Origin: a virus
Lineage: Duplodnaviria; Caudoviricetes
Virus record (IMG/VR): IMGVR_UViG_3300050645_000186
Coordinates: 1 to 64,000 of that record
Reading direction: 5' to 3' (one strand)
DNA: 64,000 nucleotides
Part shown: positions 1 to 64,000 of the stretch, one piece after another
Layout: each line of letters begins with the position of its first letter
How positions within the stretch are numbered: the first letter of the stretch is position 1
Notes under the pieces: generated by a model
The model's input: the letters and a program-made list of their open reading frames with translations, nothing else
Database searches by the model: none
What the model was told of the DNA's origin: nothing
Translations under genes and position numbers: made by a program

Positions 1-498
1 TCATAGCGTTTTCAGAAATTTGCTGTTTGGCATATTCACTAACCGTAGCTGTATGCCCTGCGCAAACAATGATCGCGCTTTTATTTGGACGATTTCGGGA
101 AATGTCCCAAGTTCCATGGCAATTTGTTTGTCTGTATATCCATAGGACGCCAATTGTATGAATTCGTCATCGGGTACCAATAGCCCGGCCGCAAATCGGT
201 TTGCCTCAAGCTCCGTTTTCGCGGTGGAATGAAACCCTTCATCCCGTAAAGGCGAAGCCATGGCCATACGGAGATGCAGCCTGTCGTGCCCCAATTCGTG
301 TGCGCAGACCAACCGCTTCATTTGATCATCCAGAGCAGCGTTGATCACAATCATTCGCACGCGGTTCATGTAGCAATAATAGCCCTTGAGTTTCCTTAGA
401 TTATCATACTCAACGCATATACCCAGCATCTCCGCAATAATAAAAGGATCGCCGGTTCCATACTTTCTGACCAGAGCATTGCAGAGCCGGTCGATCAT
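1..498 (-). CDS. ImmA/IrrE-family metallopeptidase (anti-repressor)
   Basis: HELGH zincin motif and ELEANRFAAGLL; directly downstream of an XRE gene; ATG at 498 has a GGAGG RBS. Confidence 0.9.
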   Translation of the reverse strand: MIDRLCNALVRKYGTGDPFIIAEMLGICVEYDNLRKLKGYYCYMNRVRMIVINAALDDQMKRLVCAHELGHDRLHLRMAMASPLRDEGFHSTAKTELEANRFAAGLLVPDDEFIQLASYGYTDKQIAMELGTFPEIVQIKARSLFAQGIQLRLVNMPNSKFLKTL

Positions 499-576
499 GC
501 CTCCGTTCACACCTATCTACTCCCATATCTTTATACTTTGAGTATAACAGGCTATGTGTGCAAAAGTCCGTACAGA

Positions 577-996
577 TCATTCCGGCTTATCTTCCGTTTG
601 TCCTTTATTCCCATACTTTTCTTTGGCAATTTCCTTTGAACGCTGAAACATCCGCATGAGCGAGCCCATGAATTCCTCGCGTTCTTCGTCCGTAATGTCA
701 CCGCCCGCCAAATACGCCTGCGCGTCGCCGAGTATCTTTTGCGCCTGCTGCGCGCCGCGCCCGCCGTACTGCTCGGCCATATCCATAAAGAAAAGCTCCT
801 GATCATTGAGCAACTGGTCGATCGAAACATTGTAAAGCTCGGAAAGCTTTATCAGCACGTCGCGTTTTTTCGGTATCACGTTGTTCTCTTCATAGCTTTG
901 ATAGGCCCGCGTGGAGATGCCGATGTACTCCGCTACCTTGCGTTGAGGATACTTAGCATTTTCTCTTAATATCCTGACCTTCTCGCCGAATGTCAT
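577..996 (-). CDS. XRE-family HTH prophage repressor
   Basis: N-terminal HTH (LRENAKYPQRKVAEYIGISTRAYQSYE); divergent from the early operon. Confidence 0.9.
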   Translation of the reverse strand: MTFGEKVRILRENAKYPQRKVAEYIGISTRAYQSYEENNVIPKKRDVLIKLSELYNVSIDQLLNDQELFFMDMAEQYGGRGAQQAQKILGDAQAYLAGGDITDEEREEFMGSLMRMFQRSKEIAKEKYGNKGQTEDKPE

Positions 997-1022
997 TTAT
1001 TGGAACCTCCGTCTAATATTTG

Positions 1023-1096
1023 CGAAGTAAACTTCGTGAATTATCATTGACTCCATGTCGTGGCGTTTGTATAATAGCATACGAAGTGGACTTCGT
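1023..1096 (+). promoter_or_regulatory. Rightward sigma70 promoter flanked by two palindromic operators
   Basis: TTGACT (1047-1052), 17-nt spacer, TATAAT (1070-1075); palindromes CGAAGT-AA-ACTTCG (1023-1036) and ACGAAGT-GG-ACTTCGT (1081-1096). Confidence 0.85.
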
Positions 1097-1138
1097 CAAC
1101 AAAACTTATGCAGGATAAAATGTCGGGGGTAAAGGGTT

Positions 1139-1336
1139 ATGAGTACACAGGCAATCAAAAAGAAAACGCAGATGGAGGCCAACAGGCTGCATTTGTCAAT
1201 GCGGTGTCCGGTATGCACCAAGCGGGCGTTTGACATATCCGATCTGCCGAAACAGCCGATCCATGTGGAAATAAAGTGTCCGCACTGCCATAATATCGTT
1301 CGCATACCCTGTACGGCAGAAGCCGCAATCGGCTAA
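1139..1336 (+). CDS. Small Cys-rich zinc-ribbon protein
   Basis: CPVC and CPHC pairs; homolog at 45972-46139. Confidence 0.75.
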   Translation: MSTQAIKKKTQMEANRLHLSMRCPVCTKRAFDISDLPKQPIHVEIKCPHCHNIVRIPCTAEAAIG

Positions 1337-1402
1337 CGAATAGGATTTACGCTATATCATCTACCGAGCAAAGGCACCGCCTGAAAAGCGAGTGACCAAA
1401 TG

Positions 1403-1443
1403 GCCGGAGTGAAGCAAGAAACTGCTTTGCTCCGGCTTTTTTT
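1403..1443 (+). terminator. Intrinsic terminator/attenuator hairpin in the early leader
   Basis: GCCGGAG...CTCCGGC stem with an inner AAGCA/TGCTT stem, followed by T7. Confidence 0.7.
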
Positions 1444-1491
1444 GTATTTGCAGTTCCTTTCTTCACTCCAACGAAGAAAGGAACTGCTTTT

Positions 1492-1881
1492 ATGCAAATC
1501 AAGTACCGGTTTGTCAACGAGGCCGTCGACGTGGAGGTCGACGAGAAATGGGGTGCTATCCTTCTTGATCTGGATCGCCGCGAGTACAACAACGACCAAA
1601 CCGAAACCCGGCGTCATGCTTCTCTGAATGCCATGGAGTATGAGGGCGAGGCGTTCATCGACCCTAACGCCAACGTCGCTAACGCCATAGAGAAAGCATT
1701 GGAAAGCAAAAACCTGCAAAAGGCCATCGGCATGCTACTCCCACAGCAGAAGGAATTGCTGCGGCAGGTATTCTGTGAAAATAGTTCGGTTGCGGACATT
1801 GCGCGGGAACAGGGCGTAAGCCATGTGGCTATTCTCGATCGTTTGAAGCGCATTTACAGGCACCTTGAAAAAAAGTTATGA
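1492..1881 (+). CDS. Sigma-70 region 4-like HTH regulator
   Basis: C-terminal LLPQQKELLRQVF...VADIAREQGVSHVAILDRLKRI helix-turn-helix. Confidence 0.8.
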   Translation: MQIKYRFVNEAVDVEVDEKWGAILLDLDRREYNNDQTETRRHASLNAMEYEGEAFIDPNANVANAIEKALESKNLQKAIGMLLPQQKELLRQVFCENSSVADIAREQGVSHVAILDRLKRIYRHLEKKL

Positions 1882-1965
1882 GTAACCCCCCTTACATTTC
1901 ACCTTTCCCGTGACCTAACAGTGAGGGCCACAAAAACACAGCCCTCGGGAAGAGGTGAAAAGCAT

Positions 1966-2160
1966 ATGCAACACAGATTGAAGATCAGCCTTGACAAAAA
2001 CGCGAAAGGCCCCGGCATCGTGCGGTGCCGCAAGCTACCCCTGTGGGACAGGGTACTACGCCGCCTGCTGGGCGAATCGAACGGCGTCATGGTAATCGTC
2101 CCCGGCAACACCGTCAGGACGCTCACAATCCAAGAGGTGGCGGAGGGCGAGGATGACTGA
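1966..2160 (+). CDS. Conserved small phage protein
   Basis: RBS GAGGTG; homolog at the same position in element 2 (47070-47306). Confidence 0.7.
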   Translation: MQHRLKISLDKNAKGPGIVRCRKLPLWDRVLRRLLGESNGVMVIVPGNTVRTLTIQEVAEGEDD

Positions 2161-3601
2161 GCCTGTCGCCGCCAGCGGGATGCGGCTGCCCATCCGGGCC
2201 GCTCCGTACCGGCATCAGGTGGAAGCGTTCGAATTCGCCTGCGGGCTGTTCGGTTTGGAGGGCGATCCGGTGTCCACGGGTGCGGCGCTCCTCATGGAAA
2301 TGGGGTGCGGCAAGAGCCTGACCGGCATCGCGGTAGCGGGCGCGCTATACGGAGCCGGAAAAATCCGCCGGATGCTGGTGGTAGCGCCGCTCTCCATCCT
2401 CGGCGTGTGGCAGGAGGAATTCCGAAAGTTCGCGGGCTTCGACTACGCGCTGGCGGTGCTCACAGGTAGCGCCGGGAAGAAGGCGGATACCCTGCGGCAC
2501 CTTCGGGGCGCGCCCCTGCAGGTGGCGGTGATCAACTACGAAAGCGCGTGGCGCATGGAAAAGGAGCTTCTGGCGTGGGATGCAGACCTGATCGTCGCGG
2601 ACGAGGGGCACAAGATCAAAACCCACAATATCTCCGCTTCCAAGGCCATGCACCGCTTGGGCGCGAAGGCGCGGTACCGGCTGCTGCTCACGGGGACGGT
2701 CATCACCAACAAGGCCATCGATGTGTTCAGCCAGTACAAGTTCCTGAATCCGGCGGTCTTCGGCCCGAGCTACTATGTGTTCCGCAACCGGTACTTCGAT
2801 ATGGTGGGCTACGGCAACCACACCCCAGTGCTTAAACGGAGCATGGAGCCGGAGCTCATGCGCGGGCTGCACAGCATCGCGTACCGGGCGACCAAGGCCG
2901 AATGCCTCGATTTGCCGGAGACCACGGACATTGTGCGGTTTGTCGAGCTGGAACCCGCCGCCCTGCGCATCTACCGCGATCTGGTACGGGACAGCTACGC
3001 CGAGCTTGGCAAAGGTGAAGTTACCGTCACCAATATCCTCACCCGGCTGCTGCGGCTGTCGCAGCTTACGGGCGGTTTCATCGGGGACGACGAGGGCAAC
3101 ACCCCGCAGCGGATCAGCACCGCCAAGCAGGCGGCGCTCGAGGACATCGTGGAGGACGTGCTGCAGGAGGGCAGAAAGCTGGTGGTGATCGCCCGGTTCG
3201 TGCCGGAGATCGACGCCATCCGCAAGCTGCTGGAAACGAAGGGCATCCGGTACTCGCTCATCATGGGCGGCGTGAAGGATCGGGACGCGCAGATCGCCAC
3301 GTTCCAGAACGACCTGGACGTGCAGGTGTTCGTGGGGCAGATCGCCACGGCGGGGCTGGGCATCACGCTCACGGCCGCGAGCACCATGGTGTTTTACTCG
3401 CTCGATTACTCCATGAGCAATTTCGAGCAGACCAAAGCGAGAATCCATCGCCTCGGCCAGAAACACAACTGCACCTACATCTACCTGACCGCCAAAGGCA
3501 CCGTGGACGAAAAGGTGCTCACAGCGCTCAAGAACAAAGCCGACCTCGCAAAAGCGCTGGTCGACGATTACCGCAGCGGGCAAAACCCGTTTGCGCCATA
3601 G
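2153..3601 (+). CDS. SNF2-family (SF2) helicase
   Basis: MEMGCGKS Walker A, DEGH, LLLTGT, QTKARIHRLGQ motif VI. Confidence 0.92.
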   Translation: MTEPVAASGMRLPIRAAPYRHQVEAFEFACGLFGLEGDPVSTGAALLMEMGCGKSLTGIAVAGALYGAGKIRRMLVVAPLSILGVWQEEFRKFAGFDYALAVLTGSAGKKADTLRHLRGAPLQVAVINYESAWRMEKELLAWDADLIVADEGHKIKTHNISASKAMHRLGAKARYRLLLTGTVITNKAIDVFSQYKFLNPAVFGPSYYVFRNRYFDMVGYGNHTPVLKRSMEPELMRGLHSIAYRATKAECLDLPETTDIVRFVELEPAALRIYRDLVRDSYAELGKGEVTVTNILTRLLRLSQLTGGFIGDDEGNTPQRISTAKQAALEDIVEDVLQEGRKLVVIARFVPEIDAIRKLLETKGIRYSLIMGGVKDRDAQIATFQNDLDVQVFVGQIATAGLGITLTAASTMVFYSLDYSMSNFEQTKARIHRLGQKHNCTYIYLTAKGTVDEKVLTALKNKADLAKALVDDYRSGQNPFAP

Positions 3602-3610
3602 GAGGAAACA

Positions 3611-3895
3611 ATGAGACTTTTTGAAACCATCCGCATGCTTTCAGGCAATCCGACGCTCCGGGAGAATGTCGCGGATGCTTCGAACGCCGCGCTCAAAGCT
3701 GTAACCTGCGCGCTTTCCATTATGGAGGAAGCCTGCCTGACCATCGCATCTGAGCTGAAACGCATACGCGACGGCTTGCCCCGTTTCCGTGAAGATTCGC
3801 CGGAGGAGGCGCTCGCGCTTGCGTTTGAAAAGCTGGCTTGTGCGAAAAAAACCATTCAGTGCCTTGTCGAAGGGGGCGGTTTCCATGTCGAGTGA
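3611..3895 (+). CDS. Hypothetical protein (absent from element 2)
   Basis: AGGAGG RBS; overlaps the start of the next gene. Confidence 0.6.
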   Translation: MRLFETIRMLSGNPTLRENVADASNAALKAVTCALSIMEEACLTIASELKRIRDGLPRFREDSPEEALALAFEKLACAKKTIQCLVEGGGFHVE

Positions 3896-4301
3896 AAGGC
3901 TGTTCGAACTGGCCGACCGGCTGCGTGAGCTGCGCGAGGCCAAGGTGTATGCCGAGCAGGCGCTCAAAGAGGTCAACGACCAGCTCGACGAGGTGGACTA
4001 CCGCCTATCCGAGCTTATGGCCGAGACCGAAACGCAGAACTTCACGCGCGGCGGCACCATGTTCTACCTGATTTCCAAGACCCGCGCGTCTGCTACGGCC
4101 GACCGTAAGGATGAGCTGTTCGCAGCGCTGCGCGGCGAGGGCTACGGCGAGCTTGTCACGGAAACGGTCAACGCCAATTCCCTGTCCGCGTTCGTAAAGG
4201 AGCAGATCACCGAGAACGGCGACGCGCTGCCCGATTGGCTCCGGGGCTTGGTGAATGTATTTGAAAAAACCACCGTCGGCGTCCGAAAGGCCGTCAAATA
4301 A
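3885..4301 (+). CDS. Conserved phage replication-module protein (gp33-like)
   Basis: Coiled-coil N-terminus and ETVNANSLSAFVKE; homolog at 48795-49205. Confidence 0.75.
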   Translation: MSSERLFELADRLRELREAKVYAEQALKEVNDQLDEVDYRLSELMAETETQNFTRGGTMFYLISKTRASATADRKDELFAALRGEGYGELVTETVNANSLSAFVKEQITENGDALPDWLRGLVNVFEKTTVGVRKAVK

Positions 4302-4328
4302 AGAATTTTGAAGATGAGGGATTGAAGA

Positions 4329-4952
4329 ATGGCTACAAAAACAAAAGCAACGAAGCGTCTAGAGGCGCAGGTCAACAACGATGCGGAGGCCGCTATCCTT
4401 ATGCCGTATGTCGTGGAATGCGAGATCACCGGCACGTCGCCCATCCTTTTTCACCGTTGGAGCTGTGAGGATGTGGAGGCGAAGGCCACCGCTGCAAAGA
4501 ACAGCAAAGCCAAGAAAACCGACAACATTGAGGCATATCTGTATCGCAACGATAAGCGCGAGATTTGTATTCCCACCGAGTATTTCCGACAGAGCATCAT
4601 CACAGCAGCGAAATGCCGCCAAGACCCCCGCAGCCCGCGTAAAAGTGCCTGTGACCTGTTCAAGGCCAGCGTGCTTTCGATCAGCGATTTGGCTACGACC
4701 GGCTGCGGCGAACCGGACTATATCGACAAGCGCCGCGTTTGCGTGCAGCGTGCGGGGATCACCCGTCTGCGCCCGGCACTCGATGCGGGATGGAAGGTCA
4801 GGGTGCTTTTGCAGGTGCAAACGCCGGAGTACATTGCGCCGAGCTTCCTGCTTGACGTGATGGCGGATGCCGGGAGGCTGGTCGGCGTCGGGGATTTCCG
4901 CCCAACATACGGGCGTTTTCAGGTCAGCAATTTTTCGCTGCTGGCTGACTAA
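4329..4952 (+). CDS. Orphan RAMP/Cas7-like RNA-binding protein (candidate Vipr-like effector)
   Basis: RAMP-like motif order: ITGTSPILFH first strand, ICIPTEYFRQSI helix, RRVCVQRAGITRLRP hairpin, and C-terminal Gly-rich loop AGRLVGVGDFRPTYGRF; adjacent to GGY-NN arrays. The fold is inferred, not computed. Confidence 0.7.
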   Translation: MATKTKATKRLEAQVNNDAEAAILMPYVVECEITGTSPILFHRWSCEDVEAKATAAKNSKAKKTDNIEAYLYRNDKREICIPTEYFRQSIITAAKCRQDPRSPRKSACDLFKASVLSISDLATTGCGEPDYIDKRRVCVQRAGITRLRPALDAGWKVRVLLQVQTPEYIAPSFLLDVMADAGRLVGVGDFRPTYGRFQVSNFSLLAD

Positions 4953-4962
4953 TACACCAATA

Positions 4963-5054
4963 CCGGGCATGGTACGGCTCGGCCAGGCAAGGTTGGGTCA
5001 GGCAGGGTAAGCCCATCGTTTCTGGGGCAGTTTGTCGTCAAAACTGCCACCCCA
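4963..5054 (+). ncRNA. Putative guide RNA unit 1 (array 1 plus 3' hairpin)
   Basis: Non-coding array followed by CGTTT and hairpin GGCAGTTT (5026-5033), loop GTCGTCA, AAACTGCC (5041-5048). Confidence 0.6.
4966..5010 (+). repeat. GGY-NN pentamer array 1 (9 units)
   Basis: GGC-AT GGT-AC GGC-TC GGC-CA GGC-AA GGT-TG GGT-CA GGC-AG GGT-AA. Confidence 0.95.
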
Positions 5055-5058
5055 TTCC

Positions 5059-5143
5059 CCGGGCGTGGCAGGGCAAGGCAAGGTCTGGCTCGGTCAGGCA
5101 AGGCAGGGCAAGGCGTTTAGGCGGTTATTACGATAAAACCGCC
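5059..5143 (+). ncRNA. Putative guide RNA unit 2 (array 2 plus 3' hairpin)
   Basis: Array ending in CGTTT, then hairpin GGCGGTT (5120-5126) / AACCGCC (5137-5143). Confidence 0.6.
5062..5116 (+). repeat. GGY-NN pentamer array 2 (11 units)
   Basis: GGC-GT GGC-AG GGC-AA GGC-AA GGT-CT GGC-TC GGT-CA GGC-AA GGC-AG GGC-AA GGC-GT. Confidence 0.95.
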
Positions 5144-5170
5144 ATCTATTCAAAAACGGAGGAAAACACA

Positions 5171-5923
5171 ATGTCTAAAAAAGATACGGATATTCAGGTG
5201 GTCGGCAACGCATTTGCGCATCTGTCTGAATTCAATATGAGCGCGGCCATGGCCGAGGAGCTTGACGGCCTCAACGTCAATTTTGAGCGCATCAAGATAC
5301 CGGCAGGCGGCAGCACCGTGTTCGAGCTGCCCGGCGAGGAAACCGACGAACCGGATATGACCAAGGAGTTCAGCGGCGTCATTCTGTGGCACCATCCGCT
5401 CTTCGCCTTCTATACGGACAAATACACCGGGGCGAACAACCCGCCCGTCTGCGGCAGCTTCGATGGCATGACCGGCGAGGGCATGCCCGGCGGTTCCTGC
5501 GCCAAATGCCCTTACAACCAGTTTGGCTCCGGCGAAAACGGCTCCAAGGCGTGCAAAAACCGCCGCCGCATCTATGTGCTGCGCGAGGGCGAGATTTTCC
5601 CGCTGCTGCTGTCCCTGCCCACCGGCAGCCTTAAGGAGTTCACGCGCTACATCAAGCGCCTGCTCAGCAAAGGCAAGAAATCCAACGCAATCGTTACCCG
5701 TTTTTCGCTCAAAAAGGCGATGAGCGCAAGCGGCATCGCGTATTCGCAGGCGCAATTCAGCATCGACCGCGATCTGAATGTCGAGGAGTACGCGCTGATC
5801 GCTACGCTGGCTGAGCAGGTCAAGGCACACAGCAGGCGCGTCGCCTTCGAGGTGGACGAGCCTGTGGAGAATATCCCGGCGATCGACCCGGAAACCGGCG
5901 AGATCATCGAACCTTTACGGTAA
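5171..5923 (+). CDS. Conserved phage replication protein (putative ssDNA-binding/annealing)
   Basis: Sits before the DNA polymerase; CxxC (CAKC) and acidic tail (IDPETGEIIEPL); homolog at 49273-50022. Confidence 0.6.
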   Translation: MSKKDTDIQVVGNAFAHLSEFNMSAAMAEELDGLNVNFERIKIPAGGSTVFELPGEETDEPDMTKEFSGVILWHHPLFAFYTDKYTGANNPPVCGSFDGMTGEGMPGGSCAKCPYNQFGSGENGSKACKNRRRIYVLREGEIFPLLLSLPTGSLKEFTRYIKRLLSKGKKSNAIVTRFSLKKAMSASGIAYSQAQFSIDRDLNVEEYALIATLAEQVKAHSRRVAFEVDEPVENIPAIDPETGEIIEPLR

Positions 5924-5992
5924 TCAACCCGCCCGGTGCGAGTGGGAGGCATACCCTCCCTCTCGGCCCTCGGGCAGACAGGAGCAGACAGT

Positions 5993-7915
5993 ATGGCATA
6001 CAGGTGCGTGACAGTACCAAAAGAAATACACGAATACCTTCATGGCGCGGCCATCGTTGCGTTCGACTTTGAAACCGCACCGCTGGAAACGTATCGCAGC
6101 GAAGAAAAGGCTGCGCTGGATGCGCACAAATCTGTAATCGTGGGCGTGAGCCTATCGGTTGCCGAAGACAGTGCCATCTATGTCCCACTCCGGCACCGGG
6201 TTGGCGAGAATGCCGACTCGCCGGAAGCGATCATGGCGACCTTGCGTTCGGAGCTGTTTGAAAATCCCGATATCCTCAAGATCGCCCACAACCTCGCGTT
6301 CGAGGCGATGTTCCTTTATGCGCTGGGCATCGTGGTGCAGCCGCCCTGTTACGACACGATCGCGGCGGTGCGCATGACGCTCAAGAATCACACGCAGTTT
6401 CGGGCGCTGTCGGACAGCGGCCTGAAAACCTTGGTGCCCGAGCTGTTCGGCGTGGAGCTGCCCGGCTTTGAAGAAGTGACGGCGGGCCGGTTCTTTGACG
6501 AGCTTGATCCGCAGGACACGGAAACGGTGCGCTATGCCTGCGCCGACAGCGATTACGCGCTGCGGCTGTATCACCTACTCAACGGCTGGTTTGACCGTTA
6601 CCTCCCCAAGCACCGCTTCATCGTGGAAGAAATCGAGTCCCCCACGGCCGTGTATTGCGGCCTCATGAAGTACAACGGCTTGCTGGCGGATCAGGCGCGG
6701 ATGCTCGAAAAGCAGGCGGAGGCCGAGCACAGGCTCCAACAGCTCCGGGAGGAGATCGCCTTCCTGATCGGCGACGTGAACATCGGCGCGAACGCGGGTA
6801 CATCCGCGTTCAAGAGCTATCTGTTCAACGACCTCAGTCTGCCGGTGTTGAAAACCACCGCCAAGTACCAGGAGGCGGCGGACGATGAGGTCATGATCCT
6901 GCTCGCCGAGTGGTGCCGGGACAACCGGCCGGAGCTTGTGCCTTTGTTCGAGCTGGTGCAGGAGTACCGGCGCTGGGGCAAGCTCAAGTCCACGTATCTG
7001 GACGGGTATCTGCAGCATATCAACGCGGCCACCGGCAGGATACACCCCGACCTCATGCCGCTGGGCACGGAAACGGGCCGCTTCGCCAGCCGCAAGCCCA
7101 ACCTGCAAAACATGCCGCGTGCGGACGGCGACGTGATCGGCGTCAGGAGCTTCATAACCGCGCCTGCTGGCAGCGTTCTCCTCTCGCTGGACTTCTCGCA
7201 GATCGAGCTGCGCGTCGGCGCGTATTATTGCCGGGATGAAAAGATGCTGGAGACCTACCGCACGGGCGGCGACATTCATGCGCAAACCACGGCGGTCATC
7301 TACGGCATCCCGTTCGCGCAGGCGGCGGATAAGCACGCCGAGCACTACAAGGAGCGGCGCGTAATCGCAAAAAACTGCAACTTCGGTGTGTTCTTCGGGC
7401 TGTTCGCCAAGGGCCTGCAGCGCACGCTCAAGTTCAAGGCGGGCCTGAATACGCCGCTTTCGGAGTGTGAGGGGATCATCGACAATCTGAAAGCGGGTTA
7501 CCCGCGCCTGGCATCTTGGCAGGAGGAGGTCAAGCAGCGGGCGGAGTTCCGCAAATACACGCAGACGTACTTAGGCCGCCGCCGTTACCTGCCGGGCATA
7601 TCCTCATCTGATTGGGGCAAGAAGTCCTTCGCGCAAAGGTGCGCATTGAACACCCCGATCCAAGGCACCGCCGCCGACATCCTCAAGCTGGCGCTCGGGC
7701 GCATCCTCACCGGCCTGCCGGAGCGCATGTGGCTCAAGCCGCTGTTGCAGGTTCACGACGAGCTGGTCTTTGAACTGCCGGACGGCAAAGTATCCGAGGC
7801 GGTTGCTTTCATAAAAACATGCATGGAGGCGCACCCCTTTCCCGAATTTGACGTGCCGATCGTCGCCGAGGCGGCCTGCGGGCCTACCTTCGGCAACATG
7901 GCAGAAATGGAGTAA
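5993..7915 (+). CDS. Family A DNA polymerase (3'-5' exonuclease plus polymerase)
   Basis: ExoI FDFET; motif A LDFSQIELR; motif B AKNCNFG; motif C QVHDEL. Confidence 0.95.
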   Translation: MAYRCVTVPKEIHEYLHGAAIVAFDFETAPLETYRSEEKAALDAHKSVIVGVSLSVAEDSAIYVPLRHRVGENADSPEAIMATLRSELFENPDILKIAHNLAFEAMFLYALGIVVQPPCYDTIAAVRMTLKNHTQFRALSDSGLKTLVPELFGVELPGFEEVTAGRFFDELDPQDTETVRYACADSDYALRLYHLLNGWFDRYLPKHRFIVEEIESPTAVYCGLMKYNGLLADQARMLEKQAEAEHRLQQLREEIAFLIGDVNIGANAGTSAFKSYLFNDLSLPVLKTTAKYQEAADDEVMILLAEWCRDNRPELVPLFELVQEYRRWGKLKSTYLDGYLQHINAATGRIHPDLMPLGTETGRFASRKPNLQNMPRADGDVIGVRSFITAPAGSVLLSLDFSQIELRVGAYYCRDEKMLETYRTGGDIHAQTTAVIYGIPFAQAADKHAEHYKERRVIAKNCNFGVFFGLFAKGLQRTLKFKAGLNTPLSECEGIIDNLKAGYPRLASWQEEVKQRAEFRKYTQTYLGRRRYLPGISSSDWGKKSFAQRCALNTPIQGTAADILKLALGRILTGLPERMWLKPLLQVHDELVFELPDGKVSEAVAFIKTCMEAHPFPEFDVPIVAEAACGPTFGNMAEME

Positions 7916-7919
7916 CAAC

Positions 7920-8342
7920 ATGGGTATCAACATATTCAACCATGAGCATTATCCCGACCCCACGGCCTGCGCTGCGCTCACCCGGATCGAGCAAGCCGCC
8001 AGAAAAACATTCAGGCCCTGCGTGTTCATCTGCTCTCCCTTTGCCGGTGACACCGAACGCAACGTGGAGCGCGCGCGCCGGTACTGCCGCTTTGCGGTCA
8101 GCAGCGGGTACATTCCCATCGCGCCGCATGTGTATTTCCCGCAGTTCATGGATGACGATGATCAGGAGCAGCGCGACCTCGGCCTGTTCATGGGCATGGT
8201 GCTCATGAGCCGCTGTAAGGAATTATGGGTGTTCGGCAGCACCGTTTCGCGCGGCATGGCGGTGGAGATTGAAAAGGCCACGCAGCGCGGCGTCCCCATT
8301 CGGTATTTCAACACATGCTGCGAGGAGGTGCAGGCGGTATGA
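7920..8342 (+). CDS. DUF4406/DUF7768-like (nucleoside deoxyribosyltransferase-fold) protein
   Basis: VFICSPFAGD...IPIAPH...ELWVFG...SRGMAVEI. Confidence 0.75.
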   Translation: MGINIFNHEHYPDPTACAALTRIEQAARKTFRPCVFICSPFAGDTERNVERARRYCRFAVSSGYIPIAPHVYFPQFMDDDDQEQRDLGLFMGMVLMSRCKELWVFGSTVSRGMAVEIEKATQRGVPIRYFNTCCEEVQAV

Positions 8343-10849
8343 AAACCCTGAATATCCCGTTGGAGGAGTTCCTGCGTCCGTTTTTCGATCCGGGCGAAAA
8401 GATATGCCTGCGCATATTCGACGATCGCAAGACCGGCGCGTTCAAGGGCGCGAAGCTCGAAACGACCATCGCCGATGTACATGCCGCCGAGGAAACGCTG
8501 CACAAGCATAACGAAAAGAATCGCGGCATTTATTTCGTGGTCAATTACGGCGGCCACGAGGACAGCGACATCACCCGCATCAACGCGCAGTTCATGGAGT
8601 GCGACGATCTTTCTTTTGACGAGCAGATGGCGCAGATCGACGCGTTCCCGCTCCCGCCGTCGCTGATCGTGAAAACGAAAAAGTCTCTTCACACCTACTG
8701 GCTGGTAAAGGACGCCGATGTCGCATCCTTCCGCCGTGTACAAAAGCGCCTCGCGGCGCAGTTTTCCGGTGACAAGACCTGTGTCAACGAGAGCCGCGTG
8801 CTGCGCCTGCCCGGCTTCCTGCACTGCAAGGATGCGCCGGTCATGGTGGAGTGCGTCAGGTTCAGCCCCGAGCTGCGTTACACGCAGGCTGAGCTGGAGG
8901 CTGTGCTCCCTGCTGTGGAGGACGAGTCTGCCGCTATCATCGGGCCGCAGCATAAGGGTTCCCGCAAGGGGCTGGCGCTGGTCAGCCGCCGCTGCGACTT
9001 CATCCGGCATTGCACCGAGAACGCCGCGACGCTCCGGGAACACGATTGGTACGCTATGATTACCAACCTCGCGGTGTTCGAAGACGGCGATAAGCTCGTT
9101 CATGCGCTTTCCGCCAAGTACCCGAAATACAGGGCTGCCGAGACGCAGGAGAAGATCAACCATTTCCTTGAATCCGGCACCAAGCCCATGACCTGCAAGA
9201 CCATCGCGGAGAAGGGCTTCGCCTGTCCGAAGTTGGGCACCGATGCGTGCGCCTGCAAATCCCCCGCCGCGCTTTGCTACAAGCCGCTCTCCGTGGAGGA
9301 CTTGCGTGTATTTCTCGGGGAGCTTACGGTCTCTAAATCCGCTGTCGACAATGTCGCGCTGGCGCAGGGGTTCATCCGCGATTACCTTTACAACATCGAT
9401 CCGGTCGTGGCGGCTACATATATCGAGTACGAAATGAAGGAGCATTTCGGCCTCAAGGCCGGAGCCATGAAGCCGCTGGTCGCGGTACAACGTGAGCTGT
9501 ACAAGGCGTATCGCGCCAACAAAGAGACCAGGCGCGAGACGGAGGGCTCCGAACTGCCCGATTGGTACGAGGCGACCGAGCGCGGCGGCCTGCGCTTCCT
9601 GCCGGGGCTGCTGGCCAACTTCATGGCGGAGAGCGTCGATGCCTTTTACGGCGCGGGCAGCTATTTCAGCTATCAGGACGGCGTGTATTCCGAAAGCGAG
9701 GATTTATGGGCATCCGCCAAGGTGCGCGAGTTCATGATCCCTCGCTATGCCAGCATGACGGCGATCAACGATGCCGTGGGCCAGTGGCGTATGTTGATCC
9801 GCAAGCCGGTGCGGGAGATCAACTGCAACGCTTTTATAATCAACGTGAAAAATGGCCTGTACAACGTGCTCGACGATAGCTTCAAGCCGCACACGCCCGA
9901 GTATTACTCGACCGTGCAGATCAACGCGACATACAGCCCGGAGGCCAAGTGCCCGCAGTTTCTGAAATTCCTGCGCAGCATTCTCAAGGACGCGGAAATA
10001 CACCTGCTGCAGGAGATATTCGGCTACCTGATGGTGCCGGTGAACAAGGCGCAGAAGTCCTTCGTGTTCGTGGGCGCGCCCAACGCCGGAAAGTCGACCT
10101 TGCTCTCGGTAGCGCAGGAGATACTGCTCGGCAGCGAAAACGTCAGCAACATCCCGTGGCAGAACCTCGCCGACCGGTTCAACAAGGCGGAGCTGTTCGG
10201 CAAGCTGGCCAATATCTTCGCCGACCTGCCTTCAAAGAGCATTGACGACAACGGCATGTTCAAGGCGCTCACCGGCGAGGATTTCATTACCGCCGAGCGT
10301 AAGAACAAAGACCCGTTCTCGTTCCGGCCCTACGCGCGGCTGCTGTTTTCCTGCAATGAGATCCCCCGTAACTACGGCGACCGCAGCGACGGTTTTTACC
10401 GCAGGCTCATCATCCTTCGGTTTGAGAACGCGGTACCGGAGAGCAAGCGCGACCCGAACCTGCGCGAAAAGTTCTCTGCCGAGCGCGACGGCATCCTCAT
10501 GTGGGCGCTGGCCGGGCTGAAGCGGCTGATCGCCAACAGCTACGTCTTCTCCGAGACCGACGCGACCCGCGCGGAGCTGCTCCGGTACAAGATCGAGAGC
10601 AACAGCGTGCTGTCCTTCGTGGAGGATTTCTGCGAGGTGGCCGAGGGCAAGGCGGCCTTGCGCGACGAGCTATTCGCGCGGTACAGGGAGTATTGTGCCA
10701 ACGCCGGAATGAAGCCCGTGTCGCAGACCAACTTCAACAAGGAGGTCGAGACCGGGTATCCGGCCATAAAGCGGAGCCGGGATAAGCTCTCGAAGCGCCG
10801 TGTATGGCACGGGATTACCTTCTGCGAAGGGGGAAAGGGCGTTGACTGA
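8339..10849 (+). CDS. Phage/plasmid P4-family primase with SF3 (D5-like) helicase
   Basis: RepB-like primase N-terminus (SLHTYW, RVLRLPG); Walker A GAPNAGKST; RRLIILRF. Confidence 0.92.
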   Translation: MKTLNIPLEEFLRPFFDPGEKICLRIFDDRKTGAFKGAKLETTIADVHAAEETLHKHNEKNRGIYFVVNYGGHEDSDITRINAQFMECDDLSFDEQMAQIDAFPLPPSLIVKTKKSLHTYWLVKDADVASFRRVQKRLAAQFSGDKTCVNESRVLRLPGFLHCKDAPVMVECVRFSPELRYTQAELEAVLPAVEDESAAIIGPQHKGSRKGLALVSRRCDFIRHCTENAATLREHDWYAMITNLAVFEDGDKLVHALSAKYPKYRAAETQEKINHFLESGTKPMTCKTIAEKGFACPKLGTDACACKSPAALCYKPLSVEDLRVFLGELTVSKSAVDNVALAQGFIRDYLYNIDPVVAATYIEYEMKEHFGLKAGAMKPLVAVQRELYKAYRANKETRRETEGSELPDWYEATERGGLRFLPGLLANFMAESVDAFYGAGSYFSYQDGVYSESEDLWASAKVREFMIPRYASMTAINDAVGQWRMLIRKPVREINCNAFIINVKNGLYNVLDDSFKPHTPEYYSTVQINATYSPEAKCPQFLKFLRSILKDAEIHLLQEIFGYLMVPVNKAQKSFVFVGAPNAGKSTLLSVAQEILLGSENVSNIPWQNLADRFNKAELFGKLANIFADLPSKSIDDNGMFKALTGEDFITAERKNKDPFSFRPYARLLFSCNEIPRNYGDRSDGFYRRLIILRFENAVPESKRDPNLREKFSAERDGILMWALAGLKRLIANSYVFSETDATRAELLRYKIESNSVLSFVEDFCEVAEGKAALRDELFARYREYCANAGMKPVSQTNFNKEVETGYPAIKRSRDKLSKRRVWHGITFCEGGKGVD

Positions 10850-10859
10850 CCGATTTGCG

Positions 10860-10986
10860 ACCGGCGTGACCGGGAAAACCGGGCTTCTCCATTCCTTGCG
10901 TATATAACCACAATGGTGATATGCACTAAAAAAAGAGAAAAATATATATAGCGTCCCATTTTCCCGGTTATGCCGGTTTTGCCGGT
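10860..10986. promoter_or_regulatory. Putative replication origin of element 1
   Basis: ACCGG at 10860, 10869, 10878 and inverted CCGGT at 10964, 10973, 10982 (9-bp period) around an A/T-rich core. Confidence 0.65.
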
Positions 10987-11004
10987 CATATCCGCCCACG
11001 CGAT

Positions 11005-11316
11005 ATGCTGGAAAAAGACATCGTTTCCTCGATCCTGCGTTACCTCAAGACTGTGCCCGGCTGCTTTGCTTGGAAAGAGCACGGCGGCATGTACGGCACA
11101 GCCGGTCTGCCCGATATCATCTGCTGCATACGCGGCAGGTTCGTGGCCTTCGAGGTGAAAACCCCGTCGGGCAGGCTGACAAAGCTGCAAGAAATCACCA
11201 TTCAAAAGATCAACGATGCAATGGGCACTGCCTGCAAGGTTTCAAGTGTCGATGATGTCCGGGCCGTGGTGGACGGCCTCAAAAAACTTGAACTTGGAGG
11301 AACCCCTTGTGAGTAA
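11005..11316 (+). CDS. VRR-NUC domain nuclease
   Basis: GLPDII...FEVK PD-(D/E)xK motif. Confidence 0.88.
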   Translation: MLEKDIVSSILRYLKTVPGCFAWKEHGGMYGTAGLPDIICCIRGRFVAFEVKTPSGRLTKLQEITIQKINDAMGTACKVSSVDDVRAVVDGLKKLELGGTPCE

Positions 11317-11563
11317 TTTATGTTTCGGCAGCCGCAAGAACGGCTGCAAGATACTCGAAGTTGAACGTTGCCCCGAAAACTGCTCCTTCTTCAAAACGGA
11401 AGAAGGGTATGCGTTCGACAGGGCGCAGGCGCTTACGCGGCTGGCGAGCCTGCCCGCGCGCAAGCAGAAGCACATCTCCGAAAAATACTACGGCGGCACC
11501 ACGCCGTGGCGCAGCGGTGCTGCGAAGTCCGGCCCGGCAAGCAAAGGAGGGCGGCGCGTATGA
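11309..11563 (+). CDS. Small Cys-rich hypothetical protein
   Basis: GTG start after GGAGG; four Cys in CF..GC..RCPENC; overlaps both neighbours. Confidence 0.6.
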   Translation: MSNLCFGSRKNGCKILEVERCPENCSFFKTEEGYAFDRAQALTRLASLPARKQKHISEKYYGGTTPWRSGAAKSGPASKGGRRV

Positions 11564-11997
11564 CTGCAAAGCTGTTCCTTTCGCGGGCCAACAGGCTCGA
11601 CCTGCGGATCAACACCAAGCTGGAGCAATTGGTGCGCCTGCGCTCGCTTGCCTGTCAGGTGACGCGCTCAATCCGACATGACAACGTAAAAGGCAGCGGC
11701 ACGCCCAAGAGCGCCTTGGAGGACGCAGTGGTCAAGATCGTCATGGCGGAGCAGGATATCAATGACGAAATCGACCGCTTCGTGGACATCAAGCGTGAGA
11801 TCACCGACATGCTGGGCCTGCTCGATAACGACGACCAGCGGTTGCTGCTGGAGCTGCGCTACCTGTGTTTCGACTCGTGGGAGCAGATCGCGGACAAGCT
11901 CTGCATCAGCGTATCCTACGCATACCAACTGCACCGGGCCGCGCTCTATAGCTTTGAGGACATCCTGAACAGGCACCGGGGGTACATCCATGGCTAA
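11560..11997 (+). CDS. Late transcription activator (DUF1492/ArpU/RinA-like)
   Basis: LLELRYLCFDSWEQIADKLCISVSYAYQLHRAAL HTH; lies upstream of the late promoter. Confidence 0.82.
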   Translation: MTAKLFLSRANRLDLRINTKLEQLVRLRSLACQVTRSIRHDNVKGSGTPKSALEDAVVKIVMAEQDINDEIDRFVDIKREITDMLGLLDNDDQRLLLELRYLCFDSWEQIADKLCISVSYAYQLHRAALYSFEDILNRHRGYIHG

Positions 11998-12376
11998 GTA
12001 CCTCAACGTGCAGGAGGTGGCGGAGCTTGCTGTCCAGGTGGCAAAACGCATCCGCTTGCGGGTTCCCTCCGCCGCCGAGCTGCATGTGGCGCTCAAGCGC
12101 AGGCGCGCGCCCGCGCAACTGATAACCGACGGATACGCCCAGCTTTGGCTGGACAGGCTCTACGTTGCCCACAGTACCATCGACGATCCCGTGGTGCATT
12201 ATGTGTACCTGACGGATACGCACGTCGCGGAGGAATACTGTTCCTTCCGTACGGCGCGCGAGGCGCGTGCGAACAAGGTGTTCCTGCCCAAATGGATCGA
12301 GGTGCAGTTCGAAAAGGCGCTGCGGAAGATGGCTGCCGAGGATAAAAGCTATGTGGTTTTTGAAAGTCAGCAGTAG
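11990..12376 (+). CDS. Hypothetical protein (element 1 only)
   Basis: 128-aa ORF overlapping the upstream stop; no recognised motif. Confidence 0.6.
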   Translation: MAKYLNVQEVAELAVQVAKRIRLRVPSAAELHVALKRRRAPAQLITDGYAQLWLDRLYVAHSTIDDPVVHYVYLTDTHVAEEYCSFRTAREARANKVFLPKWIEVQFEKALRKMAAEDKSYVVFESQQ

Positions 12377-12421
12377 ATAGCACCCTTTCGCAGCCCACAG
12401 CAATCCAATGGGTGGTATAAT
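12369..12421 (+). promoter_or_regulatory. Late promoter of element 1
   Basis: Extended -10 TGGTATAAT (12413-12421); GCA repeated at 12370, 12380, 12390, 12400 in place of a -35. Confidence 0.65.
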
Positions 12422-12444
12422 GGTAGTGTGAAAGAATATCCGAG

Positions 12445-12480
12445 AAGCCTTCGCGGGGAAACCTGCGAGGGCTTTTTGTT
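12445..12480 (+). terminator. Terminator-like hairpin between late promoter and HNH gene
   Basis: 13-bp stem (12445-12457 / 12462-12474), GAAA loop, T-rich tail. Confidence 0.65.
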
Positions 12481-12501
12481 TGCCGCGAGGAGGTGCCGCC
12501 C

Positions 12502-12861
12502 ATGCCGAGGAAACCCAAACGTCCCTGCAGCCACCCCGGCTGCCCGGCGCTCACGGACGGCAGGTATTGCGAGCAGCACCAGCGGGAAGCGGACGCCCGA
12601 TATAACAAGTATGAGCGCGACCCCGCCACGCGCAAACGGTACGGCCGGACGTGGAAGCGCATCCGCGACCGCTATATCGCGGCCCACCCCCTGTGCGAGC
12701 AATGTCAGGCGGCCGACACGATCACTCCCGCCGAGGAGGTACACCATATCCTTCCTCTCTCCCGTGGCGGCACGCACGCCGAGGAAAACCTCATGAGCCT
12801 ATGCACGAGTTGCCACTCCAAAATCACCGCTCGGGATGGCGGGCGCTGGCACAGACGCTGA
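12502..12861 (+). CDS. HNH endonuclease (packaging-associated)
   Basis: HPLCEQC...EVHH...NLMSLCTSCH; upstream of terS. Confidence 0.93.
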   Translation: MPRKPKRPCSHPGCPALTDGRYCEQHQREADARYNKYERDPATRKRYGRTWKRIRDRYIAAHPLCEQCQAADTITPAEEVHHILPLSRGGTHAEENLMSLCTSCHSKITARDGGRWHRR

Positions 12862-12874
12862 TTTTTCTGTGGGG

Positions 12875-12965
12875 AGGGGCGGTCAAAATCTCTGTGTGCA
12901 TTCGCTCGGGCAACGGGCAGGGGGTCACGCGCGAAAAGTCGCGGTTTCAAACGGGGGTATAGGCC
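12875..12965. other. Putative cos/packaging region
   Basis: Between HNH and terS; TCAAAATCTCT and CGCGGTTTCAAACG are conserved with the same 57-bp offset in element 2. Confidence 0.55.
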
Positions 12966-13000
12966 CTCGCTTATTTTTGGGAGAAAGGAGTTGACGCGAT

Positions 13001-13555
13001 ATGGCAAAGGACGGTACGAGCCGGGGCGGCGCGCGCGTGGGCGCGGGCAAGAAGAAAAAGCCGCTGGCGAATAAGGTGCTCGAAGGCAATCCCGGCAGGC
13101 GCAAGCTGACGGTAATAGAGTTCCCTGACACCGCCGACCTCGAAGGCCGGGCCATGCCGCAGCCGCGCGACTACCTTTCCGGCAAGCAGAAAAACGGCAG
13201 GGAGCTGATTGCCGTTGAAATATACGAAAAAACGTGGCAGTGGCTCACCGAAAACCGGTGCGCGCACCTGATCCCCGCGCTGCTGCTGGAGCAGTATGCC
13301 ATGTCGGTATCCCGCTGGGTGCAGTGTGAGGAATGCATCACCGAGTTTGGCTTCCTCGCCAAGCATCCTACGACCGGTAACGCTATCCCCTCACCGTATG
13401 TGGCGATGAGCCAGAGCTTCATGAAGCAGGTCAACAACCTGTGGTATCAGATTTATCAGGTGGTGCGCGAAAATTGCGCGACAGAGTACAAGGGCGCGAC
13501 GCCGCACGACGATGCCATGGAGCGCCTGCTCTCGGCACGGAGGGGCGGCAGATGA
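13001..13555 (+). CDS. terS: Terminase small subunit (P27 family)
   Basis: RGGARVGAGKKKK...GNPGRR; position upstream of the packaging genes. Confidence 0.88.
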   Translation: MAKDGTSRGGARVGAGKKKKPLANKVLEGNPGRRKLTVIEFPDTADLEGRAMPQPRDYLSGKQKNGRELIAVEIYEKTWQWLTENRCAHLIPALLLEQYAMSVSRWVQCEECITEFGFLAKHPTTGNAIPSPYVAMSQSFMKQVNNLWYQIYQVVRENCATEYKGATPHDDAMERLLSARRGGR

Positions 13556-13731
13556 ACTTTTCCGAAATCAACCGGTTCGTAAAGCGCCTTGCCACCTATA
13601 AGGGGAGGATACCCGCGCAGCAGCTCAAGACCCTGCGCGGGCAGGCGCTCTCGGGCGATGTGGCTGGCGCGCAAAAGGGGCTGGAACGAATATGCAAGAA
13701 AGCGGGTGCCGCATGGATATCCGAAAAATAA
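13552..13731 (+). CDS. Small hypothetical protein
   Basis: Start overlaps the terS stop; LKTLRGQALSGDVAGAQKGL. Confidence 0.6.
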   Translation: MNFSEINRFVKRLATYKGRIPAQQLKTLRGQALSGDVAGAQKGLERICKKAGAAWISEK

Positions 13732-15008
13732 ACGCTGGGCAACTCAACCCTGCGGCGTACAATCCCCGCCGCGACCTCAAGCCCGGCGATAAGGAATATG
13801 AGAAGCTCAAGCGTTCCATATCGGAGTTCGGATATGTCGAACCTGTCATATGGAACGAAAAAACCGGCAGCGTGGTCGGCGGCCACCAGCGGTTGAAGGT
13901 GCTGCTCGATATGGGGCATACCGAAATCGACTGCGTGGTGGTCGATCTGGATGTACAGCGGGAGAAGGCGCTCAACGTCGCCCTCAACAAAATCCAGGGC
14001 GAATGGGACGAAACCAAGCTGGCTGAAATCATGGCCGACCTTGACGCGGCTGCGTTCGACGTGGCGCTAACCGGCTTTGACGCTGCCGAGGTTGATGAGC
14101 TGCTCAACCGCTTTTATTCCAAAGAAGCGGTGCAGGATGATTTCGATGCCGACGCTGAAATGGAACGCATCGAGGCATCTGGCACGGTCACACAACGCGG
14201 CGATATCTGGCTGCTCGGCAACCATCGTCTGATGTGCGGCGACTCCACCAGCGCGGAGGATTTTGAAAAGCTCATGGACGGTGCGCACGCGCATGTGGCG
14301 GTCACCGCCCCGCCCTACGGGGAAGGCATGGAATACGAGAAGGCGGGCATCGAACCGTGGCTCGACGCCATCCGGCTCGTGGCCCGAAACCTGTGCAGGC
14401 ACGCGGACATCATCTGCTGGAACTTGGGCGATCTGTATGCGACCGGCTCGCAGTTTATCGAGCCGACCGGCATGTACAGCGTGAACCTGTTTGGAGAAAA
14501 CGGGTTCCGACCCATATGGATTCGTATCTGGAAAAAACCTGCTGCAAGCAAGGCCGCCGGTTCGCAGCATCTGGCCACCAACAAGCCAGTACAGCCGTAC
14601 GAGTACGTTACCGCCTTCGCCGGGCAGGAAACAGACGCGTACAACGATCAGGAATATGTGTGGCTCTCCGCTTTTGCCGGGCACAGCTATCAGTTTGTAA
14701 AGCGGCTAACCAAGGAGGAGCGCAAAAAGTGGGGATACGCTGGCATATGGGAGATCGCCCCTGTACGCTCCAGCAAAAAGCATCCGGCCATGTTCCCCGT
14801 CGAGCTGCCGTGGCGGTGTATCAAGATGCACTCCGATCCGGGCGGTATCGTGCTGGAACCGTTTTCCGGCAGTGGCACCACCATCATTGCGGCGGAGCAG
14901 ATCGAGCGCCGCTGTTACGCGATGGAGATTTCACCGGTTTATTGCGATCTGGCGGTTAAACGGTGGGAGGACTTTACCGGCGAAAAGGCAATAAAAACGG
15001 CTTCCTAA
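13713..15008 (+). CDS. ParB-like N-terminal domain fused to beta-class DNA methyltransferase (catalytic motif APPY)
   Basis: YNPR...VVGGHQR ParB motifs; TAPPY at motif IV; EPFSGSGTT motif I. Confidence 0.88.
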   Translation: MDIRKINAGQLNPAAYNPRRDLKPGDKEYEKLKRSISEFGYVEPVIWNEKTGSVVGGHQRLKVLLDMGHTEIDCVVVDLDVQREKALNVALNKIQGEWDETKLAEIMADLDAAAFDVALTGFDAAEVDELLNRFYSKEAVQDDFDADAEMERIEASGTVTQRGDIWLLGNHRLMCGDSTSAEDFEKLMDGAHAHVAVTAPPYGEGMEYEKAGIEPWLDAIRLVARNLCRHADIICWNLGDLYATGSQFIEPTGMYSVNLFGENGFRPIWIRIWKKPAASKAAGSQHLATNKPVQPYEYVTAFAGQETDAYNDQEYVWLSAFAGHSYQFVKRLTKEERKKWGYAGIWEIAPVRSSKKHPAMFPVELPWRCIKMHSDPGGIVLEPFSGSGTTIIAAEQIERRCYAMEISPVYCDLAVKRWEDFTGEKAIKTAS

Positions 15009-15139
15009 TAAGGAAGCCGCAGAGTAATCGCAGGAGCAAATGAGAAGTTGATGAAGGGCGTCTTTACAGTCATACCGGAATACTTGTGTCCCGTTGCCTT
15101 ACCGATCGCTTTTTGAAGCAATGCAATAATTTTAGTCAT
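15005..15139 (-). CDS. Putative 44-aa antisense peptide in an AT-rich insert
   Basis: RBS AAAGGGGGAG; minus-strand extended -10 TGGTATAAT at about 15237-15245. Confidence 0.45.
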   Translation of the reverse strand: MTKIIALLQKAIGKATGHKYSGMTVKTPFINFSFAPAITLRLPY

Positions 15140-15274
15140 CAGCACTCCCCCTTTAGTGTTATTCTTCTCATCTGCGTATAATCCTGACGGACCTGTTAGA
15201 TCTGGTGGATCAGCAAGGGGGCCTTGATCCAATATTATTATACCATTTTGTACAAGTTCTTCAAGGAGAATGCG

Positions 15275-16531
15275 ATGAACATACAAAAGCTTCCCGCCGC
15301 TAAACTCAAGGCGGCCAAGTATAACCCGCGCCGCGACCTCAAGCCGGGCGACGCCGAATATGAAAAGCTGCGCCGCTCCATCGAGGAATTTGGCTACGTC
15401 GAGCCGGTCATCTGGAACAGCCGCACCGGCAACATCGTGGGCGGCCACCAGCGGTACAAGGTGCTCACGGCTATGGGCTATCAGGATATCGACTGCGTGG
15501 TGGTCGATCTGGACGAACAGCGCGAGAAGGCGCTTAACGTGGCGCTCAACAAAATCGGCGGCGAGTTCGATATTCCCCTGCTGACCGATCTGCTACGCGA
15601 TCTGGGCGCGGACGGCTTCGACGTATCGCTGACCGGCTTCGACGCCGCCGAGATGGACGATCTGTTCCGCGATAAGCCCGCCGGTGACGTGAAGGAGGAC
15701 GGCTTCGATGCGGATAAGGCTGTCGCCGAAATCGAAACGCCGGTCACGCAGCGCGGCGACGTGTGGCTCTTGGGCAAGCATCGCCTCATGTGCGGCGACA
15801 GCACGGATTTGGCCGACGTCAAAACACTCATGGACGGCAAAACGACCCGGTTCGTGTTCACCGACCCGCCGTGGAATGTCGATTACGGTTCGGATGCCAA
15901 GCACCCAAGCTGGAAACCACGGCAAATTCTCAATGATAAAATGAGCACCGAGGCGTTCGGTGCTTTTTTATTGCGCGCGTTTACCTGCATGAAAGAGGTA
16001 TCCGAACCGGGCTGCATGACATATGTGGTCATGTCCGCACAGGAATGGGGCAATCTCATGGACGCCATGACCGGGCTTTCCTATCACTGGTCGAGTACGA
16101 TCATATGGAAGAAAGATAGCCTGGTGCTCTCCCGCAAGGATTATCATACGCAATATGAGCCGATCTGGTACGGCTGGACGGAGGGTTCGCGCCTGTGTCC
16201 GCTCAAAGATCGCAAGCAGTCGGACGTATGGGATGTGCCCCGCCCGAAGGTATCCATAGAGCACCCGACCATGAAGCCGGTGACGCTTGTGGCAAAGGCC
16301 ATTCTCAACAGCTCGCGCACAGGCGACTTAGCGCTTGACCTGTTCGGCGGTTCCGGCACGACGCTCATCGCCGCCGAGCAGACCGGGCGCGTGTGCTGCA
16401 TGATGGAGCTTGATCCGAAATACTGCGATGTGATCGTAAAGCGGTTCATCGGTCAGGCAGGAAGCGACGAAACGGCGTACCTTATGCGGAATGGGAGCCA
16501 GATACCATACGCGGCGGTATCTGCCGATTGA
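15275..16531 (+). CDS. ParB-like domain fused to DNA methyltransferase (DPPW)
   Basis: YNPR, IVGGHQR; TDPPW; HPTMKP; DLFGGSGTT. Confidence 0.9.
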   Translation: MNIQKLPAAKLKAAKYNPRRDLKPGDAEYEKLRRSIEEFGYVEPVIWNSRTGNIVGGHQRYKVLTAMGYQDIDCVVVDLDEQREKALNVALNKIGGEFDIPLLTDLLRDLGADGFDVSLTGFDAAEMDDLFRDKPAGDVKEDGFDADKAVAEIETPVTQRGDVWLLGKHRLMCGDSTDLADVKTLMDGKTTRFVFTDPPWNVDYGSDAKHPSWKPRQILNDKMSTEAFGAFLLRAFTCMKEVSEPGCMTYVVMSAQEWGNLMDAMTGLSYHWSSTIIWKKDSLVLSRKDYHTQYEPIWYGWTEGSRLCPLKDRKQSDVWDVPRPKVSIEHPTMKPVTLVAKAILNSSRTGDLALDLFGGSGTTLIAAEQTGRVCCMMELDPKYCDVIVKRFIGQAGSDETAYLMRNGSQIPYAAVSAD

Positions 16532-16589
16532 CCAATTACTGATACGGCGTTTCACGCCAGAATTTGGTGGTGCTTTCACTCACAAATCT

Positions 16590-16622
16590 CTTGCTTTCTA
16601 CAGCGTTTAGAGCAATTAATGT
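16590..16622 (+). promoter_or_regulatory. Repeated promoter-like motif CTTGCT(A/T)-N12-AGAG-N5/6-ATG(T/C)
   Basis: Copies at 16590, 17509, 35455, 60936 and 62480, each upstream of an accessory gene. Confidence 0.6.
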
Positions 16623-16650
16623 TACTACCAAAACGGAAGGCGGTAACAAC

Positions 16651-17469
16651 ATGAAAATCAACTTCAACGTAGCGGGCGCGAAGCGGAAAGCTCTGGTGGG
16701 GGCAATCAGCCGGGAACTGAACGCACCAACCAAATATCTCGGAGCGCCGACCTTCTCCTATGAAGTGGGCGGCTATACCATTGACAAAAACGGGATACTT
16801 GAGGGCGAGGACAATTCGGAGCTGGTCGCCGACCTTTGCGGCCTGCACGACTACCGCGCGGAAACAGAGGAATACGATACACCGCTCCCGGCAGCCGCAC
16901 CTGTCCCCGATGATGTACAAATTCCCTATGAAGCTGCCCTCGGCGGCAGGGTCAGCCCCTACCGCGACGAGGAAGAACCGCCCGCTTACGGACAGCCCGA
17001 AGGTGACGTGCCCGACCGTCTGATCATCGAAATTCCGCTGGAGGGCTTCACAGACACATCGCTTGAAAACCTCGATCGGCTCATTTCCAGCAAGGCGGCG
17101 CTCATCAAGAAGGCCATCAGCGCAGCGGCGCTCACCGTCGAACGGACGGAAACGATGTTGAAATTCCCATGGTTCCGCTTCTGCGCGACCAGCGAAGAGG
17201 TTGACGCCTACTCCCGGCTTGTCTGTGCCCTTTGTGCGGCGGCGAAGGAGCAAAAGCGCGTAAACGCAAAAGAAAAAGCCGTGGAGAACGAAAAGTTCGC
17301 CTTCCGGGTATTTCTGCTGCGGTTGGGTTTTGTGGGCGATGAGTATAAGAACGCCCGAAAAGTCCTGCTCAAGAACCTTTCCGGCAACAGCGCCTTCAAG
17401 AACGGCACACCGCCGAAAGCGCTCGAGGAGGCAGGCGAGAATATCGCAGAAACCGGGAACGGCACATAA
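16651..17469 (+). CDS. Phage 'virulence-related' family protein
   Basis: YLGAPTFSYEVG and ENEKFAFRVFLLRLGFVGDEYK; homolog at 61273-62013. Confidence 0.75.
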   Translation: MKINFNVAGAKRKALVGAISRELNAPTKYLGAPTFSYEVGGYTIDKNGILEGEDNSELVADLCGLHDYRAETEEYDTPLPAAAPVPDDVQIPYEAALGGRVSPYRDEEEPPAYGQPEGDVPDRLIIEIPLEGFTDTSLENLDRLISSKAALIKKAISAAALTVERTETMLKFPWFRFCATSEEVDAYSRLVCALCAAAKEQKRVNAKEKAVENEKFAFRVFLLRLGFVGDEYKNARKVLLKNLSGNSAFKNGTPPKALEEAGENIAETGNGT

Positions 17470-17585
17470 GGCTTGAAGAAAATCCAAGGGAAACACACGC
17501 ACAATTAACTTGCTATTAGAGCCTTTCAGAGTGAGTAATGTACATGCCAAAAGCAATATACACACTTTGAAAGGCGGACAGCAAG

Positions 17586-18488
17586 ATGTTTGAAACGAAA
17601 TTTGGCATCGAGGTAGAATTCACGGGGATCACAAGGGAGCAGGCGGCGCGGGTCGCGGCGGACTTCCTCGGCGGCAGGGTCGAAAGCCTGCGGGATTCCT
17701 ACGATACGCAGAAGGTTACAGCACCCGACGGCCGGGTTTGGAAATTTATGAGCGACGGCAGCATCCGCACCGAGAAAAAGGAGCGCGGGCAGACGGTTTC
17801 CACCGATAAGAAATACAGCGTCGAGCTGGTCAGCCCGATCCTCGCCTACCGCGCGGACATCGAAACCCTGCAGGAGCTTATCCGCAAGCTGCGCAAGGCG
17901 GGTGGGTTCGCGAACACCTCCTGCGGCATCCACATCCACCTCGACGGCGCGAACCACACGGCGCGCAGCATCCGTAACTTCATCAACATCATAGCCAGCA
18001 AAAACGACCTTTTCTACAAGGCCCTCCAAATTGAGCAGGATCGGGTACGCTTTTGCAAAAAGATGGACGCGGCGTTGGTCGAGCGGATGAACCGGAGCAA
18101 GCCCGCGACCTTGAGCCAGATCGAAAACATCTGGTATGCAGGCTACGGCGAAAGCCGCGACCGCCACTACCATAGCAGCCGGTACCACTTCTTGAACCTG
18201 CACAGCTTTTTCTCCGGCCACCATACGGTCGAGCTGCGGGGCTTCAATAGCGAACTGCACGCGGGCAAGATACGCAGCTACATCGTCCTTGCCCTCGCCC
18301 TGAACAAGCAGGCGCTCACGCAAAAGAGCGCCAGCAGCAGGAAGCCGCAGGTTGAGAACGAAAAATTCGCGCTGCGCACCTACCTCAACCGCATCGGGCT
18401 GATCGGCGACGAGTTCAAAAACTGCCGCGAGCACCTTTGCAAGCACCTTACGGGATCGGCGGCATGGCGATTTCGCTCGGCGGCATAG
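17586..18488 (+). CDS. Putative amidoligase (COOH-NH2 ligase family)
   Basis: FGIEVEF, DGS, VELVSP, SCGIHIH, SRYHFLN, VELR motifs. Confidence 0.88.
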   Translation: MFETKFGIEVEFTGITREQAARVAADFLGGRVESLRDSYDTQKVTAPDGRVWKFMSDGSIRTEKKERGQTVSTDKKYSVELVSPILAYRADIETLQELIRKLRKAGGFANTSCGIHIHLDGANHTARSIRNFINIIASKNDLFYKALQIEQDRVRFCKKMDAALVERMNRSKPATLSQIENIWYAGYGESRDRHYHSSRYHFLNLHSFFSGHHTVELRGFNSELHAGKIRSYIVLALALNKQALTQKSASSRKPQVENEKFALRTYLNRIGLIGDEFKNCREHLCKHLTGSAAWRFRSAA

Positions 18489-18627
18489 ATAGGAACGCGG
18501 CCCAACGGGGGGGCGGACAGCCGCCCCCTGCGGCGGCGGCCGGGCGGGGCCGGATGGTTGATTGGATTACGAACGCTGCGCGCCACAGGGCGCAACAGCG
18601 GGCGACACGCGCAAGGAGGATAACGCG

Positions 18628-19095
18628 ATGAAAAAGCAGGCAGGCAAGATATATCTGGCATATGGCAGCAACCTCAATTTGGAACAGATGGCGTACCGGT
18701 GCCCGGACGCCAAGGTGCTGGGCGGTACGACGCTCGACGGATACCGGCTCTTGTTCCGGGGATACAACGGTAGCGCGGTGGCAACGGTTGAAAGGCACGC
18801 GGGCGGCAGCGTTCCGGTGCTGCTCTGGCGAATTTCGTCTCGGGATGAGGCGGCGCTCGACCGGTACGAAGGTTGGCCGAGGCTGTACCGCAAAGAAACG
18901 GTGACGGTGTCTTTCAATGACAAGTCAGTGGAGGCCATGGTTTACATCATGAACGAGGGCAGGCCGCTGGGCGGGCCGGGGCTGTTTTATTACGACACCA
19001 TCATGGACGGATACCTGGACGCGGGCTTCGAACCCGCCGTACTCGAAAAGGCGGCGCGCTTCTCGGTCAGGCAATCCAGAAAGGCGCGGGTGTAG
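18628..19095 (+). CDS. Gamma-glutamylcyclotransferase-family protein
   Basis: YLAYGSNLN and LDRYEGWPRLY motifs. Confidence 0.9.
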   Translation: MKKQAGKIYLAYGSNLNLEQMAYRCPDAKVLGGTTLDGYRLLFRGYNGSAVATVERHAGGSVPVLLWRISSRDEAALDRYEGWPRLYRKETVTVSFNDKSVEAMVYIMNEGRPLGGPGLFYYDTIMDGYLDAGFEPAVLEKAARFSVRQSRKARV

Positions 19096-19097
19096 GC

Positions 19098-19292
19098 ATG
19101 GAGCAGAACTGCCTGATTTCAGATAAGCTGGTTGCGCAGGTGCTCGCCATCCGCGACAGCGGCAAGGTCAACATGTTCGATGCTCGCGGCGTTCAGGCCG
19201 AGGCCAACCGACAGGAATTTTACGATCTGGTCATTTTCCTCGAAGAACACCGGAAGGAATACGCGGAATTCATATTGACGGGCAAGCGATAA
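19098..19292 (+). CDS. DUF5049-like small protein
   Basis: QVLAIRDSGKVNMFD...YAEFILTG; homolog at 62229-62417. Confidence 0.8.
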   Translation: MEQNCLISDKLVAQVLAIRDSGKVNMFDARGVQAEANRQEFYDLVIFLEEHRKEYAEFILTGKR

Positions 19293-19307
19293 ACATCCGC
19301 TACACAG

Positions 19308-19333
19308 GGAGCTTCACAAGAGGCTCCTTTTTT
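19308..19333 (+). terminator. Intrinsic terminator
   Basis: GGAGCTTC-ACAA-GAGGCTCC followed by T6. Confidence 0.75.
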
Positions 19334-19360
19334 GTTGCGCGTTTTTTAGAAAAGGAGGCG

Positions 19361-20968
19361 ATGAGGCTGCGGACGCTCAAGAAATACGAGCCGACGCCGT
19401 TCATGGTGGCGGGTTCCGAATACGACAATAAAGCGGCGGACATTGCCGTTTCCTTTATAAATTGCCTCAAGCATACCAAGGGCGAGTGGCACGGCCAGCC
19501 GTTCGACCTGATCGATTGGCAGGAGCAGATCATCCGGGACGTGTTCGGCGTCCTCAAGCCCAACGGCTACCGCCAGTTCAATACCGCATATGTGGAAATC
19601 CCGAAAAAACAGGGCAAGTCGGAGCTTGCGGCTGCGGTCGCGCTGCTTTTGACCTGTGGGGATTATGAGCACGGCGGCGAGGTGTATGGCTGCGCCTCCG
19701 ACCGTCAGCAGGCGTCCATCGTATTCGATGTGGCCGTGGAAATGGTGGAGCAATGCCCGGCGCTGAAATCCCGGATCAAGCCGCTGCTCTCCCAAAAGCG
19801 ATTGGTGTACAAGCCGCTCGGCAGCTTTTATCAGGTACTTTCGGCAGAAGCGTACACCAAGCACGGCCTGAATGTCCACGGTGTGGTGTTCGACGAGCTG
19901 CACGCCCAGCCCGGCCGTAACCTCTATGACGTTATGCTCCACGGCTCCGGCGATGCGCGCAAGCAGCCGCTGTTCTTCCTAATTACGACGGCGGGCACCG
20001 ACCGCCACTCCATCTGCTGGGAGGTACACCAGAAGGCGCAAGACATCCTGCAGGGCCGCAAGATCGACCCGACCTTTTATCCTATTATATACGGCATTGC
20101 GGACAACGACGATTGGACGAACGAAAAGGTGTGGCGAAAGGCCAATCCGTCGCTGGATATCACAGTGGATATCGAGAAGCTACGGGTGGCCTGTGAGAAC
20201 GCCCGGCAGAACCCCGCCGAGGAAAACCTGTTCCGGCAGCTCCGGCTCAACCAGTGGGTGAAGCAGTCCGTGCGCTGGATGCCCATGGAACGCTGGGATA
20301 AATGCGCGTTCGCGGTCGATCCCGAGAGCCTGCGCGGCCGGGCCTGCTACGGTGGTCTCGACCTTTCCTCCACGACGGACATCACCGCATTCGTGCTGAT
20401 ATTCCCCCCGCAGGATGAAGATGACAAATACATCATCCTCCCGTTCTTCTGGCTGCCGGAGGACAATGTCGATTTGCGCGTGCGGCGCGATCATGTGCCA
20501 TATGACGTATGGAAGCAGCAGGGTTTTCTGAAAACCACCGAGGGAAACGTGGTGCATTACGGCTTCATCGAGAGCTTCATCGAGGAGCTTGGTACGAAAT
20601 ACGACATCCGGGAGATCGCGTTCGACCGCTGGGGCGCTGTGCAGATGGTGCAGAACCTCGAAGGGCTGGGCTTTACCGTCGTTCCGTTCGGGCAGGGCTT
20701 CAAGGATATGTCGCCGCCCACCAAGGAGCTTATGAAACTGACTCTCGAAGAAAAGCTTGCACACGGCGGGCACCCGGTGCTGCGCTGGATGGTGGACAAC
20801 ATCTTCGTGAAGACCGATCCGGCCGGGAACATCAAGCCCGACAAGGAAAAGAGCACCGAGAAGATCGACGGCGCGGTGGCGACCATCATGGCGCTCGACC
20901 GCGCGCTGCGGTGTGGCGGCGATCGTGGCGCTTCGATCTACGACGAAAGGGGGCTTCTGATTCTGTGA
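19361..20968 (+). CDS. terL: Terminase large subunit
   Basis: IPKKQGKSEL Walker A; VVFDELH Walker B; GGLDLS nuclease; KIDGAVA. Confidence 0.95.
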   Translation: MRLRTLKKYEPTPFMVAGSEYDNKAADIAVSFINCLKHTKGEWHGQPFDLIDWQEQIIRDVFGVLKPNGYRQFNTAYVEIPKKQGKSELAAAVALLLTCGDYEHGGEVYGCASDRQQASIVFDVAVEMVEQCPALKSRIKPLLSQKRLVYKPLGSFYQVLSAEAYTKHGLNVHGVVFDELHAQPGRNLYDVMLHGSGDARKQPLFFLITTAGTDRHSICWEVHQKAQDILQGRKIDPTFYPIIYGIADNDDWTNEKVWRKANPSLDITVDIEKLRVACENARQNPAEENLFRQLRLNQWVKQSVRWMPMERWDKCAFAVDPESLRGRACYGGLDLSSTTDITAFVLIFPPQDEDDKYIILPFFWLPEDNVDLRVRRDHVPYDVWKQQGFLKTTEGNVVHYGFIESFIEELGTKYDIREIAFDRWGAVQMVQNLEGLGFTVVPFGQGFKDMSPPTKELMKLTLEEKLAHGGHPVLRWMVDNIFVKTDPAGNIKPDKEKSTEKIDGAVATIMALDRALRCGGDRGASIYDERGLLIL

Positions 20969-22191
20969 GCATATTTTCGACGCTGTTCAAGGCGCGCGAT
21001 AAACCTCAAAACCGACTGCCGGGAAGCGATCCCGGCTTTTTCTTTGGCGGCACGACTTCCGGCAAATCGGTCAACGAGCGCACGGCCATGCAGACCACGG
21101 CGGTGTACGCCTGCGTGCGCATCTTGGCCGAGGCTGTGGCGGGCCTCCCGCTGCACCTGTACCGGCACAAGCCGGATGGCGGCAAGGAAAAAGCGCTTGA
21201 GCATGCGCTGTATTATCTTCTGCACACGGAGCCCAACCCCGAAATGACCTCGTTCGCGTTCCGCGAAACCCTCATGAGCCACCTGCTGCTGTGGGGAAAT
21301 GCCTACGCGCAGATCATCCGGGACGGCACAGGCCGGGTGCTTTCCCTCTATCCGTTGCTGCCCAGCAAGATGCTCGTGGACAGGACGCCCGCCGGGCAGC
21401 TTTTCTACGAATACCGCACGGACACCGGCCCTGTGATCCTGCGTCCGCAGGATGTGCTGCACATCCCCGGCCTCGGGTTCGACGGCCTGATTGGGTACTC
21501 GCCCATCGCCATGGCCAAGAACGCCATCGGCATGGCGATCGCCACGGAGGAGTACGGCGCGAAATTCTTCGCCAACGGCGCAAACCCCGGCGGCGTGCTG
21601 GAGCACCCCGGCGTGGTCAAAGACCCCAAGCGTGTGCGCGAAAGCTGGAACGCCGTGTATCAGGGCAGCGGCAACGCGCACCGGATCGCCGTGCTCGAAG
21701 AGGGCATGAAGTTCAACGCCATCGGCATCCCGCCCGAGCAGGCGCAGTTTTTGCAGACGCGGAAGTTTCAGATCAACGAGATCGCGCGCATCTTCCGCGT
21801 GCCGCCGCACATGGTGGGCGACCTCGAAAAGTCCAGCTTCTCCAACATCGAGCAGCAGAGCTTGGAGTTTGTGAAGTACACGCTCGACCCGTGGGTGGTG
21901 CGCTGGGAGCAGGCCGTACAGAAAGCGTTGCTGCTGCCGTCCGAAAAGCGGGCGTATTTCGCCAAGTTCAACGTGGACGGCCTCCTGCGCGGGGATTACC
22001 AAAGCCGCATGACCGGCTACGCTACCGGGCGGCAGAACGGCTGGCTTTCTACCAACGACATAAGGGAGCTGGAGGATATGAACCGTATCCCGGCGGAGCT
22101 GGGCGGCGATCTGTACCTGATCAACGGCAACATGACCAAGCTCGCGGACGCGGGCATTTTTGCTTCTAAGGAGGAAACGGATGCATCGTAA
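20965..22191 (+). CDS. Portal protein (HK97 family)
   Basis: GTG start; VYACVRILAE, GYSPI, EIARIFRVPPHMVG. Confidence 0.95.
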   Translation: MSIFSTLFKARDKPQNRLPGSDPGFFFGGTTSGKSVNERTAMQTTAVYACVRILAEAVAGLPLHLYRHKPDGGKEKALEHALYYLLHTEPNPEMTSFAFRETLMSHLLLWGNAYAQIIRDGTGRVLSLYPLLPSKMLVDRTPAGQLFYEYRTDTGPVILRPQDVLHIPGLGFDGLIGYSPIAMAKNAIGMAIATEEYGAKFFANGANPGGVLEHPGVVKDPKRVRESWNAVYQGSGNAHRIAVLEEGMKFNAIGIPPEQAQFLQTRKFQINEIARIFRVPPHMVGDLEKSSFSNIEQQSLEFVKYTLDPWVVRWEQAVQKALLLPSEKRAYFAKFNVDGLLRGDYQSRMTGYATGRQNGWLSTNDIRELEDMNRIPAELGGDLYLINGNMTKLADAGIFASKEETDAS

Positions 22192-22882
22192 ATTCTGGAA
22201 TTGGGTGAAGAACGAGGACGGCGCGCGCACCCTGCGTCTCGACGGAGCAATCGCCGAGGAAAGCTGGCTCGGGGACGAGGTGACGCCCCAGCAGTTCAAG
22301 GCGGAGCTACATTCCGGCGAGGGCGATATCACCGTCTGGATCAACTCGCCGGGCGGGGATGTGTTCGCCGCCGCGCAAATCTATAACATGCTCATGGAGT
22401 ACAAGGGTAAGGTCACCGTCAAGATCGACGGCATCGCGGCCAGCGCCGCCTCGGTCATCGCCATGGCGGGCGGCGAGGTGTACATGTCGCCGGTTTCCAT
22501 GCTCATGATCCACAACCCCATGACCGTTGCCATAGGCGATGCGGGCGAGATGGCAAAGGCCATCGCCATGCTCGACGAGGTCAAGGAGTCGATCATCAAC
22601 GCCTACGAATTGAAGTCCGGCCTTTCCCGCGCGCGGATATCCCACCTGATGGACGCGGAAACGTGGCTCAACGCCAAGAAGGCCGTGGAACTGAAATTCG
22701 CGGACGGCATCCTGTTCACCGGGGAGGAGGAAGGCACGCCCGGCGTACAGGATTCGGGCGGGCTGATATTCAGCCGACAGGCGGTCACGAATTCCATCCT
22801 CAGAAAGCTGCCGCAGCCGGAAAAACACACGGGTATCCCGATCGAGTCGCTGGAAAAGCGGCTTTCTTTATTGAAGCCATAA
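22181..22882 (+). CDS. ClpP-type head maturation protease
   Basis: INSPGGDV, AASAAS, MIHNP motifs. Confidence 0.93.
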   Translation: MHRKFWNWVKNEDGARTLRLDGAIAEESWLGDEVTPQQFKAELHSGEGDITVWINSPGGDVFAAAQIYNMLMEYKGKVTVKIDGIAASAASVIAMAGGEVYMSPVSMLMIHNPMTVAIGDAGEMAKAIAMLDEVKESIINAYELKSGLSRARISHLMDAETWLNAKKAVELKFADGILFTGEEEGTPGVQDSGGLIFSRQAVTNSILRKLPQPEKHTGIPIESLEKRLSLLKP

Positions 22883-22901
22883 ATCGAAGGAGGAACTTTA
22901 C

Positions 22902-24104
22902 ATGAGCAAAATTCTTGAACTGCGCGAAAAGCGCGCGAAGGCATGGGAAGCCGCAAAGGCGTTTCTGGACAGCAAGCGCGGCAACGACGGTCTTTTGACC
23001 GCCGAGGACGCTGCCGTTTACGACAAAATGGAGGCCGACGTGGTGGCGCTGGGCAAGGAGGTCGAGCGCCTCGAGCGTCAGGCCGTAGTCGATCTGGAGC
23101 TTGCGAAGCCTACCTCCGCGCCCATCACGGGCAAGCCCGCGCACGCGCCGGACGGCGAGGCCAAGACCGGCCGCGCCACGGACGATTACAGGCGCGCGTT
23201 CTGGAACACCATGCGCTCCAAGGCTGCCCGCCCCGAGATTCTGGACGCGCTGCAGATCGGCACCGACTCCGAGGGCGGGTTTCTTGTGCCGGACGAGTTC
23301 GAACGCATGCTGGTGGAGGCGCTGCAGGAAGAAAACATATTCCGCTCCCTCGCCAACGTTATCCAGACCTCCAGCGGCGACCGCAAAATTCCGGTTACCA
23401 CGACCAAGGGTACCGCGTCGTGGGTGGACGAGGAAGGTCTGATACCCGAGAGCGACGACGCGTTCGGGCAGGTGTCCATTTCGGCGTTCAAGCTCGCAAC
23501 CATGCTCAAGGTTTCCGAAGAGCTGTTGAACGACAGCGTGTTCAACCTTGAGACTTACATCGCCACCGAATTCGCCCGCCGCATCGGCAACCGCGAGGAG
23601 GAATCCTTCTTCATCGGCGACGGTGCGGGTAAGCCCACCGGCGTGTTCGCTGCGGTCGGCGGCGCGGAGCTGGGCGTGACGGCGGCGAGTGCTACCGCCA
23701 TCACAGCGGACGAGATCATCGACCTGTTCTACTCGCTCAAATCGCCCTATCGGAAAAAGGCCGTGTTTGTGACCAACGACGCGACCGTGAAGGCGATCCG
23801 TAAGCTCAAGGACAATCAGGGCCAGTACCTCTGGCAGCCGTCCATCACGGCGGGCGAACCGGATACCATTCTCAACCGCCCCGTCAAGACCTCCGCATAT
23901 GTCCCCGTGATCGCGTCGGACTCCAAGCCCATCGCGTTCGGCGATTTCAAGTATTACTGGATCGCGGACAGGCAGGGCCGCTCTTTCAAGCGCCTCAACG
24001 AGCTGTACGCGCCCACCGGTCAGGTCGGGTTCATGGCTTCGCAGCGCGTGGACGGCAAGCTTATCTTGCCCGAAGCCATCAAGGTGCTGCGCATGAAGGC
24101 GTAG
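22902..24104 (+). CDS. Major capsid protein (HK97 fold)
   Basis: EGGFLVPDEF, LKDNQGQYLWQP, AFGDF, RVDGK. Confidence 0.95.
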   Translation: MSKILELREKRAKAWEAAKAFLDSKRGNDGLLTAEDAAVYDKMEADVVALGKEVERLERQAVVDLELAKPTSAPITGKPAHAPDGEAKTGRATDDYRRAFWNTMRSKAARPEILDALQIGTDSEGGFLVPDEFERMLVEALQEENIFRSLANVIQTSSGDRKIPVTTTKGTASWVDEEGLIPESDDAFGQVSISAFKLATMLKVSEELLNDSVFNLETYIATEFARRIGNREEESFFIGDGAGKPTGVFAAVGGAELGVTAASATAITADEIIDLFYSLKSPYRKKAVFVTNDATVKAIRKLKDNQGQYLWQPSITAGEPDTILNRPVKTSAYVPVIASDSKPIAFGDFKYYWIADRQGRSFKRLNELYAPTGQVGFMASQRVDGKLILPEAIKVLRMKA

Positions 24105-24117
24105 CCGGCGAAGGGCG

Positions 24118-24438
24118 GTGAACGGCATGGAGCTGCTGGAAAAGGTCAAAAAGAACCTGATCCTCCAACACGACGAGGATGACGCGCTGTTACAAGGCTA
24201 CATCACCGCCGCCATTTCATATGCCGAGGGCTTTCAGAAGAAAGCACCGGGCAGCTATACCGCCGAGGCCAGCATGACGCCCGCCACAGAGCAGGCAATC
24301 GTCATGCTGGCCTCGCTCTTTTACGAGAGCCGGGACGGCGGCACGGGCGGCTTTTTCGCGGACAGCACGCAGGCGGCGCAGCAGGCGTGGGCGACGGTCG
24401 ACTTGCTGCTGCGGCTGGACAAGGATTGGCAGGTGTAG
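24118..24438 (+). CDS. Head-tail connector (gp6-like)
   Basis: DDALLQGYITAA...LFYESR; position after the capsid gene. Confidence 0.85.
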   Translation: MNGMELLEKVKKNLILQHDEDDALLQGYITAAISYAEGFQKKAPGSYTAEASMTPATEQAIVMLASLFYESRDGGTGGFFADSTQAAQQAWATVDLLLRLDKDWQV

Positions 24439-24441
24439 CGC

Positions 24442-24777
24442 ATGGGCCTTGGAAAGATGGGTGCATTCATAGACATCGTGGCGGTGACGGCTGCCAAGGA
24501 TGACGAGGGCTTCGCCACAACGACAGATACGGTGCTCGCAAGCGTCCGGGCACACAAGGAAACGCGCCAAGGGCGCGCGGTGGGATCGAAGGATGCGGGT
24601 GTGTTTACGGCGGCAACGACGCTGTTCCGCTTCCGCGCCATCCCCTCCCTGAAAATCACAACCGCCCACGCGATACGCTGCGGCGGCGAGAGATACTCCA
24701 TCGCGAGCGTGGCGGATGTGCGTGGCATGTATGTCGAAGTGCTCGCGGATATCGTGACCCCCAAAGGAGGCGGATGA
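24442..24777 (+). CDS. Head closure/head-tail adaptor
   Basis: Position and size within the neck module. Confidence 0.75.
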   Translation: MGLGKMGAFIDIVAVTAAKDDEGFATTTDTVLASVRAHKETRQGRAVGSKDAGVFTAATTLFRFRAIPSLKITTAHAIRCGGERYSIASVADVRGMYVEVLADIVTPKGGG

Positions 24778-24778
24778 C

Positions 24779-25210
24779 ATGGCGAAAGCGGAAATCCAGA
24801 TGCCGGAAGAACTCATGGCCTCTTTGGAGGCGCTGGGCGATAAGACGGACGGCATCATACAATCGGCGCTCGAAGCGGGCGCGGAGGTAGTGATTTCAAA
24901 AGTGCGCGGCAACCTCGCCTCGGCGATCGGGCGCAATCTCAAGGCGCGGCGGCGCTCTACGGGCGCACTGCTGGCCGCGTTGGGTGTGTCGCCCGTCAAG
25001 ATCGACCACAACGGCATCCACAACCTTAAGGTCGGGTTCAGCGAGCCGCGGCGCGGGGGCGGCGTCAACGCCAAGCTCGCCACCATCCTTGAGTACGGCA
25101 AGACGGGCCAGCCCGCAAAGCCGTTTTTGAAGCCCGCGCGTTCGGCGTCGCACGCGCCCTGCATCGCAGCCATGCAGCAGAAGTTCGAGGAGGAGGTCAA
25201 CGGCATATGA
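24779..25210 (+). CDS. HK97 gp10-like neck protein
   Basis: LEYGKTGQPAKPFLKPA. Confidence 0.85.
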   Translation: MAKAEIQMPEELMASLEALGDKTDGIIQSALEAGAEVVISKVRGNLASAIGRNLKARRRSTGALLAALGVSPVKIDHNGIHNLKVGFSEPRRGGGVNAKLATILEYGKTGQPAKPFLKPARSASHAPCIAAMQQKFEEEVNGI

Positions 25211-25548
25211 GCCTGTTGAAGGAAGTCAAAGTCGTATTCGACGCGCTCGGTATCCCGGTGGAAACGGGCACGTTCAGCGACCCTCCACCCGATCGGTACG
25301 CGCTTATAACCCCCATGTCGGACGTATACGGGCTGTTCGCGGATAACCGGGCGCTGTTTGAAACGCAGGAGGCCCGGCTCTCGCTCTTCGACAAGGGTGC
25401 GTACACCTCCTTCAAAAACGCGGTGGTCAAGGCGCTGCTTGCGGCGGGCCTGACCATAACCGGCCGGATATACCTCGGGCGCGAGGCGGACACCGGCTAT
25501 CACCACTACGCCATCGACGTGGCAAAAGAATACGCACTGGAGGAATAA
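25207..25548 (+). CDS. Tail terminator/completion protein
   Basis: Position before the major tail gene; DTGYHHYAIDV. Confidence 0.75.
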   Translation: MSLLKEVKVVFDALGIPVETGTFSDPPPDRYALITPMSDVYGLFADNRALFETQEARLSLFDKGAYTSFKNAVVKALLAAGLTITGRIYLGREADTGYHHYAIDVAKEYALEE

Positions 25549-25549
25549 C

Positions 25550-26137
25550 ATGGCAACGATCGGATTGGACAGGCTGTTCTATTCCGCGATCACGGAAGTG
25601 GACGGCATTGAAACATACGGCCCGCCCAAGGTGCTGGCAAAGGCCATCAAGGCGGATTTGTCCGTCGAGCTTATCGAAGCGATTTTATATGCGGACGACG
25701 GCGCGGCGGAGGTCATAAAGGAATTCAAGAGCGGCAAGCTCAGTCTCGGCGTGGACGATATCGGCACGCCGGTCGCCGAGGAGCTTACGGGCGCTGTGGC
25801 CGATGATAACGGCGTGCTCATATCGGGCAGCGAGGATATCGGCGGGCCTGTCGCGATCGGCTTCCGCGCGCAGAAGGCCAACGGCAAGTACCGGTATTTC
25901 TGGCTGTACCGCGTGATATTCGGCCTGCCCGCCACCAACCTGCAGACCAAGGGCGACTCGATATCCTTCCAGACGCCCACGATCGAGGGTACGGTCATGC
26001 GCCGCAACAAGCTCGACGCGAGCGGCCGCCACCCGTGGAAGGCCGAAGTCACAGAGGGCGATCCCAACGTCGTCCCGTCCACCATATCGGAATGGTTCTC
26101 CGAGGTGTACGAGCCGATTTTCACTTTGCAGCCATAA
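25550..26137 (+). CDS. Major tail protein (phi13 family)
   Basis: LYADDG, YRYFWLYRV, FQTPTIEG. Confidence 0.9.
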   Translation: MATIGLDRLFYSAITEVDGIETYGPPKVLAKAIKADLSVELIEAILYADDGAAEVIKEFKSGKLSLGVDDIGTPVAEELTGAVADDNGVLISGSEDIGGPVAIGFRAQKANGKYRYFWLYRVIFGLPATNLQTKGDSISFQTPTIEGTVMRRNKLDASGRHPWKAEVTEGDPNVVPSTISEWFSEVYEPIFTLQP

Positions 26138-26146
26138 GGGGGGCAC

Positions 26147-26533
26147 ATGGACAACGAAAGGACGGCATTCATAGAGATTGGCGGGGACGAGTATGCGCTC
26201 GTCCTCACCACGCGCGCGACCAAGGAAATCGCCAAGCGGTACGGCGGCTTGGAGAACCTCGGCGACAAGCTGCTCAAGGCGGAGGATTTCACGCTCGCCA
26301 TAGACGAGGTGGTATGGCTTTTGACCCTGCTCGCCAATCAGGGCGTACAGGTACACAACCTCCTGCATCCGAAGGACACCCGCGAGCTGCTCACCGAGGA
26401 AGCTGTGGAGCTTTTGACCTCGCCTGCCGACTTGGCAAAATACAAAGGCGCGATCATGGAGGCCATGTATCGCGGCACGGCGCGGCACATTCTGAGCGAG
26501 GATGATGGCGGAAAAAACGCGCAGGCCGGGTAA
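26147..26533 (+). CDS. Tail assembly chaperone (gpG-like)
   Basis: Between major tail and tape measure genes; ends with slippery GGA AAA AAC. Confidence 0.85.
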   Translation: MDNERTAFIEIGGDEYALVLTTRATKEIAKRYGGLENLGDKLLKAEDFTLAIDEVVWLLTLLANQGVQVHNLLHPKDTRELLTEEAVELLTSPADLAKYKGAIMEAMYRGTARHILSEDDGGKNAQAG

Positions 26534-26721
26534 GCGACGAGGAGTTGTTTGCCCGGCTGATTTATTACGGGGTAAGCCAGCTCCACCGCGCAGAGCAGGA
26601 AGTGTGGCTCATGCCGCTCGGGCACCTGCTCGATCAATGGGAGGCGCATAAGCAGTTCCACGGGCTGGCAAAGCCCAAGCGAGAGATGTTTATCGAAGAT
26701 ATCATCCCCTATGGCATTTAG
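26515..26721 (+). CDS. gpT-like extension reached by -1 programmed frameshift
   Basis: Open -1 frame with no initiator at its 5' end: SDEELFARLIYYG...EVWLMPLGHLLDQW...IIPYGI*; heptamer A AAA AAC at 26512-26518. Confidence 0.8.
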   Translation, partial: KRAGRVSDEELFARLIYYGVSQLHRAEQEVWLMPLGHLLDQWEAHKQFHGLAKPKREMFIEDIIPYGI

Positions 26722-26727
26722 CGATCG

Positions 26728-26754
26728 GGCATTCCATTGCGGGATGCCTTTTTT
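26728..26754 (+). terminator. Intrinsic terminator-like hairpin
   Basis: GGCATTCC-ATTGC-GGGATGCC followed by T6. Confidence 0.6.
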
Positions 26755-26784
26755 GCTGCACTTTTTCAGGAAGGCGGTGACGGC

Positions 26785-29373
26785 ATGGCGGATAATTTTG
26801 GCTTGAAGATCGGCGTTGAGGGCGAAAAAGAGTTCAAAAAGGCCCTGCGCGAGATCAATCAGGAGTTCAAGGTGCTCGGCTCCGAAATGAAGCTGGTCAC
26901 CTCGCAGTTCGACAAGCAGGACAATTCCGTGCAGGCCGTTACCGCCCGCAAAAAGGTGCTCACAAAGGAAATCGATGAGCAGAAGGAAAAAATCAGCCTG
27001 CTGGAAAAGGCGCTTAAAAATTCATCGGATTCCTTCGGCCAGACGGACAGCCGCACCAAGGCATGGGCCGTCCAGCTCAACAACGCCAAGGCCGAGCTTA
27101 ACGATATGGAGCGCGAGCTGGATAAGAACAACGCCGCGCTCGGGGAGGCCGAGCAGGGTTTCGCTTCCGCTGGCGAGGGTGTCGAAGAGTTCGGCGGCGC
27201 TGTTGAGGAAAGCGCCGACCGGACGGAAAAGGCCGGTGGCAGCTTTGAAAAGATAGGCGGCGTCCTCAAGGGCATCGGGGTTGCCGTGGGCGCGGCCATC
27301 ATAGCCATCGGCACGGCGGCGGTCGCCGCCAGCGTGAGCTTGGTAAAGCTGGGTGACGAATACAATCAGGCGGTCAACCAGATTTCCGCCTCTACCGGCG
27401 CGACCGGAGCCGAGCTGGAGGCGCTGGGAGCCGTTGCTCGGAATGTGTACAAGAAGAACTTCGGCGAAAGCATGGCCGATGTGGCCGAGGGCTTATCGGT
27501 CGTCAAGAAAACCACAGGACTTTGGGGTGCTGATCTGGAAAAGGCCACGGAGTCCGGGTTTGCTTTGCGGGATACGTTCGGCTTTGAAATGCAGGAATCT
27601 GCCCGCGCGGCCGGTGCGCTCATAAAGAACTTCGGCGTGAGCGCCGAGCAGGCGTACAACATTATTGCGGTGGGCGCGCAGAACGGCGCGGACAAAAACG
27701 GCGACCTGCTGGACACCCTGAATGAATACTCCGCGCAGTATTCCGCGCTGGGCCTGTCCGCCGACCAGTTCATCGCGAGCCTGATCAGCGGTGCGGACGC
27801 GGGCGCTTTCTCCATTGATAAAGTAGGCGACGCGGTGAAGGAGTTCAACATCCGTGCCAAGGATGGCAGCGCCACCACGACGCAGGCGTTTGCGACGCTC
27901 GGGATGAACGCGGATGACATGATGCGCCGGTTCGCTTCCGGCGGGGCGGACGCGCAGGCGGCCTTCTTCGAGGTTGTGAGCGCGCTGAACACCATGGAAG
28001 ATCCGTTGGCGAAGAACAATGCGGCCGTGGCGCTGTTCGGCACCATGTACGAGGATTTGGAAGCCAATGTTCTTCCGGTGCTTTCGAGCATGGCGGACGG
28101 CGCACAGCAAAACTACGATGCGCTCTCCCAAATCAATAAAATCAAGTACAGCGACCTCGACACCGCGATCGAGGGCACAAAGCGTTCCCTGCAGGGTGTG
28201 TTTTTGCCCGTGGTCAGCGAGGTATCGGCGGGCATCACCGGCGTATTCTCTACGCTCGGCAACGCCATCAACGAAGCGAACGGCGATTTTGAACAGATCG
28301 CTGCGGCCATCGGTACAGCGATCGGCGACGTTGCCGACATCATCGTGGAAAAGATGCCGATGTTTCTTGAGCTGGGTCTTAATATCGTCATGGCCATCGG
28401 CGGCGCGATCATCGAAAACCTGCCCATGCTGATCGAGGCGTCGGTGAATATCATCATGACGCTGCTCACCGCGCTGATCGAAGCGCTTCCCCGGATCACG
28501 GAGGCAGCGGTGACGCTTGTGCTCACTTTGGTGCAGGGGATTATAGCAAATCTGCCCGCACTGGTAGAGGCGGCCATTCAAATGATCGTGACGCTGGCGA
28601 CGGGCTTGGCCGATTCGCTGCCGGAACTGATCCCCTCCATCGTGGAGGCTATCATTCTCATTGTACAGGTGCTCATACAGAACATGCCCAAGATACTCGA
28701 CGCGGCGCTCAAGATCATTCAGGGCTTGGCGCAAGGACTTTTAAACGCCCTGCCCAAGCTCGTGGACGCGCTGCCTAAGATCATAACGGCGATCATCGAC
28801 TTCATCGTGAACAACCTGCCCAAGATCATCGAAATGGGCATATCGCTCACCGTGCAGCTTGCCGTGGGCCTGATTCAGGCCATTCCCCAGCTTGTCAAAG
28901 CAATCCCGCAGATCATTTCGGCGATCATCGACGGCTTGGGCAAGGCGCTCGGCGCGGTGTGGGAAATCGGTAAAAACATCGTCACGGGCCTGTGGAACGG
29001 CATCCAAAGCATGGCCTCGTGGATCAAGAGCAAGGTCAGCGATTTTGTGGGCGGCATCGTCAGCGGTATCAAGGGTGTGCTCGGCATCCGCTCGCCCTCC
29101 ACCGTGTTCGCCGGGATAGGCGGCCACATGGCGGAGGGCCTTGGCGTGGGCTTCACAAAGGCCATGGACAGCATACGCCGGGATATGTACGGGGCAATAC
29201 CGACAGATTTCGATGTGGATGCGCGTCTCGGCACAAGCGGAAGACCGAACGGTGCGTCCGGCGGCACCACCATCCACCAGAGCATATCGGTGGTCACGCC
29301 CAAGGCGCTCAGTGAGCGGGAGCTTTCCCGCGAGTTCAAGAACCTATCACGCAAATTGGCGCTGGAACTGTAA
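26785..29373 (+). CDS. Tape measure protein
   Basis: MADNFGLKIGVEGEKEFK start; long helical Ala/Ile-rich LP..I repeats. Confidence 0.93.
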   Translation: MADNFGLKIGVEGEKEFKKALREINQEFKVLGSEMKLVTSQFDKQDNSVQAVTARKKVLTKEIDEQKEKISLLEKALKNSSDSFGQTDSRTKAWAVQLNNAKAELNDMERELDKNNAALGEAEQGFASAGEGVEEFGGAVEESADRTEKAGGSFEKIGGVLKGIGVAVGAAIIAIGTAAVAASVSLVKLGDEYNQAVNQISASTGATGAELEALGAVARNVYKKNFGESMADVAEGLSVVKKTTGLWGADLEKATESGFALRDTFGFEMQESARAAGALIKNFGVSAEQAYNIIAVGAQNGADKNGDLLDTLNEYSAQYSALGLSADQFIASLISGADAGAFSIDKVGDAVKEFNIRAKDGSATTTQAFATLGMNADDMMRRFASGGADAQAAFFEVVSALNTMEDPLAKNNAAVALFGTMYEDLEANVLPVLSSMADGAQQNYDALSQINKIKYSDLDTAIEGTKRSLQGVFLPVVSEVSAGITGVFSTLGNAINEANGDFEQIAAAIGTAIGDVADIIVEKMPMFLELGLNIVMAIGGAIIENLPMLIEASVNIIMTLLTALIEALPRITEAAVTLVLTLVQGIIANLPALVEAAIQMIVTLATGLADSLPELIPSIVEAIILIVQVLIQNMPKILDAALKIIQGLAQGLLNALPKLVDALPKIITAIIDFIVNNLPKIIEMGISLTVQLAVGLIQAIPQLVKAIPQIISAIIDGLGKALGAVWEIGKNIVTGLWNGIQSMASWIKSKVSDFVGGIVSGIKGVLGIRSPSTVFAGIGGHMAEGLGVGFTKAMDSIRRDMYGAIPTDFDVDARLGTSGRPNGASGGTTIHQSISVVTPKALSERELSREFKNLSRKLALEL

Positions 29374-29382
29374 GGAGGCCGC

Positions 29383-30234
29383 ATGCACATCACATATGAA
29401 AACAGCGGCGGAGAAACGCTCACCCTGCGCCAGCGCCGCCCGTACTTCCTCACAAGCGTGGATGGTACAGGGCAGACACGGCAAAACATACTCACCTTCA
29501 AAGCGCCGAATCAGGACGGCGCTTTTTATATTTCCGGCACATTGGACATGCGCAACATCACGCTGGAGGGCACGATCGTTGCGGGCAGCACCGACGAGGC
29601 GGCAATGCTGCGACAAAGGCTGCTGCGTATCTTTTCCCCCAAGAAGGCGGGGGTGCTCACGTTTCGCGGCAAGCGCATCCCCTGCAGCGTGGAGGAGGTC
29701 GCCTTCGCCCAGCGCAGCAGCGCGCGCACGCCTTCCTTTTTTATCTCTCTGCTCTGTCCCTCGCCGTTCTTCGAGGACATCGACGAGCTGCGCGTGGAAC
29801 TTGCGGCATGGACGGCCAAGTTCCGCTTTCTCTTCGAAATCCCCGAGACCGGCATGGAGTTCGGCGCGCGTGAGCCGAGCCAGATCATATTTGTCGACAA
29901 CGACGGCGATGTGCCCTGCGGGTGCAGCATCCAGTTCCGGGCGCTGGGCAGCGTCGTGAACCCCGAGCTCATGAACGTGGACACCGGCGAGGTCATGCGG
30001 ATTCTTCGCACCATGACGCCCGGCGAGCAGATCACGGTGGACACGCACTTTGCCGCCAAACGCGTGCGCAGCGTCATGGGAGGTGTGACGGCGAACGCGT
30101 TCCCGGACGTGGATACCGCGTCCACGTTCCTGCAATTGGGCGTGGGCCGCAACACGCTGCGCTACAGCGCGGCCGAGAACATGGACATGCTGGAGGTCAC
30201 CATTTTCTTCCGGCCGCAGTATTTGGGGGTATAG
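29383..30234 (+). CDS. Distal tail protein (Dit)
   Basis: Follows the tape measure gene; LCPSPFF, FLQLGVGRNTLRY. Confidence 0.82.
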   Translation: MHITYENSGGETLTLRQRRPYFLTSVDGTGQTRQNILTFKAPNQDGAFYISGTLDMRNITLEGTIVAGSTDEAAMLRQRLLRIFSPKKAGVLTFRGKRIPCSVEEVAFAQRSSARTPSFFISLLCPSPFFEDIDELRVELAAWTAKFRFLFEIPETGMEFGAREPSQIIFVDNDGDVPCGCSIQFRALGSVVNPELMNVDTGEVMRILRTMTPGEQITVDTHFAAKRVRSVMGGVTANAFPDVDTASTFLQLGVGRNTLRYSAAENMDMLEVTIFFRPQYLGV

Positions 30235-30235
30235 C

Positions 30236-31273
30236 ATGGAGCTTTATATATTCGGCGCGGATCGCAGCCTGCTGGGCGTGATCGAGGCATATGAGCACCT
30301 GCAATGGACACGGAAGTACAGCGCATGCGGCAGTTTCACGCTTCGCGCCATTGCGGATACCAACAATCTGAACCTATTGCGCATGGGGCACATCCTGTGG
30401 AAGAACGACGATGCCGAGGCCGGGATCATAGACCACATCGAGCTAAACGCACAGGAGCAGGAATACATCACCGTCGGTGGGCGGTTTGCGACCGGGCTGC
30501 TGGCCCGCAGGATCATCTGGCATACGGAGATGCTGCAGGGCAATCTCTCGACCGCTGCCGCGCAGCTTCTCGCCAACCATGTGATCGCTCCGTCCGACCC
30601 GGACAGGGCGATTTCTGGTATGAGCTTCATTTCGTCACCCCTGTCCCAAACCGTAACAACGCAGGTTTCCTATCGGAACCTGCTTACCACCGTCGAGGAG
30701 TTATGCGCCGCCTGCGACGTGGGCCTGCGCACGGCGTTCGACCCGATCACAAGGCTGCTCACCGTCACGCTGTACGAGGGCAGAAGCACTTCGGCGGTAT
30801 TTTCCAGAGAGTTTGAAAACCTCACCGAACAGGTGTACACGCACAGCGCGCGGGACTACGCGTGCGTGGCGCTGGTCGGCGGCGAGGGCGAAGGCGAGCT
30901 GCGCACAATGGTCACTTCCGGCACCGGCAGCGGCCTTGGCCGGTACGAGGTGTTCGTGGACGCAAAATCGCTGCGCAGTGAGGACTTCGGAGAAGGGTAC
31001 GCGGCCGCGCTTATCCAGCACGGGGATATCCGGCTCAAGGAACTCGGCGTGGCGCAGAGCTTTGACGCGACGCTCCACAACCAAGGAAATCTGCGCTACC
31101 GGGAGGATTTCGACCTGGGCGATATCGTGACGGTGGTTTCCCCGCGCTGGGGCATATCCATGCGCACGCGCATTACGGAAATCGAGGAAACCTACGGCGC
31201 TGACGGTAGGCACATCGACATTGTGCTCGGGCGTGGCGCGCTCACGCTCGCACAAAAGCTCAAGGGGGTATAA
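30236..31273 (+). CDS. Tail baseplate hub protein (Gp37-like)
   Basis: LQWTRKYSACGSF...YREDFDLGDIVTV...RITEIEE. Confidence 0.82.
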   Translation: MELYIFGADRSLLGVIEAYEHLQWTRKYSACGSFTLRAIADTNNLNLLRMGHILWKNDDAEAGIIDHIELNAQEQEYITVGGRFATGLLARRIIWHTEMLQGNLSTAAAQLLANHVIAPSDPDRAISGMSFISSPLSQTVTTQVSYRNLLTTVEELCAACDVGLRTAFDPITRLLTVTLYEGRSTSAVFSREFENLTEQVYTHSARDYACVALVGGEGEGELRTMVTSGTGSGLGRYEVFVDAKSLRSEDFGEGYAAALIQHGDIRLKELGVAQSFDATLHNQGNLRYREDFDLGDIVTVVSPRWGISMRTRITEIEETYGADGRHIDIVLGRGALTLAQKLKGV

Positions 31274-31275
31274 CC

Positions 31276-31779
31276 ATGGAAAAGAGCGGTTTTTTCAACT
31301 CGTCCGGCGGCGACCGCGTGTACGACGCTTCGGACTTCGCCGGGTATTTCGCCAAGCTGGTCACCAACGGCATCTTTTACGTCGATACCAATAACCTCAA
31401 GGTCGCGGCCTCCGACGGCATGCATGTGCTTGTGGCTCCGGGCAGCGCGTGGATCAGGGGCTATGCATATGAAAACACGCTCCCGCTGGAGCTGACACTC
31501 GCTACGGCCAACGGCGCGCAGCCGCGCATTGACCGGGTGGTGCTGCGCTTGAGCAACGTGGACAGGAACATCGCGCTCACGATAAAGACCGGCGCGGCGC
31601 TGGAAATTCCCATACCGCCCGCCCTGACGCGCACCGTCGAAGTGTACGAGCTGGGGCTTGCGGATGTGCTCGTGGGCAAGGGCGTGGTGTCGATCACGCA
31701 GGATAAGATCACGGACACGCGGCTTGATTCCGCGCTGTGCGGCACGGTGAATTCCCTGATCACCGCCGTGTACGAGTAA
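31276..31779 (+). CDS. Baseplate/upper tail-fibre protein
   Basis: SGFFNSSGGDRVY...PRIDRVVLR...DTRLDSALCG. Confidence 0.75.
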   Translation: MEKSGFFNSSGGDRVYDASDFAGYFAKLVTNGIFYVDTNNLKVAASDGMHVLVAPGSAWIRGYAYENTLPLELTLATANGAQPRIDRVVLRLSNVDRNIALTIKTGAALEIPIPPALTRTVEVYELGLADVLVGKGVVSITQDKITDTRLDSALCGTVNSLITAVYE

Positions 31780-31792
31780 GGCGGTGTGAGAT

Positions 31793-33595
31793 ATGCCGAC
31801 ATTAACCAGACAATGTACCCATGTGTGCGAAATCGACAGGGCTTCCTCCGATCAGGCCAACGCCAACTCGTGCGATGTAGGCAAATACGCGGCTACGACA
31901 AACAACTGCTTTTTCAACTTCGAGAGCCTGAACACGCAGATACCCGCAGGCTCCACGATCAACAGCGCTTCGCTCGTATTGGCGCAGGTTTTGGGCGGCC
32001 ACGCCACGACGCTTACCAGCAAGGTTAGCCTGCGCAAGGGGAATTGGGGCACGTTCACATGGAGCGTCGGCCCACATCTGGCGCGCGACGGCAACCAGTT
32101 TATGCTTACCGGCGCAAACGCGGCAACCCGCACGATCGACGTTACGAACATTGTCCAGTGGATCGTGGACAACAACAGCCCCGATCATATTTTCCGTCTG
32201 GAGCGCGTGCCCAACGACCAGAGCGGCACCAACGACGCAAAGCGCTTTTCCACAACGCCTGCCAACCACAGCATACAGATCAACTACACGCCGCTTGCAC
32301 CGTGCGGGCCTCCGACCAATGTCACAATATCGCCATCCGTGGCGGAAACAGAAGCAACGCTCACGTGGAGCGGCGCGACGGGCGGCGGCGCAAACGCCAT
32401 CACAGGGTATGAGATCGCATACAGCGATTCGCCTGACGGCGAAAATTGGGGCTTATGGCAGCCGCCTGCGATTGTGCCTTCTTCCTCGGGCAGCGGTTCG
32501 TATACCGTCGCGCCGCCAACGACGCGCGGGCATTACCGGCGGTTTCGGATACGCACGCGCGGTGCGCTGGGAGAGGCGTATTACTCGGGCTGGGTGACGT
32601 CGGGCACCCTGCGCAAAAACGTGCTGCCCTCGCCGCCGGGTGTGTTTACTGCCGCGCCGGAGGTGTACGAGGGTGGGAGCATCACCCTCTCATGGAGCGG
32701 CGTGGTGCCGGGCACCAGCGCAATCAAGTCGTACACGATCCAGAGCGCAAGCTCCATGGACGGCGGCGTCACATGGTCGGGCTTTGCGCAGCTTGCCACG
32801 ATCCTGTCCTCCGCGACCTCCGGCAGCACGGTTGTGGCGGCGGATATGCGCGACGGGGTCAAGGTTGTGTACCGCATTCGGACGGTAGACAGCTTCGACG
32901 CGGCCTCGGCGTATGCGTCGAGCAACATCGTCAGCATGGTCACCGCGCCGCCCGCGCCTGCGGTATTGGCACCGATATTCGGCAAAACGGCCTACAGCAT
33001 CATGCCACGGGCGCTGCTCAAGACCGGCGCATATGCGGGCGGAAGCCAAACGCTACGCATTCGTGTGGATGGAGGGCCATGGTACGACAGCGCGGCCGAT
33101 CCGGCGCGGTTCTCGGTACCCGGTTCCTTGGGCGGCAACACCGCGACCATATTCGTGCCACCACCGCTTTCGCCGGGGAGCCATACCCTCTCGGTCAAGG
33201 CGGTCAACGCCGCCACGGGGACGGAAAGCACAGTGGTGACCATATCCTTCATCATCGCGGCGTCGCCGTTTTCGGCGCTCACCGCCAACGTGACCACGGT
33301 CAGGGCGGCGCACATCCAGCAGCTTCGTGACGCGGCCAACGCCGTGCGGCGCTATTACGGCCTGCCGATACAGGTATGGAAGGAAACCGTCGCGGCTGGC
33401 AAAACGCCCGTGTGGCGCTGGCCGCTGCACATCGCGGAGATACGCAGCGCTGTGGACGATATCGTGAGCGTGATCAATGCTCACGACGCATCCGGCGCGT
33501 TCAATGTGCTGCCGGTCGGGTGGCTGCCCTTCACGGCGGGCAGGCCGCGCGCGGATTTGATGCGACAACTGCAAGACCTGATATTGACGCTTTAG
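31793..33595 (+). CDS. Tail fibre/receptor-binding protein with FN3-like repeats
   Basis: TLTWSG...ITGYEI and TLSWSG...IKSYTI beta-sandwich repeats. Confidence 0.72.
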   Translation: MPTLTRQCTHVCEIDRASSDQANANSCDVGKYAATTNNCFFNFESLNTQIPAGSTINSASLVLAQVLGGHATTLTSKVSLRKGNWGTFTWSVGPHLARDGNQFMLTGANAATRTIDVTNIVQWIVDNNSPDHIFRLERVPNDQSGTNDAKRFSTTPANHSIQINYTPLAPCGPPTNVTISPSVAETEATLTWSGATGGGANAITGYEIAYSDSPDGENWGLWQPPAIVPSSSGSGSYTVAPPTTRGHYRRFRIRTRGALGEAYYSGWVTSGTLRKNVLPSPPGVFTAAPEVYEGGSITLSWSGVVPGTSAIKSYTIQSASSMDGGVTWSGFAQLATILSSATSGSTVVAADMRDGVKVVYRIRTVDSFDAASAYASSNIVSMVTAPPAPAVLAPIFGKTAYSIMPRALLKTGAYAGGSQTLRIRVDGGPWYDSAADPARFSVPGSLGGNTATIFVPPPLSPGSHTLSVKAVNAATGTESTVVTISFIIAASPFSALTANVTTVRAAHIQQLRDAANAVRRYYGLPIQVWKETVAAGKTPVWRWPLHIAEIRSAVDDIVSVINAHDASGAFNVLPVGWLPFTAGRPRADLMRQLQDLILTL

Positions 33596-33621
33596 GGCGC
33601 TCCCACAAGGGAGCGCTTTTT
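33596..33621 (+). terminator. Intrinsic terminator
   Basis: GGCGCTCCC-ACAA-GGGAGCGCT followed by a T run. Confidence 0.75.
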
Positions 33622-33652
33622 AGTTAGAACAACGAGAAAGTGAGGATGGCAA

Positions 33653-34066
33653 ATGCGGATTTGGAATGGAATACAGCTTGTTTTCACCGCGATCGGCGGC
33701 GGGATCGGCTGGTTTGTGGGAGGGGTGGACGGCGTGCTGATTGCGCTTATAGCCGTGGTGGCGATCGATTACCTGACCGGCGTGATGTGCGCGGTCGTCG
33801 ACAAGAAGCTCTCCAGCGAGGTCGGCGCGAAAGGAATTTTCAAGAAAGTGCTGATATTCGCCCTCGTCGGCGTGGCGCACATGATCGACAGTCAGGTGAT
33901 CGGAACCGGCAGTACGCTTCGTACTGCCGTGATCTTTTTCTACCTGAGCAACGAGGGCATCTCCGTCGTGGAAAACGCGGCGCGGTTGGGGGTGCCCGTA
34001 CCGGACAAGCTGCGGGACATGCTCGCGCAGCTCGCAAATAAGGGGGATAAAAACGATGCTGAATAA
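33653..34066 (+). CDS. Holin (phage holin family 4)
   Basis: Hydrophobic segments; IDYLTGV, NEGISVVENA, PVPDKL. Confidence 0.92.
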   Translation: MRIWNGIQLVFTAIGGGIGWFVGGVDGVLIALIAVVAIDYLTGVMCAVVDKKLSSEVGAKGIFKKVLIFALVGVAHMIDSQVIGTGSTLRTAVIFFYLSNEGISVVENAARLGVPVPDKLRDMLAQLANKGDKNDAE

Positions 34067-34799
34067 GTTCATTTCCTATCTTGAGGAACAGGTGCGCAAC
34101 CACAGCATGTATGTATGGGGCGGACAAGGCGAGCAGGGCCGCCAAGTAAACGAGGCTTGGATACGCAAGCGCGAGAATAGTACAGCCAACGCCGCGAGGG
34201 CGATCGCCTTCTGGCGCAAACAGGTGATCGCGGGCTACGGCGACGTACTGCGCGCCTTCGACTGCTCGGGGCTGGCCGTGTATTTCCTGCTGAAAGAGGG
34301 CCTGCTCTCGTCTGATACCACGGCGGATGGCCTGATGCGAAAATGTACCCGCATTTCCCAAGGCGAGCTGCGGCGCGGCGACTTCGTATTCAAGGTGGAT
34401 GCGAAGGGTAAGGCGTACCATATCGGGTACATCGTGGACGATGCCCTGAACGTCATTGAGGCGCAAGGCCGCGACACCGGGGTGGTCAAGTCGCCGCTCA
34501 AGGGCTGGAATGCATATGGCAGGCCGCCCTTTTTTAATGCCGTGGCTACGCCCGCTCCTGCGCCTGCGACCCAAAGCCGTGTATTGACGTTGGTAAAACC
34601 CTATATCCAAGGCGCGGACGTAGCCGTGCTGCAGGCGGCTCTCAAAAAGCGCGGGTATACTGTGGGCACGATCGACGGCGTGTTCGGCCCGAAGGCGGAT
34701 AAGGCCGTGCGCAGGTTCCAGAAGAAGGCCAAGCTCACAGTGGACGGTAAGGCTGGGCCTAAGACCAACGCCGCGCTCGGCTTGGAGTGGCGCGGATAA
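34056..34799 (+). CDS. Endolysin (NlpC/P60-type peptidase plus peptidoglycan-binding domain)
   Basis: YVWGG, FDCSG, HIG catalytic motifs; IDGVFGPK and VDGKAGPKT binding repeats. Confidence 0.88.
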   Translation: MLNKFISYLEEQVRNHSMYVWGGQGEQGRQVNEAWIRKRENSTANAARAIAFWRKQVIAGYGDVLRAFDCSGLAVYFLLKEGLLSSDTTADGLMRKCTRISQGELRRGDFVFKVDAKGKAYHIGYIVDDALNVIEAQGRDTGVVKSPLKGWNAYGRPPFFNAVATPAPAPATQSRVLTLVKPYIQGADVAVLQAALKKRGYTVGTIDGVFGPKADKAVRRFQKKAKLTVDGKAGPKTNAALGLEWRG

Positions 34800-34863
34800 A
34801 CAATTTATCAACGGATGCGGGGCGCTGCTGCATGCAGCGCCCCGTTGGTATGGGGGCAAAAGT

Positions 34864-35307
34864 ATGACTTTAGAACAAAAAGAAACCGTGTTCCAAATGC
34901 GGGATCAGGGGTTGAGCTATGCAGAAATAGCATCTGCCCTCAAAATATCCAGAAATACTGTGAAGTCTTTTTGTAGACGGAGTTCTCCAACATTAGAGAA
35001 AACGGCATTGGATAATAAGCAAGATATGCATGAAAATCACAGCCGTTGCAAGCAGTGTGGCACCCTGCTTATTACTCATGGGCACAGAGGGAAGCCGAGG
35101 CTTTTTTGTTGCGACGCATGCCGCCGTACTTGGTGGAAAGAGAACAACAGCGATACACCAAACAGAAAGGCGTATTATCGCTTGATTTGTATGGGGTGCA
35201 AACAAGAATTCAAAAGCTACGGCAACAAGGCCCGCAAATACTGCGGGCATGCCTGTTATATAAGGAACAGATTTGGAGGAGGAGAGCATGACCAAAGAGC
35301 AGTTTGA
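34864..35307 (+). CDS. HTH plus zinc-ribbon protein
   Basis: GLSYAEIASALKISRNTVKSFCRR; CKQC, CCDAC, CMGC, CGHAC. Confidence 0.8.
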   Translation: MTLEQKETVFQMRDQGLSYAEIASALKISRNTVKSFCRRSSPTLEKTALDNKQDMHENHSRCKQCGTLLITHGHRGKPRLFCCDACRRTWWKENNSDTPNRKAYYRLICMGCKQEFKSYGNKARKYCGHACYIRNRFGGGEHDQRAV

Positions 35308-35449
35308 GCGGGAGAAGAACTACCGGGTGGCGCTTTCCATAGCCAAAACCATGCTCGCGCGCGGGCTGATCAACGAGAAGGATTACGCCAAAATCAACAC
35401 GAAACTGATCGCCAAATATCGTCCCATTTTCAGCGGATTGTGCCGCTGA
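35288..35449 (+). CDS. SHOCT-like small protein (53 aa, not in the ORF track)
   Basis: MTKEQFEREKNY...MLARGLINEKDYAKINTKLIAKY. Confidence 0.7.
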   Translation: MTKEQFEREKNYRVALSIAKTMLARGLINEKDYAKINTKLIAKYRPIFSGLCR

Positions 35450-35506
35450 ATTAACTTGCTATGTGTGAAACACAGAGGTAACATGCCTACTGCAAGGAGG
35501 GATCGT

Positions 35507-36841
35507 ATGGCAAGAAATATACGGATAATAGGGCCTTTATCGCCCGCAGCGCCCAAGAAAAAGCGCGTGGCCGCATATGCGCGGGTATCCAGCGGCAAGG
35601 ACGCAATGCTCCACTCGCTCTCGGCGCAGGTCAGCTACTACAGCGCCTATATCCAACGTCAGCCGGGCTGGGAATACGCCGGTGTGTACGCGGATGAGGC
35701 GCTCACCGGCACCAAGGATGACCGCCCGGAGTTCCAGCGGCTGCTTGCCGACTGCCGGGCCGGGCAAATCGATATGGTAGTTACAAAGTCCATATCAAGG
35801 CTGGCAAGGAACACGGTAACTATGCTGGAGGCGGTGCGCGAACTCAGGGCGCTGAACATCGATGTGTTCTTCGAAAAAGAGAATATTCACAGTCTGAGCG
35901 GGGATGGTGAGCTGATGCTTACCATCCTCGCTTCTTTTGCGCAGGAGGAAAGCCGGTCGGTCAGCGAAAACTGCAAATGGCGCATCCGCAGTCGTTTTCG
36001 GGACGGCGAGCTGGTGGGCCTGAGTTATATGTACGGCTATCGCATATGCAAAGGCGTGATCAAGGTTGATTTAGTCGAAGCGGCGGTCGTGAGGCGGGTT
36101 TTCCGGGATTGCATCGAAGGCATCGGCGTGGAGACGATCGCAAAGCGGCTCAACGAGCTGGGCATATCGCAGCGGCGCGGTGGCGAGTGGTCAGGGGCGC
36201 GCGTGCTGCACCTGCTGCACAATGAAAAATATACCGGCAACGCCCTGTTGCAAAAAAGCTACGTCGCCGACCACCTGACCAAGAAGGAACGCCCCAATAA
36301 AGGCGTACTCCCCATGTACTTTGCGGAGGGTACGCATCCCGCCATCATCGACCGGGGCACATTCGATCGTGCGCAACGGCGGCTTGAAGCCAACAGGAAA
36401 AGCAACAACATTTCCAAAGATGCGCCTGCCAGATACCCCTTTTCCGGCATCATCCAATGTGATAATTGCGGGCAGAAATTCAAGCGCGTCGTGTGCCATG
36501 GCAGGCCCTACTGGCAATGCACGACGTATCTTCGTAACGGCAAGGCCGCCTGCCACACCAAACAGATACCCGAGCCTATTCTGCTGTCGCTTGCGGCACA
36601 GGCGCTTGGGCTTTCCGCTTTTGATGAGGCGGCTTTCAACAGCCAAATCCAAGAGATGCGCATACCCGCGCACGATCGGGTGATTTTTGTGTTTCACGAC
36701 GGCCATACGGCGGAGTGCGTATGGCAGGACAATTCGCGCCGGGATAGCTGGTGTGAGGAGAAAAAGCAGCAGGCGCGCCAGCGTCAGCTTGAATATATGG
36801 AAAAGGAGAACAGCCAATGCAACCAAACGCCGCAAGAGTAA
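35507..36841 (+). CDS. Large serine recombinase 1
   Basis: AAYARVSS catalytic Ser; TKSISRLARN; LAQEES-like FAQEES; Zn ribbon CDNC...C...C. Confidence 0.93.
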   Translation: MARNIRIIGPLSPAAPKKKRVAAYARVSSGKDAMLHSLSAQVSYYSAYIQRQPGWEYAGVYADEALTGTKDDRPEFQRLLADCRAGQIDMVVTKSISRLARNTVTMLEAVRELRALNIDVFFEKENIHSLSGDGELMLTILASFAQEESRSVSENCKWRIRSRFRDGELVGLSYMYGYRICKGVIKVDLVEAAVVRRVFRDCIEGIGVETIAKRLNELGISQRRGGEWSGARVLHLLHNEKYTGNALLQKSYVADHLTKKERPNKGVLPMYFAEGTHPAIIDRGTFDRAQRRLEANRKSNNISKDAPARYPFSGIIQCDNCGQKFKRVVCHGRPYWQCTTYLRNGKAACHTKQIPEPILLSLAAQALGLSAFDEAAFNSQIQEMRIPAHDRVIFVFHDGHTAECVWQDNSRRDSWCEEKKQQARQRQLEYMEKENSQCNQTPQE

Positions 36842-37034
36842 CCGTAATCCCTGCGTATACGCGGCCTTCTAATACAGGGCCTGTGGGCCTTGCCTCAAAA
36901 AAGCGCGTGGCGGCATATGCCCGTGTATCCACCGATAGCGAGGAGCAGCTTACCAGTTATGAGGCGCAGGTAGATTACTACACCCGCTATATCAAGGAAA
37001 AGGACGAGTGGTCATTCGTTGAAGTCTATACGGA
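36817..37034 (+). pseudogene. Large serine recombinase 2, truncated N-terminal fragment
   Basis: AAYARVSTDSEEQLTSYEAQ...FVEVYT then unrelated sequence where DEGISG is expected. Confidence 0.88.
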
Positions 37035-37125
37035 AATAATAGTTCCCTATATGATACGGCTTCGTTTCCGGGATTTCGTTAAAGAATGTAAAAACCTTTT
37101 GATTTACAGACTTTCTCACACCGAG

Positions 37126-37279
37126 GGGTGTGCAAAGGTCCTATTTTTTTGCCCGCTATTTTCGACAGACTATTTTGAACGTGTGCAACTGAGTGTTCAC
37201 GATGGTAATTTTGCACACCCTTACAACGATGAAGCCGTCCCGTAACGATTTACAGGACAGTTCGTTATGAGGGTGTGCA
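37126..37279. repeat. Cluster of inverted repeats
   Basis: GGGTGTGCAAA (37126-37136) / TTTGCACACCC (37210-37220); 16/18 inverted repeat 37212-37229 / 37262-37279 with inner GTCC..GGAC stem. Confidence 0.8.
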
Positions 37280-37309
37280 TATTGTGCTCTATAGAATAGA
37301 GTTGTTTTG

Positions 37310-37663
37310 CTATTCGCAAAGAGAATAAATTTTCGGCATACCGCCAGAATCTATCACCTTGCCAATTTCAATCAGCCCAAAAACAATCAACGCTCTAACA
37401 TAAATGTAAGGAGTATCCGTATCGGGGTATAACACTTTCACATACGGTGCAAGATCATCAAACGAGCCGACACTGTAATTGCTACCATTGCTGTCGGAGA
37501 CAGCATATGTGGCAGGGTCAAATTTCCCATAGAAATTTTTAACTGCATATGCAAAAGCAAATTTTGCAGCAGATGTTCCGTGGTCAAATTTCCCCGTTGC
37601 GACCAGTTTATCAGCCACCTCGTTAGCGGCTTTTGATAAGCGGAAATTTGTTATATCGTTCAT
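37310..37663 (-). CDS. Small protein after the ATPase (DndE-like position and size)
   Basis: Last gene of the minus-strand operon; GGAGG RBS; family guessed from context only. Confidence 0.5.
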   Translation of the reverse strand: MNDITNFRLSKAANEVADKLVATGKFDHGTSAAKFAFAYAVKNFYGKFDPATYAVSDSNGSNYSVGSFDDLAPYVKVLYPDTDTPYIYVRALIVFGLIEIGKVIDSGGMPKIYSLCE

Positions 37664-37678
37664 ATCTGTCACCTCCAG

Positions 37679-39673
37679 TTATTGCAGTTCTATTGCTGTA
37701 TGGAAAGAACCATACTTTCTCAGGCGATATTCTTTTTTGAGTGTGCTTCCTAAAACCTGTCTGGCGGTCTGCCCATCAATCTCATCAGTGTACGCCAAAA
37801 GAATGATCTGATCGGACATTAATGGCAGTGCCTTTGTTATGTTTTTCTTATGGGTTGGATCGAGACGTCCAAAAGGAGAATCCATTATAATAGGTCCGCT
37901 TAAGGGGGCGTTTTTGTGTAAAGCGCCAATCAACGACAGTGCCACAATATGCTCAAACCCGGCAGAACGGAATGGTATTATTTCACCGGAACGATGTTGT
38001 ATGGAGAGGCCATAGTTGTCATTAATTTTTAACGCTGTATAGTCAGGATCGCTGCTAATGTTGCAGAAAAGCTCTGTAGCATCACGTTCAACTTCCGCTT
38101 TTAGTTTGTCACGATATGCAGCGATGCCGTCGTTAAATAACTGATGGAGTGCTGCACAGATTTCAACCTTTTTTACTGCAAGATTTAAATCCGCATCAGA
38201 AGTACCTGCTTTCCGAACTTTTTCTTCAAGGCTTGCTAAAGCAATGTCGGCTTCTTTTATTTTATCCTTAGTTGCTTGAATACCTTCCTTTAGATTTTCA
38301 ATCTTTGAATAGCACTTTGCCAAGTTTTGTGCATTCTCTTTTGCGACAGCGGTGAGGTCACTTATATTTCCGTAGCGGCTAATCTCATCTCGCAAATCTT
38401 TGAACTGACCTTTTGCGTCATCAATCTGCACTAAGAGATCAGCCAGCTGATCCTCATAAACCTTGAGAACTTGGGCGTCTGTAGCACTCTGCATACTTTC
38501 CAAAGATGCCTGTCGGATTTGAAGAGTTTTCATGCGCCCGATTTCTTCGGTGGACAGTCCGCCAAATTCTCCTGGCTCTTCTTCAAGTCGCTTTTTAAGT
38601 GCAATTACGTGAGCTTCATCTACATCCTGGTTACAGCATTCACAATGATGCGTTTCTACGATACGTTGAATATATGTCATAAGTCGAGCAACAGACTCAT
38701 GCGTATTGTGCTTTTGCTGGAGAGTATATAGTTCAGACTTAACCTGAGATAGAATTTCAGAGGTTTTCTTGCCAATCACATATCTCCAGACATCTTTTGT
38801 CGCAACAACAATTGACTGTAAAAGGCCATCACGTGTAGCTTCTTTTGCAGCAATATCGCTCTCTAAATGCTCCATGTTCTGGATTAATGCTCTGAGATGC
38901 TCGTTCTGTTTTCCTTCGTCCTCAAGTTTTGCCCTGAGATTTTGCGCCTCCTCATATGCTGCTTGAAGCCGCACCAGTTCTTTTGTTTGCTCATCCTTCT
39001 TTGCCGTTTCCGATTCAATCTGTGCGGCATACTTTTCTGTCTGCTTATTTGCCTGAGCTGCTTTTGTCTGTTCCTTGCGGTATTCGTCAAGGACAAAGGC
39101 AGTATCATTAGCGGCGCTTGTCAAAATGGGGACTCCTAAAATTGATTCAATAGATTTCTTGATTTTTTCGCCGGCAGAAGTTTCATCTTTCACGAGTTCC
39201 TCGTATTCCTGAAGCAATTCACCATCGAATAGGAAAAATCGAGAAACATCCTCTGGCATTATTAATGCCAGTTCATGTTCTTTATTTGGAGCAAAATGCC
39301 CATCAACCTTAAGAAAAACATCCTGAACATAGTCATCGTTCTTGGAAGGAACTGTTACACCAGAACGAACACTATATTGACGAGTAAGTTCATATTTTTT
39401 TCCATCGTGGAGCATTTTCAATACAACCTTAAAATCGTATTTACCCGCTTTCATTCCTTCTCGGTTCACCAATTTTAGAATATCTTCTACCGTCTCATGG
39501 CGGTATTGGAATCTGCCAAACAAGGCATAACGGAAGAGGTTCAGAAGCGTGGTTTTCCCATGTCCATTGTCTCCCCAAATAAGGGTAACACCATCCCCAT
39601 CACCGAAGTCAATTGTCTGCTCACCTTCATAAGGGCCAAAATTATTGATGGTTATACTCGTAAACTTCAACAT
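37679..39673 (-). CDS. SMC/Rad50-like ABC ATPase (DndD-like)
   Basis: Walker A GDNGHGKTT; FFLFDGE; long coiled coil with CECC hinge; signature SAG; Walker B IMDSPFGRLD. Confidence 0.88.
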   Translation of the reverse strand: MLKFTSITINNFGPYEGEQTIDFGDGDGVTLIWGDNGHGKTTLLNLFRYALFGRFQYRHETVEDILKLVNREGMKAGKYDFKVVLKMLHDGKKYELTRQYSVRSGVTVPSKNDDYVQDVFLKVDGHFAPNKEHELALIMPEDVSRFFLFDGELLQEYEELVKDETSAGEKIKKSIESILGVPILTSAANDTAFVLDEYRKEQTKAAQANKQTEKYAAQIESETAKKDEQTKELVRLQAAYEEAQNLRAKLEDEGKQNEHLRALIQNMEHLESDIAAKEATRDGLLQSIVVATKDVWRYVIGKKTSEILSQVKSELYTLQQKHNTHESVARLMTYIQRIVETHHCECCNQDVDEAHVIALKKRLEEEPGEFGGLSTEEIGRMKTLQIRQASLESMQSATDAQVLKVYEDQLADLLVQIDDAKGQFKDLRDEISRYGNISDLTAVAKENAQNLAKCYSKIENLKEGIQATKDKIKEADIALASLEEKVRKAGTSDADLNLAVKKVEICAALHQLFNDGIAAYRDKLKAEVERDATELFCNISSDPDYTALKINDNYGLSIQHRSGEIIPFRSAGFEHIVALSLIGALHKNAPLSGPIIMDSPFGRLDPTHKKNITKALPLMSDQIILLAYTDEIDGQTARQVLGSTLKKEYRLRKYGSFHTAIELQ

Positions 39674-39691
39674 AACAAACAACCCTCCTTA

Positions 39692-39883
39692 TTAAATGGT
39701 TACCGTCTTCAGAAAATCATCTATGACTTTCTGCGTATCATGTCTTGCCTTTGTCCTATCATCCTGAGACGAAAATTCCGCATTTACGATATCTTGAATC
39801 AATGATGCAGGTATTTTAGGCTGCTGCTTGGCTCTGATTTTTTCCAATACGGAAATCAGTTCATTGATTTCGATGTTAGTCAT
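39692..39883 (-). CDS. Small helical protein
   Basis: Between helicase and ATPase; GAGGAGG RBS. Confidence 0.65.
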   Translation of the reverse strand: MTNIEINELISVLEKIRAKQQPKIPASLIQDIVNAEFSSQDDRTKARHDTQKVIDDFLKTVTI

Positions 39884-42008
39884 TGTCATCATCCTCCTCA
39901 ATTCCGGTGTTTTGTAAACTGTTGTAGTCGATCTGGTAATCAACGGCTATATTTTTCAAATCGGTAACACAGGCAGGGTTTTCTGCGCCTAAACCAAACT
40001 GAATCGCTCTTGATAATTCACCGATAATAATCGACATAGACTTTGGCGTTTCTTCAGATTCGACCACGGGAACCGTAATCGCATCATAAAGATGTGCGAA
40101 GAGCTTACCTGGTGAATTTCTTAGAATCCTACCTCTGCGCTGAATGAATTCTCTTGGATTCTGTGAAGACGCAAGAATCAAAGCGTGTGTGGTAGAAGGA
40201 ATATCAATACCTTCATCCAAGCACTTAATCGAAACCAAGACGCCGCCGTTCTTAGAAAAGTATCGGAGCGTCTCGTCTCGATCACCTTCCATATCTGCAT
40301 AGTATTCAAATGCATCAAAACCAGCGTCAATCGCACCGTTCAATACACTCTTTAACTGTGTGATATTGTCGCAATAGATAATCCAACTCTGGCCTACCAC
40401 ATATTCTCTAAGCAAGAGATTGATGGCCAAGGGAACTTTACCAGATGCATTCTTGACAATACGCGCTCTGTTAATCAACAATTGCTTCAAGCGTGTGTTG
40501 GAGGTAATACTCGTATCTGAATTTCCATTAGCTTTCATACGAGCCATAAGCTGACTTATCTGTTTTGTAATATCGTTCCATTCTTCCTGCTCATTTTGTG
40601 TGAGGGTAATGGTGAGTGGGTTATAAAAATACTTTGTTAAAACGCCGCTTTTTATTGCGTCATCCAATGTATAGGGTGGTGGTACGAGACCGCCAAAATA
40701 ATCAAAGAGCGCAGACGTTCCTTCGGGATCTCCATATCTGCGTGGCGTGGCAGATAAGCCCAACCTTGCACCTGCATCTATATTTAAGGCGTTACGTCTC
40801 CGTGGGCTTCCCAATCTATGTACTTCGTCAGCCACGACAAACAGATGATTACCATGCGATACATTTTTTACAAAATCATCTGAGCAGGCTGTATCCATAG
40901 TTGCAAGAATAATGCGATGAGTTGAACCTCCATCACTTGTCCAAGATGCCAAAGTTCCGGGCTTTTTCCACTCGTTATTGTTATCCCCGCAAAGAAGATA
41001 GTATATTTTATCTTCGAGCAAGGTTTCCCTCAATTCTCGATCCCATTGTTTTAATAGGTCTCTTGATGGGACTAAAATCAGTACGACTTCATTTCTCTTA
41101 AAAGCATCATGGATTGCACACATGGCAGTGAAAGTTTTTCCGCTGCCTGTAGCATGTTCAAAAATGCCTCGGCGATTATTCTTTACCCATGCTTCAAGGG
41201 CATTTACTTGATGCGGACGGGGTGTGCGGCTGCCAACATGATTACTTGGTTTCCACTTTTTTGCCTTGTTTTCTTCTACATGGATTTCATCCAGTAATTC
41301 GTGCCATTTTACTCCCTCCGCTTTAGTTCGTAATATTTCTTTAGAGGCACTCGGGAATTGATACACAATAATTCCTGAAACGGATTCTGACCATAGCTTT
41401 TCAAAAAATACTGATGCGTCATCAACTCGTTCGGCATCGCGGCTATCGAGCCAATCCGGAAATACATCAATAGACTCCATGTTTCCATCGGAAGATAGTC
41501 CTCTGTACGTTTCATTCATTGAACCACGGAAGCCCACTTTATTACCATCGGAATCCGTGAAAATACCGACTTTGTCGTGAAACAGTCTCCTTGCATTTGG
41601 TGATTCTTTGCCAGTTGGAACAGCGATTTTTACATCAATAATGCCTTTTGAAATCATATATGCAAGTAGCTTTGCTGGAGCAGATAAAAAAGGATCATCA
41701 AATAAGGTCTGCACTTCTTTTGCAAGCGACTCCGCGAGCAATTCATCATTTTTCGCAGAGTAGCCATTAGCTAACGCAGTGGCATCTTCATCAGATACAT
41801 ACGGTGAACATATCAAGCGCATCTTACCATTGTTATCGATAAATTCCCGTAAAGCATCCCAGGCAATAATGTAGATTGTGCTTCCAAAATACCCGGAGAT
41901 TCTATCGTAACGGCTTGAGTGCCTCATGCATGGAAGATAAAACATATCAGCTATGTCATGCTCGGCCTTATTATAAGAAGTAAGATATGTTTGTTCCTTA
42001 AGACTCAT
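39876..42008 (-). CDS. PLD-like nuclease fused to SF2 helicase (Dnd-associated restriction-enzyme-like)
   Basis: FHDKVG...GSMNET HxK motif; ATGSGKT; DEVH; SATP; QRRGRILR. Confidence 0.85.
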   Translation of the reverse strand: MSLKEQTYLTSYNKAEHDIADMFYLPCMRHSSRYDRISGYFGSTIYIIAWDALREFIDNNGKMRLICSPYVSDEDATALANGYSAKNDELLAESLAKEVQTLFDDPFLSAPAKLLAYMISKGIIDVKIAVPTGKESPNARRLFHDKVGIFTDSDGNKVGFRGSMNETYRGLSSDGNMESIDVFPDWLDSRDAERVDDASVFFEKLWSESVSGIIVYQFPSASKEILRTKAEGVKWHELLDEIHVEENKAKKWKPSNHVGSRTPRPHQVNALEAWVKNNRRGIFEHATGSGKTFTAMCAIHDAFKRNEVVLILVPSRDLLKQWDRELRETLLEDKIYYLLCGDNNNEWKKPGTLASWTSDGGSTHRIILATMDTACSDDFVKNVSHGNHLFVVADEVHRLGSPRRRNALNIDAGARLGLSATPRRYGDPEGTSALFDYFGGLVPPPYTLDDAIKSGVLTKYFYNPLTITLTQNEQEEWNDITKQISQLMARMKANGNSDTSITSNTRLKQLLINRARIVKNASGKVPLAINLLLREYVVGQSWIIYCDNITQLKSVLNGAIDAGFDAFEYYADMEGDRDETLRYFSKNGGVLVSIKCLDEGIDIPSTTHALILASSQNPREFIQRRGRILRNSPGKLFAHLYDAITVPVVESEETPKSMSIIIGELSRAIQFGLGAENPACVTDLKNIAVDYQIDYNSLQNTGIEEDDDND

Positions 42009-42531
42009 ATGTACCTCCAAGTAGTTCTTCGTGCATGATATCCATACGACGAATTATGGCATCGTACAAAAACTGAGGGCGAGCACATACAATACGCTCA
42101 TTATTTTTTCTCGTTGTTTCAGATACCTTTGTGCAAAGAGCTTCAACAATCACATCAGCCTTAACTTGCATATTGCAACTATATGCAAAATCAAGATGTT
42201 TTTCAGCATCCCAAAAAGCAAAAACAATATCTTCGCCGTCCCGTACTAATGCACCAATAATAGGCATGCGCCCATCAGAATAGTCAAGATGTCCACGTTC
42301 TCCATGCTTTTGACCAGGAAGGATTATTTGAATCTTATATTCGCCTAAAGCACGACCGCCAGGAGGATTTGTGCAGTTCCATAAGTAAACACGCAGACGT
42401 AAGCTTCTTGGACATAAATCCACAAGAAGAGGAAATGATGTCGTGTCACTATGCCAAGTGACATGATCATCGAGTCCCTCAATGAAAATAGTATTCAATG
42501 CTTTTTTACTAAGTCTCTTTTTCTTTGCCAT
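41998..42531 (-). CDS. Unknown protein, possibly methylase-associated X1-like domain
   Basis: RVYLWNCTNPPGGRALGEYKIQ segment resembles that family from memory; lies between the MTase and helicase genes. Confidence 0.5.
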   Translation of the reverse strand: MAKKKRLSKKALNTIFIEGLDDHVTWHSDTTSFPLLVDLCPRSLRLRVYLWNCTNPPGGRALGEYKIQIILPGQKHGERGHLDYSDGRMPIIGALVRDGEDIVFAFWDAEKHLDFAYSCNMQVKADVIVEALCTKVSETTRKNNERIVCARPQFLYDAIIRRMDIMHEELLGGTYES

Positions 42532-43378
42532 TATCATGTCCTCCTGCGATAGAGCGAAGAAGAGAAGCCGCATGTTCTACATATTCTTCTACAACATCAA
42601 ACCCAACAAAGCGCCGCCCGAGAGACAAAGCTGCATATCCTGTGGTACCACTTCCCATCCAAGGATCAACCACTAAGTCGTTTTCTGCTGTTGTAGCTTT
42701 TATATATTTTTGTGGCAGATACAACGGCTGCGTGGCTGGATGGTCATCAATTCGAGCCGATACCCCTCCGCTTATAATATTCTTTGGTAATGCGCCCAAT
42801 GGGTTTGGGGCTATTCGTTTATTTTTGCGAACGTATGTGTTGCCGTTTGAACGGGGCTTGTATTCGTAGGTTTCGTATGTTTGAACACTATGGGATTCAT
42901 AAGGCCTTCGTATTGCGTCAATATTTATTGTCCATTTAGAGGATTTTGAAAACCATAGATTCTGTTCATAAGCATCTTGGCAGGCTACCCGAAGTCCCGT
43001 GGGTACAGGATTCTCTTTTACCCAAATCTCGATATCAACACAATGCAATCCCCACGTTTCTTCCATTTCTATTGCGAGTTTTTCTATTACCAATGAACGT
43101 TTGGACGAACATTTGGATGTTGATTTCTCCCTGTTCGCTTTAACATTTATCACAATAAAGCCATCATCGCGTAGTTTTAAACAAGCTGAATCCAAAAATG
43201 GTGACATTTTTCTTATATATTCAGACGATCGCCATACTCCATATTCACGTTCTGCATTGGGATATGGAGGTGAACCATAAATGAGTTTTATGGATTTATC
43301 TGGAAGCAGAAGCATTCCTTTTGCGCCATCCATTCGTCGGACTGCGTAGTTGCTCTTATTTATCTCCTGTATTATCAT
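42509..43378 (-). CDS. Beta-class DNA methyltransferase (SPPY)
   Basis: GSPPY, HPATQP, VDPWMGSGTT. Confidence 0.92.
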   Translation of the reverse strand: MIIQEINKSNYAVRRMDGAKGMLLLPDKSIKLIYGSPPYPNAEREYGVWRSSEYIRKMSPFLDSACLKLRDDGFIVINVKANREKSTSKCSSKRSLVIEKLAIEMEETWGLHCVDIEIWVKENPVPTGLRVACQDAYEQNLWFSKSSKWTINIDAIRRPYESHSVQTYETYEYKPRSNGNTYVRKNKRIAPNPLGALPKNIISGGVSARIDDHPATQPLYLPQKYIKATTAENDLVVDPWMGSGTTGYAALSLGRRFVGFDVVEEYVEHAASLLRSIAGGHDNGKEKET

Positions 43379-44282
43379 CGGCAACCTCTTCTTGTAAATC
43401 CTTTTCATATTGCAATCTCAGAGCGGCAAGACGGCAATAATCAGAATTAGCATCAATGCCAATCCATATGCGGTTAAGTCGTTGTGCCACAGCAGCAGTG
43501 GTGCCAGAGCCTGAAAATGGATCGAGTACAACATCTCCTGCAGAACTTCCAGCAAGAATAAAAAATTCTGCCAGTTTTTCGGGGAAACGTGCAGGGTGGC
43601 CAATTCCCTCTTCTTTACATAACTTCATAAAATAATCATTACTGCTTGTGTTTGCAATTTCAATTACTGTTCCAGGGTCTGAACCACCGTTATCGGTCCA
43701 CACCTTCTCACAATCGAAATTATGTGTGCTGGGACGTGTATTGTAGTTTCGATCTCCCTTTCCTTTGCCCTGAAGATATTTTTTCATATCTTTACTGTAC
43801 GGCTTTCTGATTGGATCCATATTAAATTCCCATGTGTCACCCTTTGCCAACCAAAAGCAATATTCGTGTGATTTTTTAGTGCGACCATAACCTCCCCTAG
43901 AATATACATTTGGAGGAGTCGCAGGATTATACCATATATAGTCGCGTACAAGATGAAACCCAATTTCTTTACATAATTTCAATAAAAGCTCAAATACATA
44001 TAGGTGCTGAAAGTTATCTACAACTTTATCGCTGATATTAAGAACGAAACTGCCATCGTCCTTAAGGATCCGATGCATTTCCCTTGCTTTTGGAATAAAC
44101 CAATCAACATATTCATCAGGTGGAATCGTGCCATCTACATCGCCATAATCACGTTTATCTGCATAGGGAGGAGATGTTAGTATAAGATCAATACTCGAAT
44201 CTGGTATAGTTTGTAAAACAGTTTCACAGTCACCACATATAAATTTATCACGAAACGTGTTTAGCGTTTTTTTCTTTTTCAT
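43356..44282 (-). CDS. Beta-class DNA methyltransferase (SPPY)
   Basis: TSPPY, HPARFP, LDPFSGSGTT. Confidence 0.93.
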   Translation of the reverse strand: MKKKKTLNTFRDKFICGDCETVLQTIPDSSIDLILTSPPYADKRDYGDVDGTIPPDEYVDWFIPKAREMHRILKDDGSFVLNISDKVVDNFQHLYVFELLLKLCKEIGFHLVRDYIWYNPATPPNVYSRGGYGRTKKSHEYCFWLAKGDTWEFNMDPIRKPYSKDMKKYLQGKGKGDRNYNTRPSTHNFDCEKVWTDNGGSDPGTVIEIANTSSNDYFMKLCKEEGIGHPARFPEKLAEFFILAGSSAGDVVLDPFSGSGTTAAVAQRLNRIWIGIDANSDYCRLAALRLQYEKDLQEEVADDNTGDK

Positions 44283-44284
44283 TG

Positions 44285-44527
44285 TTACACCTTTTCATTT
44301 TCGTTATTAAGTTGCTCTTTGTCATCCAATGAAATTTCCATTATATCCGAAATATCACACTTAAGCGCATCGCATATTTTCAAAAGCACATCGGTCGTTA
44401 GATTTTCATTTTTTGATAGCTTTGCCATAGAAGCAGTACTAATACCTGTCGCTTCTCGCAAGTCTTTTCTTTTCATATCTTTATCAATTAAAAGTTTCCA
44501 AAGCTTTTTATAACTGACAGTAGACAT
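44285..44527 (-). CDS. XRE/Cro-like HTH regulator heading the defence operon
   Basis: VSYKKLWKLLIDKDM...VLLKICDALKCDISDIME. Confidence 0.9.
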   Translation of the reverse strand: MSTVSYKKLWKLLIDKDMKRKDLREATGISTASMAKLSKNENLTTDVLLKICDALKCDISDIMEISLDDKEQLNNENEKV

Positions 44528-44716
44528 TTTCTACCCCTTCCAATTTATTATCGCATAGCTTTAAGAGCATATCGCAAAATAATATTTTGCGTTCACATAT
44601 AATTATACGGATTTTTATCGAATAAGTCAATAATTTTTAGAAACATCTCGGGGGTTATCTATAATATTTTATTTTAGAAGCTCTCTTGACATTGACCCAA
44701 AAAAGATGTACACTAT

Positions 44717-44736
44717 TGTTAGCTGTTTAGCTAACA
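44717..44736. promoter_or_regulatory. Palindromic operator 1 of element 2
   Basis: TGTTAGCT-GTTT-AGCTAACA; near-identical copy at 45931-45950. Confidence 0.8.
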
Positions 44737-44768
44737 GATAACAGATATTTAAAGTTGGAGGTGTCACA

Positions 44769-45143
44769 ATGGAAATTGGAAATAAATCCTTTGGTGAATT
44801 ACTTACTTTTTTCAGAGAAAAGAAAGATGTAACATTAAGGGAACTGGCCAGAGGGATTGGCGTTTCCGCACCATTCTTAAGTGATGTTGAAAAAGGAAGG
44901 CGCGCTGCCTTGACAGCTGAGCGCATAGAAAAGGTTGTTGTTGTTCTGCATTTAGATGAAGAGGAAGCAACAGCCCTGTATAATGCAGCCGGGAAACAGA
45001 AAAACTCAATTCCTCCAGATTTACCGGAATATATTATGGAACATGAGTACGTCAGCGCAGCTCTTCGCACAGCCCGCGATCTTGATGCAAGCGAGGAAGA
45101 ATGGCAGCGATTTGTGGATGATCTGAGGAGGCGAAAAGGATAA
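44769..45143 (+). CDS. XRE-family repressor of element 2
   Basis: LRELARGIGVSAPFLSDVEKGRR HTH. Confidence 0.9.
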   Translation: MEIGNKSFGELLTFFREKKDVTLRELARGIGVSAPFLSDVEKGRRAALTAERIEKVVVVLHLDEEEATALYNAAGKQKNSIPPDLPEYIMEHEYVSAALRTARDLDASEEEWQRFVDDLRRRKG

Positions 45144-45146
45144 GGC

Positions 45147-45887
45147 ATGTTTAAACCAGAATTGAGGTATTCTAATACCGGAATTCCTATAATATCAAAC
45201 GCAGAGATTGATACAATAGGAGAACGAATGATAGTAGATTTTGATAGTTCTTCTTTATTTAATCCGCACGCAATTGATATTGAAAGATTTGTAGACAAAT
45301 ACCTAAAAATGCCGATTGAATTTATGTACTTATCTCACTGTGGTGTTTATCTTGGCACGACAGTATTTCAGACGACAAATCGTCTTCCCATTTACATTCC
45401 AGAAGAAAATCGAGCAGATTATGCTCATGTAGAGGCTGGCACAATTGTAATTGATGGCAGTCTTGATAGTGAAAATCAAGAGCATCGTCTGCGTTTCACA
45501 CTCGGTCATGAAGGCGGACATGGCATTTTTCACCCATCCTATTTTCTTAATACAATAGGTTCCAGTGAGAGAGATAACACTGGAATATATGTGAGATGTC
45601 GTTCGGATTTTAAGGCATCTTGGCAAAATCTCAATGGCTTTCATAATATGTCTGATGCCGAACGAGTTGAACAACAGGCTAATCGCTTTTCTGCTGCTGT
45701 TTTAATGCCTAAAAGTGCTGTTAAAATTCTACTTGCAGGAAAGCCGTATGACGGGACGACGGAGTGGATTATTTCTTCGATGACCCAGATTAGCGATACT
45801 TTTAACGTTTCTAAAGAAGCAGCTTTTTATCGTCTAAAGGGACTTGAAATTATAGATGATTATAAAAAAATACCAATTGTAATGTAA
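45147..45887 (+). CDS. ImmA/IrrE-family metallopeptidase
   Basis: RFTLGHEGGH; EQQANRFSAAVLMP. Confidence 0.9.
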   Translation: MFKPELRYSNTGIPIISNAEIDTIGERMIVDFDSSSLFNPHAIDIERFVDKYLKMPIEFMYLSHCGVYLGTTVFQTTNRLPIYIPEENRADYAHVEAGTIVIDGSLDSENQEHRLRFTLGHEGGHGIFHPSYFLNTIGSSERDNTGIYVRCRSDFKASWQNLNGFHNMSDAERVEQQANRFSAAVLMPKSAVKILLAGKPYDGTTEWIISSMTQISDTFNVSKEAAFYRLKGLEIIDDYKKIPIVM

Positions 45888-45930
45888 AAAATATATGGCG
45901 AGAAGGCGCTATATATTTTTTTACCCAATA

Positions 45931-45950
45931 TGTTAGCTGTTAAGCTAACA
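45931..45950. promoter_or_regulatory. Palindromic operator 2 of element 2
   Basis: TGTTAGCT-GTTA-AGCTAACA upstream of the first early gene. Confidence 0.8.
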
Positions 45951-45971
45951 GCTACTAAGAAAGGAGATACT

Positions 45972-46139
45972 ATGAATAAAAAAACAAAGTCTCTTAGATG
46001 CCCTTGCTGTGGCAAGAGGGCCTGCGACATTTCGGATATTCCCAAGGAAAAAATTTATATTGAAATGAAATGCCCTCAGTGTCACAACATTGTAAGAATA
46101 TGGTGTGACAAAGCATCAGTAAAAACCATAAGTTTATAA
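45972..46139 (+). CDS. Small Cys-rich zinc-ribbon protein
   Basis: RCPCC and KCPQC; homolog of 1139-1336. Confidence 0.75.
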   Translation: MNKKTKSLRCPCCGKRACDISDIPKEKIYIEMKCPQCHNIVRIWCDKASVKTISL

Positions 46140-46309
46140 ATTATTGTCTATTCATACCGAGCAACGGAGTCGATTGCGAACTACCAAATGGCCGGATGAT
46201 TTTGAAACGTAAGGTTTCATAGTCATCTGGCCATTTACGTTTCAAAATCGGCTCTTTGCGTTTGTTCCTGACTCCTCTCGGTCACGCCGAAGGCGAGAAA
46301 GGAACAAAA

Positions 46310-46927
46310 ATGTCGAGAAACAACGATTCAAAGAAACGCAAGAGCAACTACAACCGCAACCGTACCTGCTACCTGTCCTCGGACGGAAAATATTACTGTT
46401 ACGAGGCTTGGGATCCAGACGCTAAACGCATGGTTACGCAAAAACTGGAGGTCGGCAAAGACCTGTCACTGGAACTGACGCTTATCCTCGATTCCTCTGA
46501 CCATGACATGGATTTGAATGACCGTTACCAGGACGAACTGTGCGATCCCTTGTTTGAGGCAAAGGCCAACAGCTACATATCGGATCCAAATAACGAGGAT
46601 GCCGTAGATCCCTGGGATGCGATTGCCGACAAGAGCGGCAGCCCGGAAGACGCACTGTTCGCCGGGCCGGAGCCGGAGAATCCTCAGGCAGAACAAGTGC
46701 GCCGCATCATTGATGAGAACTGTACCGAAGCACAGCAGGATTTCTTTTTTGAGCATTTCGGCAAGGGTACGCAGCTTGAGGAGATGCGCCAGGCTGAAGC
46801 CGAGCAGACGGGCAAGCTGCCGTCCTCTGCGGCAATGACCAACCGCAAAAACAAAATTATTGATAAGGTCGCCAAATCCTTCGGTGTTGAGCGTGTGAAA
46901 CGCCATGCTTACCCGAAAAAGGACTGA
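46310..46927 (+). CDS. Sigma-factor-like regulator (putative)
   Basis: Occupies the slot of the sigma-70 region 4 gene of element 1; C-terminal helical HTH-like region. Confidence 0.55.
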   Translation: MSRNNDSKKRKSNYNRNRTCYLSSDGKYYCYEAWDPDAKRMVTQKLEVGKDLSLELTLILDSSDHDMDLNDRYQDELCDPLFEAKANSYISDPNNEDAVDPWDAIADKSGSPEDALFAGPEPENPQAEQVRRIIDENCTEAQQDFFFEHFGKGTQLEEMRQAEAEQTGKLPSSAAMTNRKNKIIDKVAKSFGVERVKRHAYPKKD

Positions 46928-47069
46928 GCCGTGAACGGCGGCAGATACGGCGGTCGGAGTCCTCCCCGGCCGCTCCCCTCTTGGGGGATTGAATTTCTCG
47001 GCAGTGAGTGAGGAAGGAAATACATTCATCCTCCTCAGCAAGGCCAATCAGGGACAGGAGGACCAATAC

Positions 47070-47306
47070 ATGAAAATGCAACACAAAGTACGAATCAATA
47101 TTGCCGACAGGAACGGCAATAAAAAGGAAGTTTTGCAGAGCGAACATATCAGCCTGCCGAAAAGGCTGCTCACCTTTCTTTTTGGGGAATTTTGCGAAAT
47201 CCTCGTGCTGAAGCCGGGTAAAACCGTGCAGGGCATTGAGATCAAAGAATTAGGCTCCACGCAAAAGGAAGTATGCACGGATAAGCGGGGTGAGCGGAAT
47301 GCCTGA
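47070..47306 (+). CDS. Conserved small phage protein
   Basis: Homolog of 1966-2160. Confidence 0.7.
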   Translation: MKMQHKVRINIADRNGNKKEVLQSEHISLPKRLLTFLFGEFCEILVLKPGKTVQGIEIKELGSTQKEVCTDKRGERNA

Positions 47307-48738
47307 GAACATGGAACTGATGATGCCGATTAAGGCCACTCCGTATGAGCACCAAAAGAAAGCCTTTGCTTTTGCCTGCAACCAGTTCGGCGTGTTTGAC
47401 GATCATCTCAAAAGCCGCGGCACGGCTCTGCTGATGGAAATGGGTACCGGCAAGACCATCGTAAGCATTGCCGCGGCTGGTTGTATGTACCAGTACGGCA
47501 AGGTCAACCGGGTGCTTGTTGTCGCGCCGCTTTCCATCCTCGGGGTTTGGGAGGAGGAATTTGAGAAATTTGCTGACTTCCCATATTCCATGACCATCCT
47601 CAAGGGTACGTCGGCGAAGAAAAAAGAGCAGCTGACAAAGCTTCCGGACAAAGGCTTGCAGGTCGTGGTCGTGAATTACGAAAGCGCGTGGCGGCTTGAA
47701 AAGGAACTGCTGGCATATAACGCCGACCTGGTGATTGCGGACGAGGCGCACAAATTGAAGGAGAACCGCACTTCCCAGAGCAAGGGAATGCACCACATCG
47801 GCGATAAGGCAAGATACAAGCTGCTCCTTACGGGAACGGTTATCACGAACCGCGAACTGGATGTGTTCTCGCAGTACCGTTTCCTCAATCCTCAGATTTT
47901 TGGCACATCGTTTTATTCTTTCCGCAACCAATATTTTGATATGGGCGGCTACGGCAACCATACCCCTGTCTTCCGTAAATGGATGACGGATGAATTCCTG
48001 CGGAAGCTCCACTCAGTCGCGTTCCGCGTGACGAAATCGGAGTGCCTTGATCTTCCGGCAATCACCGAGGAAGTCCGTACTGTTGCTCTGGAGAGGGACG
48101 CCGCCAAATTATATGACAGCATTGAGAATGAAAGCTATGCGGAACTGGACGAGTCGGAGGTTACCACAGCGAACATCCTCACCAGGCTCCTGCGCCTGTC
48201 TCAAATCACGGGCGGGCATTTGACCGACGACGACGGTGTGGTCAATACCGTGAGCAGGGCAAAACTTGATGCGCTTTCCGACATCATTGATTCCTGTCTG
48301 GCTGAGGATAAAAAGCTTGTCATTATGGCTCGTTTCGTACCGGAACTGGACGATATTCAGGAACTTCTCGAAAAGAAAAAGATCGGCTATGCCGTGGTTC
48401 GCGGCGGCGTGAAAGATCGTGACAGTGAAATTCATCGTTTTCAATATGACAATAAGTGCCGTGTGTTCTTGGGGCAGATTGCGGCGGCCGGATTGGGCAT
48501 CACGCTCACGGCAGCATCCACAATGGCCTTTTATTCCCTTGATTATTCGATGGCGAATTTTGAACAGGCGAAGGCCCGCATCCATAGGGCCGGGCAGAAA
48601 GAAAACTGCCATTACATCTATCTCGTATGCCGGAATACAGTCGACCGCAAGGTGCTGTACGCGCTCCGTAAAAAAATGAACCTCGCCAAAATGCTGGTTG
48701 ACGATTACCGCAGGGGCAGAAATCCCTTTAAAAACTGA
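47299..48738 (+). CDS. SNF2-family helicase
   Basis: MEMGTGKT, DEAH, QAKARIHRAGQ. Confidence 0.92.
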   Translation: MPENMELMMPIKATPYEHQKKAFAFACNQFGVFDDHLKSRGTALLMEMGTGKTIVSIAAAGCMYQYGKVNRVLVVAPLSILGVWEEEFEKFADFPYSMTILKGTSAKKKEQLTKLPDKGLQVVVVNYESAWRLEKELLAYNADLVIADEAHKLKENRTSQSKGMHHIGDKARYKLLLTGTVITNRELDVFSQYRFLNPQIFGTSFYSFRNQYFDMGGYGNHTPVFRKWMTDEFLRKLHSVAFRVTKSECLDLPAITEEVRTVALERDAAKLYDSIENESYAELDESEVTTANILTRLLRLSQITGGHLTDDDGVVNTVSRAKLDALSDIIDSCLAEDKKLVIMARFVPELDDIQELLEKKKIGYAVVRGGVKDRDSEIHRFQYDNKCRVFLGQIAAAGLGITLTAASTMAFYSLDYSMANFEQAKARIHRAGQKENCHYIYLVCRNTVDRKVLYALRKKMNLAKMLVDDYRRGRNPFKN

Positions 48739-48794
48739 CCTTTCACTTATGGGGGTTGAATTTCCCGGTAGGAAGTGAAAGGAGGTAGTCACCG

Positions 48795-49205
48795 ATGGAG
48801 AACACAAAAATCTTTGAAATGGCTGACAGACTCAAGTCTCTGCAGGAACAGAAAAAAGGCCTCGAAGCGCAGACCAAGGCTCTGGGCGCGGAGATCGCCG
48901 AACTGGACGAGCAGCTTTCCGATGCCATGACAGAAGCCGAACTTGACCGTTTCTCCCGTAACGGCAGCACGTTCTATTTGAAAAGCAGATTGTTCGCGTC
49001 TCCGGTATCCGGCCGCAGGGATGAGATGCTGCAGGCTCTGAAAGAGAATGGCTACGGCAGTCTGGTCGTGGAAACGGTCAACGCAAACACACTCGCATCC
49101 TTCATCAAGGAACAGCGGGAAGCCACGGGCGAAGAAGTTCCGGCATGGCTCGGCGATACCGTCAGCACTTACGAAAAAGTGTCGGTCGGAATCCGCAAAG
49201 CGTAA
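48795..49205 (+). CDS. Conserved phage protein (gp33-like)
   Basis: Homolog of 3885-4301. Confidence 0.75.
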   Translation: MENTKIFEMADRLKSLQEQKKGLEAQTKALGAEIAELDEQLSDAMTEAELDRFSRNGSTFYLKSRLFASPVSGRRDEMLQALKENGYGSLVVETVNANTLASFIKEQREATGEEVPAWLGDTVSTYEKVSVGIRKA

Positions 49206-49272
49206 CAGCGCCGATTCAATGCGTCCACGCGTGAATCGCAACTTATTTCATTTGATCAGGAGGACATAGATT

Positions 49273-50022
49273 ATGTCAGACAAGAAGAACACGGAAATCG
49301 CAGTGAACAAGGGTTTCGCTGCTCTTGCAAACAGAGATGTACTGAACGAAGCGATGGCGGATGATTGCCAGGGGCTGGAGTTTTCTTTTGACCGCGTGAA
49401 GCTGCCCGCCGGCGGCGGAACGGCGTTTGAGATACCCTCCGCTGAAGGGGATGAATCGGAAATGGTGAAGGACATCACCGGTGTTATCGTCTACAACCAT
49501 CCCGCCTTTGCCTACTACCATGACAAGTACACAGGCGGAAACAATCCGCCGGACTGCGGCTCCTTTGACGGTGTGACGGGCATCGGCACACCCGGCGGGG
49601 ACTGCCAGAACTGCCCGTATAACAAGTTCGGCAGCGGCGAGGGTCAGAGCAAGCTGTGCAAAAACAAGCGTATGCTCTATATCCTGCGCGAGGGAGAACT
49701 GTTCCCCATCACGCTCTCCCTGCCGACCGGGTCGCTCAAATCCTTTACGCATTATGTAAAGAGCCAGCTTTCCCGCGGACGCAAACTGAGCCAGGTCGTC
49801 ACGAAAATCACGTTGAAGAAAGCAACCAACGCATCCGGCATTGCGTTTTCCCAGGCGGTCTTTGCCTTTGAACGTATGCTGAGTGCGGAGGAACGCTCTG
49901 CTGTCGCAGACGTATCGGATACGGTCAAGGCATACGCCGCAAACCTCTCTCCGGCATCCTTTATTGACGAGGAGCCGCAGGTCGATGCCGAAACGGGAGA
50001 AATTATCGAACCGTTAAAGTAA
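49273..50022 (+). CDS. Conserved phage replication protein (putative ssDNA-binding/annealing)
   Basis: Homolog of 5171-5923. Confidence 0.6.
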   Translation: MSDKKNTEIAVNKGFAALANRDVLNEAMADDCQGLEFSFDRVKLPAGGGTAFEIPSAEGDESEMVKDITGVIVYNHPAFAYYHDKYTGGNNPPDCGSFDGVTGIGTPGGDCQNCPYNKFGSGEGQSKLCKNKRMLYILREGELFPITLSLPTGSLKSFTHYVKSQLSRGRKLSQVVTKITLKKATNASGIAFSQAVFAFERMLSAEERSAVADVSDTVKAYAANLSPASFIDEEPQVDAETGEIIEPLK

Positions 50023-50084
50023 GCAGCATAAATGCCCGGAGGGGTGAAAGGCTCTTCCGGGTATTTCCATAGGAGTGATTACGC

Positions 50085-52010
50085 ATGAATACAGATTACA
50101 AATGTGTGACCACGGTGGACGGGATACGGGATTACATCGGCGGCAGCCGCATTGTTGCTTTCGACTTTGAAACTGCGCCCGATGATCCGTACCGCGAGGA
50201 GGAGAAAGCGGCGCTCGACCCGGCAAAAGCGCATATCGCCGGCTGCTCCTTTTCCGTAAAAGCAGGCACGGGTATTTATGTTCCTATTGCCCACCGCGTT
50301 GGCACAAACATAGACAAGGACGCTTTTTTCACATTCCTGGCAGCGTTTCTTTTGAATAAAACCATTACAAAGATTGCCCACAACATCGCCTTTGAATCCG
50401 GGATGGCGTATGCGAGGGGCATCGCGATACAGGCTCCCGTGTACGACACGATCTGCGCATCACAGATGAGCCTGAAAAGCCGATATGAGTTCCGCAAGTT
50501 GAGCGAAAGCGGTCTGAAACGGCTGGCGGAGGAATTGTTCGGGGAACCTCTCCCGTCCTTTTCAAGCGTCACAGCCGGGAAGCACTTTGACGAACTGGAC
50601 GCGCAGGATGAGGAAACCGTCCGCTACGGCTCTGCCGACTCGGATTTTGCCCTTCGTCTTTATAACAAATTCAACGAGTGGTTCGACCGCTATCTGCCAA
50701 AGCACCGATACATCGTGGAAGAAATCGAAAGCCCTACCGCTGTGTATCTCGGCATTATGAAATGCAACGGCATCCCGGTCAACCTCCCTCTGATGCAAGA
50801 GCGCAAAACTGAAGCGGAAGCCGAAATGGAGCGCATCCGCGGGGAAATCGAATTTATCATCGGAGATGTGAATATCGGGGCGAACTGCTCCACTCAGGCG
50901 TTCAAGAATTATCTGTATAAAGATTTGGGACTGCCCATTTTGAAAACTACAGAGACAAACCGCGAGGCGGCGGACGATATGACCATGACGCTCCTTAAAG
51001 AATGGTGCGATGAGAACCGGCCGGAACTGTCGGGGCTGTTTACGCTGGTGCAGGAATACCGCAAGTGGGGCAAAATCAAATCCACCTATATTGACGGGTA
51101 CTTGAAATACTTAAATCCAGTGACGGGCTGCATCCATCCGGAACTGTTCGCCCTGTCTACGGATACTGGCAGGATGAACTGCCGGAATCCCAACGCGCAG
51201 AATATGCCGCGAAAAACCAACGATCCCATTGGCGTCCGGAACTTCATCAAAGCGCCGGAGGGCTGTCTTATTCTCTCGCTCGATTTCTCGCAGATAGAGC
51301 TTCGGGTCGGCGCGTTTTACTGCCGTGATGAGAGGATGCTCGACACCTACCGCAAAAACGGCGATATCCATGCCGCTACGACCAGCGTCATTTTCGGTGT
51401 AAGTTATGAAGAAGCTCAGGACAAGCATTCGGAGAACTATAAGGAACACAGGACGATTGCCAAAAACGTGAATTTCGGCACGTTCTACGGGCTGTTCCCC
51501 AGAGGACTGCAAAAGACGCTGAAATTCAAGGCAGGGGTTGAAAAACAGCTAAGTGAATGTGAGGACATTCTCTTTAACCTCAAGCACGGATACAAAGGTT
51601 TGACGGCATGGCAGGAAGAAACGAAAGCGGATGCCGCAAGGCGACTGTATTCCGAAACCTGGCTCGGCAGGCGCAGGTACCTTCCCGGCATTGCGTCGGA
51701 CAACTGGGGACAGAAGTCGTTTGCGGAGCGGTGCTCACTGAACACACCTATCCAAGGAACGGCGGCGGATATTCTGAAACTCGCCATCACAAGGATACTT
51801 GCCGGGCTGCCGGAGCGGAAATGGCTGAGGCCCATCCTTCAGATACACGATGAGCTGACTTTCATTATCCCGGAGGACAGGCTGTCGGAAGCGGTGGCTT
51901 TTATTCGCACCTGTATGGAAGAAAAGCCTTTCCCGGAGTTTGACCTTCCGCTGGTCGCGGAGGCTTCCGCGGGACCGACCTTTGGAATGATGGAAGAACT
52001 GGAGGACTGA
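50085..52010 (+). CDS. Family A DNA polymerase
   Basis: FDFET, LDFSQIELR, AKNVNFGTFYG, QIHDEL. Confidence 0.95.
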   Translation: MNTDYKCVTTVDGIRDYIGGSRIVAFDFETAPDDPYREEEKAALDPAKAHIAGCSFSVKAGTGIYVPIAHRVGTNIDKDAFFTFLAAFLLNKTITKIAHNIAFESGMAYARGIAIQAPVYDTICASQMSLKSRYEFRKLSESGLKRLAEELFGEPLPSFSSVTAGKHFDELDAQDEETVRYGSADSDFALRLYNKFNEWFDRYLPKHRYIVEEIESPTAVYLGIMKCNGIPVNLPLMQERKTEAEAEMERIRGEIEFIIGDVNIGANCSTQAFKNYLYKDLGLPILKTTETNREAADDMTMTLLKEWCDENRPELSGLFTLVQEYRKWGKIKSTYIDGYLKYLNPVTGCIHPELFALSTDTGRMNCRNPNAQNMPRKTNDPIGVRNFIKAPEGCLILSLDFSQIELRVGAFYCRDERMLDTYRKNGDIHAATTSVIFGVSYEEAQDKHSENYKEHRTIAKNVNFGTFYGLFPRGLQKTLKFKAGVEKQLSECEDILFNLKHGYKGLTAWQEETKADAARRLYSETWLGRRRYLPGIASDNWGQKSFAERCSLNTPIQGTAADILKLAITRILAGLPERKWLRPILQIHDELTFIIPEDRLSEAVAFIRTCMEEKPFPEFDLPLVAEASAGPTFGMMEELED

Positions 52011-52432
52011 TGATGTACAAAAATAGCGAAGGCTATGCCGATCCGACCGCGGGAGCGGCAATCAGCCGGATTATGAAGGAATATCAGGAGCAGCAAAAAC
52101 AGCGTTATGCCGACAAGAACCGCCGGAAGATCTATGTGGCTTCCAGATACGCCGGCGACGTGGACGCAAATGTCGCGGCGGCGATACGGTACTGCCGCCG
52201 TGTAATTGATGAGGGACATATGCCGATTGCGAGCCACCTTCTGTATCCGCAAATACTGAACGACGACAATCCAAACGAACGCGAACTGGGGCTGCTGTTT
52301 GGCCTGGCGCTTCTCCGCCTGTGCGATGAGGTGTGGGTATTCGGCGCGGTTTCACCGGGTGTCGCTCGGGAGATTGAAGAGGCGGAGCGGCTGAAAAAAA
52401 GGCTGCGATATTTTAAGGAGGCGGACGTATGA
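52010..52432 (+). CDS. DUF4406/DUF7768-like protein
   Basis: IYVASRYAGD...PIASH...EVWVFG. Confidence 0.75.
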   Translation: MMYKNSEGYADPTAGAAISRIMKEYQEQQKQRYADKNRRKIYVASRYAGDVDANVAAAIRYCRRVIDEGHMPIASHLLYPQILNDDNPNERELGLLFGLALLRLCDEVWVFGAVSPGVAREIEEAERLKKRLRYFKEADV

Positions 52433-54918
52433 ACGCGACGGCAACCGATGTTCTCGGCAGTTTGTTTAATCCCTCCGATACCGTCTGCTTCCGCGTCTTT
52501 GACGATAAGAAGGATGGCGTGTTTAAAGGGGCAAAGCTGTCGTGCGAATGCGGGAAATACAAGAGCATAGAAGTAACGCTCAAAAATCACAACGCTATGA
52601 ACCGCGGTATCTTTTTCGTGGTCAACTACGGCGGGCATGACGATGAGTCGATTACGCGGATCAACGCGCAGTTTGTGGAGATGGACAAGGACAGCTTTGA
52701 TGAGCAGCAGAAAAAGATTGACGCATTCCCTCTCCCTCCGTCCATGATTATCAAAACGCAGAAATCCTTCCACGCATACTGGTTTATGGATTCCACCGCC
52801 AAGGTTGGGCGGTTCCGCATGATACAGACGCAGCTTGTGAAGCATTTTGACGGAGACCCCATGTGCGTCAACGAGTCAAGGGTGATGCGGCTGCCCGGAT
52901 TTATGCACTGCAAAAAGGATACTCCCGTAGAGGTAACCTGCGTCAGTTTCCATCCCGAACGCAAATACACGCAGGATCAGATGTCGGACGTGCTGCCGGA
53001 GGTTGACCTTGTACCCGTGGAGAAAAAGAGCGGCACGGAGAAAGGCATCGACCAAGTCATGCGTTCGTGTGTTTTCATGCAGCATTGCCGTGACGACGCG
53101 GCATCCCTGTCGGAACACGACTGGTATGCCATGATAACGAACCTCGCTCCTTTTGAGGGCGGCACGAAGATGATACACGACCTTTCGGCTCCCTATCCCG
53201 GGTACACAGAAAACAACACGCAGAAGAAAATCAATCATTTCCTGGAAAGCGGCACAAATCCCATCACCTGCAAGACCATTTGCGAGAAGGGCTATCAATG
53301 CCCGAAGTTCGCAGCCGGCGAATGCCCGGTGAAATCCCCTGCGGCATGGTGCTATCAGCCGATGAGCGCGGACATTCTGCTGGACATCCTGCACGGGCTT
53401 CCCGTCACAGGTGAAGCGATTAAGGATTTGCAGACGGCAAAGCAATTCATATCGGACTATTTGTATAACCAGGATGCAGTGACAGCGGACGTGCTTATCA
53501 ATTCTGAAATCCGTGAGCATTTTAAGCTGAAAACGACGTTTCTAAAGTCATTGAACACTGTATTCAAGGATGTCAGCAAGGCGTACCAGGCAAGCAAAAG
53601 CGCAAAAAGGGCCAGAGCAGGTGCGGCGGTACCGGATTGGTATGAGCCAAACGAGAAGGGCCTGAGATTCCTGCCGGGCGTGCTTGCTAAAAACCTGGCG
53701 GAGGAACAACAGGTGTTCTATGCCGCGGAGCAGCATTTTCATTATCGCGGCGGAGTTTATCTGGAAATGTCCGAAATGGAGGCGCAGCGGCTCGTGCAGG
53801 AAAGAATGCTGGTGCGGGAAACGAAGATGTCACAGATTGTTGACGCGGAAAAACAGTGGCGGCTCCTGATTCAGCGAGATATTCGCGAACTGAATGCCAA
53901 TCCGTACATCATCAACGTCCGCAACGGCTTATACAACGTCCTGGAAGATACGCTGACGGAACACACGCCGGATTATTACTCTACGGTACAGCTGAACGTG
54001 ACTTACGATAAAAAGGCGGACTGCCCTCGGTTCAAAAAGTTTCTGGCGGAGTCAATGGGCGGCGACATGGAGCAGGTCGGCCTGATACAGGAGATGCTGG
54101 GCTATTTCCTGATACCCGTCAACTCGGCGCAAAAGTGCTTCGTTATCGTGGGAGCCGCGTCAGCCGGCAAGTCCGTGCTGCTCCGTGTGCTGAACGATGT
54201 TCTGCTCGGCAAGCAGAACGTGTCCAATGTGTCATGGCAGGCGCTGAACGAGCGCTTTAAGACGGCGGAGCTTTTCGGCAAGCTGGCAAACATCTTTGCC
54301 GACCTGCCCACGAAGAACATCGATGATAACGGCATTTTCAAGGCGCTTGTGGGCGAGGATTATCTGACGGTGGAAAAAAAGAACAAGAACCCGTTCTCGT
54401 TCCAGTCGAGCGCAAGACTTCTCTTCTCCTGCAACAGCATCCCCAAAAATTACGGCGACCGCTCCGAGGGCTTCTACCGCAGGCTCATTATCATACGGTT
54501 CAATCACTCCGTTCCAAAGGAAAAGCGTGACCCGGAACTGCTGGAAAAATTCCGCATGGAGGCGGACGGCATTTTCCTGTTCGCATTGGAAGGACTGCGC
54601 AGGCTGATGAACCATCATTATCTGTTCTCCGAAACGCTGGTCAACGCAAACGAGCTTCAGCAGTACCGGGAGGAGTCTGATTCCGTGCTGTCCTTCTTAA
54701 AAGAATACTGCGAATTGGATGCCGCGTATTCAGTCGGCTCTACGGAACTGTGGGGTGCATATAAGGGATACTGCGAGGAATGCGGCTTGAAGCCATACTC
54801 ACAGAAGAACTTCGTACAGCAGATCACGGCGGCTTACCCCAATGTGACGCGGGACATTGACCGCATGGCGAAAAGGCGCATTCTGGCGGGAATCCGGCTC
54901 GGAGAAGTGCTTGGATAA
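52429..54918 (+). CDS. P4-family primase with SF3 helicase
   Basis: RVMRLPG; GAASAGKS; RRLIIIRF; homolog of 8339-10849. Confidence 0.92.
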   Translation: MNATATDVLGSLFNPSDTVCFRVFDDKKDGVFKGAKLSCECGKYKSIEVTLKNHNAMNRGIFFVVNYGGHDDESITRINAQFVEMDKDSFDEQQKKIDAFPLPPSMIIKTQKSFHAYWFMDSTAKVGRFRMIQTQLVKHFDGDPMCVNESRVMRLPGFMHCKKDTPVEVTCVSFHPERKYTQDQMSDVLPEVDLVPVEKKSGTEKGIDQVMRSCVFMQHCRDDAASLSEHDWYAMITNLAPFEGGTKMIHDLSAPYPGYTENNTQKKINHFLESGTNPITCKTICEKGYQCPKFAAGECPVKSPAAWCYQPMSADILLDILHGLPVTGEAIKDLQTAKQFISDYLYNQDAVTADVLINSEIREHFKLKTTFLKSLNTVFKDVSKAYQASKSAKRARAGAAVPDWYEPNEKGLRFLPGVLAKNLAEEQQVFYAAEQHFHYRGGVYLEMSEMEAQRLVQERMLVRETKMSQIVDAEKQWRLLIQRDIRELNANPYIINVRNGLYNVLEDTLTEHTPDYYSTVQLNVTYDKKADCPRFKKFLAESMGGDMEQVGLIQEMLGYFLIPVNSAQKCFVIVGAASAGKSVLLRVLNDVLLGKQNVSNVSWQALNERFKTAELFGKLANIFADLPTKNIDDNGIFKALVGEDYLTVEKKNKNPFSFQSSARLLFSCNSIPKNYGDRSEGFYRRLIIIRFNHSVPKEKRDPELLEKFRMEADGIFLFALEGLRRLMNHHYLFSETLVNANELQQYREESDSVLSFLKEYCELDAAYSVGSTELWGAYKGYCEECGLKPYSQKNFVQQITAAYPNVTRDIDRMAKRRILAGIRLGEVLG

Positions 54919-54951
54919 GCACATTTCCAGGCATCACCACAAAGAAATTCG

Positions 54952-55085
54952 GAACACGAGAACACGTTGGAACACCAAAATCCTATCTCTCTATATATAA
55001 TACAAAAAAATATATACCCCATATTTTTCACGATAAAAAATACAGTAAAATGGGATTTCTCGTGTTCCATGTGTTCCAAGTGTTG
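54952..55085. promoter_or_regulatory. Putative replication origin of element 2
   Basis: GAACAC at 54952, 54960, 54970 and inverted GTGTT(C/G) at 55062, 55071, 55080 around an A/T-rich core. Confidence 0.65.
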
Positions 55086-55109
55086 AAAATACGGAGGTTT
55101 TTGGAACAG

Positions 55110-55394
55110 ATGAAAGAGGCGGACATCGTAAAAGCAATCATGAAGTACCTTAAGACCGTGCCGGGGTGCTTCTGCTGGAAAGAGCACGGCGGTATGTACG
55201 GGACGGCGGGCATCCCCGATATCATTGCCTGCATTAACGGACGGTTTTTCGGCTTTGAGGTCAAGACCGACAGCGGCAGACCCACGAAGCTTCAGGAAGC
55301 GACCATCCGAAAAATCCTCGCGGCTGGCGGCTCTGCACTGGTGGTGCGCTCTGTGGACGAGGTGCGAACCGCGGTAAACGGTTCTCTGCGCTGA
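55110..55394 (+). CDS. VRR-NUC domain nuclease
   Basis: GIPDII...FEVK. Confidence 0.88.
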   Translation: MKEADIVKAIMKYLKTVPGCFCWKEHGGMYGTAGIPDIIACINGRFFGFEVKTDSGRPTKLQEATIRKILAAGGSALVVRSVDEVRTAVNGSLR

Positions 55395-55454
55395 TACGAA
55401 GATTCATCGCTCCGATGCAACGATGCCTATTTCCAATCTTAGGAGGTATCGCAT

Positions 55455-55682
55455 ATGAGCGGCATTACAAATTATGAAAACCTGGCGAACGCCATCATTC
55501 TCCAGGCGGTCAAGGATTACCGGGTAGCTTTGAAATGTCTCAAAGCAAATCCGAGAAACAAGTCCGCGCTGGCGGACAAGGGCGAAATAGAAAGATTTTT
55601 TCGTTCGAGTTGGTTTTCGGTACTTACGAGTGTAGACGGTGAGATGCTGATCCGCTCCCTAAACAGGGAGGCGGACGCATGA
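55455..55682 (+). CDS. Conserved small phage protein
   Basis: YENLANAIILQAVKDYR...IERFFRS. Confidence 0.75.
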   Translation: MSGITNYENLANAIILQAVKDYRVALKCLKANPRNKSALADKGEIERFFRSSWFSVLTSVDGEMLIRSLNREADA

Positions 55683-56089
55683 CAGCCAAAGAATATCTGA
55701 ACCAGGCGCGGCACCTGGACGCACTCATCAACTGCCGCCTGCGTGAGATTGACTACTGGAGGGAACTATCAAGCGGCGTCTCAGGCAGCAATTTTGAACC
55801 CCATTACAATCCAAACCGTCCGACAGAGGCGCCTTTCGTCAGATGTCTTGAAAAGATAGACGAAATACAGCGGAACGTGGAAGAGAAGGTCGCGCACCTC
55901 ATCAAGCTGCGCGACGAGATCAATTCCCGCATCGATATGATTGAGAACCGCGAGGAACAGGTGCTTCTCCGATACCGGTATATTGACGGCTTCTCCTGGG
56001 AGGAGATATCACAGATGCTGAATGTGTCGCTTCGCACGGTGCACCGCATACACGGAGCGGCTTTACAGAATTTTTCTGTCCCGGATTGA
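55679..56089 (+). CDS. Late transcription activator (DUF1492-like)
   Basis: Homolog of 11560-11997. Confidence 0.82.
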   Translation: MTAKEYLNQARHLDALINCRLREIDYWRELSSGVSGSNFEPHYNPNRPTEAPFVRCLEKIDEIQRNVEEKVAHLIKLRDEINSRIDMIENREEQVLLRYRYIDGFSWEEISQMLNVSLRTVHRIHGAALQNFSVPD

Positions 56090-56093
56090 AAGT

Positions 56094-56138
56094 TGGCACG
56101 GTTTGGCACAGTATGGCACACCCCTCCTGTGCTATCAT
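56094..56138 (+). promoter_or_regulatory. Late promoter of element 2
   Basis: TGGCAC at 56094, 56104, 56114 (10-bp period); extended -10 TGCTATCAT. Confidence 0.65.
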
Positions 56139-56163
56139 TACAATAGCGAAGTAGAATGAAACG

Positions 56164-56195
56164 AGCCTCACGGGAGCAGTCCCGCGGGGCTTTTT
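56164..56195 (+). terminator. Terminator-like hairpin before HNH gene
   Basis: AGCCTCACGGGA-GCAG-TCCCGCGGGGCT followed by a T run. Confidence 0.65.
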
Positions 56196-56218
56196 GTATA
56201 TCCGAAGGAGGCGGCGCA

Positions 56219-56578
56219 ATGCCAAGGAAACCGAAACGCCCCTGCTCCTACCCCGGCTGCCCCAACCTCACGGACGGACAGTACTGTGAGGAGCATCGGC
56301 GGCTTGCCGCACAGCAGTACAACAAATACACACGCAGTCCCGACAGCAACAGGAAATACGGCAGAGCCTGGAAACGAATCCGCGACCGCTACGCCGCGGC
56401 GCATCCGCTGTGCGAGCGGTGCCTGAAGGAAGGCCGGCTGACGCCTGTGGAAGAGGTGCATCACATTCTGCCCGTCTCTCAAGGCGGTGACCACCGGGAA
56501 AGCAACCTGATGAGTCTCTGCCAGTCCTGCCACACCAAGATTCATCTTGAAATGGGTGACAGACAGATCCGCGGCTGA
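56219..56578 (+). CDS. HNH endonuclease
   Basis: HPLCERC...EVHH...NLMSLCQSCH. Confidence 0.93.
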   Translation: MPRKPKRPCSYPGCPNLTDGQYCEEHRRLAAQQYNKYTRSPDSNRKYGRAWKRIRDRYAAAHPLCERCLKEGRLTPVEEVHHILPVSQGGDHRESNLMSLCQSCHTKIHLEMGDRQIRG

Positions 56579-56719
56579 CCGGCGGGGGTATCAAAATCTC
56601 TACACCTGCTTCAAGCGGACAGCGGCGCGGGGCTTTCTGTTAAAAAACGCGGTTTCAAACGAGGGAATAGGCACAAAAGAACGCTGCGGCGTTCTTAGCG
56701 CAAGAGCGAGGTGATTTTT

Positions 56720-57271
56720 TTGGCGAAGGACGGAACCAACAGAGGCGGCGCTCGTGTCGGCGCGGGCGCAAAAAAGAAGCCGTTAGCCGACAAAATCGCT
56801 GCCGGCAATCCCGGCGGCAGAACACTGACGGTCATGGAGTTTTCCTGCGCTGCAGATCTTCAGGGTCAGGCGATGCCGGAGCCGAACAAAATGCTCGAAG
56901 CAGTCCAAAAGGACGGCAAGACGCTGGTCGCCGGTGAGATTTACAAAAACACATGGACGTGGCTGAACGAACGCGGCTGCGCGGCGCTGGTCTCTCCGCA
57001 GCTTCTGGAGCGATACGCCATGAGCGTCGCCCGCTGGATTCAGTGTGAGGAAGCGGTCACTACCTACGGCTTTCTGGCAAAGCATCCTACTACGGGCAAC
57101 GCGATTCAAAGCCCGTATGTGGCGATGGGTCAGAATTACATGAACCAGACTAACCGGCTGTGGTATGAGATTTTTCAAATCGTCAAGGAAAACTGCACCG
57201 GCGAGTACAGCGGCGCAAACCCGCAGGATGACGTAATGGAGCGCTTGCTCAATGCAAGGAGGGGCAAATGA
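56720..57271 (+). CDS. terS: Terminase small subunit (P27 family)
   Basis: TTG start; homolog of 13001-13555. Confidence 0.88.
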   Translation: MAKDGTNRGGARVGAGAKKKPLADKIAAGNPGGRTLTVMEFSCAADLQGQAMPEPNKMLEAVQKDGKTLVAGEIYKNTWTWLNERGCAALVSPQLLERYAMSVARWIQCEEAVTTYGFLAKHPTTGNAIQSPYVAMGQNYMNQTNRLWYEIFQIVKENCTGEYSGANPQDDVMERLLNARRGK

Positions 57272-57272
57272 C

Positions 57273-58598
57273 GTGGATATACGAAGCCTAAAGCTGTCGG
57301 AGCTGAATCCGGCAAAATACAATCCGCGCAAAGAGCTGCGTCCCGGCGATGCGGAGTTTGAGAAGCTCAAGCGTTCCATCGAGAGCTTCGGCTATGTGGA
57401 GCTGATTGTCGTCAACGAGGCGACGGGCTTCACGGTCATTTCCGGTCATCAGCGGCTCTCCGTTTTGAAAGTACTCGGCTATGAGAGCGCGGAGTGCGTG
57501 GTGGTGAGCTTGGACGCCGCCCGCGAAAGGGCGCTCAACATCGCCATGAATAAAATTTCCGGCGAGTGGGATACGAAAAAGCTCGAAAACCTGCTCTCGG
57601 ATTTGAAAGCGGAGGATTTTGACGTTACGCTGACCGGCTTCGACACCAGTGAGATCGGGCTTATGCTCAGCGTGGATGATGAAATCGTGCAGGATATTGT
57701 GCCGGAGGTCAATGCGGATGAGCCGGCGGTATGCCAGCCCGGCGACATTTGGCAGCTTGGCCGGCATCGGCTGCTCTGCGGCAGCAGTACGGATAAAGAC
57801 GATGTTGCCAGACTGATGGACGGGCAGCACAGTAAGCTGCTCTTTACCTCGCCGCCGTACAGCGATATGCGAACCTACAACGGCGACAAGGAATTGAGCG
57901 TGGACAGCATTGCGCAATTCTTGCCTTGCTATGAACCGTTTTCCGCACTGCAAGCGGTCAATCTCGGAATCCAGCGCAAGGACGGCGAGGTCTATCCCTA
58001 TTGGAACGTTTACATCGATACGGCGAAGCAAGCCGGTCTAAAACTGCTGGCGTGGAATGTGTGGGATAAGCTCACCTGTGGAAGCGTCGGGCAGCAAAGC
58101 GCGATGATACCCATCCGGCATGAATGGATATTCTGCTTTGGCAAAGAGCCGGTGACGGTGAATCCGACGTGGCGTAAGAAGGAAGCCAGCATTTACTCCG
58201 GCGGTCGCTACAACAAAATCCGCCAGGCGGACGGCTCCTTTCGGATTGCGCGGCGCGGCAATGAAACCGGCGCATTCAAGAAGATGGAAAGCTTGCTGGA
58301 GCTGCCGGAGCAGACCAGCCTTGAGTCGGTCACGAAGCAGCTCAGTGAAAAAGGCAAGATTCGCGCCGAACACCCAGCCACCTTTCCCGTGGCGCTGCCG
58401 TCGGAATACATCGTTGCTTTTACCGATGAAAATGACATTGTGGTCGAGCCCTTTGGCGGCGCGGGTACGACGCTCATCGCCTGTGAACAGCTTGACCGCA
58501 CCTGCTACATCATGGAATTGGACGCGCACTACTGCGATGTCATCATCAAGCGCTGGGAGAATTTCACCGGTCAAACCGCCGTGAAGCAGGAGGAATGA
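57273..58598 (+). CDS. ParB-like domain fused to DNA methyltransferase (SPPY)
   Basis: YNPR, ISGHQR; FTSPPY; EPFGGAGTT; start codon uncertain. Confidence 0.9.
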   Translation: MDIRSLKLSELNPAKYNPRKELRPGDAEFEKLKRSIESFGYVELIVVNEATGFTVISGHQRLSVLKVLGYESAECVVVSLDAARERALNIAMNKISGEWDTKKLENLLSDLKAEDFDVTLTGFDTSEIGLMLSVDDEIVQDIVPEVNADEPAVCQPGDIWQLGRHRLLCGSSTDKDDVARLMDGQHSKLLFTSPPYSDMRTYNGDKELSVDSIAQFLPCYEPFSALQAVNLGIQRKDGEVYPYWNVYIDTAKQAGLKLLAWNVWDKLTCGSVGQQSAMIPIRHEWIFCFGKEPVTVNPTWRKKEASIYSGGRYNKIRQADGSFRIARRGNETGAFKKMESLLELPEQTSLESVTKQLSEKGKIRAEHPATFPVALPSEYIVAFTDENDIVVEPFGGAGTTLIACEQLDRTCYIMELDAHYCDVIIKRWENFTGQTAVKQEE

Positions 58599-59836
58599 TT
58601 ATGGATGTACGAAAAATACCCGTGGAGCAGCTCATTCCCGCCGACTACAATCCCCGTAAGGATTTGAAGCCCGGCGATCCCGAATATGACAAGCTGAAGC
58701 GCTCCATCGAGCAGTTCGGTTATGTCGAGCCGCTCATCTGGAACAAGACCACTGGGCGCGTCGTTGGCGGCCATCAGCGTCTGAAGGTGCTCATCGATAT
58801 GGGTATTTCAGAAGTAGACTGTGTGGTGGTCGAGCTGCCGGAGGAAAAGGAAAAGGCACTCAACATTGCGCTGAACAAAATCAGCGGCGAGTGGGATAAG
58901 GATAAGCTGGCGCTGCTCATTGCGGATTTGCAGGGGGCGGATTTTGATGTATCTCTCACCGGCTTTGACCCTGCGGAGATGGACGATCTGTTCAAGGATA
59001 AGGTCAAGGACAAAATCCACGATGATGATTTCGATGTGGAGGCAGCACTCAAGGAGCCGGTTATCACCAAGCTCGGAGACGTCTGGACGCTGGGACGGCA
59101 CCGGCTGGTCTGCGGCGACAGCACCAAATCAGACACCTTTGAGTTGCTGATGGCCGGTACAAAAGCAAATCTTGTCGTTACCGACCCGCCCTACAATGTG
59201 AATTACGAGGGCAGCGCCGGCAAAATCAAGAATGACCATATGGCAAACGACGCATTTTACAAGTTCCTGCTGGTGGCATTCCAGAACATCGAAGCGGTTA
59301 TGGCGGACGACGCCAGTATCTATATTTTCCATTCCGACACCGAAGGGCTGAATTTCAGGAGAGCCTTTGCGGATGCCGGTTTCTTTTTGTCCGGCTGCTG
59401 CATCTGGAAAAAACAGTCACTGGTGCTGGGACGCTCGCCCTATCAGTGGCAGCACGAGCCGGTGCTGTTTGGCTGGAAGAAAAAAGGCAGGCACCAGTGG
59501 TACACCGGTCGCAAGGAAACGACCGTCTGGGAGTTTGACAAGCCCAAGAAGAACGGCGACCACCCGACCATGAAGCCGATCCCGCTGCTGGCATATCCCA
59601 TTATGAATTCCAGCATGAGCAACACGCTGGTGCTCGACCCTTTCGGAGGCTCCGGCAGTACCCTCATCGCCTGTGAGCAGACAGACCGCAGCTGTTACAC
59701 CATTGAGCTTGATGAAAAGTTCTGCGACGTGATCGTGAAACGCTATATCGAGCAGGTCGGCTCGGCGGACAAGGTTTCCTTACAGCGCGACGGGCTGACG
59801 TATGCTTATGCGGAGGTGACTTCCGCGAATAAATGA
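58595..59836 (+). CDS. ParB-like domain fused to DNA methyltransferase (DPPY)
   Basis: TDPPY, HPTMKP, DPFGGSGST. Confidence 0.92.
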   Translation: MIMDVRKIPVEQLIPADYNPRKDLKPGDPEYDKLKRSIEQFGYVEPLIWNKTTGRVVGGHQRLKVLIDMGISEVDCVVVELPEEKEKALNIALNKISGEWDKDKLALLIADLQGADFDVSLTGFDPAEMDDLFKDKVKDKIHDDDFDVEAALKEPVITKLGDVWTLGRHRLVCGDSTKSDTFELLMAGTKANLVVTDPPYNVNYEGSAGKIKNDHMANDAFYKFLLVAFQNIEAVMADDASIYIFHSDTEGLNFRRAFADAGFFLSGCCIWKKQSLVLGRSPYQWQHEPVLFGWKKKGRHQWYTGRKETTVWEFDKPKKNGDHPTMKPIPLLAYPIMNSSMSNTLVLDPFGGSGSTLIACEQTDRSCYTIELDEKFCDVIVKRYIEQVGSADKVSLQRDGLTYAYAEVTSANK

Positions 59837-59900
59837 GCGGCTTCAAGGATCAGTCCCCCAAAGTCGCTCATTCCTACGATATGAAGTTCGCGCCGTCACA

Positions 59901-60104
59901 TTAGCCCTTCCGTGTCGGCTTGACGTTGACGTCTGGCTTGATATCTCCGGAAATGTCCCCGTGTTCCGTTTCAAAAGCCTTGATGTTTTCCCGTATCAAA
60001 ACAAGAATATGGCTGTTGACGGAGCGGCCTTCGTAATCCGCGACAAAGCCCAGCTTATTCAGCATCTCTTCCTCAATGCGGATGGATACGCTCTTGATTG
60101 CCAT
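59901..60104 (-). CDS. Arc/ribbon-helix-helix DNA-binding protein
   Basis: SVSIRIEEEMLNKL...EGRSVNSHILVLI. Confidence 0.85.
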   Translation of the reverse strand: MAIKSVSIRIEEEMLNKLGFVADYEGRSVNSHILVLIRENIKAFETEHGDISGDIKPDVNVKPTRKG

Positions 60105-60215
60105 AAAATCACCTCACGATAGATATATGATGTATTTATTTTATGGCCGTTATGTAGTATAATGTTCAAAACAGATATACGGTATATCTATTATATTTTC
60201 GGGATGGGAAAAAGA

Positions 60216-60527
60216 ATGAGAGCGTATTTCATCAGCAAACCGAGAACGTATCGGGATTTGCTTAAGCCGCATCTGCCGGAAGCGGAGCGTGAATATGAGA
60301 TTGTCAAGGTCATTGAACTGAGCGGCATCGACTACGAAAACTTCTGCGAGGACATGCTGGTGGACAGGGAGTTCATTGAGGATAACGCCGAACTGTGCGA
60401 GAACGGCGATGCTTTGCGCTGCCTGCTGGTCAAGCAGCGCGGCAAGCATGAGGGTATTCTTGTGGTGTCGGAGCTTAGCTCTGTAAAGCAAGCTGCGTAC
60501 TTAGCGTGGGACGAGGCGATGTCATGA
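60216..60527 (+). CDS. Hypothetical protein
   Basis: Divergent from the RHH gene, downstream of TATAAT (60158-60163). Confidence 0.65.
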   Translation: MRAYFISKPRTYRDLLKPHLPEAEREYEIVKVIELSGIDYENFCEDMLVDREFIEDNAELCENGDALRCLLVKQRGKHEGILVVSELSSVKQAAYLAWDEAMS

Positions 60528-60859
60528 AGGTGGCGGTCATAGGTTCGAGGGGCTTAAGCGTTCCGAATTTAGAGAAATACCTGCCGGAGGAAACGACGGA
60601 AATTGTGTCCGGCGGCGCGAGAGGCGTGGACACCTCCGCCAAAGAATACGCACTGGCGCACGGCTTGAAATTAACTGAGTTTCTGCCGGAGTACGACAAG
60701 TACGGCCGCGGCGCCCCGCTAAAGCGCAATATTACAATCATCGAGTATGCCGATCTTGTGTTGGCGTTCTGGGACGGCAAATCTCATGGAACGAAATTCG
60801 TAATTGATCATTGCAGGGAGCGCGGTGTTCCCGTCCGGGTATTTCTCGCCAAGGCATAA
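60524..60859 (+). CDS. SLOG-superfamily (YspA/DprA-like) protein
   Basis: VAVIGSR, VSGGARGVD, RN..II, AFWDGKSHGT. Confidence 0.85.
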   Translation: MKVAVIGSRGLSVPNLEKYLPEETTEIVSGGARGVDTSAKEYALAHGLKLTEFLPEYDKYGRGAPLKRNITIIEYADLVLAFWDGKSHGTKFVIDHCRERGVPVRVFLAKA

Positions 60860-60997
60860 TCCCCACACTTCCCGCCGAGATAAATTTCGGCGATTTGTGC
60901 ATACCGGAGAATGTCGTTTTTCTCTACAGAAATGACTTGCTATTTCAGGCGTTAAGAGGCATATATGTACCTACCAAATGGAAAGGTGGTACAGAAA

Positions 60998-61282
60998 ATG
61001 CACGAAAACGACTTAAAAAAAGCGCTCGACGAATTCCTCCAGCAGCGCATCGACGATTGCGGAGCACGCGGCAACGATGGCTTGCAGGCAGCCTACCAGC
61101 AGTTTGAGCGCTGCACCGAAAAACTGAAAAGCTCGCTGACTCCGGAGCAGCGTCAGGCGTACCTTGAATGGGAAAACGCCTACTCTCTGGTGGACGGCGA
61201 GACGATGAACTGCTACTACCGTGCCGGGTTTTCCGACGCGGTATTGTTTTTCATGGGATGGAGGGATGGAGAATGGAAATGA
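60998..61282 (+). CDS. Hypothetical protein
   Basis: Downstream of the repeated promoter motif; YYRAGFSDA. Confidence 0.65.
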   Translation: MHENDLKKALDEFLQQRIDDCGARGNDGLQAAYQQFERCTEKLKSSLTPEQRQAYLEWENAYSLVDGETMNCYYRAGFSDAVLFFMGWRDGEWK

Positions 61283-62013
61283 AATACAACGTCACGGGCA
61301 ACGACCGCAAGCGGCTGGTTACGGCAATCGCGGAGTTTATGGCGTGTGCGGCAACGTACAAGGGCGCTCCGACCTTTGCCTACGATGTAGGCTGGCTCAC
61401 CATCGACAAAAATGGAACCGTCAGTTTTGACGATCACTCCGATAGCAAGAACGTTGAAAAGCTCATCCAGTATCTGCATGAGCTGGGCTTTGGATCGGAA
61501 ACCGAGGAAGCCGTCGATTCCCTTATTCTTTCCTATCCGCGGGAGGACATTACCGACGCGGCGCTTGAAAACCTGCGTCTGCTGGTGGCAAGCAAGGAGA
61601 CACTCATCAAAAAGGCACTGGCGGTCGATGCTCTGCCGATTGAGGCGGACGATGAGAAGGTCAGCTTCCCGTGGTTTGAGGGCTCTCCGACACCGGAGGA
61701 AATCAACGCCTACACACACTTTACGAGCAAGCTCATCGCCATGGCGAAAACGCAGAAGCGCGTAATCGCCAAGGAAAAGGAAACCGAGAACGACAAATAC
61801 GCATTTCGCTGCTTTCTGCTCCGGCTGGGCTTTATCGGCGACGAGTACAAGACGGCACGGAAAATCCTGCTTAAGAACCTCACCGGCAGCGGTGCTTTCA
61901 AAAGCGGCAATCCGAAGGTGCAGGAGATGGTCAAACGCATCAATGCAGACGCTGACCTTTACGACGATGTGATGAGTCTGCAGGACAAGGAGGAAACAGA
62001 GAATGAGCAATAA
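61273..62013 (+). CDS. Phage 'virulence-related' family protein
   Basis: Homolog of 16651-17469. Confidence 0.75.
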   Translation: MEMKYNVTGNDRKRLVTAIAEFMACAATYKGAPTFAYDVGWLTIDKNGTVSFDDHSDSKNVEKLIQYLHELGFGSETEEAVDSLILSYPREDITDAALENLRLLVASKETLIKKALAVDALPIEADDEKVSFPWFEGSPTPEEINAYTHFTSKLIAMAKTQKRVIAKEKETENDKYAFRCFLLRLGFIGDEYKTARKILLKNLTGSGAFKSGNPKVQEMVKRINADADLYDDVMSLQDKEETENEQ

Positions 62014-62239
62014 TTTTCCGCCCAGAGAAATTGTGGAGCGTATCCGCAGGCAGTATCCGGTCGGCAGCCGTGTGGAGCTTGTCAAAATGGACGACCCGCA
62101 GGCGCCCCCGGTCGGCACAAAGGGCACCGTGCGCGGCGTGGACGACATCGGCAGCGTGATGGTTGCATGGGACAACGGCTGTGGCCTGTCGGTGGCTTAC
62201 GGCGCGGACGTCTGCAGGGTGGTGAGCGATGATGAGTGA
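62003..62239 (+). CDS. DUF4314-like protein
   Basis: YPVGSRVEL..MDDP...PVGTKGTV..VDD.G...V.WDNG. Confidence 0.82.
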   Translation: MSNNFPPREIVERIRRQYPVGSRVELVKMDDPQAPPVGTKGTVRGVDDIGSVMVAWDNGCGLSVAYGADVCRVVSDDE

Positions 62240-62417
62240 AACGGTCAGGAAGCAAATTCTTGCCGTGCGCGACACCGGACGCACGAATATGTTCGACGTA
62301 AACACGGTGCAGCGCATTGCGTATGACATGGAGTTCTACGAACTGGTGACCTATCTGGAAGAACACCGCCGAGAATACGCGCACTTCATCCTCACCGGAG
62401 AGGAACAACGGCTGTAA
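62229..62417 (+). CDS. DUF5049-like protein
   Basis: Homolog of 19098-19292. Confidence 0.8.
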   Translation: MMSETVRKQILAVRDTGRTNMFDVNTVQRIAYDMEFYELVTYLEEHRREYAHFILTGEEQRL

Positions 62418-62553
62418 CCTACACAATTGCGAGGGCATACACAAGCGGAAAAATCGTATAGTATATGCCCGAAATAGACCTTGCTATTCTGTGCTTTTAG
62501 AGCGAATATGTACCTGCCGCAAGGGAAATACGAACTTACAGGAGGACACGACC

Positions 62554-62733
62554 ATGACGGAGAAGCAGCTCAAGCAGGCCAAGAGCCAACTGCCACAGGG
62601 CGAGAAATTTGACCGGGCCTACCGCGCCTTTGAAGGCGGCATTCGCTTGATTTCCAAGAAAGCCGACGGAACGGAAACCCGCTACAATGTCATTTTCGAC
62701 GCCGACGACAACGTCCGCATCGAGAAATTTTAA
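62554..62733 (+). CDS. Small hypothetical protein
   Basis: AGGAGG RBS; downstream of the repeated promoter motif. Confidence 0.65.
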   Translation: MTEKQLKQAKSQLPQGEKFDRAYRAFEGGIRLISKKADGTETRYNVIFDADDNVRIEKF

Positions 62734-62849
62734 ACCACCGAAAGAAAACAGCCGGGGTCAGCCCTTCATGGGGCTGTCTCTCGTACAGATAAATTTTGAA
62801 GGACTGCCGATGGCGGTCTATTTTTATGTCCGGAAGGAGGCGGAAGCTC

Positions 62850-64000
62850 TTGCGAAAGCTGAAAAAATACAAGCAAACGCGCTTTAAGGCGCAGGATTCG
62901 ACCTATGACAAGGCGGCCGCCGACTACGCCGTGGCATTTATCGAAGCGCTCTGCCACACCAAAGGAACCTGGGCGGGCAAGCCCTTTGATCTGATTGACT
63001 GGCAGGAGCAGATTGTGCGGGATATTTTCGGCACGCTCAAGCCCAACGGCTACCGGCAGTTCAACACCGCCTATGTGGAAATCCCCAAAAAGATGGGTAA
63101 GTCCGAGCTTGCGGCGGCAATCGCGCTGCTGCTCACCTGCGGGGATGGCGAGGAACGCGCCGAGGTGTACGGCTGCGCCGCTGACCGCAATCAGGCCTCC
63201 ATTGTTTTCAATGTCGCTGCGGATATGGTGCGAATGTGTCCGGCACTCGCCAAGCGGGTGAAGATACTGGACGCAACCAAGCGGCTCATCTATCAGCCCA
63301 CCGGCAGCATTTATCAGGTGCTGTCCGCCGATGTCGGAAACAAGCACGGGTTTAATACCCATGGCGTGGTGTTTGACGAGCTGCACACCCAGCCAAACAG
63401 AAAGCTCTATGACGTCATGACCAAGGGCAGCGGCGATGCACGAATGCAGCCGCTGTATTTTCTCATCACCACCGCCGGCGATAACCAGAACAGCATTTGC
63501 TGGGAGGTGCATCAGAAGGCGCTCGACATCATCGACGGCAGAAAGCACGACCCGACCTTTTATCCCGTCATTTACGGTGCGGCACAGGAGGACGATTGGA
63601 CGGACCCGAAGGTGTGGCGGAAAGCCAATCCGTCGCTTGGCATTACGGTCGGCATGGATAAGGTGAAGGCGGCATTTGAATCGGCAAGGCAGAACCCCGC
63701 CGAGGAGAACAGCTTCCGACAGCTGCGCCTCAATCAATGGGTCAAACAGTTGGTGCGCTGGATGCCGATGGACAAGTGGGACGCCTGCGCGTTTCCGGTA
63801 AATGAAAAAGCGCTGGAAGGCCGCGTCTGCTACGGCGGGCTGGACCTTTCGTCCTCAACCGACATTACGGCGTTCGTGTTGGTGTTCCCGCCGCTGGATG
63901 AAGAGGATAAATACAGCATCCTCCCGTACTTCTGGATACCGGAGGACAATATCGGCCTACGTGTGAAGCGTGATCATGTGAATTATGACCTCTGGCAGCG
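62850..64000 (+). CDS. terL: Terminase large subunit (5' part; runs off the window)
   Basis: TTG start after AGGAGG; IPKKMGKSEL, VVFDELH, GGLDLS; homolog of 19361-20968. Confidence 0.93.
   Translation, partial: MRKLKKYKQTRFKAQDSTYDKAAADYAVAFIEALCHTKGTWAGKPFDLIDWQEQIVRDIFGTLKPNGYRQFNTAYVEIPKKMGKSELAAAIALLLTCGDGEERAEVYGCAADRNQASIVFNVAADMVRMCPALAKRVKILDATKRLIYQPTGSIYQVLSADVGNKHGFNTHGVVFDELHTQPNRKLYDVMTKGSGDARMQPLYFLITTAGDNQNSICWEVHQKALDIIDGRKHDPTFYPVIYGAAQEDDWTDPKVWRKANPSLGITVGMDKVKAAFESARQNPAEENSFRQLRLNQWVKQLVRWMPMDKWDACAFPVNEKALEGRVCYGGLDLSSSTDITAFVLVFPPLDEEDKYSILPYFWIPEDNIGLRVKRDHVNYDLWQ

What the first reader, a model, noticed from the sequence alone, without database searches (positions are those of the whole stretch)
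4302..5170. The RAMP/array module is an insertion absent from the sister prophage, which is a candidate competitor
In element 1 the gp33-like gene (ends 4301) and the SSB-like gene (starts 5171) are separated by the RAMP gene and arrays. In element 2 the homologous genes (ending 49205, starting 49273) are only 67 nt apart with a simple hairpin. So the module is an accessory cassette placed inside the early replication operon and expressed on induction. That fits a role against co-resident or superinfecting relatives rather than a core function. I found no convincing gapped target in element 2 by eye, but the scan was not exhaustive.
Basis: partly seen in the sequence, partly recalled or inferred. 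Interest (0 to 1): 0.7.

Follow-up and report, generated by a model that had tools for sequence, protein, structure and literature searches.

The report
VIPR guide-RNA cassette inserted in prophage
A prophage carries an 0.85-kb add-on cassette, missing from about 100 related phages, that belongs to the VIPR class of phage RNA-guided DNA silencers described in 2026; its two guides do not match the neighbouring prophage, so their target is unknown.

Summary
Between the gp33-like gene (ends 4301) and the 250-aa gene (starts 5171) lie a 207-aa gene (4329-4952) and two GGY/NN pentamer tracts (4966-5010 and 5062-5116), each followed by a hairpin. Element 2 has a 67-nt spacer at the same place.

The module is a VIPR system (Vipr protein plus vrRNAs; bioRxiv 10.64898/2026.04.26.720920). 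A profile of the protein matches the solved SUSP1 Vipr chain at E 8.5e-13. It keeps the residues aligned to SUSP1's GGY contacts, and its model folds like Cas7. In 77 of 80 homologous loci the gene sits next to same-strand GGY/NN arrays.

It is a gain, not a loss in element 2. No surveyed relative has a Vipr gene or arrays in the slot, and 100 of the 105 loci could be scored. The three closest relatives (86-89% identical flank protein) show a clean 22-nt spacer. One distant phage (L108) has a homologous cassette in the same slot.

The "sister prophage is the target" idea is not supported. Gapped-code searches of the whole 77-kb record stay at chance, with skips of 0-3 and with wobble allowed. 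So do searches of relatives, IMG/VR and metagenomes.

This is a new member of a known kind. This scan has already noted VIPR loci in at least 285 other genomes.

The parts
3885..4301 (+). gp33-like gene (DUF7307), left flank of the slot. The likely true start is the ATG at 3885; the longest ORF starts at GTG 3789.
   Evidence: Pfam PF23984, E 3.3e-46. The homologue in element 2 is 136 aa. The start was read from the sequence.
4305..5157 (+). Inserted VIPR cassette, about 0.85 kb, bounded by the relatives' spacer sequence: AGA on the left and GGAGGAAAAC on the right.
   Evidence: Junction comparison with L001, L041 and L042, which have a 22-nt spacer. GC is 56.7% against 60-61.5% in the flanks.
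4316..4320 (+). The cassette's own ribosome-binding site (GAGGG), 8 nt before the vipr ATG.
   Evidence: Read from the sequence.
4329..4952 (+). vipr gene: a 207-aa Cas7-like RAMP protein.
   Evidence: phmmer against the PDB chain 'SUSP1 Vipr protein' gives E 5e-8; the profile gives E 8.5e-13 over nearly full length. phrog_4652, E 2e-18. AF2 pLDDT 82.6; the top Foldseek hits shown are Cas7-family backbone subunits or the complexes containing them.
4966..5010 (+). vrRNA1 repeat tract, 9 GGY-NN units (NN = AT AC TC CA AA TG CA AG AA). A possible extra 5' NN = CG appears in the YNNGG register from 4962.
5024..5051 (+). vrRNA1 3' tail hairpin: a 10-bp stem with one bulge.
   Evidence: RNA fold, z -2.4.
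5062..5116 (+). vrRNA2 repeat tract, 11 GGY-NN units (NN = GT AG AA AA CT TC CA AA AG AA GT).
5112..5143 (+). vrRNA2 3' tail: GGCGTTT followed by a 7-bp hairpin (5120-5143). The tail is shared with the arrays of the closest Vipr relatives, L107 and L108.
5158..5923 (+). Right flank: the RBS GGAGG (5158-5162), left intact by the insertion, and the 250-aa gene (5171-5923, phrog_23155, function unknown).
49206..49272 (+). The empty slot in element 2: a 67-nt spacer with a small hairpin between the gp33-like gene (48795-49205) and the 249-aa gene (49273-50022).

Best explanation
Window 4305-5157 is a minimal VIPR (Viral Interference Programmable Repeat) cassette. It holds one vipr gene with its own ribosome-binding site and two guide-RNA genes (vrRNAs), and it has no accessory vap gene. 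It was gained by insertion into the 22-nt spacer between the gp33-like gene and the 250-aa gene of this prophage's early replication operon. Shown here: the protein is a Vipr homologue with a Cas7-like fold, it keeps the residues aligned to SUSP1's GGY contacts, the guides have the GGY/NN grammar plus tail hairpins, and the relatives lack the cassette. Inferred from the published SUSP1 work: the cassette is transcribed with the operon; one Vipr protomer binds each pentamer and hides GGY while presenting NN; the filament then binds double-stranded DNA that reads (x-NN)n and silences transcription of a rival mobile element. The target of these two guides is not in this record, so it is not element 2, and it was not found in any collection searched.
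For: Vipr identity: searches match the SUSP1 Vipr chain (E 8.5e-13 with the profile). In those alignments H42, R148, D189, F190 and R191 fall opposite SUSP1 H17, R138, D177, W178 and R179. The structure paper names those as GGY contacts, and all five are invariant or nearly so in 24 homologues. Fold: pLDDT 82.6; the top Foldseek hits shown are Csm3, Cas7-11 and type VII Cas7, E about 1e-5. Guide grammar: runs of 9 and 11 units against at most 5 in shuffles. Association: 77 of 80 IMG/VR loci with a homologue have adjacent arrays, 264 on the gene's strand and 4 on the other. Tail: shared with L107 and L108. Gain: no Vipr gene or arrays in the slot of any of the 105 related loci, of which 100 could be scored. 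The spacers are mostly 22-218 nt. The junctions are clean. Element 1 sits in a supported clade (SH-aLRT 96) with three Vipr-less relatives. No Vipr match was found anywhere in the two host MAGs of those relatives (with a positive control). Operon context: no promoter-like or terminator-like site on the + strand between about 1500 and 6500.
Against: No target was found, so the guide function is unproven for this locus. The 1-nt skip rule was established for type II systems and may differ in this clade. No vap gene is present, although VIPR loci typically have one. A homologous cassette sits in the same slot in the distant phage L108, so an old presence followed by several losses cannot be strictly excluded. 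Expression, processing and RNP formation were not tested.
Confidence: 0.85

Rival explanations
1. The cassette is ancestral to this phage group at the gp33|p250 slot, and element 2 and the other relatives lost it by deletion.
For: L108, a distant relative (p250 47%, Vipr 66% identical), carries a homologous cassette with the same tail type in the same slot. In the SUSP1 family, vipr-less phages did arise by deletion.
Against: No scorable relative carries it. The empty slots are short and clean, with no solo vrRNAs, unlike the SUSP1 deletions. Element 1 is nested among three Vipr-less relatives (SH-aLRT 96), so loss would have to occur in at least four or five separate clades against two gains. 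A different, unrelated 172-aa gene fills the same slot in L104, which fits a recurrent insertion site.
Confidence: 0.1
2. Element 2, or its close kin, is the real target of the two guides, read through a decoding rule or mismatch tolerance different from the published 1-nt skip rule.
For: Element 2 is co-resident. The skip rule is established only for type II systems.
Against: The best matches in the whole 77-kb record are 13/18 and 15/22 NN bases with skip 1. They are no better with skips 0, 2 or 3 or with G-U wobble allowed, and all fall within the range of guides with shuffled unit order. There is also no match in 105 related replication modules, 33 of them from element 2's clade.
Confidence: 0.05
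3. The guides are aimed at something outside phage-phage rivalry, such as a host chromosomal locus (defence gene, decoy repeat) or the prophage's own regulation.
For: No mobile-element target was found in IMG/VR or JGI metagenomes. The competition paper describes vrRNAs that direct VIPR to host repeats.
Against: No self match lies above chance. There are no matches in the two host MAGs of the nearest relatives, or in 239 genomes of that family, beyond the roughly 2 expected by chance. The true host genome was not available.
Confidence: 0.15
4. The repeats are not RNA guides. They could be DNA iterons of a replication origin bound by the 207-aa protein, or short Gly/Ala/Arg-rich peptide ORFs.
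For: The cassette lies in a replication module. Tract 1 can be read as a 13-codon ORF starting with ATG at 4968.
Against: The protein is homologous to a solved RNA-binding Vipr and keeps the residues aligned to its GGY contacts. The arrays show a 264:4 strand bias relative to the gene, which iterons would not show. The mini-ORF has no ribosome-binding site. The cassette is absent from relatives that replicate with the same module.
Confidence: 0.02

Closest known systems
VIPR systems, reference type II system of Escherichia phage SUSP1 (bioRxiv 10.64898/2026.04.26.720920; structures in 10.64898/2026.04.26.720927, PDB 36pp)
   Same: A lone Cas7-like Vipr protein of about 200 aa whose GGY-contact residues are conserved in the alignment. 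The vrRNAs have 9-16 GGY/NN pentamers followed by a structured 3' tail. The system is phage-borne and lies next to no cas genes or CRISPR array.
   Different: Sequence similarity to SUSP1 Vipr is remote (E 5e-8 for the single sequence). There is no vap gene. There are only two guides, both downstream. The tails are simple hairpins, and no pseudoknot was detected. The host is a Bacillota lineage (nearest relatives' records: an unclassified Bacillota MAG and an Oscillospiraceae MAG). The type (I-VII) could not be assigned because the paper's type tables are not held. No natural target was found.
Pseudomonas fulva prophage VIPR (same preprint)
   Same: Prophage-borne.
   Different: Here the co-resident prophage carries no match to either guide.
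vipr presence/absence polymorphism in SUSP1-like phages (bioRxiv 10.64898/2026.10.15.759431)
   Same: Close relatives differ by the presence or absence of the vipr segment at a fixed position.
   Different: In SUSP1-like phages the polymorphism is a 1,114-bp deletion that leaves solo vrRNAs. Here the relatives have an intact 22-nt spacer with no vrRNA remnants, and the pattern is best read as an insertion.
CRISPR-Cas backbone RAMPs (Csm3 / Cas7, Cas7-11, type VII Cas7)
   Same: Best structural matches (Foldseek E about 1e-5, TM about 0.5): RRM core, G-loop and thumb.
   Different: No CRISPR repeats, no spacers and no other cas genes. The guide is a pentamer code rather than a contiguous spacer.
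Phage morons / accessory cassettes in conserved operons
   Same: A self-contained gene with its own RBS, inserted between two conserved genes without disturbing them, and variable among relatives. The same slot holds an unrelated 172-aa gene in L104.
   Different: The cargo is an RNA-guided system with its own non-coding RNAs. No promoter or terminator of its own was detected.

Membership tests
VIPR system | Vipr protein: small stand-alone RAMP with RRM core, glycine-rich loop and thumb, homologous to characterised Vipr | tested here: met
   The profile matches the PDB chain 'SUSP1 Vipr protein' at E 8.5e-13 over residues 29-199. AF2 model pLDDT 82.6; the top Foldseek hits shown are Cas7-family RAMPs. 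The G-loop motif GVGDFRPxYGRF is conserved.
VIPR system | Residues that read the GGY motif (SUSP1 H17, R138, D177, W178, R179) | tested here: met
   In the HMMER alignments these fall opposite H42, R148, D189, F190 (W to F, still aromatic) and R191. All are invariant or at least 90% conserved in 24 homologues.
VIPR system | vrRNA genes: at least 4 (typically 9-16) tandem GGY/NN (YNNGG) pentamers next to vipr, on the same strand, with variable NN | tested here: met
   Tracts of 9 and 11 units lie 14 and 110 nt after the stop codon, on the same strand. No shuffle exceeded 5 units. Across homologous loci there are 264 same-strand arrays against 4 opposite.
VIPR system | Conserved structured 3' tail after the repeat tract | tested here: met
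   A hairpin follows each tract. The tail of vrRNA2 (GGCGTTT plus hairpin) recurs in L107 and twice in L108 with stem changes. No pseudoknot was sought.
VIPR system | Accessory vap gene beside vipr (typical, not universal) | tested here: not met
   The inserted segment holds only vipr. The flanking genes are present in Vipr-less relatives. No neighbour family is shared across the 80 homologous loci, and none has a homologue here.
VIPR system | Viral or proviral location, with no cas genes or CRISPR array | tested here: met
   The record is classed as a provirus. The neighbours are a SNF2 helicase, DUF7307, PolA and a primase. There are no other repeat arrays in the 77 kb.
VIPR system | Guides match natural DNA targets under the 1-nt skip rule (at least 80% of NN bases) | tested here: inconclusive
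   No match above chance in the record, 185 related loci, two host MAGs of relatives, 239 genomes of that family, IMG/VR or JGI metagenomes. Guides read backwards as a control gave as many or more hits.
VIPR system | vrRNAs are expressed, co-purify with Vipr, and repress transcription | not testable with these tools
   Needs small-RNA sequencing, pull-down and reporter assays.
CRISPR-Cas | CRISPR repeat-spacer array plus cas operon (adaptation and effector genes) | tested here: not met
   Only one RAMP gene is present. The repeats are 5-nt units with no spacers. Rfam finds nothing in 4200-5300, and PADLOC has no hit.

The most novel reading that the evidence does not exclude
On this reading the guides recognise such rivals through a decoding rule or mismatch tolerance that differs from the published 1-nt skip rule in this vap-less Bacillota clade, or they recognise variants of element 2 other than the resident copy.
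Probability: 0.05. Interest if true: 0.6.

Novelty: new member of a known kind. Interest (0 to 1): 0.3.

Why it matters
This locus is a clean natural example of a VIPR system behaving as a portable 0.85-kb cassette of protein, guides and tails, with no vap gene. It dropped into a ribosome-binding-site spacer of a phage replication operon, and near-isogenic relatives without it are available for comparison. That makes a convenient minimal system from Bacillota for asking whether Vipr alone suffices for silencing, and how such cassettes move. It also cautions against assuming that a co-resident relative is the target: the guides here match nothing in the neighbour. The class itself, its code and its role in conflicts between mobile elements are already published.

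Tried and rejected
1. Element 2 as target. I searched all 77,146 nt on both strands with skips of 0-3, with optional terminal units, and with G-U wobble. Everything stayed within the range of guides with shuffled unit order.

2. Targets in relatives. I searched 185 fetched loci (1.5 Mb) and found nothing at 80% or more.

3. Reverse test. 391 nine-unit windows from the arrays of other Vipr loci, run against this record, reached at most 16/18, near the control level.

4. Exact scans of IMG/VR. The 10-unit core of guide 2 (guide 2 without its last unit) gave 1 hit and guide 1 gave 2 hits. The guide 2 hit lies in a Mom-domain ORF of a 38% GC phage with NN on codon positions 1-2. The same patterns read backwards gave 5 and 2 hits, so these are chance.

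5. Metagenome scan. It gave 7 hits, all in contigs of 31-42% GC; four are one non-coding locus and nothing converges.

6. Family-wide genome search. It gave 2 hits at 2 mismatches in 239 genomes, against about 1.7 expected.

7. Rfam: no family in 4200-5300, hammerhead ribozymes included.

8. Type assignment (I-VII). The supplement text held does not list the types.

I could not inspect the contexts of the closest Vipr homologues (72-79% identity) or the 382-kb contig that carries the identical protein.

10. The genome search cannot draw relatives for a virus record. I worked around this through the genomes of L041 and L042.

Full report
**Observation**

- A DUF7307 "Pam3 gp33-like" gene ends at 4301.
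- A 207-aa ORF runs 4329-4952.
- A 218-nt non-coding stretch follows, and a 250-aa gene starts at 5171.
- In the second element the homologous genes end at 49205 and start at 49273. The 67 nt between them hold a small hairpin.

The non-coding stretch holds two tracts of perfect GGY-NN pentamers.
- The first has 9 units (4966-5010) and the second has 11 units (5062-5116).
- They are the only tracts with 5 or more units in the whole 77,146-nt record.
- In 100 dinucleotide-preserving shuffles the longest run was 3-5 units.
- Each tract is followed by a hairpin, at 5024-5051 and 5120-5143.

Two labels need correcting.
- The two elements are syntenic but distant: 45-63% protein identity across SNF2 helicase, gp33-like, the 250-aa protein, PolA and primase.
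- Nothing here supports calling the 250-aa protein SSB-like.

**What the module is**

The 207-aa protein has no Pfam, NCBIfam or PADLOC family. It belongs to phrog_4652. Its only match among solved structures is the chain "SUSP1 Vipr protein" (36pp):
- E 5e-8 with the single sequence;
- E 8.5e-13 over nearly the full length with a 24-sequence profile.

That match led to three 2026 preprints on VIPR (Viral Interference Programmable Repeat) systems. They describe:
- a lone Cas7-like Vipr protein;
- vrRNAs of 9-16 GGY/NN pentamers followed by a structured tail;
- recognition of double-stranded DNA that reads (x-NN)n, the "1-nt skip rule";
- use by phages against rival mobile elements.

The locus meets the testable defining features.
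- **Fold.** The AlphaFold model (pLDDT 82.6) has Cas7-family RAMPs as its top Foldseek hits: Csm3, Cas7-11 and type VII Cas7.
- **GGY contacts.** SUSP1 residues H17, R138, D177, W178 and R179 contact GGY. They align to H42, R148, D189, F190 and R191 here. All five are invariant or nearly so in 24 homologues.
- **Family size.** 5,344 proteins match at E <= 0.001, and 388 IMG/VR contigs encode a relative.
- **Association with arrays.** In 77 of the 80 fetched loci the gene sits next to GGY/NN arrays, 264 on its own strand and 4 on the other.
- **Tail.** The tail of the second vrRNA (GGCGTTT plus hairpin) recurs after the arrays of the closest IMG/VR relatives, L107 and L108.

One typical feature is missing. 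The inserted segment has no vap gene, and no neighbour family is shared across the homologous loci.

**Insertion or loss**

I fetched 105 loci that encode a relative of the 250-aa protein: 40 from viral contigs and 65 from one-genome-per-species contigs.
- None has a Vipr gene or a pentamer array between the gp33-like gene and the 250-aa gene. 100 loci could be scored, and almost all spacers are 22-218 nt.
- Two loci had longer gaps. L100 has a frameshifted 250-aa gene. L104 has an unrelated 172-aa ORF in the slot.
- The three closest relatives (L001, L041, L042; 86-89% identity) have a 22-nt spacer reading AGA-TTT-GGAGG-AAAAC. In the window the same AGA and GGAGGAAAAC bracket about 850 nt (4305-5157). 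The insert brings its own ribosome-binding site and leaves the downstream one intact.
- On a tree of the 250-aa protein, element 1 falls in a supported clade (SH-aLRT 96) with those three Vipr-less relatives. Element 2 falls in a separate clade of 27-33 rows, none with the module (quick tree, because the careful search did not finish).
- No Vipr match was found anywhere in the two host MAGs of L041 and L042. The same query found the gene in the own record as a positive control.

Gain on element 1's own branch is the parsimonious reading.

VIPR cassettes recur in this broad phage group.
- L108, a distant phage, has a homologous cassette with the same tail in the same slot. It has arrays on both sides of vipr.
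- L106 has a cassette upstream of the SNF2 gene.
- L087, L096 and L099 carry staggered arrays upstream of SNF2. In L099, the one examined, a divergent 198-aa Vipr precedes them.

This fits repeated capture of such cassettes in replication modules. It leaves a small chance of old presence followed by several losses.

**Is element 2 the target?**

I decoded the guides as follows.
- Guide 1: AT AC TC CA AA TG CA AG AA.
- Guide 2: GT AG AA AA CT TC CA AA AG AA GT.
- An optional 5' CG unit was also tried for each.

I searched both strands of the whole record with skips of 0, 1, 2 and 3.
[quoted passage not shown] Guides with shuffled unit order reach the same values.
- Only skip 3 finds a perfect match, and that is the arrays themselves.
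- Allowing G-U wobble changes nothing.

Other searches were also at chance.
- The 185 related loci hold nothing at 80% or more.
- Guides from other Vipr loci do not hit this record above control.
- Exact scans of IMG/VR gave 1 and 2 hits. The same patterns read backwards gave 5 and 2.
- The metagenome scan gave 7 non-convergent hits in AT-rich contigs.
- The two host MAGs of the nearest relatives hold no match, and 239 genomes of that family give only chance-level matches.

The proposal that the sister prophage is the target is therefore not supported. The true target is unknown. The VIPR paper likewise reports no self-contig hits for its guides.

**Mechanism**

Shown here: homology, fold, residues aligned to the GGY contacts, guide grammar, tails, co-orientation and the insertion.

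Inferred from the SUSP1 work:
- Each Vipr protomer binds one pentamer.
- The filament presents the NN dinucleotides.
- The filament binds DNA that reads (x-NN)n and blocks transcription.

Expression is also inferred. The cassette is co-directional with the operon. The consensus scan finds no promoter-like or terminator-like site on the + strand between about 1500 and 6500. The nearest strong promoter-like site is at 1047-1075. So the cassette is probably transcribed together with the replication genes. This was not tested.

**Comparison and novelty**

This is a new member of the published VIPR class. It is minimal in form: no vap gene and two guides. The type (I-VII) could not be assigned because the type tables are not among the held texts.

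In SUSP1-like phages the presence/absence pattern arises by deletion and leaves solo vrRNAs. Here the pattern is an insertion.

This scan has already noted VIPR loci many times: 374 notes in at least 285 genomes. I did not re-test that. It makes a conflict between the two elements plausible, but the guides do not reflect it.

**Limits**

The contexts of the closest homologues, and the 382-kb contig with the identical protein, could not be read.
- The collection scans were exact-match only, so targets with a few mismatches would be missed.
- The skip rule may differ in this clade.

Noticed in passing
L003-L010, L013-L015, L018-L019, L045-L054, L056-L060, L064, L067-L068, L086 (around locus position 4001): The same replication module occurs in genomes assigned to many different Bacillota families (Thermoanaerobacter, Thermotalea, Fonticella, Tepidanaerobacter, Syntrophomonas, Acetivibrio, Ureibacillus and others). 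It is 95-98% identical in DNA where aligned, and the 250-aa protein is often identical. This could be a very promiscuous element or cross-assembly contamination.
   Followed up: partly
L099:81-1372 (also L087:364-905, L096:866-1338): A divergent 198-aa Vipr (E 1.6e-6 to SUSP1 Vipr; G-loop GVGEWR...GRF) is followed by staggered GGY/NN arrays whose units share a recurring GGTATGGCAGGTAAGGTGCGGT boundary. The arrays sit upstream of the SNF2 helicase in phages of the broader element-2 group. The Vipr gene itself was examined only in L099.
   Followed up: partly
L104:3478-3996: An unrelated 172-aa ORF with no Pfam family occupies the same gp33|p250 slot in a Lachnospiraceae prophage. The slot therefore takes different cargo.
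   Followed up: partly
L108:4762-5943: A distant phage has a homologous VIPR cassette in the same slot, with much larger arrays (35 and 56 units) on both sides of vipr. The same terminal guide and tail are repeated at the end of both arrays.
   Followed up: partly
window 1020-1121 and 1402-1487: Divergent strong sigma-70-like promoters (TTGACT-17-TATAAT on +; TTGACG-17-TATTAT on -) are followed on the + strand by two tandem terminator-like hairpins, just before the long early operon. This may be a read-through or antitermination control point.
   Followed up: no
L100:2567-3425: The 250-aa gene homologue is split into overlapping 173-aa and 141-aa ORFs. This is an apparent frameshift or an assembly error.
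   Followed up: no
window 36000-48000: GC drops from about 59% to 41-45% at the start of element 2 and recovers to about 53% in its replication module.
   Followed up: no

Follow-up and report, generated by a model that had tools for sequence, protein, structure and literature searches.

An Oscillospiraceae-type temperate phage carries a minimal VIPR cassette with two guide RNA genes in its early operon

Among the early genes of a temperate phage, one that codes for a 207-aa protein is followed by two runs of exactly phased pentamers, each of which begins with two guanines and a pyrimidine. What does such an arrangement encode? The locus lies in the IMG/VR record IMGVR_UViG_3300050645_000186, a 77-kb sequence whose first 64,000 nucleotides constitute the window analyzed here. 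An initial sequence-only reading had linked it to the VIPR (Viral Interference Programmable Repeat) systems of phages. Such a literature exists (bioRxiv 2026, 10.64898/2026.04.26.720920, 10.64898/2026.04.26.720927, and 10.64898/2026.10.15.759431). In the published systems, the guide RNAs (vrRNAs) encoded beside vipr are rows of GGY-NN (YNNGG) pentamers, with a minimum of 4 units and usually 9-16. These guides direct the recognition of dsDNA with one base skipped per unit, leading to transcriptional silencing (for the 1-nt-skip target rule, see 10.64898/2026.04.26.720920). The published classification recognizes seven types, of which type II includes the systems of Escherichia phage SUSP1 and of a Pseudomonas fulva prophage. 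That link is borne out, in that Vipr is homologous, adopts a predicted RAMP fold, and has homologues that carry GGY-NN arrays. The locus is a genuine, ordinary new example of VIPR.

The cassette spans ~870 bp, from about 4302 to 5170 (Table 1), and consists of one protein gene and two guides, with no nuclease gene inside. Both guides are 3' of vipr and on its strand, with none upstream; 13 nt (4953-4965) separate the vipr stop codon (4950-4952) from tract 1, and tract 2 begins 109 nt past that stop. The vipr ORF is intact, and the peptide motifs ITGTSPILFH, IPTEYFRQSI, and GVGDFRPTYGRF are legible straight from its DNA. The 207-aa ORF ending at 4952, the motifs TGTSPILFH and IPTEYFRQSI with a Gly-rich loop, the 13-nt gap, the two phased runs comprising 20 GG(C/T) units, and the hairpin at the end of each run had all been described before the present analysis, which recovered every one of them. 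No promoter-like site was detected directly upstream of the cassette. An accessory vap gene, usual though not universal in VIPR loci, is likewise absent from the cassette, which is flanked by Pam3 gp33-like and gp34-like replication genes; stand-alone vipr genes have been noted in the VIPR literature, and thus the missing vap is compatible with membership in VIPR. A single vipr is present in the whole 77-kb record, with no second copy.

Table 1. Coordinates of the VIPR cassette and of the surrounding features in the window
Feature	Position	Strand	Remarks
ImmA/IrrE peptidase	1-510	-	Behind the XRE repressor
XRE-family repressor	577-996	-	Lysogeny switch
Divergent sigma-70-like promoters	1020-1121	.	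Begin the + strand early operon containing vipr
DUF7307 (Pam3 gp33-like) replication-module gene	3885..4301	+	Pfam PF23984, E 3e-46; upstream flank, outside VIPR; coordinates from the gene call on an identical phage contig (L018)
vipr gene	4329..4952	+	207 aa; modeled as a single-RRM RAMP; thumb beta-hairpin at about residues 131-151, G-loop GVGDFRPTYGRF at residues 186-197
vrRNA1 repeat tract	4966..5010	+	9 GGYNN units, perfect phasing: GGCAT GGTAC GGCTC GGCCA GGCAA GGTTG GGTCA GGCAG GGTAA; NN series AT AC TC CA AA TG CA AG AA; predicted 1-nt-skip target ATnACnTCnCAnAAnTGnCAnAGnAA
vrRNA1 3' tail	5011..5061	+	Conserved CGTTTCTGG lead-in; hairpin 5024-5051 with arms GGGGCAGTTT / AAACTGCC-A-CC; then CCCCATT
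vrRNA2 repeat tract	5062..5116	+	11 GGYNN units, perfect phasing: GGCGT GGCAG GGCAA GGCAA GGTCT GGCTC GGTCA GGCAA GGCAG GGCAA GGCGT; NN series GT AG AA AA CT TC CA AA AG AA GT; predicted target GTnAGnAAnAAnCTnTCnCAnAAnAGnAAnGT
vrRNA2 terminal-type tail	5117..5150	+	Hairpin 5120-5126 / 5137-5143, 7 bp; stem GGCGGTT / AACCGCC, loop ATTACGATAA
gp34-like protein (Pam3) gene	5171..5923	+	250 aa, phrog_23155; downstream flank, core replication-module gene, no dedicated vap
Empty site in prophage B	49206..49272	+	From tblastn of prophage A proteins on 37-77 kb; sequence read directly

By sequence comparison, the 207-aa protein is a homologue of the structurally solved Vipr of SUSP1. The sole match in a phmmer search of the PDB sequence set is 36pp, "SUSP1 Vipr protein" (E 5.4e-8), and the family profile aligns with 36pp over nearly its full length (residues 5-190 of 202; E 1.2e-17). 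The AlphaFold (AF2) model of the protein, with a pLDDT of 93.2, has its best Foldseek matches in type VII Cas7 and Csm3 (E about 5e-7), and VIA-align scores it at Z 12.1-11.2 against Cmr4, Csm3, and Cas7, with the 12.1 extending over 153 residues. Vipr therefore models as a Cas7/Csm3-type RAMP fold: structure prediction and Foldseek on 4329-4952 returned that fold, and its closest structural counterparts are Cas7-type RAMPs (Z 10-12), as the order of motifs had earlier suggested. Pfam, NCBIfam, and PADLOC give zero matches to the protein, and neither these resources nor Rfam yet hold a model for the protein or the RNA; PHROGs places Vipr in phrog_4652, of unknown function. In SUSP1, the GGY trinucleotide is held by H17, R138, D177, W178, and R179 (10.64898/2026.04.26.720927), which align with H42, R148, D189, F190, and R191 here, such that the aromatic character is retained in the replacement of W178 by F190. 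An alignment of 62 family sequences shows conservation of at least 90% for R148, D189, and R191, and H42 and F190 are invariant in the close clade.

The predicted fold raises the question of how the locus relates to CRISPR-Cas effectors. The Cas7-family RAMPs (Csm3, Cmr4, type VII Cas7, and the Cas7-11 domains) share with the model an RRM core, thumb, and G-loop at Z 10-12, although sequence identity is 7-14%. Like Vipr, they place one subunit per fixed RNA step and flip bases out at regular intervals; however, the Vipr step spans 5 nt and sequesters 3 bases, in contrast to 6 nt with 1 base flipped in the Cas7 family. Unlike class 1 effectors, the cassette is accompanied by no CRISPR array, no Cas6, Cas5, Cas10, or Cas11, and no adaptation genes, and its guide is a fixed gene rather than an acquired one. 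Cas1, Cas2, and CRISPR-like direct-repeat arrays are absent from the whole 77-kb record, which extends to that scale the earlier remark that the window lacks cas1, cas2, and CRISPR repeats. Assignment to class 1 CRISPR-Cas (type III or type VII) was rejected, the repeat array, Cas1/Cas2, and partner genes being absent and the resemblance being one of fold only.

The pentamer tracts are conspicuous against their background. GG(C/T) opens 20 of 20 units; elsewhere in the window no further perfect GGYNN run of more than 3 units occurs on either strand, and the longest run in 200 shuffles of the 77-kb record is 3-5 units, against the 9 and 11 observed. Both lengths lie inside the published 9-16 range. 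The tracts escape detection by TRF, since their variable NN positions depress the percentage of matches. The final vrRNA2 unit, GGCGT, coincides in part with GGCGTTT, the conserved beginning of the tail, and might be a piece of that tail instead of the guide. At the other end, the first unit (GGCRT) was considered as a fixed non-guide unit, a proposal that was rejected since it applies only within the small subclade of this locus and shows no enrichment among 211 arrays, in which NN usage is broad.

Each tract ends in a structured tail. The 5024-5051 hairpin of vrRNA1 has 10 bp and one bulge (-14 kcal/mol, z -2.4); across 8 homologous sequences 10 of 10 pairs are 100% paired, 3 of them with compensatory changes, and the covariation score is reached by 0 of 500 shuffles. 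The hairpin of vrRNA2 is not followed by a U-run; immediately 3' of it, the next gene begins with its RBS and start codon. Terminal tails of this kind, with different stems, are seen in the related loci L001, L223, L224, and L021. The first three of these additionally have a leader copy of the hairpin between the vipr stop and the opening tract. No such copy is present in the window, and hence vrRNA1 may undergo altered or impaired maturation at its 5' end here. No Rfam family reaches its gathering score in the window, with one sub-threshold chance match in 4000-6000.

Vipr belongs to a very large family, well represented in metagenomes, with 5344 homologues at E<1e-3. There are 388 confirmed relatives in IMG/VR, and 1 of 50,697 deposited phage genomes encodes a match across most of Vipr, annotated as an HTH regulator. 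The arrays that the sequence-only reading expected in the neighborhoods of homologues are present: at 76 of 80 IMG/VR homologue loci, same-strand GGYNN arrays of at least 5 units are found beside vipr, and over the 80 loci 296 arrays are near vipr and on its strand, versus 12 same-strand arrays at a distance and, at any position, 11 on the other strand. No neighbor family is conserved across these loci; the largest apparent "conserved neighbor" cluster, of antisense ORFs at 27 loci, proved to be an artefact of translating the repeat tracts. Members from uncultured phages (L001, from the Oscillospiraceae MAG JAVBQB010000004; the IMG/VR loci L020-L098; and Phage DSL-LC04, OR003939) are 52-79% identical to Vipr and have the same tail hairpin as here. 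L001, L223, and L224 (71-79% Vipr identity) keep the GGY and the tails with unrelated NN strings, and L001 and L224 have the same synteny, namely SNF2, DUF7307, vipr, arrays, gp34-like, PolA, and primase. The uncultured-phage relatives have 1-13 tracts, often with a leader hairpin before the first, as against two tracts and no leader here, and many relatives' arrays are internally degenerate, whereas all 20 units here are perfect GGY. At about 10 of 79 loci, the arrays are upstream of vipr, and downstream comes a Lys-rich ORF of 114-146 aa that is coupled in translation and is likely a vap, an arrangement absent here. Of the two options raised earlier, a new instance or a new subfamily, the former stands; the locus falls within the 5344-homologue family, and no new subfamily is demonstrated.

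Comparison with type II VIPR of SUSP1 and P. fulva places the locus on familiar ground. Common to both are a homologous Vipr of ~200 aa in which the residues that contact GGY are conserved, vrRNAs whose 9-16 units lead into a structured 3' tail, a small same-strand array beside vipr, a phage or prophage location, and the absence of Cas1/Cas2, a CRISPR-like array, a cassette nuclease, and self-targeting. The differences are several. In tblastn, SUSP1 Vipr shows about 39% identity over the C-terminal 75 aa only, and its W178 corresponds to a phenylalanine here. SUSP1 and P. fulva have a vap1-like accessory gene, with none here; the SUSP1 tail is a pseudoknot, in contrast to a simple bulged covarying hairpin with a conserved CGTTT lead-in; and the guides here are all downstream of vipr. 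The phage here, by contrast, has a host among the Clostridia (Oscillospiraceae-like) and comes from anaerobic-digester and sludge material.

The genomic setting agrees with the prophage early operon that had been proposed. The record is an IMG/VR provirus with an ImmA/XRE switch, a serine integrase, and a phage replication module, and the divergent promoters beside the switch, at about 1020-1121, lead into the vipr operon. The replication module has the order SNF2, DUF7307, cassette, gp34-like, PolA, and primase. The 77-kb record contains two related tandem prophages, A with vipr and B without it, and at the junction where A carries the ~870-bp cassette, B has a spacer of ~68 nt that separates its DUF7307-like gene from its gp34-like gene. 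In both prophage B and the relative L004, DUF7307 is immediately succeeded by gp34-like, with vipr missing from the junction, and in L004 and L225 the cassette is located elsewhere. These observations show that the cassette is insert-like and self-contained. Contigs from SRR22741940 and DRR776523 carry an identical Vipr and an identical spacer from vipr to the next gene, tracts and tails included, and the protein is also recorded on a 382-kb host contig. More widely, the 3800-6000 stretch is present in DNA runs of anaerobic-digester, sludge, and sediment studies, nine of which carry at least half of its sampled words. Two runs marked "RNA?", with short contigs over parts of the stretch, are probably DNA; no RNA run is listed among the public runs that carry the stretch, and the one true metatranscriptome gave no match to it, results that speak neither for nor against expression.

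We consider it highly probable that the 4302-5170 region, situated among the early genes of a temperate phage of Oscillospiraceae type, is a minimal VIPR cassette and that it acts in the manner modeled on the published systems. By homology to SUSP1 and P. fulva, an early transcript would start near the 1050-1120 promoter region and would be processed into two RNAs of ~95 nt, each comprising a repeat tract and its 3' hairpin tail. Vipr protomers would polymerize on each RNA, one per GGYNN unit, with each protomer pair sequestering one GGY via H42, R148, D189, F190, and R191 and displaying the NN. By analogy, if the skip rule holds in this clade, the filament would read dsDNA with one base skipped after each NN pair, giving footprints of 26 nt and 32 nt, and would act as a roadblock that silences the transcription of a competing mobile element with no nuclease. 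The published mechanism, with its dsDNA recognition, one-base skip, and transcriptional silencing, is more specific than the nuclease-free silencing suggested in the sequence-only reading.

What might be silenced was sought under the 1-nt-skip rule with at least an 80% NN match. No natural target was found in the collections searched, where all 1-nt-skip matches are at chance level, scattered, and for the most part out of wobble phase. In IMG/VR, the exact vrRNA2 pattern has 0 matches, and the exact vrRNA1 pattern has 2 (L016 and L017), which put the skip at codon position 1 or 2 and were set aside as chance, with about 1-2 chance matches expected there for 18 fixed bases. The vrRNA2 units 1-9 and 3-11 give 6 IMG/VR matches, also discarded; the best, 21/22, is out of wobble phase on a contig of 35% GC. 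Metagenome contigs contain 0 exact vrRNA2 matches. The inner 9 units of vrRNA2 have 115 scattered matches there, mostly in AT-rich DNA and with no convergence on a gene family, which were likewise rejected; 23 of the 115 are in wobble phase (no excess), and 0 match both flanking units. Against 93 vipr-bearing loci, taken as rival-VIPR targets, the guides score at best the same as their shuffled versions.

Such results, together with the missing leader hairpin of L001, L223, and L224, might be read as the mark of a decaying or inactive VIPR remnant, in which the guides match nothing, a processing hairpin has been lost from in front of the first guide, and there is no current function. We regard this as very unlikely, given that the ORF is intact with its RNA-contacting residues conserved, that 20 of 20 units are perfect GGY and cleaner than in many degenerate relatives, that both tails fold, and that identical copies of Vipr and spacer recur in SRR22741940 and DRR776523, with the stretch present in digester, sludge, and sediment DNA; moreover, missing targets are to be expected if the rival elements are unsampled. 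A different explanation is that the guides are aimed at a host chromosomal gene and not at rival phages, the prophage reprogramming its host by RNA-guided silencing. It draws on two Oscillospirales genomes, in which vrRNA2 has an in-frame, wobble-phased 20/22 match and, in the second genome, a 19/22 match, both in a small cupin-domain gene adjoining a TrpR/YerC-like regulator. However, 401 Oscillospirales genomes yield 9 matches with up to 3 mismatches versus 16 for a reversed-pattern control, making chance the likelier source of this lead and host reprogramming very improbable.

The position of the cassette in an early operon beside the lysogeny switch, with a related prophage 10 kb away in the same record, could instead point to a self-regulatory riboregulator, in which Vipr-vrRNA would target its own genome or prophage B for early/late timing or the silencing of a neighbor. 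Against this, no self-target was found in the 77-kb record, prophage B included, and published VIPR systems likewise have none. The best 1-nt-skip matches, 13/18 (72%) and 15/22 (68%), are under the 80% threshold, about five 13/18 matches are expected by chance, and skips of 0, 2, and 3 do no better, with nothing at or above 80% across skips 0-3 except the tracts themselves at skip 3; we consider this reading exceedingly doubtful. The idea that the tracts act as DNA, as replication-origin iterons or G-quadruplexes with the RAMP-like protein an unrelated neighbor, might be suggested by their site between the helicase and polymerase genes of a replication module and by GG doublets 3 nt apart, which could in principle form two-tetrad quadruplexes, yet it is hardly credible in that the tracts follow vipr and not replication genes (76 of 80 loci, on the vipr strand, amid unrelated neighbors), prophage B has the same replication genes with neither vipr nor tracts, and the period of 5, the constrained pyrimidine at position 3, and the free NN are those of the SUSP1 protein-RNA contacts.

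The value of the minimal VIPR cassette described here is confirmatory and descriptive, and it leaves the understanding of VIPR unchanged. It provides a clean minimal system, with one protein and two guides in about 870 bp; the phage that carries it, temperate, of Clostridia type, and from anaerobic digesters, is remote from the Enterobacteria and Pseudomonas in which VIPR has been studied to date. The cassette behaves as a mobile insert, for which the two tandem related prophages on one contig offer a natural pair of filled and empty sites. The biologically interesting question is what the guides silence.

The locus in prophage A, the first of the two prophages on the record, is a bona fide VIPR (Viral Interference Programmable Repeat) system, and we regard its membership in the VIPR family as highly probable. 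The sequence-only reading had proposed this link, and correctly: three bioRxiv preprints of 2026 describe such systems (10.64898/2026.04.26.720920, 10.64898/2026.04.26.720927, 10.64898/2026.10.15.759431), and the locus is therefore a further member of known VIPR systems. In the preprints, the Vipr protein, of about 20 kDa, is termed an ancestral single-RRM RAMP, and the guide RNAs (vrRNAs) comprise 9-16 GGY/NN repeats and a structured 3' tail. One protomer assembles per repeat and sequesters the GGY, base pairing of the NN dinucleotides to double-stranded DNA skips one target base per unit, and competing phages or satellites are silenced transcriptionally. Seven types have been defined, and their accessory (vap) genes and array architectures vary.

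The ORF and peptide motifs picked out on first reading are present and legible in the DNA translation. No model in Pfam, NCBIfam or PADLOC covers the protein, and its PHROGs match is one family of unknown function. When all PDB sequences were searched with the single sequence, the sole match was 36pp, "SUSP1 Vipr protein" (E 5.4e-8), which also matches the 62-sequence vipr family profile almost over its full length (E 1.2e-17). In SUSP1 Vipr, cryo-EM and mutagenesis establish that H17, R138, D177, W178 and R179 hold the GGY bases (10.64898/2026.04.26.720927). These align with H42, R148, D189, F190 and R191 here. Conservation across the 62-sequence family alignment is at least 90% for R148, D189 and R191, and the close clade shows no variation at H42 or F190. 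The proposed RAMP/Cas7 fold is borne out by an AlphaFold2 model (pLDDT 93.2, pTM 0.84), whose best Foldseek matches are Cas7-type RAMPs (e.g., type VII Cas7 and Csm3, E about 5e-7) and which aligns with Cmr4, Csm3 and Cas7 over 133-155 residues (Z 12.1-11.2). A 90%-clustered collection yields 5344 homologs at E<1e-3, clustering at 50% gives 1136 representatives, and IMG/VR has 388 loci that were confirmed. Of the 50,697 phage genomes deposited, only that of Phage DSL-LC04 encodes a full-length relative (58% identical, the match covering most of the query), and the match in about 100 Felix O1-like phages is restricted to the C-terminal 75 residues. The DSL-LC04 homolog (OR003939.1, 22429-23046) is labelled "helix-turn-helix transcriptional regulator"; it is preceded by a 320-nt unannotated gap and followed by a probable vap, an ORF of 147 aa that overlaps it.

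Selected features of the window
Feature	Position	Strand	Description
ImmA/IrrE peptidase and XRE repressor	window start	-	
Divergent promoters	about 1020-1121		
vipr ORF	4329-4952	+	207 aa
vrRNA tract 1	4966-5010	+	nine exactly phased GGYNN pentamers; begins 13 nt past vipr stop
Tract 1 hairpin	5024-5051		10 bp, one bulge, z -2.4
vrRNA tract 2	5062-5116	+	eleven exactly phased GGYNN units
Tract 2 hairpin	5120-5126 paired with 5137-5143		
Large serine recombinase	35456-36841		461 aa; Resolvase, Recombinase and Zn-ribbon domains
AAA_23/SMC-like ATPase	37679-39682	-	
ResIII/SNF2-type helicase	39876-42020	-	
N6/N4 DNA methyltransferase	42509-43408	-	

The short gap after vipr, the two phased GGY-NN runs and the hairpin 3' of each were all recovered as first described. 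Elsewhere in the window neither strand has a GGYNN run of more than three consecutive units, and shuffling the 77-kb record 200 times gives longest runs of 3-5 units. Arrays around homologs, which the sequence-only reading had suggested looking for, are widespread: 76 of 80 homologous IMG/VR loci have a same-strand array of at least five units beside vipr, and across these loci 296 such arrays lie near vipr, compared with 12 on that strand away from the gene and 11 on the other strand. They directly follow the vipr stop in 49 of 79 loci, as in the window; about 10 of the 79 combine upstream arrays with a downstream Lys-rich, translationally coupled ORF of 114-146 aa, likely vap. The closest relatives (L001, from the Oscillospiraceae MAG JAVBQB010000004, and the loci L223 and L224; 71-79% protein identity) retain the GGY scaffold and tail, with NN strings unrelated to those of the window. 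Relatives also carry, between the vipr stop and the first tract, an extra "leader" hairpin copy that the window lacks. Two further public sequencing runs yield contigs whose Vipr protein is identical to that of the window, as is the spacer between the vipr stop and the gene after it, both guide tracts and tails included. Three IMG/VR relatives (L022, L079, L091) have unbroken runs of 37-60 units, against the published 9-16 per vrRNA; these may be the "staggered/overlapping" arrays of the published work or several guides without recognizable tails.

The internal-type tail opens with CGTTT, continues with a 10-bp hairpin that contains a bulge and closes with CCCCA. Pairing is complete (100%) in 8 sequences, with double-sided changes at three pairs, and the tail's covariation score was matched by none of 500 shuffles. 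In each array the terminal tail is a hairpin of variant form, with the ribosome-binding site of the following gene directly behind it. Because this tail lacks a U-run and no promoter-like site occurs between about 1300 and 6000, the guides are most probably excised from the transcript of the early operon.

That vipr lies in a prophage early operon, as first read, holds: beyond the peptidase and repressor genes and the divergent promoters, the plus strand encodes a small protein, a sigma-70 region-4-like protein, an SNF2 helicase, DUF7307 (Pam3 gp33-like), vipr, the two guides, a Pam3 gp34-like protein, DNA polymerase A, DUF7768 and a primase. Two strong tandem terminator-like hairpins (15 bp each, with T-runs; 1402-1487) lie just past the first small gene and upstream of the sigma-70 region-4-like gene (1492-1881), a layout that suggests that antitermination governs this operon.

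The 77-kb IMG/VR "provirus" record (100% complete by CheckV) contains two related prophages, in tandem as assembled, spanning 1-37000 and 45000-64000 in the window, with the record running on to 77146. Most of their length aligns collinearly (65-73% nucleotide identity), and VIPR is confined to prophage A. From about 45 kb, prophage B repeats the SNF2, DUF7307, gp34-like, PolA, DUF7768 and primase set at 43-63% protein identity. At the same junction, the DUF7307-like and gp34-like genes are about 68 nt apart in prophage B, which has neither vipr nor GGYNN tracts, versus about 870 nt in prophage A; the two thus provide an empty-site and filled-site pair for the cassette. The position of the cassette varies in other relatives: it precedes the helicase in L004 and immediately follows the polymerase in L225. 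The 80 vipr loci share no conserved neighboring gene family; hence, vipr and its guides are a self-contained, mobile accessory cassette.

A short second resolvase-like fragment (36907-37044) lies 3' of the large serine recombinase, and an imperfect 28-nt direct repeat occurs at 37501 and 37567 (66-nt spacing; 37501-37594); together with the recombinase they may form an attachment or junction region ending prophage A. The minus-strand block between the two prophages (37679-43408) looks like a restriction or defense-type island, or cargo of prophage B. Two adjoining ParB_N-N6/N4 methyltransferase fusion genes (57252-59836) in prophage B, and a ParB-methyltransferase after the small terminase in prophage A, probably serve anti-restriction DNA modification.

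By the published 1-nt-skip rule, the predicted target readings of the guides are ATnACnTCnCAnAAnTGnCAnAGnAA and GTnAGnAAnAAnCTnTCnCAnAAnAGnAAnGT. Across the whole 77 kb, with prophage B counted in, no self-target was found: the highest-scoring matches reach 72% and 68%, below the 80% criterion and at chance level. Exact and sub-pattern scans of IMG/VR, a metagenome collection, 93 vipr loci and 401 Oscillospirales genomes (9 matches, versus 16 with the pattern reversed as a control) gave scattered matches only, mostly in AT-rich DNA, with no wobble-phase enrichment or convergence on any element.

Homology makes it probable that the system is active and silences a rival element in the way the preprints describe. 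Locally it is marked by its minimal layout, no vap gene being present at the locus, by tails that are hairpins rather than pseudoknots, and by its setting in a Clostridia-type digester phage. Of the earlier proposal of a new instance or subfamily, it is the instance that stands; these features, along with the filled/empty-site pair, are useful descriptive additions to the family rather than surprises.

What the first reader, a model, noticed from the sequence alone, without database searches (positions are those of the whole stretch)
4963..5143. Two guide-like units with a shared grammar and readable dinucleotide codes
Both units follow CCG-(GGYNN)n-..CGTTT-hairpin. Code 1 is AT AC TC CA AA TG CA AG AA. 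Code 2 is GT AG AA AA CT TC CA AA AG AA (GT); the last GT may belong to the CGTTT tail. GGY is invariant in 20/20 units while array 1 alone uses 7 different dinucleotides, which is not what slippage-derived microsatellites look like. The arrays share a 16/17-nt block (4976-4992 vs 5087-5103) and both have AG AA near the end, suggesting one arose from the other by duplication and was then re-programmed. The two hairpins differ in sequence but sit at equivalent positions, as processing or protection signals would. If every third target base is skipped, as I recall for VIPR, targets would read ATnACnTCnCAnAAnTGnCAnAGnAA and GTnAGnAAnAAnCTnTCnCAnAAnAGnAA on one strand.
Basis: partly seen in the sequence, partly recalled or inferred. 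Interest (0 to 1): 0.85.

Follow-up and report, generated by a model that had tools for sequence, protein, structure and literature searches.

The report
Prophage VIPR locus: Vipr plus two guides
The two five-letter-repeat tracts are guide-RNA genes of a VIPR system, a CRISPR-like, phage-borne RNA-guided DNA silencer first described in 2026; they sit right behind their Cas7-like protein gene in a prophage, so this is a genuine but already known kind of system, and what it targets is still unknown.

Summary
Window 4966-5010 holds 9 GGYNN units and 5062-5116 holds 11, with GGY intact in 20 of 20. Each tract is followed by CGTTT and a hairpin. These are the only such runs in the 77-kb record.

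The ORF directly upstream (4329-4952, 207 aa) is a Vipr protein. Its family profile matches the solved SUSP1 Vipr at E=1.8e-12, the GGY-reading residues are kept, and the predicted fold is Cas7-like.

Relatives at 53-79% identity carry GGYNN arrays beside their vipr gene. Their NN codes are unrelated, GGY is conserved, and the tail hairpin covaries.

The vipr-plus-arrays block is a cassette. The sister prophage on the same record lacks it, and so does a roughly 96%-identical relative in a sludge metagenome.

So this is a VIPR locus (bioRxiv 10.64898/2026.04.26.720920): a new member of a known kind. This scan already holds 195 notes matching VIPR search terms, from at least 159 genomes.

No natural target was found. 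Matches under the 1-nt-skip rule stay at control level in this record (sister prophage included), IMG/VR, JGI metagenomes and 401 genomes of one relative's host order (an Oscillospiraceae MAG).

- The CCG prefix is not conserved in relatives.
- The shared "AA" before the tail and the final GGCGT are probably scaffold, not code.
- No accessory (vap) gene lies in the cassette.

The parts
4329..4952 (+). vipr gene (207 aa, P0001): a Cas7-like RAMP protein that binds one GGYNN unit per protomer
   Evidence: phmmer vs PDB hits SUSP1 Vipr 36pp_D at E=5.4e-8; the family profile gives E=1.8e-12 over residues 29-199. H42, R148, D189, F190 and R191 align to SUSP1 H17, R138, D177, W178 and R179 and are invariant or nearly so in 34 homologues. 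The AF2 model has pLDDT 86. Top Foldseek hits are Cas7/Csm3/Cas7-11 at E about 2e-6. Also matches phrog_4652.
4966..5010 (+). vrRNA 1 repeat tract: 9 GGYNN units, code AT AC TC CA AA TG CA AG AA
   Evidence: identical in three further assemblies and in contigs of runs X6-X8
5011..5055 (+). vrRNA 1 tail: a degenerate unit GCCCA, then TCGTTT, then a hairpin at 5024-5051 with a bulged A, followed by the CCCCATT motif found at internal tails
   Evidence: fold; covariance model R1 scores 37.3 bits, E=6e-8; covariation
5062..5111 (+). vrRNA 2 repeat tract: 10 GGYNN units, code GT AG AA AA CT TC CA AA AG AA
5112..5150 (+). vrRNA 2 tail: conserved GGCGTTT followed by a hairpin at 5120-5143
   Evidence: fold; R1 scores 41 bits, E=5e-9; GGCGTTT precedes the hairpin in most relatives' tails
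4302..5170 (+). VIPR cassette (vipr plus two vrRNA genes) inserted between the DUF7307 gene and the 250-aa replication-module gene
   Evidence: The sister prophage at 47317-54906 has SNF2, DUF7307, the 250-aa gene, PolA and primase, but no vipr or arrays. A contig of run X7 joins 4301 to 5227 with 69 other letters between flanks about 96% identical.
3789..4301 (+). Upstream flank: DUF7307 (Pam3 gp33-like) gene of the phage replication module. It is not part of the cassette.
   Evidence: Pfam PF23984 at E=3e-46; a homologue is present in the sister prophage
5171..5923 (+). Downstream flank: 250-aa gene (phrog_23155) with its own ribosome-binding site directly after tail 2. It belongs to the phage backbone, not the cassette.

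Best explanation
This is a VIPR (Viral Interference Programmable Repeat) locus carried as a small cassette in the replication/early operon of a temperate phage from anaerobic-digester and sludge communities. It consists of a vipr gene (4329-4952) and two vrRNA genes (about 4963-5055 and 5059-5150).

The likely mechanism is inferred from the SUSP1 and P. fulva systems. The arrays are transcribed on the + strand, probably as part of the operon transcript, since no promoter-like or terminator-like site was found around them. They would then be trimmed to RNAs of about 90-95 nt.

One Vipr protomer binds each GGYNN unit. The conserved His, Arg and Asp-Phe-Arg residues sequester the GGY bases and present the NN bases. 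The 3' hairpin caps the filament.

The 9-10 NN pairs then base-pair with a 26-29-bp DNA site, skipping every third target base. The bound filament blocks transcription of a competing mobile element.

Shown here: the sequence anatomy, Vipr homology and fold, conservation of the GGY-reading residues, NN turnover with GGY kept, tail covariation, and presence/absence of the cassette. Inferred only: expression, processing, RNP formation, DNA binding, silencing, and the identity of the target.
For: - Array anatomy and non-randomness.
- The upstream ORF is a Vipr: PDB 36pp_D 'SUSP1 Vipr protein' at E=5.4e-8 for the single sequence and 1.8e-12 for the profile across nearly the full length.
- The residues that read GGY in the SUSP1 cryo-EM work (H17, R138, D177, W178, R179; paper 10.64898/2026.04.26.720927) align to H42, R148, D189, F190 and R191. 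These are invariant or nearly so in 34 homologues.
- The confident AF2 model matches Cas7-family RAMPs.
- The published definition fits: 9-16 YNNGG repeats, conserved GGY, hypervariable NN, a structured 3' tail, intergenic regions flanking vipr, mostly proviral.
- More than 10 related loci have GGYNN arrays on the vipr strand next to a vipr homologue, with unrelated NN codes.
- In 112 tail-anchored units, information content is 1.85, 1.40 and 0.72 bits at G, G, Y against 0.14 and 0.04 bits at N, N.
- The tail model finds 17 hits at E<1e-4, all on the + strand beside vipr homologues. Four of 8 stem pairs show compensatory changes, and 86.8% of cells are paired against 53% or less when the partner is slid.
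- No self-target passes 80% NN match, as the paper reports for its own loci.
- The cassette is present or absent among near relatives.
Against: - No natural target was found, so the guide function is unconfirmed for these two RNAs.
  - Best 1-nt-skip matches in the 77-kb record are 13/18 and 14/20, equal to shuffled guides.
  - Exact matches in IMG/VR number 2 and 1, against 2 and 5 for reversed controls.
  - The 7 exact vr2 matches in JGI metagenomes lie in unrelated contigs of 31-42% GC.
  - In 401 genomes of the order of G001 (the Oscillospiraceae MAG that carries relative L013), there are 8 hits at 2 mismatches or fewer against 9 for the control.
- No vap accessory gene lies in the cassette.
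- No promoter-like site precedes the arrays.
- The SUSP1-type tail pseudoknot was not examined.
- W178 of SUSP1 is Phe here.
Confidence: 0.9

Rival explanations
1. This is a VIPR-family locus whose RNAs do not silence a rival element. Instead they act on the phage's own or the host's DNA (self-regulation or decoy sites), or they use a pairing rule other than the 1-nt skip.
For: No target was found in mobile-element collections. The arrays sit inside the phage's own replication operon. The October 2026 paper describes vrRNAs that redirect Vipr to host decoy sites.
Against: Skips of 0, 1, 2 and 3 nt were all scanned on the whole 77-kb record and gave only null-level matches apart from the arrays themselves. 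The GGY-reading residues are those of SUSP1, which argues for the same geometry. The host chromosome could not be searched.
Confidence: 0.06
2. This is a decaying or silent remnant: the arrays and vipr are no longer used.
For: There is no vap gene, only two guides, and no leader hairpin after the vipr stop codon although four relatives have one. Tail 1 has a degenerate junction, GCCCATCGTTT instead of GGCGTTT.
Against: The vipr ORF is intact with all key residues. GGY holds in 20/20 units. Both hairpins are intact and score 37-41 bits. The cassette is letter-identical in three further assemblies, and contigs of three more runs from three studies show no differences where they cover it.
Confidence: 0.03
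3. This is not an RNA guide at all. It would be a slippage microsatellite, a G-quadruplex-prone tract (GG runs spaced by 3 nt), or protein-binding iterons of the replication module.
For: The 5-nt period with GG every 5 nt could in principle form two-layer G-quadruplexes. The location is between replication genes.
Against: Slippage would copy the NN bases as well, yet array 1 has 7 distinct dinucleotides in 9 units and array 2 has 6 in 10. The tract always travels with a vipr homologue and a covarying hairpin, on the gene strand, across divergent phages. The sister prophage replicates without it.
Confidence: 0.01

Closest known systems
Type II VIPR of Escherichia phage SUSP1 and the Pseudomonas fulva prophage (bioRxiv 10.64898/2026.04.26.720920; structures in 10.64898/2026.04.26.720927, PDB 36pp)
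   Same: A Vipr protein of about 200 aa with detectable sequence homology and the same GGY-reading residues. vrRNAs of 9-11 GGYNN units, each with its own structured 3' tail, set in tandem directly downstream of vipr. A phage or prophage carrier. No self-target.
   Different: Identity to SUSP1 Vipr is low: 39% over the C-terminal 75 residues by tblastn to Felix-O1-type phages. No vap1-like gene lies in the cassette. The tail is a simple hairpin after CGTTT, and a pseudoknot was neither seen nor tested. There are only two guides. The host lineage is probably Clostridia-type anaerobes rather than Proteobacteria; that rests on a single clue, a 71% relative in an Oscillospiraceae MAG, and is not shown. 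The VIPR type (I-VII) cannot be assigned because the paper's classification tables are not held.
Class 1 CRISPR Cas7 backbone filaments (Csm3, Cmr4, type VII Cas7, Cas7-11)
   Same: RAMP fold with RRM core, G-rich loop and thumb (Foldseek E about 2e-6, probability 1.0). One protomer binds per fixed stretch of guide, with periodic base flipping.
   Different: There are no CRISPR repeats or spacers, no cas1/cas2 and no other cas genes. The period is 5 nt with 2 pairing bases, not 6 nt with 5. The guide is hard-coded in a tandem repeat.
Solo or orphan vrRNAs of satellites and vipr-less phages (bioRxiv 10.64898/2026.10.15.759431)
   Same: The same GGYNN-plus-tail RNA grammar.
   Different: Here the vrRNAs sit with their own vipr gene. 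The sister prophage and the rest of the record carry no solo vrRNA.

Membership tests
VIPR system | Vipr protein: a stand-alone RAMP (RRM core, G-loop, thumb) homologous to the published Vipr proteins | tested here: met
   PDB 36pp_D SUSP1 Vipr at E=5.4e-8 and, for the profile, E=1.8e-12 over 171 of 206 positions. The AF2 model has pLDDT 86. Foldseek top hits are Cas7-family.
VIPR system | Residues that sequester GGY (SUSP1 H17, R138, D177, W178, R179) | tested here: met
   They align to H42, R148, D189, F190 and R191 (alignment; residue roles). H42, R148, D189 and F190 are invariant and R191 is at least 90% conserved in 34 homologues. Trp to Phe keeps the aromatic ring.
VIPR system | vrRNA gene: 9-16 tandem GGY/NN pentamers with conserved GGY and hypervariable NN | tested here: met
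   9 and 10-11 units with GGY in 20/20. Family-wide information content is 1.85, 1.40 and 0.72 bits against 0.14 and 0.04 bits.
VIPR system | Conserved structured 3' tail after the repeat tract | tested here: met
   Hairpins fold with z about -2.5. The covariance model finds 17 hits. Four of 8 pairs are compensatory, and 86.8% of cells pair against 53% or less in slid controls. The alignment was fitted to the model, which favours the structure. A pseudoknot was not tested.
VIPR system | vrRNA genes in the intergenic DNA flanking vipr, on a viral or proviral element | tested here: met
   The arrays start 14 nt after the vipr stop codon. The context is a phage replication module. The record is a virus record.
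VIPR system | Accessory gene (vap) beside vipr; the paper calls this typical, not universal | tested here: not met
   The cassette, as defined against the sister prophage, holds only vipr and the arrays. The neighbouring 94-aa and 250-aa ORFs have no Pfam or PADLOC hit that suggests DNA binding. The paper's own wording is 'typically', so this does not exclude membership.
VIPR system | Natural target that matches the NN code under the 1-nt-skip rule | tested here: inconclusive
   No match above controls.
VIPR system | Expression of vrRNAs of about 100 nt that co-purify with Vipr and repress a matching target | not testable with these tools
   Requires small-RNA sequencing, a pull-down and a reporter assay.
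VIPR type II (SUSP1 / P. fulva clade) | Placement in the type II clade of the Vipr phylogeny, with vap1 | not tested
   The classification data (fig. 5, data S4) are not held as text. The array layout resembles type II, but no vap1 is present.

The most novel reading that the evidence does not exclude
In this clade VIPR may be a self-sufficient mobile cassette without a vap gene. Its arrays are bracketed by the same hairpin on both sides in relatives (hairpin, GGYNN tract, hairpin, GGYNN tract, hairpin; L013, L018, L019, L021). That would resemble a proto repeat-spacer layout in which the hairpin is the processing signal, perhaps cut by Vipr itself or by a host RNase. The cassette moves between near-identical phages as a unit, arming one of two nested sister prophages but not the other.
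Probability: 0.2. Interest if true: 0.55.

Novelty: new member of a known kind. Interest (0 to 1): 0.3.

Why it matters
This is a clean natural example of the newly described VIPR class outside the studied E. coli and Pseudomonas systems. It is minimal (one protein, two guides, no accessory gene) and easy to clone as an 870-bp block, so it could serve to test how general the 1-nt-skip code and the hairpin tail are.

The presence or absence of the cassette between near-identical phages, and between two nested sister prophages, gives a natural setting for asking what advantage VIPR gives a temperate phage. It does not change what is known about the class, and its targets remain unidentified.

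Tried and rejected
1. Rfam scan of 4000-6500 with permissive thresholds gave only noise (NiCo at E 0.38, ceN47 at E 5.3). No curated family covers vrRNAs.

2. Self or sister-prophage targeting: both guides, with and without the final GT, were scanned at skips of 0-3 nt over all 77,146 bases. The best scores (13/18, 14/20, 15/22) equal shuffled-guide maxima, and the only full matches are the arrays themselves at skip 3.

3. IMG/VR exact 1-nt-skip matches: vr1 has 2 (L024, L025) and vr2 has 1 (L026, in frame in an HNH-like ORF of a 40% GC phage). Reversed-pattern controls gave 2 and 5, so this is chance level. None of the hits extends to the flanking CG or GT unit.

4. JGI metagenome contigs, vr2 exact: 7 hits. 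Four are one AT-rich element from a single study; the rest come from ocean or lake contigs at 31-42% GC. They show no convergence and do not resemble the 55% GC phage. vr1 could not be scanned there.

5. In 401 genomes of the order of G001 (the Oscillospiraceae MAG that carries L013), vr2 at 2 mismatches or fewer gave 8 hits against 9 for the reversed control. vr1 was not run.

6. Guides of nine related VIPR loci (120 windows of 9 units) against this record gave a distribution identical to shuffled guides. The window's guides against 108 kb of relatives' loci also gave null results.

7. Sigma-70 promoter and intrinsic terminator scan of 3500-5400: no promoter, and no terminator on the + strand.

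8. Sequencing runs: no RNA holder is listed. X16, labelled RNA-Seq but probably DNA, covers only parts of vipr and not the arrays. All runs laid were contigs, so nothing can be said about expression or RNA ends.

9. Pfam, PHROGs and PADLOC give no name for P0001 beyond phrog_4652 'unknown function'.

10. Relatives of the window's genome could not be drawn because it is a virus record.

Full report
**What is there.** On the + strand, the 218-nt gap between two genes holds two tracts with a strict 5-nt period.
- 4966-5010 has 9 units and 5062-5116 has 11 units of GGYNN.
- GGY is intact in all 20 units.
- Each tract is followed by CGTTT and a stable hairpin: 5024-5051 at -14 kcal/mol and 5120-5143 at -11 kcal/mol, both with z about -2.5 against shuffles.
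- No other run of four or more perfect units occurs in the window. A caller that tolerates one bad unit finds no other run longer than 5 units in the 77-kb record.
- Shuffled copies of the window never exceed 5 units.
- The 16/17-nt shared block is real.

**The neighbouring gene.** The ORF that ends 14 nt before array 1 (4329-4952, 207 aa, P0001) has no Pfam name and matches only phrog_4652, 'unknown function'.
- Against the sequences of solved structures it hits one entry only, 'SUSP1 Vipr protein' (36pp_D), at E=5.4e-8.
- A profile of 34 homologues hits the same entry at E=1.8e-12 over almost the whole length.
- The cryo-EM paper on SUSP1 Vipr names the residues that hold the GGY bases: H17, R138, D177, W178 and R179. 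In the HMMER alignment these fall on H42, R148, D189, F190 and R191.
- The first four are invariant and R191 is nearly invariant in the 34 homologues.
- An AlphaFold2 model built on that alignment is confident, with pLDDT 86.4 and pTM 0.78.
- Its best structural matches are Cas7-family RAMPs (type VII Cas7, Csm3, Cas7-11) at Foldseek E about 2e-6 and probability 1.0.
- The fold library predates release of the Vipr structures, so Vipr itself could not appear there.

**The known system.** VIPR (Viral Interference Programmable Repeat) was described in 2026 (bioRxiv 10.64898/2026.04.26.720920).
- It consists of a stand-alone RAMP protein, Vipr, mostly on phages and prophages.
- Its vrRNAs have 9-16 YNNGG repeats with conserved GGY and hypervariable NN, followed by a structured tail, and are encoded in the intergenic DNA around vipr.
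- The NN dinucleotides pair with double-stranded DNA while every third target base is skipped. Binding represses transcription.
- Natural targets are competing satellites and prophages.

**Relatives.** P0001 has thousands of metagenomic homologues.
- I fetched about 20 loci at 53-79% identity from IMG/VR, an Oscillospiraceae MAG and Logan/JGI/ENA contigs. I also fetched phage DSL-LC04, where the homologue is mis-annotated as an HTH regulator.
- Most of them carry GGYNN arrays on the vipr strand directly beside the gene. The NN codes are unrelated to those here.
- To avoid circularity I anchored on the tail only and read eight units upstream of 14 tails. Information content is 1.85, 1.40 and 0.72 bits at G, G, Y against 0.14 and 0.04 bits at the two N positions.
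- The same phage in three other assemblies has letter-identical arrays. Contigs of three further runs show no differences across the arrays.

**The tail.**
- A covariance model built on 13 tails finds 17 matches at E<1e-4 in the window and five related loci. All are on the gene strand beside vipr homologues.
- Four of the eight stem pairs show compensatory changes. 86.8% of cells pair, against 53% or less when the 3' partner is slid, and no shuffle reaches the covariation score. The caveat is that the alignment was fitted to the model.
- The preceding unit is often GGCAA (7 of the 14 tail-anchored rows). The shared 'AA' end of the two codes may therefore be scaffold rather than evidence of duplication and re-programming.
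- The CCG prefix is not conserved in relatives.
- In four relatives the model found a copy of the hairpin directly after the vipr stop codon, ahead of the first array. There the tracts are bracketed by hairpins on both sides. The window lacks this leader hairpin.

**Context.** The record is a 77-kb virus record that holds two related prophages, a lead from earlier notes of this scan.
- The cassette sits in the replication module: SNF2 helicase, DUF7307, vipr, arrays, a 250-aa gene, DNA polymerase A, primase.
- The sister prophage has the same module at 47317-54906 but neither vipr nor arrays.
- A contig in a sludge metagenome joins 4301 to 5227 through 69 other letters, with flanks about 96% identical.
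- The block 4302-5170 is therefore a gain/loss cassette holding only vipr and two vrRNA genes. No vap gene is in it.
- No promoter-like or + strand terminator-like site lies around it, and the next gene's ribosome-binding site follows tail 2 directly. Co-transcription with the operon followed by processing is the simplest reading; this is inference.
- Runs that hold the sequence come from anaerobic digesters, sludge and sediment.

**Targets.** I applied the published 1-nt-skip rule, and also 0-, 2- and 3-nt skips, to the whole record including the sister prophage.
- The best matches are 13/18 and 14/20, which is what shuffled guides give. This fits the paper's finding of no self-targets and rules out the sister prophage as a target under any of the four rules.
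- Exact matches in IMG/VR number 2 and 1, no more than for reversed-pattern controls at 2 and 5.
- The seven exact vr2 matches in JGI metagenome contigs lie in unrelated AT-rich DNA.
- 401 genomes of the order of G001, the Oscillospiraceae MAG that carries relative L013, give 8 hits at two mismatches or fewer, against 9 for the control.
- Relatives' guides do not hit this record, and these guides do not hit relatives' vipr loci.
- The guides are short (16-20 informative bases) and the large collections could only be scanned for exact matches. This is therefore a weak negative: the targets are unknown, not absent.

**Verdict.** The locus is a VIPR system, a new member of a kind published in 2026. 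It is also seen often elsewhere in this scan: 195 notes matching VIPR search terms, in at least 159 genomes. Its particular features are modest: no vap gene, a two-guide cassette, presence or absence between sister phages, and hairpin-bracketed arrays in relatives. Function is inferred by homology only.

Noticed in passing
L013:3635-3670, L018:1089-1121, L019:3628-3662, L021:3621-3656: In four related loci a copy of the vrRNA tail hairpin sits directly after the vipr stop codon, before the first GGYNN tract. The tracts are therefore bracketed by hairpins on both sides, in a repeat-spacer-like layout. The window has no such leader hairpin.
   Followed up: partly
window 47317-54906 vs 2153-10849: The sister prophage carries the same replication module (SNF2, DUF7307, the 250-aa gene, PolA, primase) at 45-63% protein identity. 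It lacks vipr, the arrays and the 94-aa ORF at 3611-3895.
   Followed up: partly
window 4301/5227 (run X7): A sludge-metagenome contig about 96% identical in the flanks joins the end of the DUF7307 gene to the 250-aa gene through 69 other letters. This is a near relative of this phage without the VIPR cassette.
   Followed up: no
L022:2762-2951 and 3654-3943; L020:2095-2394: Some relatives have very long uninterrupted GGYNN runs of 27-42 units, partly with internal duplications, and one gene caller read such a run as a 364-aa ORF. They may be the 'staggered' overlapping vrRNA arrays that the VIPR paper mentions.
   Followed up: no
L035 (phage DSL-LC04, OR003939.1 22429-23046): The Vipr homologue of this cultured-lake phage (58% identity) is annotated as a 'helix-turn-helix transcriptional regulator'. 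GGYNN tracts lie in the 320-nt gap upstream of it.
   Followed up: partly
window 5171-5923: The 250-aa protein (phrog_23155, no Pfam hit) has a Cys-rich motif (C-x-x-C ... C) and is conserved next to DNA polymerase A in this phage group. Its function is unknown.
   Followed up: no
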